DNA of 52,193 nucleotides, from assembly GCA_054600435.1 (NCBI GenBank), contig BAAIJX010000093.1:1-52193 (forward strand). Direction: 5' to 3'. The notes beneath the pieces were generated by a model. It was given only the letters and a program-made list of their open reading frames with translations, made no database searches and was not told where the DNA came from. The DNA is from Neophaeotheca triangularis. Taxonomy: Eukaryota. The translations under genes and the position numbers were made by a program. Shown here piece after piece: positions 1 to 52,193 of this stretch (the stretch's first letter is position 1; each line of letters opens with the position of its first letter).

Positions 1-150
1 CCCCCCGGGGGACGTCTCTACCACATCGGCCCTCGAGCCTTGAAAAAATCACATTGAATGGATGTGAAAGACAGACGTGGGATATCTCTATATTTGTACG
101 CAGATGGAGTTAATGCGTGCATCTTAATCAATACTCGCTAAGACACATAA

Positions 151-1623
151 AGAAAGGAGCGCGTCTACCTCGATGCAAAAAGGCGCCAGTTCTACCAGCA
201 CTCCGGAAGTTACCGACAACAGCCCAATGAGCGTAAACCCGCCACGAAAGGGGGTGTAAAAAGATCACGCTCAGATGTTTCGGAACCAGGAAGTGGAGTA
301 GGGCCCTCTGATCGATTTTTGAAATCGGCGGCTGGAGCTAGCGATAGCGCCAGACTTGTCACCAATCAATTCAAGTCAATTTGGTAGGTGAATTGACATT
401 GAATTGATGCCAAGGCCTGGGGGGGTGAATTGAAATTGAATTGACCTACCAATGCAGTAGGTGAATTGAAATTGACTTGCAAGGATTGACCGTGCTGTAC
501 TTACCGTATTAGGAAGGAGGTTGTGCCAAGCATACTACTTAGATTGCTATACCATAAGCTCACTAAATCACCTTATGCTCCTAGGTGACCTCCCTATTAG
601 CCTATTACTACTCCCTACTCTTGATTACTACTTTCTCTCTTTCCTCCTCTTTTTAGTGACGCATTAAAAGGGAGCTATCAGCTCGTAGGTGTGTGCGGTA
701 GGAGGTGGTCTCCATAGTAGGAGGGGCACCTATTTAGTAGAGGTAGAAGTAGGTGCGCATAGTGGCTCTCAGGTACGCATAGTGGCTCGGAGGTCGCGGA
801 GGTGCTATGGTGGCTCCGTCGGTCGCGGCGGTATTGGCCCTAGTAGCTCTGTCGGTCGCGGAGGTGCTATGTGCATGTATACAGTACCGACGCGGAGGTG
901 AGACGAAGCCGCAGGAGGTCAGTCCGGTAGATCTCCGGCTTATCTTCCAGCCAACAGGAAGCCTAGGATAAGCATAGATAAGCTGTAGGGTCAGAGTTTG
1001 GTTGCTCTAGGGTCAGAGTTTGGTTTACAGAATATATCTATCAATCCTTGCAATCCTTGCAATTCAATCCATACTATGAATTGAAATTGGTGGGTCTTAT
1101 AGTATAGGTGAATTGAAATTGAATTGGTGCCAAGATCAAGTCAATTCACCTCGTGAATTGAAATTGAATTGGAATGGATTGATTGGTGACAAGTCTGGAT
1201 AGCGCTCAGTCGAAGATTACCGGGGGTTGGACCGGTCCTGAATCGAAGAAGGGCAAGGCAAAATCCGCCGATAAAAAGGCGGTCGTACCGGGGAATGGCA
1301 CACCCGATGCGCAACAATCGAAAAAGAGAAAGAAAGATAGAACGACGAAGTCCCCACCCGCGGATCCTACACCCGAGGCAACCTCTCAAACAAAACCGGC
1401 AAGGCGGCCAGAAGAAGAGACACCCACACAGCGATCCTTGACCGACGATGCCGACACTAAGACGGCGCCCGTCTGGATGACCCTACTGGTGGGAGAGTCA
1501 TGCATCCTCGCCGGGAAGACATTGGTTCTCTTGGCTGCCAGGCTACGAACATATTCCCAGCGGGCCTCGAACGCCCTCAAAGCAGCCACTCGGCCGCTTA
1601 TACTCTCTAAGTCCCCGTCGTAA
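151..1623 (+). pseudogene. Low-complexity basic hypothetical gene interrupted by the hAT element
   Basis: Frame is open 151-350 (RKERVYLDAK...LKSAAGASDS). It resumes in phase at 1206-1623 (AQSKITGGWTG...) once the element plus one TSD copy is removed. A GCTAA branch-like site and AAG near 137-152 suggest an upstream intron. Confidence 0.55.
351..1197. mobile_element. Non-autonomous hAT-superfamily DNA transposon / MITE (847 bp)
   Basis: Perfect 20-bp TIR: CAGACTTGTCACCAATCAAT at 351-370 and its reverse complement at 1178-1197. 8-bp direct repeat GATAGCGC at 343-350 and 1198-1205 (TSD). Many subterminal GTGAATTGAAATTGAATTG-type repeats at both ends. No transposase ORF; interior is TpA-rich (RIP-like). 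An 8-bp TSD with CAG...CTG ends is typical of hAT elements. Confidence 0.92.
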
Positions 1624-2095
1624 TTCAAGCGTCCGCGCTGATGGGTCCACCGTACCGAACGAGAGAATCTCCGCCAGGGGATGCCTTGGCTTCCTCGATC
1701 TTTGGGCTGCGAAAGGCTTCCCGACTTCGTTTGGCATGGGATGTAGTTTGTGTGTAGCCCATTTCTGGCGCTGCGAAGAACGATGTCCAGCACAGGGCTG
1801 TGGCTTTGGGACGCATCATGTCAAGAAGTGAATGATTGATCGGTTCTGTCTTTCTTCGCTGGTGACTATGCTGTCCCAGATACAGTTGCACTTTAATTGA
1901 TCTTCGTTGGTATGAGTTTGTGAAGACCGCAATTTTGTGGTACTTTGGCCTATGACGATTTTATGTAGTGCTTAATATCACTGTTTTCTCTCCCCCCAAT
2001 TGCGGCAATGGCTTGATAGTATCCAAAATCTCCTCCCTCCATCACGGGTCACTTCTAAGACTATAGTACACTTGTCCAATTCCCCCATATCCCCC

Positions 2096-4963
2096 CTAAG
2101 CCCCCTGAGCCAACCACTCCTCCAAACTCATCCCATCCCCAAAAGTAAAGCCCTCCACATTCACGAATTTCGCCGAGACCTCAGCCTTCCCACCGACGCT
2201 ACCATCCCCACCATCCCGACCCTGGCCCTGACCATCCCCCTCAAAACCCCCAACCTTCTTCTCCCCCTTCTTTCCTTCGAAAACAACCCCTCCAACTCCA
2301 TCCACGCCCGTAACCCACATCCCAATGCCACACCCCTCGAATACTCCCCCAACCCTGGTCGCCCTCTTCAGACCCCCTAACGACCGCCTGGCTTCGGCCA
2401 CGCCCGCAAAGTCCAGAACCCATACTTCCTCGCCCTCGAACTGGTGCGAATTGCCCGCGAGCGGCTGCGGGAAGAACCTCCCGAGTGAGCCGTAAGCGCC
2501 CCGGAGGTTGTAGCCTGTGGTGGTGTGGCCACGGCTGGTGGGGTAGCCTGTGATGGCTACGAAGCGGGTTAAGGGCTGGTCGGGGGCTTGCGCGTTTTGC
2601 AGCTCGGTGAGGAGATTGCGCTCGGAATGGCTGAAGTGGGTGGCGGTACCCAGGAGGGAGATGGAGGCACACAGGCATGTGGTAGGGTCTGTGGCCGAGA
2701 CGAAAGAGAGATTGGCGCCGCCGGCGAACTTGTCAACCACGGTTTGAGCCGCAGAGGCGTTGGTAAAGACCACGAGGATGGTGGCGGTGTCGGGGGTGAG
2801 GGGAGGAGTCGTCCAAATCTTCGACGTATCAACATAGACTGCCCGAAAGACATCCGGGGACTCCGTCTTTGCAAGAACCTCTGACAGAGAGGTACTGGTG
2901 GGAACATCAGATATGACGATAGTAAGACGCTCCGAAGGATCAGTCTCCGACGCAGCCTTGTAGTTGGGCTCGGGGAAGTACCGACGGCGGTCGTGACGTC
3001 TGAAAGCTGGCACATGACGAGGGGTCTGTCGATCCACTGTAGCGTTAGAATCGAAAGATTGCTGCAAGTCCCCTCTGGTGTGACGGCCGGCATTTTTGAC
3101 TACCTTGTAGTCTGCTTGTTCCGCTTCGGGAGAAGTGGCCTTGACCTGGTTGGCCTCACCATCTAGTAGACTGGCCTCGTGGTGTCCCAAGTTCTCCTTA
3201 CCGTCAGTCTCGGAACTGCCAGCAATCAAAGCAGCAGCCTCGGCATCGGGAACGGGTGTGCAAACCGCTATTCTCTCCTCATTGGACTTGGCGACGGTCT
3301 CAGGCGTCTCTTCCACTCGAGCAGTCTGCTCAAAAGCAAGCAACAAGTCATCCTCACCAGTCTCGGGGGACATGTCCCCACCACTGCCGTGAACCACCCC
3401 CTCGCCAACCTGCACCCCTTCGTTCTGCTCGCCGGTTGCCGGGGTCCCAGGGACTTCTGCATCCGCCTCTGTGAGAACGCGGCGCTCGGCTTGCTTGGCC
3501 AAGTACGCGGGACGAACGGTGCTCTCGTAGTACTCCTGCCACTCGGCAGCCGAGTGGTCGAAGTGATGACGTTCGTAGTCCAGCCATTCGTCGGCGTACT
3601 CATCCTGGTTCATGTCCTCCAGGTATCCCGCATAGCCCATCAGGCTCCGGTACTGACCGGCGGAAAACGAATTCGGGCCGTCACGGCTGGTGCCGTAGTA
3701 GCGAGGGCCTCGGACGAGACGTCTCGCAGCATCGGGATTGTAGAGGGCTGGCTCCATGTGCTGGCAGGCGATGGTAGTAGGTTGATAGCGGGGCTGTTCC
3801 TCATCGAACTGGTCTTGAGTGCCCTCAAGCTCGAAAGTACCCGCGGGAGGCAAAGGAGTGGTATTCAGAGTCTCAGGTTCGCGGACGGGAAGGGGAGGGT
3901 TTGCACTAAGCCATTCCCCACGAGCGCCAGAGCCCACAGGCTTAAGGCCTGCGGCCACTTGGTCCTTGTACGACCTTCTGCAGTGTGGAGGCAGTCTCGG
4001 GTCGTCGTAGAGTTCGGGGAAGTGCGTAGAGGCCTCGCTCACTTGGGACTGCTTGTCGAGGTCTGGGGCACTTTCGCAGGCCCTTGGGATGGTCGAAAGG
4101 CTCAATTTCGACAACGCCATCTGGCCGAGCTTCGACCCACTTTTGATGTTTTTGACGTTCTCGAAGCTGTTAACCAGGTCTGAGAACGAGTGACCTTGAC
4201 GAGTGTTGTAAGAACCGCTGCCTGGAGATGGCTCTTGCTTGATCGAAAGGGATCTTGTGGGCATTCCGACGTTGTAGCGATTGTAATCATCCGCAGCCAA
4301 CTTCTTCTCGACGGACCTTGACAGCGTATGGGTGGTGGACCTTGAAGGACCCTGTGCTGGTTGATGTTGATGGTCACGAGGGCGAGGCGTAGGACTCTCG
4401 TGGTTAAGGCGGCTATCGCGCATCATGAGAACATCAGCAAAACTTGTCGACTGCGACACCGAGCGAGAACTGCTGGAGAATCCTTGGCGCAAGCGCTGGT
4501 TCTCACGCTGAATTCTTTTCAGAGAGCGGTGGCTCTGGATCACGGTGCGTTGGGAAGCCTTCAAGGCGCGCTTGCCGTCCCATTTGCTCTTCTCGAGCTC
4601 ATCCGAAAGTTGTTTGACTTGAGCCATGAGCTGCTGGAATTGCGTGTCCTCCCCTGGAGGCGTCGGAGGACCTTGGGCGGGACCATCAGAGACCTCAAGC
4701 TGGGGGAAGCCAGTAGAGCCGGAAGAATTGCACCCCAATGCGGTTATGACTTTGCTCTCGATGGATCCCAAACGGCGGTCTAGGGACGCATTCGCAACGG
4801 TGGCATGATCACGGGCTTCGATGCGGCTCTCATTGTTGGTGGCCATTGCATTGATGAGCCAAGCCGCGCCACTTTGACCTTGCTGGATTTGCTGCTGGGC
4901 GAGCCGGATCTCAGTCTCGAGCTCGATGATGCGGCGGTCTTTTGGGTCGATGTTGATCGCCAT
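2096..4963 (-). CDS. Hypothetical ~955-aa protein: N-terminal coiled coil, central Myb/Rap1-like helix motif, C-terminal RRM-like domain
   Basis: Long intronless ORF; likely start MAINIDPK at 4963. Motif WLDYERHHFDHSAAEWQEYYESTVRP resembles a Myb/homeodomain-like recognition helix. TIVISDVP...SLSEVL...TILVVFTNASAA resembles an RRM beta-alpha-beta pattern. Confidence 0.75.
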   Translation of the reverse strand: MAINIDPKDRRIIELETEIRLAQQQIQQGQSGAAWLINAMATNNESRIEARDHATVANASLDRRLGSIESKVITALGCNSSGSTGFPQLEVSDGPAQGPPTPPGEDTQFQQLMAQVKQLSDELEKSKWDGKRALKASQRTVIQSHRSLKRIQRENQRLRQGFSSSSRSVSQSTSFADVLMMRDSRLNHESPTPRPRDHQHQPAQGPSRSTTHTLSRSVEKKLAADDYNRYNVGMPTRSLSIKQEPSPGSGSYNTRQGHSFSDLVNSFENVKNIKSGSKLGQMALSKLSLSTIPRACESAPDLDKQSQVSEASTHFPELYDDPRLPPHCRRSYKDQVAAGLKPVGSGARGEWLSANPPLPVREPETLNTTPLPPAGTFELEGTQDQFDEEQPRYQPTTIACQHMEPALYNPDAARRLVRGPRYYGTSRDGPNSFSAGQYRSLMGYAGYLEDMNQDEYADEWLDYERHHFDHSAAEWQEYYESTVRPAYLAKQAERRVLTEADAEVPGTPATGEQNEGVQVGEGVVHGSGGDMSPETGEDDLLLAFEQTARVEETPETVAKSNEERIAVCTPVPDAEAAALIAGSSETDGKENLGHHEASLLDGEANQVKATSPEAEQADYKVVKNAGRHTRGDLQQSFDSNATVDRQTPRHVPAFRRHDRRRYFPEPNYKAASETDPSERLTIVISDVPTSTSLSEVLAKTESPDVFRAVYVDTSKIWTTPPLTPDTATILVVFTNASAAQTVVDKFAGGANLSFVSATDPTTCLCASISLLGTATHFSHSERNLLTELQNAQAPDQPLTRFVAITGYPTSRGHTTTGYNLRGAYGSLGRFFPQPLAGNSHQFEGEEVWVLDFAGVAEARRSLGGLKRATRVGGVFEGCGIGMWVTGVDGVGGVVFEGKKGEKKVGGFEGDGQGQGRDGGDGSVGGKAEVSAKFVNVEGFTFGDGMSLEEWLAQGA

Positions 4964-5070
4964 TGTGAAGTCTGTCGAATGAGAAGTTGTATATACTACG
5001 AAGGGAGGGTAGCACCAAGTGAAAGAGTCAGATGTCGGAAGATGCTGGACAAGTCCAAGGTTGTCGAGGT

Positions 5071-6425
5071 TGTGGGAGAGGGGGAAAGGTCGTAAGAGCA
5101 GACTGGGCAGAAAGCTAAACTTATAGCCAGTTAGCACCCATGTGAAAAACCACCACGAGTTTGTCAGGTAGGAGGAAAGTGAAGTCATCCGGGCCTCTGG
5201 GGGCGCACTTACAAATCCTCAGTTGGGAAGAAAGAAGTCGGAAGAAAGCTCGAATGGTGGCAGAGAAAATAAGGGCGAAAGAGCTATCCCGGAAGAGGAG
5301 CTGGACTTGTAGTTAGCAGAACTGCACGCTGAGGTTTCCCACATGCCACGTCAGACTAGTAGCGCATGTGACTGGAGATCCTTCCGGCTCCGGGAACTTA
5401 CAGTTGGTCGAGGAGGACAGAGGCAAGTGGTCTTGCTTGGTGGGAGAGATGGAAAGGTCGAAGGGCAGGACTGGAAGAGAAGCCAAAGATATAGTCAGCC
5501 AAGTTGCTCGTGAATGGGAAGCACATGCTGGTGAGACCTTGTGAATGCTTTGCTCGAAATCTGACACACTTACCAGGTCGAGGCTGGAGAATATCGAGGA
5601 CTGAGTGTTGGCAGACCACGGTATGAGCTCTGAGGGCTTTTGGTCGAGAAGGGGAAAGGTTGTAGGCCGAAGCTGCAAGGGGAGCCAAAGATATAGTCAG
5701 CGAACATGCATGTGAAAGAGCGCACGAGCTCCAGAGTTCGATCGGAGTGAGTACCGCGAATTTCGAGAGATAGAAACTCAAGAGACGGTGTTGGATGAAT
5801 GTGCTAACCAGTACTTGACCTAAGAAAGATGAAGATCCAAGCAGCCAAAAGAAATCTGGTCTTCTTGTCGGTTGTCAAGGAAAAGAAGTTGCAGTTTCGA
5901 GAAGCCTGTGGAGCCGCTTTTATGGTCAGCACAGTCTTGTGACAGGGTGGCACACGCTCTTGTCCTCAAATGAAAGAAAACATCCAGTGGAAATAGAGGC
6001 TTGCGAGCGAAGGCTGATATCTCGAGGGTGTGCTTACCGGGTAGAGGACCAAAGCGGTTTTTGAGTCCGTGGGTTTGGATCAGTCTGCTTTTGTTGTTCG
6101 GCTTGATCGAGGAGAAGAATCAGGGTGTCGAGCCGTTGAGCTGAGCTAAGAGTCTCGAAGTCAGAGTAAGCGGCCTTTGCACTTGAATGAGCCTGTTCTT
6201 AAGGCGAGGCAAAGCCAAGGTGAAGCTAGGGGCTCGAGTCCAAGCGGACTGGGATATGCTCTGCTGAAAAACTTACCAGATAAGGATCAGGTTGGGTGGT
6301 GACTAGAGGTGACTGGGAGATTTGTCTTCCTGGTTGTTGTTGGAGAGAAGGAAAGGTTGTAGGCTCCAGCAGCAGGGAAGCCGCTTTTATGGCCGGGTCA
6401 GGGGGCTGTTGGCATGTGAAAGCCT
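5071..6425 (-). repeat. Five degenerate ~90-bp units with TATA-like box, CT-rich leader and nearby splice donors
   Basis: Plus-strand consensus GAGA..GGAAAGGTYGTAGG...GAAGCC....TATRGYCAG....CATGTGAA at ~5071-5160, 5438-5525, 5641-5730, 5870-5945 (most diverged) and 6335-6425. ACTTAC/GCTTAC (minus-strand GTAAGT/GTAAGC) at 5207, 5396, 5568, 6032, 6271. Confidence 0.7.
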
Positions 6426-7885
6426 ACACTGGTCCGCGTGAATGTTGATGGCCGGGGTGAGAGGAATATTCACGCCAACAGATACCGAGCTGAACGGCCC
6501 CTGTGAGCAACAGCAGAAGGCTGGTCGGTAATGAAGTGGAGTTTGCAACTCAATTCATATAGATGTGCTGCCAGCGGAGCCTCCGCTCAGGCTCAGGCTA
6601 ACGTGTGTAAGTTGGTGGCATTTCGAACGCTATTCCAGACCACTTTGCTGTCTGGCAAGTGCCAAATAAAAGTAAGTTGATAACGATTTGAATGCTATTT
6701 CGAACCACTTTCCCACTTGGAGCGTGCAAGATCAAGGAGAGGTTTCTGAGGCAAACTGCCGGCCGGAACAACGACGGTAAATCCATGCTCGCCGATTTAA
6801 TGGTACAGAACTCGTAATAGCGAGACTATAGAGAAGGCAGTCTGGTACTATATCACGATGTTGGATTGAGTATGGATTGATAGGAAAGAGGGAGCGGTTT
6901 GATATGCTGTAACAGAAGCTAAAGGCAGCTAAGAAGGTGCAAAATCGCTTTGTACTCATCGTTGGCTTAGCAAACAGGATTTGGGTTTGAGTGCGCAACC
7001 ACTGGAGCAGCATCGCACCTTGCCAGAGAGGCCTCGGTAACCCAGGAGTCGGAGGTGATTGGACATTACAGAGGAGTGCTGGGGTCCTTGGGGACATTGA
7101 TTGAGCCGATTAAGCATAGTCGTATGATTATTGTACTTCCACGCCAGGAAAACGGCGTCGATATAGTCGTACGTTCAGGCTCTAGAAGAGCGAGGGCGAG
7201 CCGGGATTCTTTGAATATCGGGACTTAAAAAAAAGGCCATAGTGGCTACTGGGCGAAGAGCATTGGATGCGGGATGATAATGACCTTTTGTGGCATTGCG
7301 TATTCAGGCAAATCACGAGACTTGCTGTGAAAGTGAAGTTGAAGGGGAAGATGAGGTCGGAAAAGCCAATGGGCCGCTAGTCAAAATGGGGAATGGTGTG
7401 AACTACAAAGCTTGGCACCTGTGGGGTCAAGCTTGGACCTGCATGCGAGCTCTAAGAATCTCACCTGTGGGAGGAAAGTCCGAACCTTCCCTAGGAAGGT
7501 ACCTAAAGTGAGGAGTGAGGAAGCTGCTGCCGCCTTGAGAGTTCGATCTATCGCAAACCTCTCACAAAATTCCCCCGCCGTCACTCCCGAGTTCACTTTG
7601 CGCGCCTCCTTCGTGACACTATCGCGTTGCACGTGGTTCCCTTTGAGCTTCCATCTCCCGTCCCGTCCTCTTTTTCCATCCTTCACTCTTTCCCCCTCTA
7701 CCTTACTTTTCTGCTTACCTCCCATACCATCACCACTTAATCGCCTCTCGCGCACTTCTCGAAATTCAACCGCCCCGCACATGCCTTCCTAATCCGGCAA
7801 CGCCGACGACAGGCTCCGCCACTGCCACTCCCACTACCATCATCACCATCACCTCCACACCTCCACACCTCTTCCACCGCCCAGC

Positions 7886-10800
7886 ATGGCTCCCGCCGAC
7901 GAGTCCCATCTGGACGTGCGCTTCACCGTCTACGTCCTCCCGCCCCCACTATCAACCGCAGCCGAGCCCTGGGACCCCAACGGCAGCGAGAAGCGACCTT
8001 CAGGCACCAAATCTCTGGCAGTCCCTTCATGTCGCTCGGAAACCATCAACGACCTCTGGGAGCGCATCGAACAGCGTTTCGCCTTGGCCTACCGGCACCA
8101 ACGCGACCTCTATTTTTCGCGCTTGCAGACCAGCGACGGCGCGGACTTGATGCGGTTCGATTCCGTCGGCGCGCTGTATGGGAATCTGCCGTGGTCGGAG
8201 TGGAAAGTTTACATGCGCACTTTGAGGGTTGCCGTCAAGGATTCGTTGCCTGCGACGACAGCTCTCAGACCTGAGGGATTTGTGAAGCCGGAGCTGACCG
8301 AGGAGGAGGCCGAGCGGAGAAGAGAGCAGAGGGAGCGGTATGGGGTTGAGGTTGGGGAAATGGAGGTCGAAAGACCGGTCGAGTCGAGGGAGAGGGATGA
8401 TGGAGAGGGCAGGACAGACCAGGATGGTTTCAAGATTCCTGCTTTGCCCAAGCCGAGGAGTGCTCGTGGGCGTAGGCAGAGGGATGAGGTCAGCGACAGT
8501 GAGGGTGAGCAGAGCCGCAAGAGCAAGAGTCAGACACCCGGCAGGCGCAAGCGTACACGTTCTCCCAGTGCCGATGTCAGCGGTACCGAGTCGGGGAAGA
8601 AGAAGCGTAAACGAGCAAAGGCCGAAAAGGAAGAGCATGAAGAGCGCAAGAAGCGCAAGAAGCAGCGACGAGAGTCTCGCAGTGAGAACGCTGGATCCGA
8701 AGCATCTCAACCGGACCAGCCTCTAGAATCGGCCGGGAAAGATGAGGGTGACATAGGTGAAGCTCCTGCCATTGCGTCTACCCGCACCAACCAACCCAAT
8801 AATGCCATCCGAGGACCCAACGGCACGCAGAATTCCGAAGGTGAAGGCCAGATCACGCCGGATAGTGGACAGCGTCTAGCGAGCTTTGAACCGCCAGAAT
8901 CTGCACAGCGGCCAGGAAAAGGGCGGACGGCTGTATCAGGAGGACTGCACGGGGAACAACTGCACCCGCTCAGCGAGGACGTCGGCATCCAGCCAGTTGA
9001 TATTGAAGACCCGGCCGTTGATGATGATCTCTTACTTGCAGCAGAGGACGCCACCCAGCAAACCAACGACGCAGCCGGGCCAAATCAACTCCCAACCCAG
9101 ACCGACGAGGCTCTACCCAGCTCCCTACCCCTGCCAACAGCACCTCAAGCCATCGCAGAAACGCCAGCCGCACGTCCATCCGCCGAGCTTCCGTCCTCCC
9201 AAACCGCCTTCGACGCCCTGACCAGCTCGCAAGCCCGTGCGGACTCCGAACTTTCCTCGACTAGAAATTGGACCGTTCGCGAAGACGCCATTCTCCTGAA
9301 GAGCATGTTCCTCAAATTGAAGCCCTTCCAAGTCATCGCCCGCTACAACCTCGACCGCTCCGACAGTGGCGTGCGCGGTCGCAAACGCACACTCCTACGC
9401 CGCTTCCCCGATGCCAGCAAAGTAGACCGCAGCACTGAAGTCGGTAACGCCGCAGCAGATACCGGGGCTGAAGCTGGTTCAAGTCCCGTCAAAGCGAGAT
9501 GGTCGAAGCGAGAGGCCGCTTTGTTGCGTCAAGGCGTTGTGGACGGGTTCGAGGATGCGGAAATCCGGAACATGCATTTTGGCAACCGCTCGCTCGAGTC
9601 GGTTGCCAAACAAATCCGGCGCAGCGAGAAGGGTTACTGGTTTGGAGAAAAGGCTAGAAAGGATTTCCCCACCGACGATGTGGAATTGAAGGGTTGGAAG
9701 GACAGGCATTCCGCTTTTCTGAAGCGGGCGGTCAGGGAGGGGATGCATGAGCGTGATGCCATCAAGAAGTGGTTTTATGCTTGGGAGGCCAAGTTGGTCA
9801 AGAGGAAGTTTCAGGCTTTCAGGGAGAAGCTTGAGAAGATTGGTGGGTTTAGGCCGCGCACCGCCGTTGATGAAGGCAAGAGTTCTCAGCGGGATGGAGA
9901 TGCTGAGGCACTGGCTGAAGTCGAGGGCGAGGACGATCCTAGCATCGATAGCTCGCCGCCTTGGATGCCCGATACTGCCAACCGACCTTCTTTCGTTGCC
10001 ACTCCGGCTATTCCCGCCACTGGCAACACCAGCTCGACGCAAGCACCCCAGCCGACTTCCACGGGTCCCACCGCCACTGCCACGCCAGCTATTGCAGCGG
10101 CCGGACAAGGCACACGCTCTTCCCCACCGCACCCTTCGCCAACGACCACAAACGCTCGTCCCGCCGACCCCCCGTCCACAGGCCAGCTCCGTAGACCAAC
10201 GGCTAGCGCTAGCCGCCACAGCAGAGGCTTTCTCGCTACCTCTGGCAGCGGGAATCGTCGACGTGCTGCGGCTCCTACTTCGAATCCCGCGGCCACTAAC
10301 ACTCCTGCCACTATCACCGCAGCCGCCAATGCCTCCACCGTCAACCCCGCAGCCACCAACGCCCCCGCCGTCAACACCCCCGCCGTAAGAGTCATCCAAG
10401 CCAATCATGCCCGCACAAACAGCCCGCACGTTGTCATCTCGAATGGTGAGCAAAACACTGCCCGCCGCGCCGCCTTCCTTGCTATGCCCGAGGAGAACTC
10501 CCAGGATAGCCAGCAGACTACTTTGGCTTTCCCGAGGGACAAAGGGAAAGGACGGGCGGATGGGCTGCCGAGACCGGATATGTCTTCTGCCGGGGGTAGT
10601 TCGCAAGTCGAAGGAGCAGGATCAGGGGATCGGGCAGCTGGGGATGCAGCTGCAGAGGGTGGGGAGCAGCAACAAGAGTGTCTGGAGATCCCGGAGACTG
10701 TGCAAGGGGATTCGCAGCAGCCTTTGACGCAGGAGCATGATGCTAGTGCTGACGGAGCTGTTGGTGGTCAGCCACAGCAGCAGCAACAGCAGCAGCAGGA

Positions 10801-13800
10801 AGTGATAGTCATCGACTCTAAGGGGGAAGACGACTCTTTTGCCACTGCTGCTGAGACTCAGACGCCAGCTGCTACAGCTACCACAGCACAACCTGCACAG
10901 CAAGACACATCTCAACAACAAGATGGCAGCTCTCCCAGCAAGGCCATCGACGTACCTTCCGGTGGCGAAGAGAGCGATTCTGAAGTCGAAGAGGACGGAG
11001 ATGTCGCTATGGCTGGAGCTGGTGAAGCTACCGCCTTTGAGCATCGGGACGTTGCGCCTGCTGGTGTTGCCGAGCAGACTGCTTCGGCCGAAGTCCAAGT
11101 CCCAGACTCTCTGGCTATGGATGTTGATCGCGTTCCGGAATCTTTCGCTATTCCCCGACACCAACTACAGGAGCTAGAGCAGGCTGAGGGGCGTGTTCAA
11201 GAGGACCCCACCGTCATCTTTGCCTCAGGCAAGGCTTTCCATCTCGCACCTCCCGATGTCACGACCAACGAAGACGGCAAGGAAGCCGCTGCGAACGCCG
11301 AGGTTGCAGAGGCAGACGACACTCGCTCCGTCGTCGAAGTCACTCGCGCCGCACACGAAGCCACGACCCCTTCCTCCCGCGCCCGCCGGAGCTCCAACAT
11401 CAACGGTCCCCACCAATTCCTCCCAACTTCCACCTCAACCGCAGTCCGTACTCCTCGCAGCCGCGGCAGAGCAAGAGGTAGACACACTCCCACCGCGCAG
11501 CCTCGAGAGCCCGAAGAGATCACCGACGACCCGGTTGAGGAAACCTCAACCCAGCAAATGGCCACCGCGGCCGTAACTCCCAGGACCGCTCGCGCGAACC
11601 GCACAGTCCCGTTCTCAACTTCCCGCCGAAGCCAGCGTCGTCCCTCCGCTGCTGATGGGCGAGTCGACGAGCAAATTACGCAAGAGCTCGAGGCCTCACA
11701 AGATCACGAGAGCGCTCCGTACATTAACGGGACCGTCGAAGTCCGAGGCGAGAGCGACGAAGACCGGAAGGACGAGACGCAGCCAGCTCCTCCTCCGACT
11801 CAAGGGCGAGCGTTGAGACGGTCGTCCAGAGTCATGGCTCCTGCACAGACTGAGCCTGAAGTTGAGAATGCTCCACCCCGCCGTCGCAGGCAGAGACGCT
11901 CGTCGCAAGCCGTCCCTGATGCTAGCGAAGACGAATCGCAAGCTTTCCAGACGCAGCCCACGCCTCCTACGGCTCGTCGAAGGGGTGTAAGAAGGCCTTC
12001 TCGACAGGCTCGGATTACTGTGCCCGCGGTTCATGACTCGAGACCTGCGGGGGGAGCGTCGGGGGTCTTTGAGGAGGAGGGCTTTGATGCTGGTGCGGAT
12101 GAGGATGTTGTTATGGAGGATCGAGATGGAGAAATCGGGGATGGCGATGAAGAGGATGAGGTCATGGGAGACGATTCTGATGACGAAAGGGCTATGGAAA
12201 ACGATGCCGACGACGAAGACCGACCCATGACGCTAGAAGAATCCCGCGCCCGCGTTATAGCCGACGGCAACGCTTACCTCCTCATCGACCCACGCGACGA
12301 ATCCGCTTCCCCGCCACCGGATATGAAAGTCACGGCCGAGCGCGCAAACGAACTCTGGAACGCCACCGATGAAGAGTACATGCGTCGAGCCCGCGCTATG
12401 GGAATCAAAGAAAAGTACGTCCAGGAGAAGTTCATCCGGCTCAAAGCCTGGGACATGCATTTACGGGCCATGGCTACAATGGATTGGAATCAGCGGAAGG
12501 AGTTCAGGGAGTGGGAGCGTAGGGAGGTTCTGAAGGAGAGGGCGAAGAGAGGGGAAGCGGTTTTGAGGTTGAAAGTTGAGAGAAGGCGGGGTGATGGGGA
12601 TGAGGAAGCGGATGAGGAGATGATGAGGGATAGCGATATCGATGTGGGGAGTCAGTGTGGGTTGACTGATGATGAGGTGGCGGATGATTCGTACATGTAT
12701 CAAGGGGAGCGCGACCGGGCGGAGTATTTGGCTCTGGGGCCGAAGAAAACTAGGAGGTTTGGGGGTGAGGGGTGGAGTGATGTTGATGATGATGATGAGG
12801 AGGAGGATGACGATGGTGAGGCTGCTCCCGCCCTTAACGACGAGCCGAGGGTTGTCGAAGTCGAAAGCGAGGCTGGCGAACAGCAACCGAGCCGACTGGC
12901 CGCCATTGAACCCACCTCCGCCTCTCTCTCGCAACAACCGATTGCGACGACGGAAGAAAACACAGCCGAAGCCTCCCAACGGCGCCGACGCGACTACCTC
13001 TCCGAAGCCCCCGTGACCAGCCAAAGCATCAACATCTACGACGACTCTAGCAAAGTCATCGGCGAGCGAAATGCCAACGCCACGACACCGCCCTCTCCCA
13101 CCATCCGCATCAACTCTTCCGCGCCACCTCCATTGCGGGATCTCAGTCCTATTGAAGGGCTTGTTGGAGGGACTCAGGAGACTACGGCTACGCCACGAAG
13201 CGCGCGAGGTTGGGTCGCTTACAATGCCCGTGCTGATCGAGACCCGGAGATTACGGACTCAATGCTCCCGCCGTGGCGCGAGGAAGTCTCGAGACAAGAG
13301 CGAGAGCAAGCAGCTCAAGAACCAGCGGCGGCTGATGATGTTGAGACGGCCCTTCCTGCCGCCACCGTCACTAAAGCCAATGGAGACAAAGTGTCCCGCA
13401 AACTCTCCACAGAAAACGACGCCGACCTGATGCCCCCGCCCGCTGTTCCGAGCTCCGACAATTTTCACTCGGATCATGCCTCCTCTGTCCACAGTGCCGG
13501 CAGCGGCAGCGGTGGGGCCAACAGGCAATCGCGCCGCAAGCGAAGAAAGAGCGCCAACCTCCGGAAAATGTCTCTGGAGCAGCGGCAACAGCGGACTTCC
13601 TTCAATGCCGGCGCCGTCGGTGCCGGCAATGCCACGGGCGACCAGGAAGCAATCAAGCAGCTGAGACAGGCGGACGCGGAGAAGCGACGGAGTAGTAGCG
13701 TGTTTCCACCTAGCTCGCCACCGACGGCCGCAGTTGTTGAGGAGCCTGTGGGGACTTCGCAAGCGACGACGGTGACGGCGAGTTCGGGGTTTACGCAGAG

Positions 13801-14095
13801 CCAAGGGACGGCTGCGAGCGGTAACGACACCGTCACTGCCAATGCTGATGCCAGTCCCGCTCCACGACACCACCCACCGCCCTCGCGAGTCCAAGCTCAA
13901 ACACCCTCACGAGCTCAAGCGAGAGCGCCTTCCCTATCCCAGGAGACGCCACTACGAGAGCACTTTGCCCCTTTCATCCGGAACCCCGACCCCGCTCCGC
14001 CGACGCCTAGGATTCCGGAACCGTGGGTTTTGCCTAGTTTCATGAGGGTCGGGAGTCAGGATAGCTCTTCTTCGAGTTCGAGCTCGAGTGATTGA
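7886..14095 (+). CDS. 2069-aa largely disordered protein with N-terminal Dnt1/Net1-like domain and Myb/SANT-like repeats
   Basis: Single long ORF. N-terminus VRFTVYVLP...TINDLWERIEQRF...LYFSRLQTSDGADL...VGALY resembles the ubiquitin-like N-terminal domain of nucleolar Net1/Dnt1 proteins. Trp-initiated repeats NWTVREDAILL, RWSKREAALL, GWKDRHSAFL. Basic NLS-like clusters. Confidence 0.8.
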   Translation: MAPADESHLDVRFTVYVLPPPLSTAAEPWDPNGSEKRPSGTKSLAVPSCRSETINDLWERIEQRFALAYRHQRDLYFSRLQTSDGADLMRFDSVGALYGNLPWSEWKVYMRTLRVAVKDSLPATTALRPEGFVKPELTEEEAERRREQRERYGVEVGEMEVERPVESRERDDGEGRTDQDGFKIPALPKPRSARGRRQRDEVSDSEGEQSRKSKSQTPGRRKRTRSPSADVSGTESGKKKRKRAKAEKEEHEERKKRKKQRRESRSENAGSEASQPDQPLESAGKDEGDIGEAPAIASTRTNQPNNAIRGPNGTQNSEGEGQITPDSGQRLASFEPPESAQRPGKGRTAVSGGLHGEQLHPLSEDVGIQPVDIEDPAVDDDLLLAAEDATQQTNDAAGPNQLPTQTDEALPSSLPLPTAPQAIAETPAARPSAELPSSQTAFDALTSSQARADSELSSTRNWTVREDAILLKSMFLKLKPFQVIARYNLDRSDSGVRGRKRTLLRRFPDASKVDRSTEVGNAAADTGAEAGSSPVKARWSKREAALLRQGVVDGFEDAEIRNMHFGNRSLESVAKQIRRSEKGYWFGEKARKDFPTDDVELKGWKDRHSAFLKRAVREGMHERDAIKKWFYAWEAKLVKRKFQAFREKLEKIGGFRPRTAVDEGKSSQRDGDAEALAEVEGEDDPSIDSSPPWMPDTANRPSFVATPAIPATGNTSSTQAPQPTSTGPTATATPAIAAAGQGTRSSPPHPSPTTTNARPADPPSTGQLRRPTASASRHSRGFLATSGSGNRRRAAAPTSNPAATNTPATITAAANASTVNPAATNAPAVNTPAVRVIQANHARTNSPHVVISNGEQNTARRAAFLAMPEENSQDSQQTTLAFPRDKGKGRADGLPRPDMSSAGGSSQVEGAGSGDRAAGDAAAEGGEQQQECLEIPETVQGDSQQPLTQEHDASADGAVGGQPQQQQQQQQEVIVIDSKGEDDSFATAAETQTPAATATTAQPAQQDTSQQQDGSSPSKAIDVPSGGEESDSEVEEDGDVAMAGAGEATAFEHRDVAPAGVAEQTASAEVQVPDSLAMDVDRVPESFAIPRHQLQELEQAEGRVQEDPTVIFASGKAFHLAPPDVTTNEDGKEAAANAEVAEADDTRSVVEVTRAAHEATTPSSRARRSSNINGPHQFLPTSTSTAVRTPRSRGRARGRHTPTAQPREPEEITDDPVEETSTQQMATAAVTPRTARANRTVPFSTSRRSQRRPSAADGRVDEQITQELEASQDHESAPYINGTVEVRGESDEDRKDETQPAPPPTQGRALRRSSRVMAPAQTEPEVENAPPRRRRQRRSSQAVPDASEDESQAFQTQPTPPTARRRGVRRPSRQARITVPAVHDSRPAGGASGVFEEEGFDAGADEDVVMEDRDGEIGDGDEEDEVMGDDSDDERAMENDADDEDRPMTLEESRARVIADGNAYLLIDPRDESASPPPDMKVTAERANELWNATDEEYMRRARAMGIKEKYVQEKFIRLKAWDMHLRAMATMDWNQRKEFREWERREVLKERAKRGEAVLRLKVERRRGDGDEEADEEMMRDSDIDVGSQCGLTDDEVADDSYMYQGERDRAEYLALGPKKTRRFGGEGWSDVDDDDEEEDDDGEAAPALNDEPRVVEVESEAGEQQPSRLAAIEPTSASLSQQPIATTEENTAEASQRRRRDYLSEAPVTSQSINIYDDSSKVIGERNANATTPPSPTIRINSSAPPPLRDLSPIEGLVGGTQETTATPRSARGWVAYNARADRDPEITDSMLPPWREEVSRQEREQAAQEPAAADDVETALPAATVTKANGDKVSRKLSTENDADLMPPPAVPSSDNFHSDHASSVHSAGSGSGGANRQSRRKRRKSANLRKMSLEQRQQRTSFNAGAVGAGNATGDQEAIKQLRQADAEKRRSSSVFPPSSPPTAAVVEEPVGTSQATTVTASSGFTQSQGTAASGNDTVTANADASPAPRHHPPPSRVQAQTPSRAQARAPSLSQETPLREHFAPFIRNPDPAPPTPRIPEPWVLPSFMRVGSQDSSSSSSSSSD

Positions 14096-14886
14096 ATAAG
14101 GAGATTGATGATGATGTGTTCGGAGGAGGCGGCTTGTTGATTGACGGGGGAGTGGGGTGAAGAGGGTGGTTGCTCGGGACTGGGAGTCCGAGGACATGAA
14201 GGGCAAACTTCGTGAGGAGGAGGTGGTGGTATCAGATTGCTACTATTACTACTACTACAGTGTTGCGGCCTAAAACTTTCTCGACGGGAAGTTGAGTTTG
14301 CTTTGGGCGTTGGGGTGGGAGGGGGCATGGCTGGCTGGCTTGTGGACGGGGGGTGTTTCGGTCGTCTTTCGTGTATTGCTTGATTTGTCGGTAAAGAGGT
14401 CTACGCTACATAGCAAATAGCATATTCACAACAATTCTGGCTGTACAATTCAAGTCCTATTCATTTTCTTGTGTGCTATTCCATATATATATGTATATAC
14501 ACGACTAGATGGCTGGAGGTAAAGAGGTATGGCTGTCTTTCCTTTGGCTGGAAACCCATGGACACCTCAAATCCCAGGCATCAAAAATTCCCACTCACCC
14601 GCAAAAAACAGGCAAACAGCCATTCAGCCTTGGCACCACCCCTCTCAACCAATCAAAACCCAGCTTAACTAATTCCCGCGCCCGGCAATGGCCCGTTCAG
14701 TCTCGATGAGCTCGACGATTCCGCTTTCCTCCTTGAACCACACCTCCACCCTCCATCTCCACGCGCCACCCACCCACCACCACCACCACCAAACACCACC
14801 TCACTCTCGTTATCACGACATCCCTTCCTATTCCGGCCGAGAAGGGGAGACCTGTCATACCGTCGGTTTAGATACGGTCACGTACC

Positions 14887-16325
14887 ATGTTGGCACGCTC
14901 GGTCGCGCGCGCTGCGGGCGCTGCGAAGACTGTCGGGAGGGTGAGTTTTTACCCACACCTACACCTATACCTATACACACCACCGCCGCGCCGTTATCAC
15001 CCATTGCTCGTCAACAGCACAGCACAATGGCAACGGGCAGCCTGAGTTGATGTCGTGTCATGTGATGGTTTGGAATGGCATTTTCGCTGACTGTCTTGCT
15101 TGTCTCGTCTCCAGCGCAACGCCTCGACCTCTTCCGACTCCGCTTCTTCCGCCGGCTGGAAGAACACTGCCGCGCTTTCGGCTAGCACTCTGCTCGCTGT
15201 AGGCAGCTGCGGATGGTATTACACGCAGTTTGGGCGTAGCACGTTTGCTATGACGCCTGCTGAGGAGGGGTGAGTTGATGATACTATTCTTTCCTTTTTG
15301 CGGGGTGGCCGGTGGAACAAGAGGTGGAGGTGGGATAAGAGGAGGGGCCTTGGTGCGGATAATATGGGTGAACAGGGAAATGAGGTGGAATCATTGAGAT
15401 GTAGATGGTTTTCTGGATAGGTTGGTCGGTCTTTTGCTAACCATCAATGCTTCCTTCAGCCTCCACGCAACTGCCTACCCATGGGAACACGAAAAGCTCA
15501 CCAAAACCTTCGACCACGCCACCCTTCGCCGCGGTTTCCAAGTCTACCGCGAAGTCTGCGCTTCCTGCCACTCGCTCCAGCGCATCCCTTACCGCAAGCT
15601 TGTCGGCACCATGATGACGGTCGACGAAGCCAAGGTCATGGCGGAAGAGAACGAATACGACACTGAGCCCAACGACGAGGGCGAAATCGAGAAGCGCCCC
15701 GGCAAGCTCTCCGACTACATCCCATCGCCGTACAAGAACGACGAAGCCGCTCGCGCTGCCAACAACGGCGCCCTGCCCCCAGACCTTTCCCTCATGGTCA
15801 AGGCCCGCCACGGCGGCTGCAACTACATCTTTTCCCTGCTCACCGGCTACCCCGAGGAGCCTCCAGCGGGTGCCTCCGTCCCCAGCGGTCTTAACTTCAA
15901 CCCCTACTTCCCCGGCACGGGCATCGCCATGGCGCGTGTCCTTTACGACGGCCTTGTCGAGTACGAAGACGGCACCCCCTGCACTTCCTCTCAGATGGCA
16001 AAGGATGTCGTTGAATTCCTCAACTGGACTGCCGAGCCCGAGATGGACGACCGCAAGAGAATGGGCTGGAAAGTCATGGCCGTGGGATCTGTCTTGTTCG
16101 CGCTGAGCGTGTGGGTTAAGCGGTAAGTAACATCCCGAGTGCGCTGCAAGATTGGCGCTCCGAATGAGTTGCCCGCTGACATGTGAATTACTCAATAGTT
16201 ACAAATGGTCCACCCTCAAGACCCGCAAGCTCGTCTACAACCCACCCACCTCGGCCGCCGCCAAGAACCCCAGCTCCCGCAGGCCCGAAGTCACCATGAA
16301 GGGCAACCACACCGGTCACTGGTAA
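14887..16325 (+). CDS. CYT1: Cytochrome c1, heme protein, mitochondrial
   Basis: Exons 14887-14940, 15115-15269, 15460-16122, 16199-16325 with GT-AG introns. Presequence MLARSVARAA; MTPAEEGLH; heme motif CASCH; RAANNGALPPDLS; FNPYFPG; C-terminal TM segment followed by KRYKWS. Confidence 0.98.
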
Positions 16326-19182
16326 AGAACGACACCAGCGGGGGGTTGATGATGCTAAGCAGATGAGTGAGGGAGTCGGTGAAGAGGAAGAGGAGCGTGG
16401 ATGGGTTTGATGGTATGAAGGAAGAGTTGAGACGTATAGATGGAGTGGATGCATAGACTGCTATTTACTGGCCGGAAGAGGGGTCGGGCGCACGTGGTTG
16501 TGAGCCAGCGTGGGAGTGGAAGGGAAAACCGAACGGGGAATGGAAAGAGATGCCGTCTTTTTGTACAAAGTGTACCGTTAGTTGCTCTCGCTGCGAACTC
16601 GAGAGTGTCCGAACGGGTGGTGTGGTGTTGCAAGGCTTGGCTGATTTGTCACCCCTGTTATTTTACCCTCGTTCGCTGGTCTTGGTGGTTCGGCGAGTGA
16701 GGTGTCGGTGGAGTGAGGGGTGTGGATGGACTGAGGGATGCGGTTGGAAATGGAGCTGGCGGTGCAGGTTTGTGTTTCATGTGAAGAGGCATGTGGTCTA
16801 AGTAAGTCAAAGGTGGATTCTGGTTTCCCTTCTCTCCTCATTCCTCGATACTGGCTTTTGCTTTGGGAAGCCTCGGTCTGCGCTCTCCTCTCCTGTTTTC
16901 TGCCACTTTCTGTCAATCTCTGCTCCGGCAACCCTGCCCCTTTCCCCGTTCATCTCCCTTCTCGCCCCTCTTTCGCTCTGGCCATTCCTCTTTACCCGTC
17001 CCGCTCTTTGCTCTTTCGTCTAGTTCTGTCTAATCCATCTCGTCGTTCCGCTTGCATTCTGGTTGTGCTCCCTGATCGACCTCCCTTTCCCCCTTTATTC
17101 TCCTACTCCCATTCTTACTCCCCTAATCACGGCCTCATCTCACTTCTTTCCAGGCGGTTGTATCCGGCTTCCTCGCTCCCCGTTTCCTTCTTCTCTGCCC
17201 GTCGGCCCATATCCCCTTGAAGAGGCATTCCTTCCACTTCTCCTGCATGCATCGCTTTTGCCGGTTCCAACTCGATAGTCCTCTGGCTATACCCGACTCT
17301 TGCTCCCTACGGCTCTACTCTTTTTCTCGCATTGGAGCCTTGCCTTCGTTTGCTTTGCGCCTAGGGGTTTCATCTTGATCCGCCTCTTGTCTTCCGGTGT
17401 GGCCTCCTGTCCGCTCATTGCAAAGTCATGCGCTTGGCCCCACTGCCCCTGCATCCGCTCCTTGCGTTCTCCCTACGGCGCTCCGCCTTTTCGAGCTACA
17501 GATTCAGGCGACTAATGTCCGCCCTTTTGCCTCGCCGTCGTGCTCGTCATCACACAACCGTCGCATGCAGTCCGCTCCTCCGCCTTCTCTAGTACCTACA
17601 GACTTCCCGCCATCTTCGCTGTCTCCTCTACGCACGAGCCTCGAGCTGTACATTTCCCGTCCCCTCGGCTGTCTTCACCAGCTCCGGGCTTTACTTGGTC
17701 CTCAGCCCTCGCAAGCAATTCCGCCCCATATCTAACCTAGTCTCCGTCCGGACTTCCGCTCTCGCACCTCGTCGCTAGACCTTTTCCGCTCGCTTCTGCT
17801 TTCTCACTTCGTTTCAACTATGGTGGCGATTCATTTCTCGCCTGTGCTCACAGCGCCTCGAATGCTTCCGCCGGTCTCGTATCTACTTCGTCATTGCCCA
17901 GTCTTGCTCCGATCCCTGCTCGAGCTTGCCTGATCTCCGGTCTTCGCAGCCTGCGTCTCGGCAGGAAGGGTGTACTCCTTTTCACATTGTTATCTCTTCG
18001 GTTGTTTCTTCAAAAGTTGTCCGCCTTCGCTTCTTTCCTTCACTATTTATCTGCCCTCTCAAGCGCTGTATATTCTCCTACCACTGACCCCTTGTTCGGA
18101 CACTCGATCCCGATGTCGTTTGGGCTTTCCTTGCCTCTTCCCGAACTCTCGGCGTCCCCAATAGCCTAGTCAACCCATAACTCTTTGCGTCCAGACGTAC
18201 TGCCCTTCCCCTGTAGTTCCTCGCTAAGCTCTATCCCAACATTCTCATTCTCTTGCCTGATCTTTCCTCGCATTGCCTATTCCAAGGTCCTCTTCAAGCA
18301 AGACTAGAGTCCCGCATCTGTCTCTGTCGGACTTTTGCTCCCCGATCTCTCACTAGTGACCCCACGAATCAGACATCCTCACTGCATCCCCCCATCACCT
18401 TCTATAGCCAAACCTATCAATGCAACCCCCCCGTCAAGTCCTACTAGGACCCCACGCCTAGAACCTCGCACCGGCACGTCCCCCGCTTCTGAGTCACAAC
18501 TGCTACTTCCCCTACATCTCGTCCGCTGCCAGGCTGCCTTCTCATTCGAACCTTCTACTCACGCTCTTCCAGCGACTTCCTCCCAGGTGTGCAGCCAAGT
18601 GCAGCACGTACTAGTCCAGAGACAACACACGGCAACTGGCCGGCCTCGAGGGATCTTGCGTCTTCGTCTACCGCGAAGTGATGCCAATACCAACCGGACG
18701 AGAAGTCTGGAATTGCGTCTGAGAGGGGTGCATAGTTGGATGACCGTGCGAGTCCGTCGAACACCGTGGCCGCTTCCGCCGAGGGTGACGTGGTCTGGAA
18801 AACAGAGATGTTCGCGACCTTGTTCCTATTCCGGGCCTTGGCATGTAAGATCTTGGCGGTCCATGAGGTTGCGGTGTGACGGGAGGGCGGAGAACCTCCA
18901 GCCAGTTGTTCGATAGATATTGGGAAATTGAGTGCTCAGTTTAGACGCTCGATTTAATCGCTTCTCCTCGACCGTCTCATCAATCCGTTCGGTTGGTCGA
19001 ATGTCAAAATGAGGCCTCACCTAGACATGCTTGTCGAACTATTTGACATCCACTCGTCCCAAATAACTCATGACTCTCGAAGCCGTAGAGATTAAAAAAG
19101 GCAAAAAGAAACTCCCAACGGGAGAAGAAACCACTTAGCAGAAGTCGCACCCAGTTCAAAGGCTGGTTTGCTTTTGCCAAGT

Positions 19183-19294
19183 GTACAGAGCTGGGGATCG
19201 AACCCAGGTTATACCTTGGTAAGGAGGGTAACTAAGGGGGGGTCAGCGAAAGGGGAAGTCTTATGTGGTTACCATCCGCAAGACTGATTTTGTA
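19183..19294 (-). tRNA. Degenerate tRNA-like sequence (Gly-like 3' half; probable pseudo-tRNA)
   Basis: Minus strand has a perfect T-arm/B box CTGGG-TTCGATC-CCCAG followed by CTCTGTA. A possible 5' acceptor strand TACAAAA at 19294-19288 pairs 5/7. Oligo-T tracts lie downstream (~19094-19110). Anticodon and D arms do not fold canonically. Confidence 0.35.
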
Positions 19295-20249
19295 AATTCA
19301 AGTTTGTTGTGTCTTCTCACTCGCCTGAAGTAATTGGCCGTGAATAATATATATAGTCTAGATGGTTTTGTGACTTGTCGGGGGATGTGATATCGCCTGG
19401 ATCTCGTTGTGGGTTGCGCTTCCTTGCCTTCTGGCTTTCACGCGCAATCGGCGAGGTGATACATGATGGCTTACACAGGTCAACGGTAAGCTTCTACTGA
19501 GCTTCTCACTGCAATTTTTCGTGTCAAGTGAAGCGAAGTGAAGTGAAGTCAGGTGATGTGACGTGAAGCTAACATCCCTGTCACGTGTAAAGGGGCATGT
19601 CACACTGCACACACTGCTTCACCTGAAAGGGCTGAAATGGAAGTAGGGATGCCCAGGTGGTCACTACAAAGTCCTAGCACCTCCATTATACGCCTTCTTA
19701 CTTGCCACCTACCCACGGTACCGTCAGAATCGTCTCGAGGTGTTCTACCTAATCTCACCTTCACCTCATCAAGACTGGAACAACTGTTATACACTGGTCC
19801 GTCTCTATTCAACACGAGTCAACCGACATCGACGTCTCCAGTGGGCTAGTTCATCAGATGCATGCGTCCTATTCATCAAGCTTGAATAGGCTTCAGCCAT
19901 GCGCTGGCTCTGATCGAAATGTTCGCGGGCCATACAGTCTTGGAAATAATCTCCGCACAAAGTCCATCTCTGCGCAAGATTGACGATTTCATAACAGTCG
20001 TCCCCGTACTCTTGTCCAGCGCAAACCTTGCACACGTTCGAAACCCCTCCAGCGCTCAGCAACCTCTTCAGGCGAAACCTCTGCAAGCCAACCACAACCC
20101 TCCCCAACCTCAAATTTTCAACCGCATATTTTTACAACCCAAATCGATCCATCACATCAACACCGCTCATGTCCGAAAGTCCCACCTCGCAACTCCAAAC
20201 ATCGCCGTCACAATCTCCCAAAAACCGACCTCCAAAACCCCCAAATTCC

Positions 20250-20702
20250 TTCTAGGAATGTCCGTGCTCAACATCCCAAGACTAGCGCGGTTTGGCTTCG
20301 ACCAATCAGCATCGACCAAGTTCAAAAAAGCACGACAGAATTGCAATTTCGACAGCTGTTAATTATCCTCGAGGTTTGCAGAACCCATAGTACCCTCAAC
20401 TGCAATCTTCAGAGCCGAGTCCGTCGAGTTGTTCGACTCCCAAAATTCCGCCGTTCTTAGAGAAGTCCGAGCTCAAAAGTCCAGCAACTAGCGCCGTTTC
20501 GCTTCGACGAATCAGCATCGACCTTTCCAAACGACAAATCGCAAAACTGCGCCGTAAGTATCTGCAAATCATCTTCGAGGTTTGGAGAACGCAGTACTTG
20601 CTCGAATGCGATCGTAGGAGGCAATTTGATCGAGTTATGGATGTTTCAAGACGCGCGAGTTTCTAGGAATGTCTGTGCTCAAAAAGCCGAAAACTAGCGT
20701 GG
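20250..20702. repeat. Degenerate ~205-bp tandem repeat (about 2.2 copies)
   Basis: TTCTAGGAATGTCCGTGCTCAA...ACTAGCG recurs at ~20250, ~20454 and ~20661. GCTTCGACxAATCAGCATCGACC and TCGAGGTTTGxAGAAC are shared by the first two units. Confidence 0.75.
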
Positions 20703-21325
20703 AGAGACGGACAGCCAATGGGCGGCGAGCTTGTCGAGTCGAACTCGTTGCGGAGTTGGCTTCTTCTCTGGGTTGAGGTGTTGGTAAAATGTGTCTAGGA
20801 TTGAGGCCTGAAGTGATTTATCGAGTAACGCGACCGGATAGCAGAGGAGAAGCAGACTCACAAACGAGGACCGTCGCTCTTCCCAATTGGGTATCTAGGC
20901 CAAACCTTGGTTGAAACGAGCATTAGTCGACTCGTAATTTGGGCGTCGCCCACTTCATGGCGTCTTTACTCGAGCAATGCGTGCATGACTTGCTTCCTCC
21001 TCCCTGCCGGGGGCTGTCGCGTTCTGGGAGACACTAAAGCAGCCTTTGAGGGAGAAGATGCACAATTGGACTCTCACCGTATCTGGTCCTCGAGCCTGGT
21101 CGCCTGACTCGCCTCCGATGAACCTTCTGCGGTAGCAGGTTATAAACCAGGGGCGGCCGCAGCCAATACGACACTGAACGATCAATCACCACGACCGCTA
21201 AAACGAGACCTCACGACTTACACGACCTCTCGCGCAAGGCCCCAGGGGTATCACACAACTTACCAGAAACTACCCCAGCAACACCACCGCATCCACCCAT
21301 TCAACTGGCCCCTCAAAAAAACCCT

Positions 21326-23696
21326 TCACAGAGTCAACCCCATCCCCCCAGCCTCTTCCGCCCTCATCACAACCCCTCGCCAACCAATCCTCGGCCCAGT
21401 GCCAAACCCCCCAACATTCGAAGTCGCGACAAGACCTTGAGCCCATTTCCGCCAAAAAGCCCTTCTGCCGCCATCATCCTCCCCTTCATCATCCGAGCCA
21501 GAATTGAGATTGCGTAAGAAAAGGAACGTAAGCATTTCCTCGGACAACACTCGACCCTCGTTGGCAGAGACGGTGGTGAAAGGGTCTTGACCGCCAGTCC
21601 CTGCACTTGCAGCTTCGGAGTGATTGGGAGCGAAAGCGTTCAACTCCCTCCATCCCCTCTCCAACTCCCGAATAAAAACCGCAACATCGCCCCCGCACCC
21701 CTCCAAAGTCGTAGCCATCAGCTCCTCATAGGCCGCAAAAGCCCCACCTGCACCAGTAGGCCTACACGCGTGCTCCAAAGCCTCCCAGACACCCTTCGCA
21801 TGCTTCAGATGCTCAACCCTGCTTCTCCAGATTGGCGCGAGTAGTGTCCAGAAACCGGATAGTAGCACGTTGTTGCGGCGGTTGTAGATGGCGAGTTGAC
21901 GGATATACTCATTCCAAACTGATCTCTCTACTTCCTCTTCTCCAGCCGCCGGTTTCGGAGCTCGTGGCTCGACTTTCTGGCCCAGCAGTACATCGGCCGT
22001 GTTTTCCCTTCGACTTGCGGCGAGGAAGGCTCGGCTGAATTGCGGCCAGTCGGCTGCGGTTTGTAGGGGAGGATTGTGTTGATAGCTTTCGCCCGTGCCG
22101 GTGGAAGCTTGGGCTAGACTTTCGACAAAAGAGGATTGGAGCGTCAGTTTCTCCTTTGGGTTTTGGTTGGCTTGAGCGTGGGAGGGGTTGATTGCGGCGA
22201 GGTTTGCGAGGATGGCGGAAGCGTCCTCGATGTTTTGTTGCCGTTTAGAGATGCCTGAGCGGCGAGGCGCGGCGTTGGGAGTGGAGTGCGTGGTGGTTCC
22301 CGCGGCCATGCCGAGAAGAGCGCTTGGTGCTGTGGTTGTTGTGTTTGGGTCTGTTGGGTTGGATGTGGTGACTTCGACATCCTCATCGCCGTCTTGCCTG
22401 ACGATACCACTCCGCTGCTGTACAGCGGGGTGCGCTTCGCTCAAGTCGTGGTCGTAGTGACAAGTCGCATTTGTCCTCTCGCAAGTCCCGCATGTCGGTC
22501 TCACGCTGTTGCACCTGGTTTTCTTCGCCCTACAATTTGTACACGCCGATGGATATCCAGTCCCTTGCTTCATCTCCTCTTTCCGATGCACGCAAGTACC
22601 GTACATGTTGTAGGTGAGCTTCATATTGCCGACATCGGCGCGGGTGAAGAGCCCATTAGGGTTAGTGCGTTGCAGGAATGTCAAGACTTGCGCGGTCGAG
22701 TTGCCGATTGCGAAAAGACCGTCGACAGCCTTCTCCACTCCCCCCATCCTTGCTCTCCTACGGTGACCAGGCATGGAAAGGGCATCGAGCGGGCCATGGT
22801 TGTGGTGTGTAATGCGAAGTCGAATCTGCCACTCTCCTTCAGCGTTCTGTGGGTCGCAAGCCACGGCCGTCAAACTCATGGGACAGCCAGTACGATTGCT
22901 CTTCCTGTTGAGACGCTGCCTCGTCTGGTCGGTTAACCCTCCGGTATTGGACATTTTACCATGCTTGCGGCAATTGTAGTAGCGCTTGTAAAATTGGCCT
23001 TTTGCGTTCTTTCTGTTGGCTCTACGCACCATCTCGTACCCATGCTCAAGCGACCAGGCGTGGATGTGCTCCTCCAGCGCGTCGGCGCCAGGGAAGATGC
23101 CCTCCGGTGGTGGTGGAATGTGAAAAACGGGATCATCCTCCCCTTCGCCGTTGTCATTTCCATCCTCCTCTTGACTACGCTCGTTAATACCTTGCTCTTG
23201 CTGTCCCGTCCCTCCCCCAAGCGCGTTCACCAAGTTCAGCTCATAGTCTGCACTTGGAGAGTTGGACTGCGGGGGCGGAGCACCCGGTCCGTTGCCCGGA
23301 GATTGAACTTGGGGTCGTTGCTCCTGCTGCTGCTGCTTTCGGGGCCTGCCTCGTCCGCGTTCCGGCGGCTGCCTCGAGGATTGAGTCGGCGCTGGAGACT
23401 GCGATTGCTGTTGCGGGTACGAAAGGGTCTCAGGTAGCGGCGGGGGTTGAGACTGCGGAGTCTGGTGGCTGGCAAAGTTCAAGGAGGATGGCTGTTGCTG
23501 TGATTGCTGCTGTGATTGCTGCTGCTGCTGCGGGGGTTGGGAGTAAGCATACGGAGCCTGCACCGGAGGTTGATACGGGTAGTTGCCATATTGGAGCGAT
23601 TGCAGCGGCGGATAAGGATCGTCTGCTGAAGGATTAGAAAAGGTCACATGATTTCCGAAAGACAAGTGAAGGGAACTCACATGGTCCGGAGTTCAT
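21326..23696 (-). CDS. Chimeric DNA-binding protein: AT-hook + MULE/FAR1 DNA-binding region + Zn(II)2Cys6 cluster + Copia Gag-like C-terminal domain
   Basis: Exon 1 23696-23681 (ATG AAC TCC GGA CCA T), intron 23680-23626 (GTGAGT...CTAAT...CAG), exon 2 to 21326. Motifs: RGRGRPRK; HAWSLEHGYEMVRR...YYNCRKHG...RKSNRTGCPM...WQI...HNH; CTNCRAKKTRCNSVRPTCGTCERTNATC; PLQTAADWPQF...HAKGVWEALEH...LSEEMLTFLFLRNL. Confidence 0.88.
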
Positions 23697-24678
23697 GTCG
23701 GTTGTGGCTGGCGATAGTGTCGATGTTCGATGTCAATGGATACGGGCGCTGGGTGCTCGTTAGAACGTGCAACCAGCTTCGTATTGATGAGACACCCGCA
23801 AGTGGGGTGCCAAAGTGCCAAGCCCGGGTCGGCCCCTACGAGCTCTCCGAAACTTCACCCTCATCCCGATCATTATTTCAGACCTCACCCTCCATTTTTC
23901 CAGACCTCACCCTCCATTTGCCCGCCTAAGGTATCACGATACCATGAATAATTGCCCCTGCACCGATGCAACGTATGGATAAAAAATAAACTCGTATCCA
24001 CGAACGCTTTCACGGTTTTCCGTAGTACCAATGTTCTTAGGAGCTGCCGGTAACTGCAAAAACACCATCTTGGACCCTACGCACGCGAGAGACGCCAGCA
24101 GCATATATGCACTGCTAGATGCTCTCGATACTCTCGAATACAAACACCGAAACACCATACGTTGTCTCTCCCTGCCGACAGACGTCACCAGCGTCGGCGA
24201 TGTGTTCAATGAAGCATACGCGCAGACAAAAGAACTTCAAAATCGCTCTCGTATCAAGCAAGCACCAGTCGTTGATCTGAGAACGGTCACGGGTCTACCT
24301 CGTCGACCAAAACGGAAAAAGTAATACGACTTCTGGACAGATTGAAGTCGGCAGGTCATGTGGTAGCCGGTGTTGATCTTGTGTACGTAGGACTACCCTG
24401 GGCAGGCATCAAGATCATTCTTGAGTTAGGCGCTGGCCGAAGAGCTGCCTCGTACCACTGAGACTGTCCCTTAACACTACCTGAGTAGTTCATAGGTTTG
24501 CTTTGAACGACAGTAAAGAGAAGTCTTAGTCGCAAGACTTGCGCTGGCGCTTTACACAAGCAATCGGCTGAAAGTATATTTGGATCGTTATGGGTGGCTG
24601 GTTAATAAGACATCAAACGCATCGAATACACCAAAAATCACACACGCTACAACTGAACACAAAACAAACGCACCAGAC

Positions 24679-26148
24679 TCAACCCATCCTCATCCTTTCA
24701 TCGTCTTCCCGCTCCTGGTCAGCCTGTTGTTGTGCCGGGTCCACAGGTCCAGCCTGTCCGGCAGCCTCACCAACAACTCGACCCTCTCCAGCGGCCAGAG
24801 GAGGCCGCCTCTCCGGTCCCCCGTTGTCATCCCCCCACGCCGCGACCCTCTCCCGACGTAGCCTTCGCGCATCCTCAGCAAGAACCAGTTCTTCCAAGGT
24901 CTTTCCACTAATAAATCTTTCCCACACGCTCAGCCCCCGCTCGTTGGACTTGTATTGAGTGTCCAGAGCATCCTGTAAGGATCTGGCTCTCTCATCCAAG
25001 TCCACCATTCTGTTAATATACCAGAGCCGGCCTCGCATCTCCATACCCGCTTGCTCTTTCTTCACCTCGACACTCATCAACTTCAACGCGACTTCGACGA
25101 AAGCGGCGTGAGGCTTCAGGGCACGATGCATGCGCGTCCACTGAGGATCACCATAAGAGATGAAGTCGGAAAGCCCAAGCCAATTGTGGCTGAAGCACGC
25201 AATGATACGGGAGGCCTCGTGACGCCATGTCTCGTTGTTGCCGATGGTGTTCGCCCTCGTAAGTAATCGAAGCATCCTCTCGCACATTTGAAGCCGTTGG
25301 CGATCAGCCAGGACTGCTTCTCGGTTGCTCACATAATCATGAAACCCCCACAAGAAGCGATCGTTGGCCGCAATGCCCGACGGTCTCAATTCGGACTCAA
25401 ATTCCCTGTAATGCTGCAACCATGGGGGTCCGCCGAACTCCGGCCAGTGATGGCCTTCAAAGTCGACCTCGCGCCAGTAATCCCAAATCCTCGCATAGAG
25501 AGAGTGCCCGCGGACATCCAAAGTTGGGTCGATCTCATCGATGTCAATCAATTCTCTCCAGAGCACTATCATGTGACGAATTCGTTCGACATCAAAACTA
25601 AACGCCTGTAGTCGGTCTGCTTCCTGCTCATGAACTGGTTCGTACAGCCTACAGGTACCCTCGGCGGCGCCGTCGGCCGTGTAGTGGCCGCTCCCAGGGT
25701 GGTCGGCTTCAATGCCGCAGAGATAGCAGAAATGCGCCCGGCAGCTGTGGGCCGAGCACGTCATGTGATTGCAGCCGGTGAAGCGAAAGAATCGCATGAA
25801 GCATCTAGGGCAGTCCTGGTAATCGACACCCCTCGTCAAGTCTGGGATCGGAGACAGTTCTTTGGGAACGCGAGCGAGGCGCTCTTGGTGTACGGCTTTG
25901 TATCTTTCGACCATTTCCGGGGGGAAGTATTGCTCGAAAGTCTCAATTTCCATGGTGTGGGTGCCCCATTTTGGTGGCCAGGCCATTTCGTTCTCGATGG
26001 CTGCTTCGAAAAGTGGCTGGATGCTGGTCGGAATGCAGCCTGCGCACAGCGCAGCTCCTGCTCCTGGGACCTCGAAGGGAGCCTCGCCTGGGTAGTCTCC
26101 CAGGCATACGCCGCATGTGTAAGTTGCTTGATTGTTTTCTTCTGCCAT
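24679..26148 (-). CDS. Truncated RBR-type (RING2/Rcat-containing) E3 ubiquitin ligase-like protein
   Basis: Likely start MAEENNQ at 26148. Degenerate RING1 (CGVC...LCAGC...WPPKWG), then CPRC...GCNHMTC...C...FCYLCG, the RBR RING2 signature that carries the catalytic Cys. Confidence 0.8.
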   Translation of the reverse strand: MAEENNQATYTCGVCLGDYPGEAPFEVPGAGAALCAGCIPTSIQPLFEAAIENEMAWPPKWGTHTMEIETFEQYFPPEMVERYKAVHQERLARVPKELSPIPDLTRGVDYQDCPRCFMRFFRFTGCNHMTCSAHSCRAHFCYLCGIEADHPGSGHYTADGAAEGTCRLYEPVHEQEADRLQAFSFDVERIRHMIVLWRELIDIDEIDPTLDVRGHSLYARIWDYWREVDFEGHHWPEFGGPPWLQHYREFESELRPSGIAANDRFLWGFHDYVSNREAVLADRQRLQMCERMLRLLTRANTIGNNETWRHEASRIIACFSHNWLGLSDFISYGDPQWTRMHRALKPHAAFVEVALKLMSVEVKKEQAGMEMRGRLWYINRMVDLDERARSLQDALDTQYKSNERGLSVWERFISGKTLEELVLAEDARRLRRERVAAWGDDNGGPERRPPLAAGEGRVVGEAAGQAGPVDPAQQQADQEREDDERMRMG

Positions 26149-27330
26149 GGTGATGAGTGTAAAAACAGGTGATGGTAAGTGTATAATCGATCTGGTCTTC
26201 GAAAGAGGGGGCGGGTAAATCCAGTCCGCATTTCTAAAGGCTTCGCGAGGAAAGTCAATGGGCCTTGTCTTCGCCGGAATAGTCGATGGAGACAATGCAA
26301 AACCTCGATCAAATCTCCCGTCGAGAATAGCTTCATTGTATCGGACTTCTTGCTCCTACTAGGAATATGAGGATGAATAGCCGAAGGAGAAGAAAGAAGG
26401 TGGCTGAAGATAGAAAGACAAAGGACTTGAACTTGCTTTGACATTCAGCTTCGACCCAAGGCTGGCGACAAAGGACTGCCACCGCGAGCAACACCTGCCG
26501 CTGAATAACATAATACTGCCAAGAAAGACAATGAGAGGGACTTCGTCGCAACGCAATAGGGGCCGACGGCGTTTGTCAACCACGTGTAGCCGTACCTAGG
26601 TTCGCCGTCCAGCCTTCAAAGTTGAGAGTCCACGTTGCAAGCACATTACTGCGTTTGCTGAACCCACTGTCAACAGCCTGCAAAGCCAGGGTGGGCGACA
26701 AAGACAAGTATTCGCTCTCCATTCATGGGTGGGAGACTTGTCGTGGTAATTGAGACTGCCGTCGGTGCATTAGACATTGAGCATCAGACTCGATTGGGGG
26801 ATATGCTTCTTGAGAGTTGACCATGGCCCAGCTCGGTAGCGAATGCTGACAATCTTCCCTGGCCCCTGGAAGCGCCATTAAGGGGTTCATAGGGGCAGAG
26901 ATGCAACTGGGCCAGCCGTCGCTTCGCGCAAGGAAGTCGTCGTCGTCGTCGTCGTCGTCGGAAAAAGCCCTCGCTGGAGACTGTCGGGGACGAACTCGTC
27001 GTGCGCGAGATGTTGAACTGTCGTCATCATTTTCATCTTGTACGATGTCTACTGCCGACGTCAAATGTGGTGTCGTGGATGAGGAGAGCGAAGGTGTAAG
27101 GGTTGGAGTTACGGCCTGCTGAGGTTCGTTCGAGTTAGTGGAGGTCGGCGGTCGGCGGTCGCAACCAAAGCCGCCGACCGCCAAGCCATGACGATATCCA
27201 CATCGCGTCTCCCAATGAACGTCTCACGCGTCTCGAATCATCATCTCCCCCCTCACCGACCATCTCCATCCTCCTCCTCTCTTTTTACCACCTGTAGCCT
27301 TCCACCCACTCCACTCCGCCCCGCTCCGCC

Positions 27331-29097
27331 ATGGCCTTCCATTCATCACCACCATTAATACCCGACGACACCGCCGAGCTCCCCTCCACGCGCTCCCTGG
27401 GCCCGGACACCCACCTCCCCGAACCCTACTTCAAAAACTTGCCCTCTCACTTCGACTCGGACGCCAACGTCCCCAGTAGCGATCCCATCTTCAGCGACTC
27501 GCCAAGTGAAGCCGACGTTGCAGACTATCAGTCCCCCGAGCGTCAGAAGCGAAAACGTCGCGGTCCGTGGTGGGAACATGATAAGAAGCAGAAACAGCGG
27601 AAGATGCGGGGGCAGAGCAGTTTGCGGAAAGCTTTGGCCAAGGGGAAGGGGGTGGGCGGGCCGGTTGATAGCGGTGTCTGGATGGGCAGTGATGCTAGCG
27701 AGGAAAGCTTGGATAGTGTGATTGGGAGTGGGGAGCGGATGAAGGCGTTGAGGGTGCGGGAGAGCAGTGTTGAGGAGGATCAGGATCAGGAGATGGAGCA
27801 GGAGGAGGAATGGAATGGCTTCAGCGATGATGAGCCGCCAACGAGTCAGGCGACGGTCAGCGGGGACGACGCTGCCTTTGATATTGTGCAGAGTTGCGTC
27901 GATGCCGGCAAGGAGGTGGTGGACTTGTCCGATCTGGCTTTGACCGAACTGAGCAACGATACCCTACGCCCTCTCCACCAACTCATCCGTCATCCGCATA
28001 TATCTCTCACTGAGCCGCCGAGCGAGGAAGAATTCACGACACTCACACCTTCCATTCAGCTCTACCTCGCCGGCAATTGGCTGCGCAGTCTTCCCTCGGA
28101 GCTGTTCGGCCTCGAGAACTTAAACGTCTTGAGTCTGCGCAACAACAGTTTAGAGGAGATTCCTCGAGGGATCGATAAACTTCGCAAATTGAAGGAGTTG
28201 AACATCGCCCAGAACAACGTATCCGTCCTGCCTTGGGAGATGCTCGAGCTTGTTGGCCGAAGAACAACGAGCAAACGCATCACGCTACGACCCAACCCTT
28301 TCCTACAGCCCTCATACTTTGATCACGGGCTTTCTACCGGTGCACTGGCAGACTTGACGTCCCGTTTGAACCCTCGCCTCAAGCGGATCTTGGTCAACGA
28401 CAGTCCGAAGTACCGCCCCGCAGATGCGGAAGAACAAGACTGGCAGCGACTACAAGACATTGCCGAAGCCTTTTCGGTCGACCCACGCTGGGTGGAACTC
28501 TCCCTTCGCTTCAAAGAAGCCGAATTGATGAAATGGCAACAAATCGAGCAACGCTCCTGGTGCCGCGAGGCCTTCATGATTGCCCGCCAACAAACCCCGA
28601 CCGGCAGTCTGGTCAACACAACCCTCTACCTCGCCTCCTCAGCAATCCAATACTTCAACCCGGACGGCTCCGCTTACCGACCCTCCAACGCATCACAGTC
28701 TCCGGCGGCACCCTCCCTCGAACCAATCCTCACGCCGACCCAGACCACCGCACCTCAGCCACCCTCCACCCACTCCAACGCCCCCTCCCTCTTCTCCCTA
28801 TCCCTCGCCCACCTCCAAGCCAACCGCGACCTCTCCGTCCTACCCGCCGATCTACCAACTCCAATCACAACAGCTCTGGAAAAAGCGCACGCTTCCAACG
28901 TTTCCGGCTTCGGCAATGAGAAGTGCAGTTCCTGCTGGCGTCGCTTCGTCATTCCTCGAGCCGAGTGGGTGGAGTACTGGGCTGTGAATGCTGTACCCAA
29001 AGCGCCTCTGAAGGCCAGTGATGTTTTACCGTTTCGCAGGAGGGTTTGTAGGTGGGGGTGTGCTAGGGTGGGATGGGTGGGGGATCATGTGTATTAG
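27331..29097 (+). CDS. Leucine-rich repeat protein
   Basis: 588-aa intronless ORF with LRR consensus segments VDLSDLALTEL, LYLAGNWLRSLP, LSLRNNSLEEIP, LNIAQNNVSVLP. C-terminal Cys cluster CSSC...CRWGC. Confidence 0.9.
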   Translation: MAFHSSPPLIPDDTAELPSTRSLGPDTHLPEPYFKNLPSHFDSDANVPSSDPIFSDSPSEADVADYQSPERQKRKRRGPWWEHDKKQKQRKMRGQSSLRKALAKGKGVGGPVDSGVWMGSDASEESLDSVIGSGERMKALRVRESSVEEDQDQEMEQEEEWNGFSDDEPPTSQATVSGDDAAFDIVQSCVDAGKEVVDLSDLALTELSNDTLRPLHQLIRHPHISLTEPPSEEEFTTLTPSIQLYLAGNWLRSLPSELFGLENLNVLSLRNNSLEEIPRGIDKLRKLKELNIAQNNVSVLPWEMLELVGRRTTSKRITLRPNPFLQPSYFDHGLSTGALADLTSRLNPRLKRILVNDSPKYRPADAEEQDWQRLQDIAEAFSVDPRWVELSLRFKEAELMKWQQIEQRSWCREAFMIARQQTPTGSLVNTTLYLASSAIQYFNPDGSAYRPSNASQSPAAPSLEPILTPTQTTAPQPPSTHSNAPSLFSLSLAHLQANRDLSVLPADLPTPITTALEKAHASNVSGFGNEKCSSCWRRFVIPRAEWVEYWAVNAVPKAPLKASDVLPFRRRVCRWGCARVGWVGDHVY

Positions 29098-30174
29098 GGT
29101 TGTTTGTATAAGGGGGTTTGTTGATGCGGGCTGGACAAGGGAGGGCAGGGATGGAGTATGAGTATCACGGGAGAGGGTGGGATGTTTGGGAATATCGTGG
29201 AAGCGGACGAGGTGTTTTGGAGGCGGTCTGGGGCGTGGCATGGCTGGGAGAGTCGGTGATGCTTGAGCGCCCTACGACGATTGCGATGCTGGTATCGACT
29301 TCTTCGGGACTGAGTTTGACGGTCATTCCGCATTGTTCAGAGGCCAGCGATACCGCGAGTATGTACACATTGTTATCTCTCGTCTGGTCTTGACGAGCTG
29401 TAGGTAGTCGGTCTTTCTGGAAGATCAATCACACGGGAAAACAGTCTAGCGACACCCCTCCGGCTGGGGTTCACTCGCTGCCCCGAAGTCGTTCCCGGCT
29501 CAGCAGTCGTTCGATATCGAATCTTACTGTAAAAACGCGGTTCACAACAAGCAACCCGGTCGACTGCGTCTGCCATCCGAGTCCCGAGCTTGGTGCATCC
29601 CCCGCTTTCCATGGGGTGCGGGTGACCCCCCGGGTGGGCTCTGTCAAGATACTCCGGAGGGGCCGGAACGACGACGGGCTAAAACTACCGGTCGGCCGTA
29701 GAACCGTAGCCCGAGTCAGTCGTATTGACGGCCTCGAACGGGAATGGGTCGAGTTCTAATTAAAAAGCACCAACGCCCCGGCCGCCACGTGGGGTACCAA
29801 ACCTGCCGATTGATTAAACGGCGGAGCTACCCCATGGAGGCCCACGAAGGCGTTGACGATCCGAGCCGAGAGAACCTAGGTGGTCTCTGGAGATCCGCCT
29901 GTTCGCAACAGCCCTGGCTTCAAGTTACACCGATTCATACGGTATACCCCTCGAAATGCCCGCTCACGCTACTGGCACTCCGGAGGGGTTAGACTTGGAG
30001 ATGCCCCAGACCTATGCATGTCCGTATAACAAGCTGGCCCGCATGGCAGTAGACTTAGGTAGGTTCGGGTTGTTGCAAGGTTGTTCATGCACATGACGAG
30101 AGAGTGTTAAGTACGGCTGGCTGCCTTTCTCCATTCCCCCTTTTCCATAGACCTACTACACCATCACAGCAACT

Positions 30175-32163
30175 ATGGCGGTCGAAGATGTCGTCGCCCC
30201 GACTGAGCGGGAAACCAAGGCTCTCGACGACAATACCGACTCCAAGCAGACCATACAGTTTGCTCAGGACAGCGACGCCGCAGACCGATCTTTGACCATC
30301 ATGCAAGCGTGTAAGAAATACAAAAAGGCTGTTACTTGGGCTTTGCTGCTTTCCACTGCCTTGATCATGGAGGGTTACGATATTGTCATTGTGAGCTATC
30401 ATTTCCCGTACCTCATCCCCCCATGCTCAAATACTAACATTGGCTTCTTCCCAGATCACCTCTTTCTACGGCCAGTCGCAGTTTCAACAGACATTCGGTG
30501 TTCCTGACCCAGACGGGGAACCGGGAGACTACATCATCACTCCTCACTGGCAGACGGTCCTCAGCAATGCCGCGCTATTGGGTCAATTGACTGGGCTTCT
30601 CGTCAACGGATGGTCTCAAGACCGCTTCGGCTGCCGTCGCACATACATGTTCTTCATGGGTTGGATGTTTTGCGCAGTCTTCATCATCTTCTTCGCTCCT
30701 TCGCTCGAGGTTCTGGCTTTTGGTGAAGCCATGTGCGGTATCTCTTGGGGTATCTTTCAGGTATGCGACAGCAGAAGCCTCGTGAGCAGCTGTCGAGCAT
30801 CTACTGACTGTCACTCTAGACTTTGTCGACAACTTACGCCGTCGAAATCGTTCCGACCATCCTCCGACCCTACGTCACAGCCTACGTCTGCATGTGCTGG
30901 GGCGCAGGTATCCTCCTATCTTCCGGTGTCGTCAGGGCTATGGTTGGCGTTGAAGGCGACCTAGGATGGAAGCTCCCTTTCGGTCTGCAGTGGATCTGGC
31001 CCTTGCCTTTGATGGCCGTCGCATACTTCGCACCCGAGTCCCCCTGGAACGCTTTCCGCCGCGGTAACGTCGAAGAAGCCAGGCGCAGTCTCACCAGGCT
31101 ACAAGCTGCGGGTGTCGACGTAGAGCAGAATGTCAAAGCTGGACTCGCCTACATCGAGTACACCACCGCTCTTGAGAAGGCCGAGACCGAGTCCGCGAGC
31201 TACCTTGAATGCTTCAAGGGTACCAACCTCCGCCGTACCGAGATTGTGAGTGCTCCCACTTCGCTTGTCAATACCAATCCCCTTCTAATCGCCTACAGAA
31301 TTGCGTCGTCTGGGCCGCTCAACACCTTTGCGGCAACACCATCCTCGGCTACTCGGTCGTCTTCCTCCAAGCCGCCGGCTTCAGCGAAGTTCAATCCTTC
31401 AACGTCAACATCTCCCTCTCCGCCTGCTACATCATCGGCGGCCTAATATGCTTCCTCCTTTTCCCCCGCTTCGGCCGCGCTACGATATACATGACCGGCT
31501 TGTCAATCATGTTCGTCATCCTCGTCGTCATCGGAGGTCTAGGTTTCGCGCCCGAGGGCAACGGAAGCGCCCAACTCGCCATCGGAATCCTGCTCGTCAT
31601 GTCCACCCTCGCAAACATGATCTCCGTCGGCCCCGTCTGCTACCCCATCGTCGCGGAAACTCCTTCAGGCCGCTTGCGCTACAAGACAATCTGCATAGGT
31701 CGCTTCACCTACAACCTCGTCGGCCTCTTCCACAACTCCGTCACCCCGCGCATGCTGTCGCCAGTCGGTAGGCCATGACATCACACAACCCCCAAAAACC
31801 CCAGCACACCCTTGCTAACCTTGCTGCGTGAATGTAGGCTGGAACTGGGGCGCCAAAGCCGCCCTCTTCTACGCCGGCACCAACCTCTGCTGCAACATCT
31901 GGTGCTGGTTCCGCCTCCCGGAGACCAAAGACCGCCCTTTTGGCGAAATCGACATAATGTTTGAGAATAAAGTCAAAGCCCGTAAATTCAGGACTACGGA
32001 TGTTGATCGTAAGTCTTTCCTCCCTTATACCAGATGCTTTTTGGTAGGGTTTCAGGAGTGACAGGCTAACGCCGGAGCAGAATTCTCTGGTCATGGCAGG
32101 GCCGGAAGCACTTACACCGAGGAGAAGACGGCCACTGAGCATGTGGAGGCTAAGTCAGATTAG
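30175..32163 (+). CDS. MFS sugar porter, maltose/general alpha-glucoside permease family
   Basis: Exons 30175-30390, 30455-30760, 30820-31245, 31299-31767, 31838-32008, 32081-32163, all GT-AG and in phase. Motifs LIMEGYD, DRFGCR, PESPW, CFKGTNLRRTEI, AETPSGRLR, FRLPETKDR are characteristic of Mal61/Agt1-like permeases. Confidence 0.95.
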
Positions 32164-33383
32164 TAGCGAGGGGTGAGAAGAATGAGTCCAAGTGGAGGTG
32201 CGTGGCTTGGTAGTCGCCGGTACTTCTCGCCTCACCTCGCCTGCTCAACTGCGGTTTTGATCTGTGAGCTTCTGACTTGGATGCCGCTCGATGACTAACG
32301 TGATATATCGCTCGATGTTGCGCGAGCAATAGTACCACCCCACAGGTACCCGTGTCAGTCTCCAGTGTCCGCCGTCTCCACAAATTCTCAGTGTCGCCTC
32401 GAACGCTCCCTGCTCGTTTTCTGAAGTCTGCTCCAAAAGCTCCGCCCCTTCCTACCGAGATTCCTGGAGTCTTATAGATAGATAATGCGGTCGTTACAAG
32501 CCTGTTACCATGGGTCTACTGGGGAACGAAGACGGAGGTCGGATCTGACCTTCGTTGTATAGGTGGGTGGGCTACAACTTGTTCCCTCACCCCATTGTCG
32601 CGATTCAATGGGGAGTTTGACTTGATTGTAGAGACGGCTTAACCGTAGAACCTTGATATACACAATCTAGGCTTTGGAAGGGATATAGTTGTTTGTGCTA
32701 TTGCGTCCAGGGCTTCAAGGGGCTTAGTGTTCGGTGTGCGTTGCGGCATCATATATAGATGGGCGTTTGTTGGAATACAACTCTGTCTATCGGCACTGGT
32801 TACCTTGCCAAGAATAAAAGTCGTTTTTACACCCAGCTCTCTCGACCACGCTATCTCCGGTGGTTTGCAAGTCAACTCGGTTAAACAAACAGAACTGTCA
32901 CCAATTGGCCCAGTATTGTCTTCTTGGTGAGACTACGATGATGCACCGGAAAGTACCAGGGGCAGACAGCCGCTGGCTGGCAGTGTCAAGAGTGACACCG
33001 GGGTGTTGAACGATTGAGAAATTGCTTTTCGGTGCTCGAGTGATCTAGTTAGCGTTCGATTGACATTATTCGAGGGCAACGGCAGCTTTAAAACACGTTC
33101 ACGAGTGACTCTTCGAGTTTCTAGTCATGTAGTTGTTCCGCGCGGTCCCGAAGGTGACATGGAACATCTCCATGAATCGTCAACGATTTCCCAGTCCACA
33201 GCAGTACTACGATAGTAGCACGCCTCCTTTGCAGTCAATCATGGACGCGGGCCCCTCAACTCCTTTCTCCCGCACCTTCTCCACCTCCCACCTCTCCTTC
33301 CTCGCAAACAACCCAAACGATCTGTTCAATTCATCTCCCCCTCTATAATCAATCCCTCGCACCATACCATCAACACAACCAAC

Positions 33384-33977
33384 ATGTCCTACTACTACGC
33401 CAACGGTTATCCCATGTCGGCAGCATCCCGTGGTCTCTACGGCCGAGGCCGGTACGAAAGAAACGAAGGCTGGTTCGGAGAACCAAAAGGTAGACCAGCC
33501 CCTCACCCCTCTGCTCTACCCTGCTTAAGAAGTAAAGACCAACGACTAACCCGCTTCCTAACAGGTTCCTTCCGCAACTACCTCTCCAACGCCTTCGGCG
33601 GCAGCGGCGGCTACGGCAGCGGCATCTACGATTACCCGGAGCCCAACAACGGCAGAGCTAGTTCCAGCAAGGTCAATAACCGCTGGAGCAGCTATCACGT
33701 CATCGACGGCTTCCGCGAAGGCGGGCGTAACAGTCGTCCCCCCAACGGCCGCGTGGTCGCGAGTGGGCTGGGGGGACACTCGCGCCGTCGGCCGAGGGAC
33801 CGTAGCCCGCCGAGAGAGGTTTACCCGACTTTGGGATATCCGCCGAGATTGAGTGCGAGGAGCGAGAGGTTGAGCTCTGGGTCGGGCTATTCGGACTGGT
33901 CTGCGCCTTGGGCGAGTCGGTCCAGGGCCGCTGATGCAGGGAGTTGGAGATCCAGCTGGGGTTGGCGTTGGGCGTGA
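33384..33977 (+). CDS. Small Tyr/Gly/Arg/Ser-rich hypothetical protein
   Basis: ATG in CAACATG context after a CT-rich leader. Probable in-frame 75-nt intron 33490-33564 (GTAGAC...GACTAAC...CAG). Confidence 0.65.
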   Translation: MSYYYANGYPMSAASRGLYGRGRYERNEGWFGEPKGRPAPHPSALPCLRSKDQRLTRFLTGSFRNYLSNAFGGSGGYGSGIYDYPEPNNGRASSSKVNNRWSSYHVIDGFREGGRNSRPPNGRVVASGLGGHSRRRPRDRSPPREVYPTLGYPPRLSARSERLSSGSGYSDWSAPWASRSRAADAGSWRSSWGWRWA

Positions 33978-34861
33978 TGGGTGATAGCCAGCGTACTATA
34001 AGGGACAGCTTTGTTCGGTCTTTGGCGGCCAGTGGAGAGTCTGGTTTGGTTGGGGGCTCAGCGAGGAAATGGCTCAAGGCTGGGTCCCGTCAAAGCAGAG
34101 CGTTATGTCGTATCTGCAAGCTTGTAATGTAGCTTTTTCGATCGTTCGTAGCGGCGTACAGCAATAATGAGCTTGAAAGCAGTGCGTAGCCTCATGGAGA
34201 GTGATGGTGACGGGTAAGTCTGTGATGATGTGTGGAAGTGATGATAGCTCGAGGGAATAGCTGGAAAATGCTGTAGCAAGCCTACCTGTTTAAGATTGGC
34301 TAGCAGAGCATCTGCCGGAAGCGCGAGTGTGCAAGAGTCTTACCGAAAGCGTTCTTGCTTCTGTCTTCGTGCCCGGGAAAGACATGGATATGGTGATGTT
34401 TCCGTACAATGCCGATGTGGAAATTCCATGCATTTCTCAAGACCAGCATACCACCGAAACCGGTAGCGCACCGCAGTCATGCCATCCCTATAGCAAACCC
34501 ACATTCCATTCCGGCGTATCGGCTCTGGACAACGCTTTGTCCGCAGACTGCAGCATTCCGACCTTGTCTCGTGGAATGCTTGGCACGACTCCAGCTCGCT
34601 GAGTGGCTGTGGTTGTAGAACAAAGAGCGACGAGTGACCGAAAGCGATCAGCAAGCGTCGCACATCGTTCGCTTGCATCAAAGCCAAAAGCAAATACCCT
34701 CCACCAACCGCAAACGGCAGTCAGCACAATGCCCAAAACCCCGGCGCCTCGAAGGAAGCGCATCTTCTTCCACGATCCATACTATCTCGTCGCATTTTCG
34801 CAAGCTGCTTGCCAACCTACCAACAATACCCTCAAATCTGTAATCGAAAACCACAGCAACC

Positions 34862-36454
34862 ATGCCCGTTACCCGCGCCCTCGCCAAGTCGGGCAAAACC
34901 GCCTTCAGCGAGCTGTACCCGCAGGCGCCGGATAGTCTGACGAAGAAGCCGAAGAAGAAGAGCGCGCCGAAAAAGCCTGGGCAAGCTAGGGTCACTAAGC
35001 CCAGGGGCACAGGGAGAGGAAAAGCCAAGGGAAAGGGGAAGAAGAAGGCGGCTCCGAAGAAGAAAAGCAAGAGCGAAAAGCCAGCGGAGGGAAAAGAGAG
35101 TGAAGATGCCACTATGACGAGCGAGGCGGCTCCCGCAGATGATCCGTCGCAAGCTCCTCGCCCGAGAGGCCCTCCTCCAGCTCCAGCACCACCTCCACCC
35201 CCGCCCAGGCCCTACCCTCCCCCGGCTCCTCCAAGGCCCACTCCTCCCCCACCGCCATTCTACGCAGCTTCGGCTGAAGAGCAGGGGGTTTCCGCAATGA
35301 GCGAGGCAGCTCCGGCACCGTCTGTTCACGCATCGATGTCGACTCCCTACTCTCCGATGTCCATCCACCACGGCCCGACATCGACCCAGTATGCTCCGAC
35401 GGCCAGGCGGCCGACTCCCCTCAAGACCACGTCTGAAGATGCTCCGCCTACTCCAGCGTCGGAACAGGCCTTGACACATCGCGGCTACTCTTCGGCGTCT
35501 TCGATGTCGCAGCCGGAGCGTTCGCCTGTGCCAAGGTACTCGCCCGTTGTGGAACCAAGTACTCCTGAGTTTTACAAGTCTAAACCAGGGTTTGCGGAGG
35601 GTTACCGAGAGGGGTATTCTTCTGTGAACGAGGAAACCAAGGATGAGGCGTCGTCGACATCGCAACCCGAGTACTCACCCTTGCCCAAGTACTCGCCCGT
35701 CGTGGAACCGAGTACTCCGGAGTTCTACAAATCTCAACCAGGATTTGCGGAGGGTTACCGCGAGGGGCACTCTTCTGTCAACGAGGAACCCAAGAAAGAT
35801 ACGGCCACCAGCATCAAAGAGGGTTCCGCTAGGCTGATCGGAGCAATCGATTCAAAGGGGACTTTTGGCCAGGTAAGTCACGTTCTTCGAACTTCATCTC
35901 TCGGATGAATACTAATAAATGTGCATCAGCCTCCACACTCGCCAAGCCCAGCTACCCCGTCATTCGGGGGTTTCAGGGAAAAGTTCACCGCGTCAAAATC
36001 GCACGCGAGTGACTACGGCCCATTCTCAGCACCCTCGACTAAGACACAGTTCAGCGACGAGCTCTCCTCACCAATGACAACGGCTTCGGGGTCCGAGGCC
36101 CGCTATTCGCCACCGTACAAGCCGTCCTCGCCACAGTACAAGCCGTCCTCACCACCGTACAAGCCTTCCTCACCGACATTTGAGCCCGAATCGCCGATTT
36201 ACAACTCCGCTTCGGCGACTTCTTACCAGTCCTCGGCGCCGATGATGGGGTCGGCATCAGAGACGAAGGTGGAGGTGGCGGCATCGGCTCCCACTGTGGA
36301 ATCTGCGGAGGAAGACACGGACATCGACAGGCTCTTCGGGGACGGCAATGGCGGTGGCGAGGATGCAGCGGCGCAGGTCGAGGCCACCCCGACTCCGCCG
36401 TCTGTGCCGAAGGTCATTGATGAGTTGTCCAGGTCGCCGTCGATTGGGATGTGA
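34862..36454 (+). CDS. Lys/Pro/Ser-rich hypothetical protein with internal duplication and CTD-like heptads
   Basis: Exons 34862-35872 and 35930-36454 joined by a phase-0 intron (GTAAGT...ACTAAT...CAG). Basic N-terminus, poly-Pro tract, 153-bp duplication, YKPSSP repeats. Confidence 0.75.
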
Positions 36455-36868
36455 GGTTGGAATGATTCAGCTAGGGGGATTCTGCGGGTTGAGACGTGGC
36501 TTGTGCCGTTTTTGTCATGCGTTTTTTGCCCTTTCTATTGGAGTTTCCAGTCGAGTTTTCGTAGTCGGATAATACTCGGGCGATTTTGAATACATTGCAG
36601 GCTACACGTGACTCTTATCTGATGTGCCATCGAGCCTGTTACCGGGATTTCATTCGGTGGCAGTATCTGCGATTGATGAAGAACGGTGTATATCTAGTCT
36701 TTTTTTCGGTCGTGGCGTGAAAGAAGTGAGAAGTCTCGCAGTCGCTTAATGCGGAGGTAAGTCGATTTACGCGAGAGATGAACCAGCCGATAAGCGCGAT
36801 AAGCGCGATAAGGATGTGAGTTGAGGCTGAACTTGTCTTGGCTTTCCCGGGCTTTCTCCGCTCGGCCC

Positions 36869-36944
36869 AAATTTTTCCTCACTCGTTGCAGCTTTCCATT
36901 CCCGTCACTGTCACTCGAGATTTCCACTGCGCAATCCTCATCGC
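36869..36944 (+). promoter_or_regulatory. Candidate RRPE-like and PAC motifs upstream of SRP40
   Basis: AAATTTTTC at 36869-36877 and CTCATCGC (reverse complement of GCGATGAG) at 36937-36944, upstream of a ribosome-biogenesis gene. Confidence 0.45.
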
Positions 36945-37032
36945 CTTTGACCTTTCGTACAAGCTTAGGACTTCCATACCTCACCTCTTTCGCACCGACA
37001 CTGACACCGCCCTCACCACCACCACCACCACC

Positions 37033-38355
37033 ATGCCCTCGTCCTCCAAGCGCGGCAGCGGCAGCCCAGCGCCCACCCACCTTCCAATCGCCCTCTGGGA
37101 TGCCTACTCCAACCCAGCCCCGGAAATGGGTGCCATGCTTTCCCAAGCCGCCCACTTTCTCGAAGCCATCGGCTACCACAAGACGTTCGCCGCTCTCCTC
37201 GACGAAGCCGCCAAAGCCGGAATCGACGTCGACATCGTGCGTTGGGACGAAGGCGTCAACCAGCAGCTCGTGCCCAGCATGCAGGACATGTGGGATACCT
37301 GGGCCGACAGCGCCGGCGAGATGCCCAAGATGCCCGCCTACGACGACGTGGATCCGCAGATCAGGGCCGCCGTCGAGGGTGTCGTCGTAAAGCCTGTCAC
37401 CGACGACAGCAGCTCCGCCAGCAGTAGTAGCGACAAGTCCTCTTCGCCTGACCCCACCCCTTCGCCGAAGAAAAAGGACCTCAAGCGCAAGAGGAGCGTC
37501 TCTTCGTCTTCATCCTCTTCCGATTCCGGCTCGAGCAACTCTTCCAGCTCCGACAGCGACAGCGACAGCGATTCCTCTTCCTCTTCCTCTTCCGACTCTG
37601 ACGCTCGCCCAGCCAAGCGCTCCAAAGTCACAAAGTCAGACTCGAGCTCCGCTAGCTCTTCCAGCGAGAGCGAAGACGAGAACAGCAGCAGCAGTGATAG
37701 TGACAGCAGCAGCGAAGCCAGCAGCGACGATGTGGAGATCTCCTCGGTCCCCAACAAGAGCGACTCATCGTCTTCGAGCTCTTCCGACTCTTCCGACTCC
37801 GACTCCGACTCTGGGTCCAAGAAGAAGCAGAAGAAAGCCGCAATCGCCATCCCTATCGAGCCGGAGTCAGGTGCTTCTTCCGCAACCCTCGGCCGTGACT
37901 CTCCCCAAGCCAAACCCACCGACACACTCGTGATCACTGCCGAAGCTGCGCCCGCCCCCAGCAATGGCGCCATCCACCCCTCGCGTCTCTCCCGCGTACC
38001 CAAAGGCAACAACGCCGTCATCGAACAGACCACCACGACCATGCCCGCCTCCGCCGAGAACATCGCCCAGCTCAAGAAAGTCCCCTTCAGCCGCATCCCA
38101 CAAGACACCTACGTTGACCCGCGTTTCTCCAGCAATGCGTACCAGAGCTACGATTACGCCGACAGGGCTTTTCAGGATTTGAGCGTCACGAAAGGCAAGG
38201 GCTTTACCAAGGAGAAGAACAAGAAGAAGAAGGGTGAGTCTGACAATGATGGTTGAATATGTTTTGGTTCGGATGGCTGACTTTACTTGCTTGCAGGCGC
38301 CTACCGAGGTGGTGCCATCGACCTTGCGCCCAAGGGCATCAAGTTTGAGGACTAG
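37033..38355 (+). CDS. SRP40: Nucleolar Srp40/Nopp140-family protein
   Basis: Exons 37033-38233 and 38297-38355. LisH-like N-terminus (AAHFLEAIGYHKT), Ser/Asp tracts alternating with basic patches, SRP40 C-terminal domain (PFSRIP...[35 protein letters not shown]...IKFED). Confidence 0.95.
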
Positions 38356-41161
38356 ACGCTTCCCTTCTTTTGCCTTTGCCGGTCTGTGAGAGATGCGAAT
38401 CCGATGCGATGCGTTCACTGCACCGATCACGCTTCCTCAAAACCTAGACTGCGCTGCACCGACAGCCTCCCGCCCTCCGCGACGGCCAAACCCACGCCGC
38501 GCCGCTGCCAGGCCCAGCCATCGCCTCCAACTCCTCAGTCGCTTGTCGAACGTGGTAATCTCGTCAACAGCTTCACAGATGAGAGCAAGGCAGCATCCAA
38601 ACCGTGCGCAGGGCATACCCAGCCTTTTCCTTTGTCATCACATAAATCGGAAAGCGGACCAACAGAGGTCCGTCAGGCGGGGCGCCTTTGTGCGTGTACA
38701 CCAGATTTTTCCAGATTTTTCATAGATATAGACGTAGTTGGAGGATGGTAGATGGGTGCATTTCTTTTGTATAGCTACAGTATGTACCTTTGCTGCTTCC
38801 CTGGCTTCCTTGGCTTGCTTTGCTTCGCTATTGTCTGATGCTCTCCCTTGTCTTGCTGCTACGTCTCGCTCTGCCATATCGTTTCCTCTGGTGGCCTATG
38901 TAAGTCGTCGCGCCTGGTCTTTCTTTCTCTCCGGGGTTCTGCTCTATCTTGTGCTTGCTGCTTACTTGCCCGATTTTTCCTGTGGTGCACCACACGAGGG
39001 CCTGCTGTGATGACACCGACGGCAGCTATATAAGTCCCCGGCTGACGGATGTCCGGCCAGCGGGCTTCACCTTATCTTCTCTTCCTTTCTCCACTTAAGC
39101 TCAGCGGGTTGTTTGGATATCTGGGTGCCCTACCTCTGGCGAAAGAACCTGTTCCCCTCTCTGGGCTTAAAAGTCTTGCGTTTCTGTCGATAGTCCGTTA
39201 GGCGGTACCCCTTGCTTATTCTTAGATGTAACATCGTTGGCTAGCGCAAATGTTCGCCTCAAATCAGGCGCATGCTTTCGATAGCAGAGTGCGCGCCCCA
39301 CTTACGAAGAAGATACTCGAGAGCCCACGGAAGACTTACAAACGTTGCTGTCTTCGTGCCCCCTGTCGTCGATCGAGCACAGCGAATTGTGCCACACATG
39401 CCATATTGCGCCCCCGAGCCATTGGTGCGAGATCATGGTGCGGGAATGCTGCCGTAGGGACCTTTGACGGATTGTGTGGCAACCATGAATCTTGTGCATC
39501 GGCCTGAACGAGCTCATGCTGCTACTGCACAAGTCGTACATTGTTCGGTAGGTCCATTTACTCCAGCCTAAAAGGAACGATCTCCCATGCCTCGAAAAAG
39601 CAAAAGGAAACTCCAATCTCGAGATTGGAGGAAGGAAAGACCAATACAGGTTTTCACTTTCTTAGTTGATGTCGACTCAGTTCGATAGGAGGAGGATGTG
39701 TCGTTTCGTTCGATGGGATGAGGAGGGTTCGTCGGTCCGGTCGGTCGCCTTTTCTTATTCCATTTTAATTGTTATAGATCCAAGCTCTTTCTGACGACAG
39801 AGAGGTTCGAACACAGCACCTTCATCCGGATTAAGAAGTCCCGCAATACCTGCTCACTTACCTCGAACTTGGCAAGTGAGTTTGACTTGGATTGGGACGT
39901 CCTAAACCGTTGGGCTACTGTGACTCTCGTAATGGTGTTCTGGCGCAAGCGATCTATATACATTGGGTTTTTAAGGGGGGGCTAAGCTAGGTATGTTCTT
40001 GCACAGATGGCTACGACGGTCTGCTGGCGTCGTCGTGGCACTGTCGACCATCGCCTCACCTACCACACCGCTTCAACTACCAATTATCTGCGCCTCCGCA
40101 CCATTTTGGAAGCGATAATCTAGCAACCTGCACAACTTTCCGCACACTCGCTATTCCTTCAACACCGAACCCTCAGTTGTCATCTCTCCTTGCTCACCGC
40201 ACGTCAGGAGCTGCATCTAGCGTCCCAGGCGACGTCGGTAGGCCAAAAGAGGATCCGCCACCCCACAGACGAAGACTCATTACATTGTGTTCCCTCGGAT
40301 GACCAAGAGTTCTACGAAATTCAGGCCGCTTTTCGCGTATGATTTCACCCCAGAGAAGCAACGCCGCTAAGAACCATACCGCGGTACCTGGTAGCGGAAG
40401 ACCCTACACCGTATGCTACTCGACGAGAGCGATGATGAAGAGCTAGAAGGATTTACCGAAAGAGAGGCTGCTGGTTTCTTATATCGGGGCACTGAAGTGC
40501 TATGAAAATGAGGCAGGTTCCAGCAGTAGTATAGCGAGATCATGCGAGGCGAAGGCCAGAAACCTGCCGAAAGACTCCACGCTGCAAAAAATTCAGATGC
40601 ATGCTGCAAGGACTCGCCAAACATGAAACGGTTGCTATGAGCTGTTGTGCCAACTGACCTGACCAAGGCGTGACTTTCACAAAGAGTGCCGGACTACACG
40701 CTCGAACATGGCTGTTCACATCCATCATGGCCACCAAAGTTGTCAAAGACGGCAAAATACGCCAATACGACATGCTGAATTTCACCAATCAACGCGCCAA
40801 CCTCTTTTTACCACCAGCTTTCCACTATGTCGTCCAGCACCGTGCCTACGTGGAACACAAGCTCAATCGGGTATTTCAAGATCATTGAAACAGGATGCCT
40901 TCCATGAGCGGTGACCAGTTATAGCCCAGCTCTACTGACTCCCATGTCAAGGATAATCCGACGAGAGTCATGCCATGTGATTAACGTCGCTTTCGAACTG
41001 TACGACCATGTCAAAGTGTACGAGGGCAAATGAATACTTGGACGGCATTGGGATGAGCAAGTGACAATGGAAAAGACGCTTTCGATTCGAGAACTAGCAC
41101 AGAAGACCCGTACTCTGTTGATACATGGAAAATCACGAATTACCTCCCCTCATCAGCGATC

Positions 41162-41557
41162 TCACGACTCCTTCTCACCCTCCACCATCTGCCAATCGGA
41201 CTCACCTTCCTCAACCTTCTCCCAATCACTCTCGTCAACCACAGCCTCAGCCCCGTCCTTCGTCCCCTCGGCAAACCTCACCTTCTTTCCCTCAGACTTA
41301 CCTTCACCGGTTGTAGACTTACCTTGATCATCCACAACTTCCCACTCAACGTCCGTCTTCTTCTCGAGCTTGTAGACAGCCATGCTGGTCTGCCTCATTT
41401 TCTGCACGGCCTTCTTGTAAGCGGGTTTGCCGAGCCTGGCACGGTGGCTGTCAAAGTCTTTGACCTTGTCGTGTTGTTTTGCAAACTCTTCCTCTGCTGC
41501 GCGGCGGGCGGCGTTGATGGACTCGGCCGTTTGTGTTTTTTTGTTGGTGCGAGGCAT
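41162..41557 (-). CDS. Small charged orphan protein (131 aa)
   Basis: ATG at 41557 (MPRTNKKT). Basic helical N-half; acidic C-tail with KKVRF and three W-x-x-V motifs. Confidence 0.65.
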   Translation of the reverse strand: MPRTNKKTQTAESINAARRAAEEEFAKQHDKVKDFDSHRARLGKPAYKKAVQKMRQTSMAVYKLEKKTDVEWEVVDDQGKSTTGEGKSEGKKVRFAEGTKDGAEAVVDESDWEKVEEGESDWQMVEGEKES

Positions 41558-42173
41558 CTTTTTCACGTTGAAGTGGGACGTGTGGCGTTTTTGTGGGATG
41601 CTGCCGGCAGCGGTGAGAAGAGAGTTTGTGTTGGGTGTGGTCAGTGGATTGGTGAGTTTGTGTTTTGCTGGAAATCTACATCTGACGGAGAACTCAAGGT
41701 TTGATATAGACTTCGACGGTACAATGGCATTGTTGCTACGGCTTCTTTGTCTGTCTACCCATGGCAACAAACCGGCGTTGTTCTCGGGTGCAATCTACAA
41801 AGCCAGAACTCTGTCCTCCATCAGGTCTAGGTCTTTGTATGCTGGGGAACAATGCCCTTGTTGACTGCTACGCTCATTGTTTATCGCTCTTCCAGGGATA
41901 CGCGAAGAGTCCTCCTTGGACGCGGACAAAGATATTGGTTCAGGGTGAAAGAGCCAACATTGTTCGTCGAGTACAACACAATCGCTTTGTTCAGTCTGCG
42001 ACCCCCCGCTATAAAAGTCAGTCGAGTGTCGCGACAGTGTAACTTCTTTTTCTCTTCAGTATCAAACACATCCTACTCCTCCCCATCCTACTGACATCTT
42101 CAACAGCTCCCACCGCCGACTCTTCGTTCGAAATTTACCAACACTTCCACTAAACAACAACCTACCAAGCAAC

Positions 42174-43424
42174 ATGGACGCTTCTTCTCAGCAGGCTGAG
42201 AGACGCGTTCGCTTTGCTCCCGACGTTCAGACCACGGATGGTACCTCGCGTGCCATGTCTGAGTTTCAACGAACCAACGCCAACTACACACCAGGACGTT
42301 ACGCATCCGAAGTCGGTTTTGAGAACACCTCGAACCCTCCCAGGGTCGTCGACGACGGGCGAAGTGAAGCACCTGTGGACCGCGACGGCAACTTCTCGAT
42401 GGAGGACGCGCAGACGGGCGAAATCGCCAACGAATACGGTGAGTTTGGTGTGAGTGGTGGAGAAGCACGCGTGGACCGCGACGGCAACTTCTCGATGGAG
42501 GACGCGCAGACGGGAGAGATTGCCAACGAATACGGTGAGTTTGGACTGCGTGGTGGAGGAACGAGGAAGGGAGGCAACAGCGATGGAGCAATTGTCATTG
42601 ACTCTGACTCTGACGAAGAAGACTCTGACGAAGAAGTTACCAGCAAACTCGCCACCAAGATTGAAGAACTCAGAGATCAATTGACGGCGTTCCGAAACCA
42701 GGCAAAGAAACGAGCTCAGCCGCGCGTGGACCGCGAAGGCAACATCTCGATGGAGGACGCGCAGACGGGCGAAACCGCCAACGAGTACGGTGAGTTTGGT
42801 GTGAGTGGTTCAAAGAGGAGGGCGGCCGACAACAGCGCTGAAGCAATGATGATCGACTCCGGCGAGGAGGAAGACGACGAAAACGAAGAAGAAGCTCCAG
42901 CCAAACTGTCTACCAACCTCGAAGAACTCAAAGACCAGCTGGAAGTGGTCCAAAACCAGGTATGTAAAGCAGCCCGACCTTCGCAAGAGTACTTGGCCCA
43001 ACTCAACGGCATCCGCGACCAGGTTCGCCGCCTGGACGCACCCAACCGCTTCCAACGATTGACCGGCCTAGAGCTCAGCGCCTCAATTTACGAGGAAGAT
43101 GCGCTGGACATGACCCCAGCCGACATTATGGAGGTGACCGACCAATTCCACGACGCGCTTCTCCAAGCCTGCAAAGATCTCAGGACCGCCAAAGGCGTCC
43201 GCGCCCCAAGAGTCGTGACTTCAGCGGTGTCGAGGCGCGCGCAACCCATCCGAGAGAGGCCAGCAGCGGCCACGCCGGCAAAAGCTGGTTTGAACCTTCC
43301 CATTCGCACCAGGCAGGGGTTCAACTTGCCAATTCGTGTGAAACCGGGCTCGAGCACCTCCAACAGCGACAAGAACCCAAGCAAGGTCGCAAAACCCTCA
43401 AAGGGGAAGAGTCGCAAGTCTTAG
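42174..43424 (+). CDS. Orphan repeat protein (416 aa)
   Basis: Intronless ORF with an upstream TATAAAA (~42010) and CT/CA-rich leader. Three copies of VDR(D/E)GNxSMEDAQTGExANEYGEFG and two acidic/coiled-coil modules. Confidence 0.8.
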   Translation: MDASSQQAERRVRFAPDVQTTDGTSRAMSEFQRTNANYTPGRYASEVGFENTSNPPRVVDDGRSEAPVDRDGNFSMEDAQTGEIANEYGEFGVSGGEARVDRDGNFSMEDAQTGEIANEYGEFGLRGGGTRKGGNSDGAIVIDSDSDEEDSDEEVTSKLATKIEELRDQLTAFRNQAKKRAQPRVDREGNISMEDAQTGETANEYGEFGVSGSKRRAADNSAEAMMIDSGEEEDDENEEEAPAKLSTNLEELKDQLEVVQNQVCKAARPSQEYLAQLNGIRDQVRRLDAPNRFQRLTGLELSASIYEEDALDMTPADIMEVTDQFHDALLQACKDLRTAKGVRAPRVVTSAVSRRAQPIRERPAAATPAKAGLNLPIRTRQGFNLPIRVKPGSSTSNSDKNPSKVAKPSKGKSRKS

Positions 43425-44382
43425 TGAACGGTGAGTCCCCTACAATCCCCCCAACAACCTCCCTTTGCTCTCTTTCTTTCGTCGGCGTTGCCTGGTTCTC
43501 GTTCTAGCTTCCAAGGGGTAATTGCTCGGGTACTGGTGTCAAATGGGGTGGGCATAGTATAGGCTGGTCCTGTGCTTCAGTTTTGGCGTTATTGGTAAGT
43601 TTCATTTGTCTTTGTGGAAGTCAGGAGCTGGAGTCTAGGTTTAGTTGCATCCCTCTTAGTATATCAAAAGCGTGTTTGACTCAAGAAGCTTTCCCAACCC
43701 GGCGTTGTTTTGATGTCCCTTTTATTTCTTTTGTTAATCAAGAGATATCACGCCATAGAATTTCTGATGATACTTGACGAACGCTTTTCACTGTATCTTC
43801 TTAGACTGCGAGCATCATTGGAGGCTGTTCGACGGCTTGTAACTCAGTCATTTCCGAAATGGAGATCATGTCTCCGAACAGCAACTTACGGGTGTCTTTT
43901 ATCACTTGAGCAAAGGCTTTTTCTTTCTTTTCACCCCTTTCTTTTGGCCCCAGTAGTAGGGAGATGAGAATCGAGAAGTACTCCCGGTCGAAAGGCCGGG
44001 AGCATCCTATGCCGAGTCAATCGATCAGTGCATAACATGCTATAATGGCTATTGCTACTTTCCTCTTTGATCAAGTTCCATGTATGTTGGGACGTTTCAC
44101 TTCCAGGTATGTTGTGTCGTAGACTCAGGTAGTGCCTCAGGCATGTATGCCAAGCCCGAGAACTTGTCAGCTCGGTCCTGTCTCGGCCGACGCTTCTTCG
44201 CTGCACTTGGAGCTTTCAATCTTTCAATAATGCCTTCTTTACCTGTGTCTTTGATTAAAGAAACGACTATAGCGTTGGCTTAAAGTATTCCTGTCATTAG
44301 AATCGAACGGCAACTTTGATTGATACTGACCTCGTCGCCTCTTCGTTGACACTCCAAGGGCAAGCAGCAATCGACTCCGAAA

Positions 44383-45184
44383 ATGGCCGACCCCAAATTT
44401 ATCAATCACGTTTGCCTCATCACTGGCGCCGCTTCAGGCATAGGACGGGCGACGGCACTGAAAATGGCCTCCCACGCCGCCGACCTCTTCCTCACCGACA
44501 TCGACTCGGACCGACTGGAAGAAGTCAAGATCGAATGCCGAAACTTCAGCAAAAACTGCCAGACCGACATCATCGACGTGAGCAACACCGACCACATCCG
44601 CCGCATCCAAGACGCCGTCAGCAAATCCGGTGTCGATTTCGTTTTCAACTGCGCAGGGGTAAACCCAACCGCCATCCCTTTGACGGAAACAACCGACGCC
44701 TACTACGACAAACTGATGAACACTAACCTCCGCGGCACCTACAACGTCACTCGCGCTTGCATGCCACACATGCGGCCCGGCGGGAGTTTTGTAAACGTCT
44801 CGAGCATCATGGGCGTCTCGGCTTCGGCCAATATGGCAATCTACTGCGCTACCAAATGGGGGATCGTGGGTTTCACGAAAGCCATGGCGCTGGAATTGGG
44901 ACCCAAGGGGTTGAGGTGTAATGCTGTGGCGCCGGGGTATATTAATACGCCGACGAATGCTGGAGTCTTGGCCGGCGGGGACGAGGTCAAGTTGCAAGAG
45001 AGTCGGGTTGCAATGGGTAGGATGGGGACGCCGGACGAGGTTGCTGATGTTGTTGCCTTTTTGTTCAGGTGAGTCCGCGAGTTGGCGTGTGTCTTGTGAT
45101 TTGGGGGAGTCCACGCTAATTTGACGCAGTGACGAGGCGAGGTACATGAATGGAAGTATTGTTGAGATCAACGGCGGAAGGTAA
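44383..45184 (+). CDS. Classical short-chain dehydrogenase/reductase (FabG-like)
   Basis: Exons 44383-45068 and 45130-45184. Motifs TGAASGIG, NCAG, NVSS, YCATK, NAVAPG, and MNGSIVEINGG in exon 2. Confidence 0.95.
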
Positions 45185-45561
45185 ACGGCCGACGAGTGGA
45201 TGGCCAGGAACAACAGGATTGCATGACTGGTTCATGCATAGAAACCGAAAGTTTTCTCACCGTTGAAAGCATTGCTGATGGATTCATTCTCGAATTACCG
45301 TCGCCAGGCTCAATGACTATACAAAAACCATCTCACTGACGACTGGCTCCGGGCTCCCCCACGCACCCCGTAGACGACATTTCTTGGATCCCAGGAACGA
45401 ATTCATCGGCCATTGGGTGCGAAACGCAACGGTTAGGGTTGAAACCTTAGCGAAGGATATTTACCCGAGTCATCACCGCTTAGCATGTGTCGCAGTGCTT
45501 TACCGGCCTCAAACCCTTCTACTGCATGGCTACCGGCTGTGCGTCTGCGAGACCGAGCTGC

Positions 45562-45631
45562 TTCAATATGATTAGACTTCGAACTTTCCGGCCTGGTTCA
45601 ATATGATGAGACTTCGAACTCTCCGGCCTGG
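45562..45631. repeat. 35-bp tandem duplication
   Basis: TTCAATATGATTAGACTTCGAACTTTCCGGCCTGG followed directly by TTCAATATGATGAGACTTCGAACTCTCCGGCCTGG (2 mismatches). Confidence 0.85.
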
Positions 45632-45825
45632 ACCAACGTAGCAAAAGCTGCGACTCGGCGAAAGCAAATCGGTCTATCCATGTGTCTATGCTCTATGTTT
45701 TTCTCTGTATATGCGGTCCAGCATGCCACCTCATTGTATCCTACGTTCCCACGAAGCTCTTACACTCTCACATCCTAGCATTCGACCCGAAGCCTCCGCG
45801 GAACCCCGTTTCCCCTCTCATTCAT

Positions 45826-46698
45826 CTATTCTCCCTTGATATTCCCACTCCTCTCCTTCCTCACCCCCCTCTGCTCCTCCCTCACCTCCCACCCATTCAC
45901 CCTCTCATAAACCCACCCCAACCCCGCGGTCGCCGCGGCCATCAAAGCCGCACTCACAGCAAACAACCCAACCCTCCCGGGCGTACCTAAAATCTCAAAC
46001 AGCGGATAAGGATAAAAGCCATTATGCCTAAAACACTCTTCTATCCAAAACCAGTACCCGAAAGCTATGAAACCGCTGAGCCCGAGGGCGGGGAGGAAGG
46101 CGAGCGTGTAGGGCGGGCTGAGGAATAGGAGGTCGAGGATAAGGAACAGCGAGGGCGCGAGGTGGAAGGAGGCGTCGGCTGGGAGGGGGATGGGGTCGAT
46201 GTCGGGGGGAAGGACTAGGTGTGTGTCGATCTGGCACGTTAGCGGGGTTTAGAAGATGGGAGATGGAAGGGGGGAAAGGTCGGACGAACAGCTCGTAGGG
46301 TCCAGTAGAGGAGGCTGATGAGGCATTCGAGCGGGGCGCTGGCTACGCTCAAGGCGTTTTTGACTTGGAAGAGGCGGTGCGATAGGGTCAGGTCGGCGAG
46401 GAGCCCGGCGGTGAAGGTCGCTGCGGCTAGGGAGAGCCCGATGATGGTCAAGTACTGCATGTGCCAGCCATAGCTGTCGTTGCTAGTGGTATCAGGTCAG
46501 TCGAGGGGTTTGCAACGGGAATGCGCAGATGCTTTCGACATACATCGGATTCGGGTTAAGGACGAGAAATGCGAACGAGTAAGCAAAAGACACCAGGCCT
46601 GACATGTGCAGAGCGGCTGATGTGCCACGAGAGGGCGAGTCCAGTCGCTGGAGCGGATGCTTTTGTGCGAGTCTCCTCGCCGCTGCCCCCGCGGCCAT
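45826..46698 (-). CDS. FAR-17a/AIG1 (ADTRP)-like integral membrane protein
   Basis: Exons 46698-46544, 46482-46290, 46230-45826 with GT-AG introns. Motifs HPLQRLDSPS, YGWHMQYLTIIGL (conserved Thr), LISLLYW, DASFHLAP (conserved His), NGFYPYPLF. Confidence 0.9.
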
Positions 46699-47125
46699 GG
46701 TGGCTTATATGCCCGATTAGGAAGGGATGTTGGAAGCTGCACTGTAGGGCGACTTTTTTCTGGATGTTGCTCACGGAATCCCGCAGCTTGCCGGGCGTTA
46801 TCAGCTTATCAACCTATCGCCTTATCGTCGCCAAGACTACCTCAATCGAGCCCTAACCCTAAGGAAGTGTCTTGGCCAAGATCACTCGACTCGCGCCTAT
46901 TGCAAGCCAGCGATTACGGTGCAGTTCGAGATAAGACATGCCTTCCTCTTTCGGAGTACAATCCCCAAAGATGCAATCAGCACTGGTCGGCGGCTTCTTG
47001 TCTCTGATTCTTCCGAGCGCACGCATTCGTCGCCGCATGTCACCGACCAGAGTTCCTCTTCCGGCGACATGAACCCAACGCCCGCGTCGTGCGACCGGCA
47101 CCGAGACCGAGGCTATCGCCGAAAG

Positions 47126-49624
47126 ATGCCCCGACCAAAAAAGGACCCCGAAGCGCCGACGAACAAACGCAGCAGAAACGGCTGTTGGGCTTGCAAGGCG
47201 CGCAGGATCAAATGCGACGAGGACAAGCCCAAATGCGGCAGCTGCTCCAGAACCGGAGAGGCTTGCGACTACAGCCTCAGGCTAAACTGGGATGGCAGGA
47301 GCAAGAGAGGGAGTGACAAGGGGGTACCGGCAGCGGTGAGGGAGAGCCGGGACAGCTGTCGGTTGTGTAAGGAGAAGGGGGTCCAGTGCGATGGCGTGAA
47401 GCCGAATTGCGGAGGTTGCGCTGTGGGCGGGGAGACATGCGCGTACGAGATCTTGTTGGACGAGCAAGCCACAGGCGGCGGAAGGAGCGCAGACAACAGC
47501 AGAGTCGGCGGCGGTGGCGGGATGGATCACGTGTTCTCCGCCCAACACATATCCACCGCGAGCACACCAAGAGCGGACAGCCCTGCCAAACGTGCGGTGC
47601 GGGCCCCGAGCGGCCAGCATCAACCAGCTGCGGTGGCAGGAGCCAAGGCCGGACTATGTCTTGAAAGGACAAAAAGCAATATGGCCGGAATTGCACCCTT
47701 TGCGCTCGACCCGGCACTCCCTCAAACCGCCAGTCGGGCTTCTGCCGAGCCTATTACAGACTCTCGTCCACTGACAATCCCGCCCCAGCCGATGACCCTG
47801 GATTCAGGTTCCGACGGCTTCTCCTGGTCTTCCCAACACGGTGCGAAGAGGAGGAAGCGAAGCTCCGGTGCTTCTGGACGTCCAGCTGTCTTTGACCAGA
47901 GAGCCTTCGCCGTACCACCGCTCCCGCCACACTACGACCTCCAGACTCAAGCTCCTCCCGCTACCTCCGTCCCTACGCCTAACAGCGACAGTAGCCAGAC
48001 CCCATACACTGTCAGTACAGACTTATCTCCTCCTCAGCCGCAGGAAACTCCGCATCGGCCAACAAACCTACGACGGTTGTCGGTCAAGTCGCTGCTTTCG
48101 GAAGAGCCAGAACACCCACGGCACCACCGAAGCGGCAGCAGCGGCAGTCACAGCATCTACGGCTTCGATCATGGTCTCGCCGATGTTGATGTCCCTCGAA
48201 ATTTGGACTATGAGGCCGTCCTTCCGCGTTCTCCCGACCTGAGGCGAAGAGATACTGCGGGCAACCCCGATGTCTCTTCTTCGGAGGACGAACAGGACGC
48301 CTCACAAATGGCCTTCGGACCCGGCGGCTACTATGCTCAACCAGTCCCCATTCGTATACCCAAGTCTCTCGAGCCTTTGCATCCAGAATTGATGGCCAAC
48401 CCAATGAACTTACTCTACTTCCACCACTTCACGAATCACACCGGCCGCATCAACGTACCTCACGATTGCCCTGACAACCCCTTCCGCACCATCCTTCCGC
48501 AGATGGCCATGCGCAATACCCAGCTGCTTCATCTTCTTCTCGCCTTCTCCGCCTCACATCGAGCGCGACTGCTCGGCCACCCCGAGCCCGCCAACCGCAT
48601 AGCCGGGTGGATGGCCGATGTTTTACCAACATTGCGTCAAGCTCTCGACTCTCCATCGCCAATGTCGTCATGTACCGATCCCAGCGATCCAACATCACTT
48701 GGCCCGCTTGCCACCGCCATTATGCTAGCCTCACGTGAAATTATCTCCCCGAACAGATTGACTGTCAGCATTTCCTGGCAAGACCACCTGCAGATTGCAA
48801 GGCGCATGATAATCGCAAAGGGCGGCCTTCACCACCTCGCTCACCGATCACACGGCGCAAGAGACAAAACAATATTCTTCTTGAGTCGCTGGTTCGCCTA
48901 CCTCGACGTCCTCGGCAGCCTCAGCGGCAGCAAGCACCATCGCCCGCTCTCCGACGCCTACTTGGAAGACGGCTCTGGCCTCTGGCTCGTCAACAGAGCC
49001 AATGACGAAATCTTCAAAATTGACTGCTTCTTTGGCTTCAGCGGCCGCTGCATCGCCCTCCTTGCCCAAGTCGCCGAACTCGCCTCAGAATGCGACCGCC
49101 ACCGCATTGACCTCATCACATCCTCTGTCCGTACGAGCTGGGAACCCAGCGACCTGATCCGCAATCGCACCGAACAACTTCGGGCACGACTCGAAGCTAG
49201 TATCACGCAACGCTACCTCGGCTGTTCCCCAAAAAGCCCCTCCGCAACCACCGTCGACGACCTCACTGCCGAAATTTACGCAACAAATACACTCTTCCAC
49301 CTGGCCGGCCTGCTGCACCTCCACCGCCGCTGTCTCAACCTCCCCTCCTCGGCCCCAGCCATCCAAGACCTCGTCGCCCGTACCTTGTCCCTCTTGCAGG
49401 ACATTCGTTCCAACAGCACTGCCGAGACGTGTCTACTCTTCCCAATCTTCACCGCCGGGTGCGAGGCCTTGAATGAGCGGGATCGAGAACTGTTCATGGC
49501 GAGACTGACGGCTGTGGAGGGCTGGGGGATGGAGCAGATTGCGAGAGCGAGGGAACTGATGGGAAGGGTCTGGGAGACGGGGAAGGCTTGGGAGACTCTG
49601 GTGCAGGGGGAGTTTTTCGGGTGA
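47126..49624 (+). CDS. Zn(II)2Cys6 transcription factor with two clusters and a C-terminal fungal-specific TF domain (Fungal_trans_2-like)
   Basis: Likely start MPRPKK at 47126. Clusters CWACKARRIKCDEDKPKCGSCSRTGEAC and CRLCKEKGVQCDGVKPNCGGCAVGGETC. LLYFHHF...NPF...LLLAFSASH, WFAYLDVLGSL and LLFPIFTAGCEA are typical of this domain family. Confidence 0.93.
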   Translation: MPRPKKDPEAPTNKRSRNGCWACKARRIKCDEDKPKCGSCSRTGEACDYSLRLNWDGRSKRGSDKGVPAAVRESRDSCRLCKEKGVQCDGVKPNCGGCAVGGETCAYEILLDEQATGGGRSADNSRVGGGGGMDHVFSAQHISTASTPRADSPAKRAVRAPSGQHQPAAVAGAKAGLCLERTKSNMAGIAPFALDPALPQTASRASAEPITDSRPLTIPPQPMTLDSGSDGFSWSSQHGAKRRKRSSGASGRPAVFDQRAFAVPPLPPHYDLQTQAPPATSVPTPNSDSSQTPYTVSTDLSPPQPQETPHRPTNLRRLSVKSLLSEEPEHPRHHRSGSSGSHSIYGFDHGLADVDVPRNLDYEAVLPRSPDLRRRDTAGNPDVSSSEDEQDASQMAFGPGGYYAQPVPIRIPKSLEPLHPELMANPMNLLYFHHFTNHTGRINVPHDCPDNPFRTILPQMAMRNTQLLHLLLAFSASHRARLLGHPEPANRIAGWMADVLPTLRQALDSPSPMSSCTDPSDPTSLGPLATAIMLASREIISPNRLTVSISWQDHLQIARRMIIAKGGLHHLAHRSHGARDKTIFFLSRWFAYLDVLGSLSGSKHHRPLSDAYLEDGSGLWLVNRANDEIFKIDCFFGFSGRCIALLAQVAELASECDRHRIDLITSSVRTSWEPSDLIRNRTEQLRARLEASITQRYLGCSPKSPSATTVDDLTAEIYATNTLFHLAGLLHLHRRCLNLPSSAPAIQDLVARTLSLLQDIRSNSTAETCLLFPIFTAGCEALNERDRELFMARLTAVEGWGMEQIARARELMGRVWETGKAWETLVQGEFFG

Positions 49625-49847
49625 TGATGGAGCGTGTTCAAAGTGGGAATGTGGATGGGTGAGCTGATTGGTTTGGGGCATTGGTATGTAGCTTTGCGGC
49701 GAAAACCCATCGCCACTCGACCATACCTTCGTTCTGCATCATTACCCTGGACGTTCCAGATCCTCTTGGCTTCTCTTTTCAAGAACGTCGAAGGTCGATT
49801 CACAAAGAGGGTGTCGTCCAAGTTTGTGTTGGTCTTTGCGGTAGAGC

Positions 49848-50790
49848 TACAGTGACCCGGGGAAAGTCTGTGGCACCCCGCGGGGTCTTGGCATATCTGA
49901 AAAGTGACCCATGTTCTTTGAAAGGCCATGACATAGTAAATTCTCGATAGATTAATGAGCTAATCGATTCACTAAATAGCTGAGACATAGACCTTTGTTT
50001 TGAGCTATCTACTATTGCCTACTAATAACCGTGAGCTTTGATTACAGCTCGAATCCGCCTCGGCACAGATTCTAGTACCCCCCTAATCGTTTCCTCTAGA
50101 ATTAGGTTCCACGCTCTCGGTAGGATTTTTTCGAGAGCCTCTCGTTAAGCTCTAACCCCGGAGATTATATCGAAGTTAGGCCGGAGCTCGTAGATCAATT
50201 ATTTAAGCCGTGGCCATAAATGCTCGATCGGGTTCAAATCCTTGGAATACGGGGGCGAATTCAGTAACTGAATCGTTTGATTTTAGAACTAGTTTACTGT
50301 ATAATGTGCCGTGTGAATAGGCGCGTTATCTTGAACAAATTGCTCGCCATCGTAGATAGGTAGGAGCCCTTATTCTAGTATTTCGGTATAGGAAACGGCT
50401 GTATAACCGTTTCTCGCAGCGTTTTAATCCCGATCCATTATAATAAGCTGCGAACACTTCGTTATTTGGCTAATCGCACCCTAAACTATCACGGTAATAC
50501 CCCTACCCTTCTCATAGGTAATGATTTTATCTTTGTCCCATTTAGATCTGTCTTCATAACGGTATCATATAGTGCCTTCTGCGAGAAGTGATACGAATTT
50601 CCACTTTAGCCGAGCAAGAATTCCGGGGGATTACACGTATCGCGATAGTATTGACGATGGGAGGTCACTTATGTGTAAGAGATAGCGGTAGATCATGTAT
50701 TTTGAAGAAGATACTGTTGGACCCTCCGGGTTCTGAAGATAGTCACGATAAATCTATACACGCTAGAAAGTCACATGGGATATCGTTGTT
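49848..50790. mobile_element. Possible Tc1/mariner-like terminus and AT-richer, RIP-like non-coding tract
   Basis: TA followed by CAGTGACCCGGGGAAAGTCTGTGGCACC at 49848-49877 resembles Tc1/impala-type ends (TA-CAGTG...AAAG...CAC). The sequence becomes TpA-rich afterwards. No partner TIR was found in the window. Confidence 0.35.
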
Positions 50791-50791
50791 A

Positions 50792-51637
50792 CTAGTACAC
50801 AACCTTGGAAACACCTGGAGTCGTCCAGCATACTTTCTCTGCAAAGCCCTCGTCCAAGAAGACCTTGGCCAGATCTTCCCGCCCCTCCTTGAAATGCGCC
50901 CATGATTCGAAGTGCATGGGAACCATTACATCAGCACCAATGTCACGCGTGACCCGGACAGCGTCTTTTCCGTCCATGGTGATTTTGATAGGCCCAGTAG
51001 GGAGGTCAAATGTAGCGTTGCCCAGGTTTAGAATGGCAGCAGTTATGTGCCACTTGTGGCCAATCTCCCGCAACTCGTCCATGTAAACGGTATCTCCAGA
51101 AAACCAGATCGCGTTCGGCTTGCCAGAAGCGTGCGTACCGAAGGAATCGGTCTCCAAGATGAAGCCGGTCACTTGTCCAACAGGGAAGTGTTGGCACGGT
51201 GTACCCGTAATCCGGAAGTCTTTGCCGCCGATTTTGGACGAGACGGTCTCCCAAGGGCGGAGACCGACGACGCCAGGGCGTGGCCGAAGCTCCAATGATC
51301 CTTCCACTGTAGTGAAAACTTTCCGGCCGTCGAGTAGCTTGCGACCCTCGGGGTCCAGGTTGTCAGGGTGGTCTTCGTGGCTGAGCAGCACTACATCGAT
51401 CGGCGGTAACTCATTGAGCTGGAGCGCTGGCCCTCGATGGTTGATGAGATGTGGCGGCGGAGGGATGCCGTCCATGCCGAAATTCTTGAGGTCTGTCTTC
51501 TCCCAAACCGGAGTCGAATCGTAGCCGTGTCCTTGGATGGGACCGAAGAATGGGTCCGTCAGAAAATGGACACCATCGATGTTCAGGATGGCGGTCGCAG
51601 TGGTGACGTGGGTTATTGTGAGGCTGGAGTTGGTCAT
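50792..51637 (-). CDS. Metallo-beta-lactamase-fold hydrolase (Lactamase_B_2/UlaG-like)
   Basis: Intronless 281-aa ORF from MTNSSLTITH at 51637. Motifs FLTDP, LPPIDVVLLSHEDHPDNLD, TPCQH, FSGDT, VPMHFESWAHF. Confidence 0.92.
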   Translation of the reverse strand: MTNSSLTITHVTTATAILNIDGVHFLTDPFFGPIQGHGYDSTPVWEKTDLKNFGMDGIPPPPHLINHRGPALQLNELPPIDVVLLSHEDHPDNLDPEGRKLLDGRKVFTTVEGSLELRPRPGVVGLRPWETVSSKIGGKDFRITGTPCQHFPVGQVTGFILETDSFGTHASGKPNAIWFSGDTVYMDELREIGHKWHITAAILNLGNATFDLPTGPIKITMDGKDAVRVTRDIGADVMVPMHFESWAHFKEGREDLAKVFLDEGFAEKVCWTTPGVSKVVY

Positions 51638-52193
51638 GTTTGCGACCCCCGATTGATGTTGTCGACGTCGGTAAACGATGAACGACAGTGACCAAAGGAG
51701 TAAAGGAGGCGGGATAGATAGGAAGCTTGTTACGGCTGAACAAAGGGGAGAAAGTTTTGGGAACTTATATTTGCGATCAGAAGCTCTTACCGGCCTTGGC
51801 AAAATGATTTGGATCAGTAAGGTAGGTAGGTATATATAGCTGGAACAAGGGGACTCATCGGATTCGACACTGGCCCAGTCATTGTACCTGGACACCACAA
51901 GATGAGGCCGTCAGTGTGATTAGGTAAGGTGCGCGTCTCGGAGATCTTAACATAGGCTAGGTAATCAGAGAATGCTCGGTCCCCGACACGGAATCTGCGT
52001 CGGCGACCTCGGGACTCAATCCCGGTGGTTTTCCGTGTCTCGGCGGATACCCATGGAGTGTCGGGGACTCTACTGGGGCGGCACATCTGTTAAACCATAA
52101 CGCAGGTGTCCTAAGCGGAGCTCATGGAGAACAGAAATCTCCAGTAGAGTAAAAGGGCAAAAGCTCCGTTGATTTTGATTTTCAGTGTGAATA

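Follow-up and report, generated by a model that had tools for sequence, protein, structure and literature searches.

The analysed window is the whole 52,193-nt stretch of DNA from the black yeast Neophaeotheca triangularis. Its minus strand carries, at 21326..23696, a gene for a 771-aa protein, which was delimited from the ORF list, the translation and the match to database protein P0002. The spliced model is 100% identical to P0002, annotated at NCBI as a hypothetical protein of Neophaeotheca triangularis. The original prediction had placed a Copia Gag/capsid-like module at 21500-22080 on the basis of a quoted peptide, and both the peptide and the coordinates proved to be real. The peptide, HNPPLQTAADWPQFSRAF to LSEEMLTFLFLRNLNS, is an exact minus-strand translation in the frame starting at 22078, and lies inside one unbroken 788-codon frame in the ORF list (21326-23692). 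The interval corresponds to residues 522-714 of the protein, and the conserved C-terminal module exceeds it, covering residues ~497-771 (21329-22153). The features of the locus are as follows.

21326..23696, minus strand: whole gene, 771 aa
23696-23681, minus strand: exon 1, with the ATG at 23696
23680-23626, minus strand: predicted intron, GT..AG, 55 nt
23625-21326, minus strand: exon 2, with the stop codon at 21328-21326
23117..23696, minus strand: N-terminus, residues 1-175, Q/P-rich and predicted disordered (pLDDT <50 over 1-174 in the full-length model)
23327-23356, minus strand: weak AT-hook-like RGRGRPRK (AT_hook 14.3 bits against a cutoff of 17.4, E 0.037)
22787..23116, minus strand: FAR1/WRKY-GCM1-type zinc finger, residues 176-285 (PF03101)
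22601..22750, minus strand: conserved three-helix segment, residues 298-347, between the two DNA-binding domains
22442..22549, minus strand: Zn(2)Cys(6) binuclear cluster, residues 365-400 (PF00172)
22154..22441, minus strand: linker, residues 401-496, disordered over 401-465 (pLDDT <50)
22190-22246, minus strand: low-confidence conserved helix in the linker, residues 466-484 (full-length model; consensus ILA.LQ.FQ)
22079..22153, minus strand: pre-CA segment, residues 497-521, RL.L.SS.VE.LA.S.CG.G.SY (helix 504-513, pLDDT 75-86)
21758..22078, minus strand: CA-NTD-like lobe, residues 522-628 (helices at model positions 8-24, 52-79, 82-88 and 94-105)
21329..21757, minus strand: CA-CTD-like lobe, residues 629-771, with a conserved NVGGFGTG hairpin and CA-CTD structural matches
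21545-21631, minus strand: inserted loop in the CA-CTD-like lobe, residues ~671-699, low confidence (pLDDT 52-73)

DNA-binding domains and the region behind the zinc cluster

The FAR1/WRKY-GCM1 finger is a type that occurs in MULE transposases. With 27.3 bits (E 6.2e-6), the window protein scores just short of the PF03101 cutoff of 28.1, which was passed by 6 of the 26 homologues (P0005, 28.9 bits; P0009, 36.0; P0010, 34.0; P0012, 32.1; P0015, 34.6; P0019, 33.9), while 9 of the 26 match at E<0.1. The full-length model predicts a helix and a beta-sheet for this region, whose sequence shows the Cys and HNH residues. The adjoining three-helix segment (helices 300-311, 316-326 and 334-347 in the full-length model) is 47-90% identical to its homologues in rows of 47 or more aligned residues, and gave no Pfam match at E<=10.

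The binuclear cluster scores 35.1 bits against PF00172, above the cutoff of 21, and its profile matches PDB chains of GAL4, RSC3, HAP1 and PUT3. In Zn2Cys6 factors, the cluster is often, though not always, followed by a coiled coil and accompanied by a Fungal_trans middle homology region. Neither was found here: residues 400-465 after the cluster are predicted disordered, the next helix (466-484) is of low confidence, and Pfam detected no Fungal_trans family in the protein at E<=10. No SCAN match was obtained in the protein at the same threshold. A weak Pfam match to Tfb2 (E 0.13) was taken as noise. Elsewhere in the window, a canonical Zn2Cys6 factor does carry Fungal_trans_2.

Sequence and predicted fold of the C-terminal module

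The window's own C-terminal domain gave no Pfam match even at E<=10; its assignment to the Gag family therefore rests on its homologues and its predicted fold, and its membership of PF14223 (Retrotran_gag_2) is by transitive homology only. PF14223 was detected in the aligned region of 13 of the 26 homologue representatives at E<0.1, with positions ~6-118 of the family matching at the CA N-lobe. The 27-bit cutoff was passed by four of the 26 (P0009, 36.4 bits; P0011, 37.4; P0018, 38.3; P0019, 32.6), and P0004 reached 25.1 bits (E 1.4e-5). These homologues align to the domain of the window protein with E 1e-25 to 1e-44. An exhaustive search returned 27 representatives at E<=1e-3, counting the window protein itself, and 19 at E<=1e-10, so the sequence match is not due to chance. 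The ESM Atlas provided two further leads, a PF14223 cluster that ranked ninth (score 0.90) with the window's domain as query and, for P0029, Gag-like clusters with zf-CCHC.

Alignment by hhalign of the transcription-factor family profile with three Gag-like proteins was end-to-end (probability 99.8%, E 6.8e-28, 228 columns), and the three Gag-like proteins run on into a basic stretch and a Cys/His motif. The pre-CA segment aligns with the same segment in the Gag-like proteins P0024, P0029 and P0030, its invariant columns being L499, S503, S504, V506, L509 and G515, and sequence comparison indicates that this segment was already part of the Gag-derived region. The nearest Gag-like relatives without transcription-factor domains are 27-29% identical to the window domain. 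A search of PDB sequences with the profile of the alignment (A1) returned Zn-cluster proteins only and no capsid. Among longer proteins, no long Gag-Pol relative of Gag-like P0030 (region 225-480) was found at E<=0.001, which is weak evidence; given this result, no complete element bearing Copia-type pol is linked to the source lineage.

The AlphaFold model of the domain (pLDDT 89.2) is a two-lobed capsid, with pLDDT mostly 88-98 in the N-lobe. In a search of 48,161 PDB representatives, the top match was the Drosophila Copia capsid 8vvw_A (Z 13.0, 179/184 residues, rmsd 6.8), at 12% sequence identity; helical models may reach Z ~13-14 by chance, and weight is therefore placed on the uniform match list, not on Z alone. 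The first 30 rows consist entirely of capsids of retroelements or retroviruses and of proteins derived from capsids, and the first unrelated row has Z 5.1. A second Copia capsid structure, 8s41_A, matched with Z 9.9. Matches to the C-lobe included PEG10 (Z 10.2), Drt2, which is a Ty1 CA-CTD (Z 9.5), the MLV CTD (Z 8.4) and the Arc C-lobe (Z 8.0); Drt2 CA-CTD (9rxy) superposes on model residues 109-247 with rmsd 2.5 over 89 residues. The N-lobe matched that of Arc in a structure containing a stargazin peptide (4x3h) with Z 4.8, a value in the range that the tool calls common. Foldseek also ranked 8vvw_A first in the PDB (probability 0.98), with nothing at E<=0.001 (best E 0.13, TM 0.34/0.44); in the viral library BFVD nothing reached E<=0.001, and the best match was an uncharacterised giant-virus protein (E 1.1). 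The module is thus modelled as a two-lobed, all-alpha CA fold most similar to the solved Copia/Ty1 capsids. The comparison with Ty1/Copia CA structures proposed in the original prediction accordingly returned a retroelement capsid rather than an unrelated fold, and the description of the module as Copia Gag/capsid-like is borne out by the model and by the PF14223 matches of its homologues.

The statement that no CCHC knuckle or protease follows the domain also held. The motif C-x2-C-x3-5-H-x4-C is absent from the protein and from all six frames of 18500-21400, and a scan of 15 large ORFs in the window gave no match to reverse transcriptase, integrase or protease. The stop codon coincides with the end of CA, and only short ORFs lie downstream of the gene. 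No LTRs or inverted repeats were found in 15000-30000, where a 37-nt pair is the sole repeat, and the ORF domain scan indicated that the neighbouring genes are ordinary. Since the CCHC knuckle, the reverse transcriptase, integrase and protease, and the LTRs are all missing, the module is read as a domesticated domain and not as an element. Matches to FAR1, the Zn cluster and Gag occur together in P0009, P0011, P0012, P0014, P0018 and P0004.

Conservation, selection and possible function

As judged from 6 named homologues, the family spans three orders of Dothideomycetidae, namely Neophaeothecales, Mycosphaerellales and Capnodiales; because only these 6 carry organism names, its range may be wider or patchier. 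The CA-NTD is 39-58% identical to its homologues and the CTD 24-58%, the N-lobe being the better conserved. The corresponding identity of the Zn cluster is 38-94% in all rows but one, to which the CA-NTD comes close, and that of the linker is 6-21%, except for the closest homologue at 50%.

Over 21456-23079, 27 differing sites separate the window from one contig of a close strain (run X2), and that contig shows no indel. These comprise 17 synonymous and 10 non-synonymous differences (p 1.2e-5), of which 9 and 5, respectively, fall in the CA part, giving a dN/dS of 0.17 (binomial p 0.0015) that is based on 14 changes between a single strain pair. One of the five non-synonymous CA differences alters P628, a proline invariant in the 20-sequence alignment. 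Organism B (run X3) was excluded from dN/dS because the gene is covered there in pieces and the differences are not all listed. The substitution pattern indicates that the domain is under purifying selection, and its presence in three fungal orders agrees with the conservation among orthologues that the original prediction called for.

The fold, the homologues, the spread over three orders and the dN/dS of ~0.17 argue that a transcription factor co-opted a complete Copia CA long ago and has kept it under selection, and the module is almost certainly a Gag-derived host domain maintained by selection. On this evidence, the C-terminal ~275 residues are a domesticated Copia-type capsid, consisting of pre-CA helix, CA N-lobe and CA C-lobe, from which nucleocapsid, protease and pol have been lost. 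The capsid is fused in frame to a sequence-specific transcription factor that binds DNA through both a Zn2Cys6 cluster and a FAR1/WRKY-GCM1 finger of the MULE type. This fusion predates the split of the three Dothideomycetidae orders and has since been maintained by purifying selection.

We infer that the capsid module provides the protein-protein interaction surface of the factor, most probably by self-association into dimers or higher oligomers, or by partner docking. In that case it would substitute for the coiled coil and the 'fungal-specific transcription factor' region of ordinary Zn2Cys6 regulators, in a role parallel to that of the capsid-derived SCAN domain in vertebrate C2H2 zinc-finger factors. 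A function in self-association or partner docking is an even prospect, and self-association itself, which the original prediction had proposed, is plausible by analogy. A homodimer prediction for two copies of the 250-aa domain scored 0.61, compared with 0.43 for one unrelated control, with the supplied alignment unused, and is taken as evidence neither way on binding. The CA-CTD of Ty1 is a dimer in solution, according to Cottee 2021. Taken as a whole, the statement that a domesticated Copia CA has been fused to a transcription factor and serves as its interaction module is probably correct.

Several other readings were weighed against this one. The CA lobes may bind a short peptide or co-regulator, by analogy with the N-lobe of Arc, which takes peptide ligands, and would then serve the factor as its regulatory or ligand-responsive part. 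The module sits at the usual site of the Zn2Cys6 regulatory region, which Pfam does not find in this protein, the N-lobe is the better conserved lobe, and the two lobes align with the N- and C-lobes of Arc; however, the N-lobe score lies within the common range of the tool, and this reading overlaps with the preferred one, with which it is compatible. On its own terms it is rather unlikely. A more specific proposal, that the module co-assembles with active Copia Gag and either poisons particles or titrates or activates the factor, draws on Ty1 p22/p18 and the endogenised Drt2, pieces of the CA-CTD that prevent particles from assembling; Drt2 also appears in the list of structural matches, and the module retains both CA lobes. 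The known factors consist of a CA-CTD standing alone and are highly subfamily-specific, their target being set by three interface residues, whereas the window domain is old, common to three orders and just 27-29% identical to the nearest Gag-like proteins lacking transcription-factor domains. Its dN/dS gives no sign of an arms race, although this is a weak test, and lattice poisoning does not require DNA-binding domains. This putative restriction or sensing role is improbable. The related suggestion of a putative sensor, in which the module still recognises resident Copia Gag and links Copia activity to transcription, or poisons assembly, is a little less probable again; Copia expression would then pull the factor into, or free it from, Gag assemblies. 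Copia restriction, sensing or particle poisoning, as raised in the original prediction, is accordingly graded as possible but unsupported.

It is highly improbable that the module still assembles closed shells as a candidate capsid-forming or RNA-carrying protein like Arc, PEG10 or Copia. The module has both CA lobes and aligns with the complete Copia capsid, but nucleocapsid, zinc knuckle and basic tail are missing, ~500 residues of DNA-binding and disordered sequence precede CA, and the domain arrangement matches that of a nuclear DNA-binding protein. Equally slight is the chance of an inert remnant or annotation chimera, that is, a decayed Gag lying by chance in frame behind a factor gene, or a mobile-element gene. 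The window sequence does fall under every Pfam Gag threshold; against this, all domains lie in the single 788-codon open frame, the six homologues that combine FAR1, Zn-cluster and Gag matches have the same domain order, the domain is as conserved as the Zn cluster and has a dN/dS of 0.17, and flanking repeats were not found.

For gag co-option, the record is good in animals (Arc, PEG10, PNMA, SCAN) but thin in fungi. The survey by Wang & Han 2021 reports three fungal events, none joined to a transcription factor, and the window family would be the fourth. As far as the literature was searched, it would be the first complete Copia capsid fused to DNA-binding domains, and an independent counterpart, in another kingdom, of the SCAN story. 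A single protein in which a finger of MULE origin and a capsid of Copia origin are joined to the Zn2Cys6 cluster, which is specific to fungi, would make a compact case of a regulator built from transposon parts; were the sensor reading true, a host regulator made from parts of two transposon classes (MULE and Copia) would be watching a third party. The domain is small, soluble and well predicted, which suits it to testing if self-assembly is the capsid property that is reused. Members are present in plant pathogens (Sphaerulina) and in extremotolerant black yeasts (Hortaea), in which knock-outs are feasible.

Comparison with known systems

The module resembles Ty1/Copia Gag in its predicted two-lobed, all-helical CA fold, for which the Copia capsids are the best structural match in the PDB set (8vvw, 13.0; 8s41, 9.9), and in the order of pre-CA, NTD and CTD that is common to the Gag-like relatives. 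It differs in having no knuckle, protease, pol or LTR, in being fused behind DNA-binding domains within a conserved host gene, and in a sequence that lies below Pfam detection and is 12% identical to the Copia capsid.

Ty1 p22/p18 and Drt2 belong to the same retrotransposon superfamily, Drt2 being likewise an endogenised Gag piece. They are stand-alone CA-CTDs that are close kin of the blocked element and very specific, whereas the window module is a full CA within a transcription factor, ancient and divergent.

Crtg12 and Crtg13 are likewise co-opted from Ty1/Copia gag in Dothideomycetes and single-copy, according to Wang & Han 2021. They are reported from Pleosporales and Mytilinidiales, whereas the window family occurs in other orders; the comparison made here is one of the reported taxa. 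The sole fused fungal case in that paper is Crtg14, a Bel-Pao gag joined to PEX14. The genome list of the survey includes Hortaea werneckii, Sphaerulina musiva and other Teratosphaeriaceae/Mycosphaerellaceae; the fungal section of its main text assigns no Crtg to these lineages, and among the matches listed in its supplement these taxa appear only in the genome list.

The N-terminal DNA-binding domain of the window protein is of the fungal WRKY-GCM1/FAR1 kind derived from MULE transposases, whose fungal versions lost the transposase and became transcription factors (Babu et al. 2006). The window architecture is not described in the main text of that paper, since 'gag' and 'binuclear' each occur there 0 times. 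Across the literature searched for such an architecture, no description of a Gag/Zn2Cys6/FAR1 fusion was found.

The closest functional analogue is SCAN, which mediates dimerisation and which, like the window module, is a retrotransposon capsid piece inside a sequence-specific, zinc-dependent transcription factor. SCAN is a CA-CTD only, from Ty3/Gypsy (Gmr1-like) elements, and occurs in vertebrates with C2H2 fingers, whereas the window protein carries a whole Copia-type CA at its C-terminus, behind a fungal Zn2Cys6 cluster and a FAR1 finger. The derivation of SCAN from the capsid C-terminal domain and its joining to zinc fingers are set out by Wang & Han 2021. Because the fungal fusion would be an independent event with Copia rather than Gypsy as its source, the window protein is best regarded as an analogue of SCAN and not as a member of that family.

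Gene model and domain layout

The peptide quoted in the original prediction was located by translation on the minus strand at 21500–22080, in the frame read from 22078. It lies within an uninterrupted 788-codon frame at 21326–23692, and an ATG at 23696 together with a 55-nt GT..AG intron (23680–23626) completes a 771-aa protein, of which 21500–22080 covers residues 522–714. A database entry with the identical sequence carries the annotation 'hypothetical protein' and belongs to Neophaeotheca triangularis, placed in the Dothideomycetes, order Neophaeothecales. The full-length AlphaFold model (mean pLDDT 59.9) has a beads-on-a-string layout, listed below with the Pfam matches.

Features of the 771-aa protein (minus strand; residue numbers)
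1–174, Q/P-rich stretch, disordered (AlphaFold model)
181–275, helix-plus-sheet domain, the FAR1 finger (AlphaFold model); FAR1/WRKY-GCM1 finger in Pfam, 27.3 bits, slightly below the cutoff of 28.1
300–347, three helices (AlphaFold model)
365–400, Zn(2)Cys(6) cluster (Pfam, 35.1 bits, cutoff 21)
400–465, linker, disordered (AlphaFold model)
466–484, helix, low confidence (AlphaFold model)
504–513, helix, confident (AlphaFold model)
522–768, helical domain, compact (AlphaFold model)
Also matched, weak AT-hook (Pfam)

Past residue 415 of the 788-codon frame, Pfam at E ≤ 10 gave only a weak Tfb2 match (E 0.13), taken as noise, and the 250-aa C-terminal piece alone gave zero Pfam matches. The three helices that separate the FAR1 finger from the Zn cluster (residues 298–347, 22601–22750, minus strand) form one of the most conserved parts of the protein (47–90% identity), yet matched no Pfam family; a helix-turn-helix derived from the MULE transposase N-terminus is one possibility.

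Capsid identity of the C-terminal module

Assignment of the C-terminal module to Copia Gag is supported by three independent lines: homologue sequences, fold, and relatives that lack transcription-factor domains. With the 250-aa piece as query, exhaustive HMMER searching of 1.84 billion representatives retrieved 27 proteins at E ≤ 1e-3, including the window's own; 19 of these reached E ≤ 1e-10, and 9 of them E ≤ 1e-30. Pfam scanning detected PF14223 (gag-polypeptide of LTR copia-type) at E < 0.1 in 13 of the 26 other homologues, every match falling where the homologue aligns with the window's domain. The Pfam threshold was passed by four of the 26 (P0009, 36.4 bits; P0011, 37.4; P0018, 38.3; P0019, 32.6), and a further homologue, P0004, scored 25.1 bits (E 1.4e-5).

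The domain was modelled from a 24-sequence alignment (pLDDT 89.2, pTM 0.71) and the model was aligned with each of 48,161 PDB representatives. The top match was the Drosophila Copia capsid 8vvw_A, with Z 13.0 (rmsd 6.8, 179/184 residues); helical models can score Z of ~13–14 by chance, according to the tool's warning, and weight was therefore given to how uniform the list is and to its agreement with the sequence data, not to Z alone. PEG10 CA-CTD (Z 10.2), the Copia T=9 capsid (9.9) and the Ty1-derived restriction factor Drt2 (9.5) followed, with PNMA2, MLV, RSV, dArc1 and Arc among the further top matches. Rows 1–30 consist without exception of capsids from retroelements or retroviruses and of proteins derived from such capsids; Z is 5.1 at the first row that is unrelated. 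Foldseek against the PDB also ranked 8vvw_A first with probability 0.98, but with E 0.13 and low TM scores (0.34/0.44), and returned zero matches at E ≤ 0.001; a Foldseek search of the viral structure library found no match to the domain model. The peptide reported in the original prediction is confirmed, and its reading as a Copia Gag/capsid-like module is supported by the PF14223 matches in homologues and the predicted capsid fold.

The nearest relatives without transcription-factor domains, the homologues P0024, P0029 and P0030, are Gag-like and 27–29% identical to the window's domain, with which they have in common the pre-CA segment, both capsid (CA) lobes and a G-x-G-T-G hairpin. A profile of the transcription-factor family, built with these three left out, aligned to them over 228 columns (hhalign probability 99.8%, E 6.8e-28), indicating that the co-opted piece begins at about residue 497 and ends where their nucleocapsid-like part starts. 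Past CA, the three carry a basic G-G-K-R-P-G stretch and then a conserved C-x2-H-x9-H-x4-C motif in place of the usual CCHC knuckle; they may be part of active elements or form a second co-opted family.

Genomic context and conservation

The Gag-bearing gene is a host gene and no retroelement. A stop codon directly follows CA, and downstream ORFs are all short. As originally predicted, no CCHC knuckle follows: the protein lacks one, and so does every frame of 18500–21400. No LTR-like or inverted repeats flank the gene within 15000–30000, where the sole repeat is an intergenic 37-nt direct pair (20281–20317 and 20487–20523; 92% identical, 206 nt apart) about 1 kb downstream. The genes around it are unremarkable and encode cytochrome c1, IBR and LRR proteins (one of each), a sugar transporter, SRP40, a short-chain dehydrogenase and a canonical Zn2Cys6 factor. 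The last (46748–49624, plus strand) has Fungal_trans_2 at 194 bits, in contrast to the Gag-bearing factor. Two other long open frames had no Pfam match at E ≤ 0.001: 1,040 codons at 2096–5218 (minus strand), and 2,100 codons at 7793–14095 (plus strand), a frame that may encode a large protein of low complexity or made of repeats and around which AT skew is unusually high (0.18–0.20).

Homologues with organism names come from Hortaea werneckii (a 41-sequence cluster), Acrodontium crateriforme, Teratosphaeriaceae sp., Sphaerulina musiva and Polychaeton citri, which with N. triangularis represent three orders of the subclass Dothideomycetidae. Pfam scans found the order FAR1, Zn cluster, Gag repeated in every complete homologue. 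Identity between the window and its homologues is 52–80% in the FAR1 finger (rows with the full domain), 38–94% in the Zn cluster (one row excepted), 39–58% in the CA N-lobe, 24–58% in the CA C-lobe and 6–21% in the linker (closest homologue excepted).

For a second strain that bears the same organism label, one contig (run X2) spans 21456–23079, with 27 substitutions and 0 indels. The whole contig has 17 synonymous and 10 non-synonymous differences (dN/dS 0.17, p 1.2e-5), and the CA part 9 and 5 (dN/dS 0.17, binomial p 0.0015), both being small samples. One of the five CA replacements affects P628, invariant in the 20-sequence alignment: at codon 628 (window 21759) run X2 reads arginine, which could reflect either genuine variation or an error in the contig. 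Together, these comparisons show that a whole Copia-type CA was present in this transcription-factor family before the three orders diverged and that CA is under purifying selection; conservation among orthologues, a point raised in the original prediction, holds.

Possible role and comparison with known co-opted Gags

Pfam detected no Fungal_trans region in the Gag-bearing factor, and no segment beside the Zn cluster is folded with confidence in the AlphaFold model, so that CA alone is left as a candidate for a part in assembly or regulation. By analogy with capsid lobes, which are self-associating modules, CA may have an interaction role and would be the source of the factor's protein–protein surface. 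The SCAN domain of vertebrates serves in dimerisation. It is described as a capsid C-terminal domain that, in transcription factors, is attached to zinc fingers (Wang & Han 2021), and the CA-CTD of Ty1 is reported to be a dimer in solution (Cottee 2021).

Besides oligomerisation, the original prediction proposed retrotransposon restriction. That the CA module restricts or senses Copia particles is improbable: the known restriction factors p22/p18 and Drt2 are described as stand-alone CA-CTD fragments whose action is highly subfamily-specific, with the target set by three interface residues, whereas the window's CA domain is old, has evolved slowly and shares no more than 29% identity with the Gag-like proteins closest to it. 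A protein–protein surface is the role we favour for CA.

A survey of 2,011 eukaryotes reports three gag co-options in fungi, undocumented there before according to its authors: Crtg12 (Copia origin, Pleosporales), Crtg13 (Copia origin, Pleosporales and Mytilinidiales) and Crtg14 (Bel-Pao origin, Tremellales and Trichosporonales, fused to PEX14) (Wang & Han 2021). Hortaea werneckii EXF-2000 and Sphaerulina musiva are among the genomes listed in the survey, as are other Teratosphaeriaceae and Mycosphaerellaceae; its fungal section assigns no Crtg to these lineages, and among the matches listed for its supplement the taxa occur in the genome list only. Fungal WRKY-GCM1 factors are described as derived from MULE transposases (Babu et al. 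2006), in a main text that contains neither 'gag' nor 'binuclear'. Full-text searches of the literature turned up no account of a Gag/Zn2Cys6/FAR1 protein. The co-opted Gag of the window's protein shares with SCAN the kind of protein to which it is attached, and differs in its Copia origin, full CA, fungal host and accompanying transposase-derived finger.
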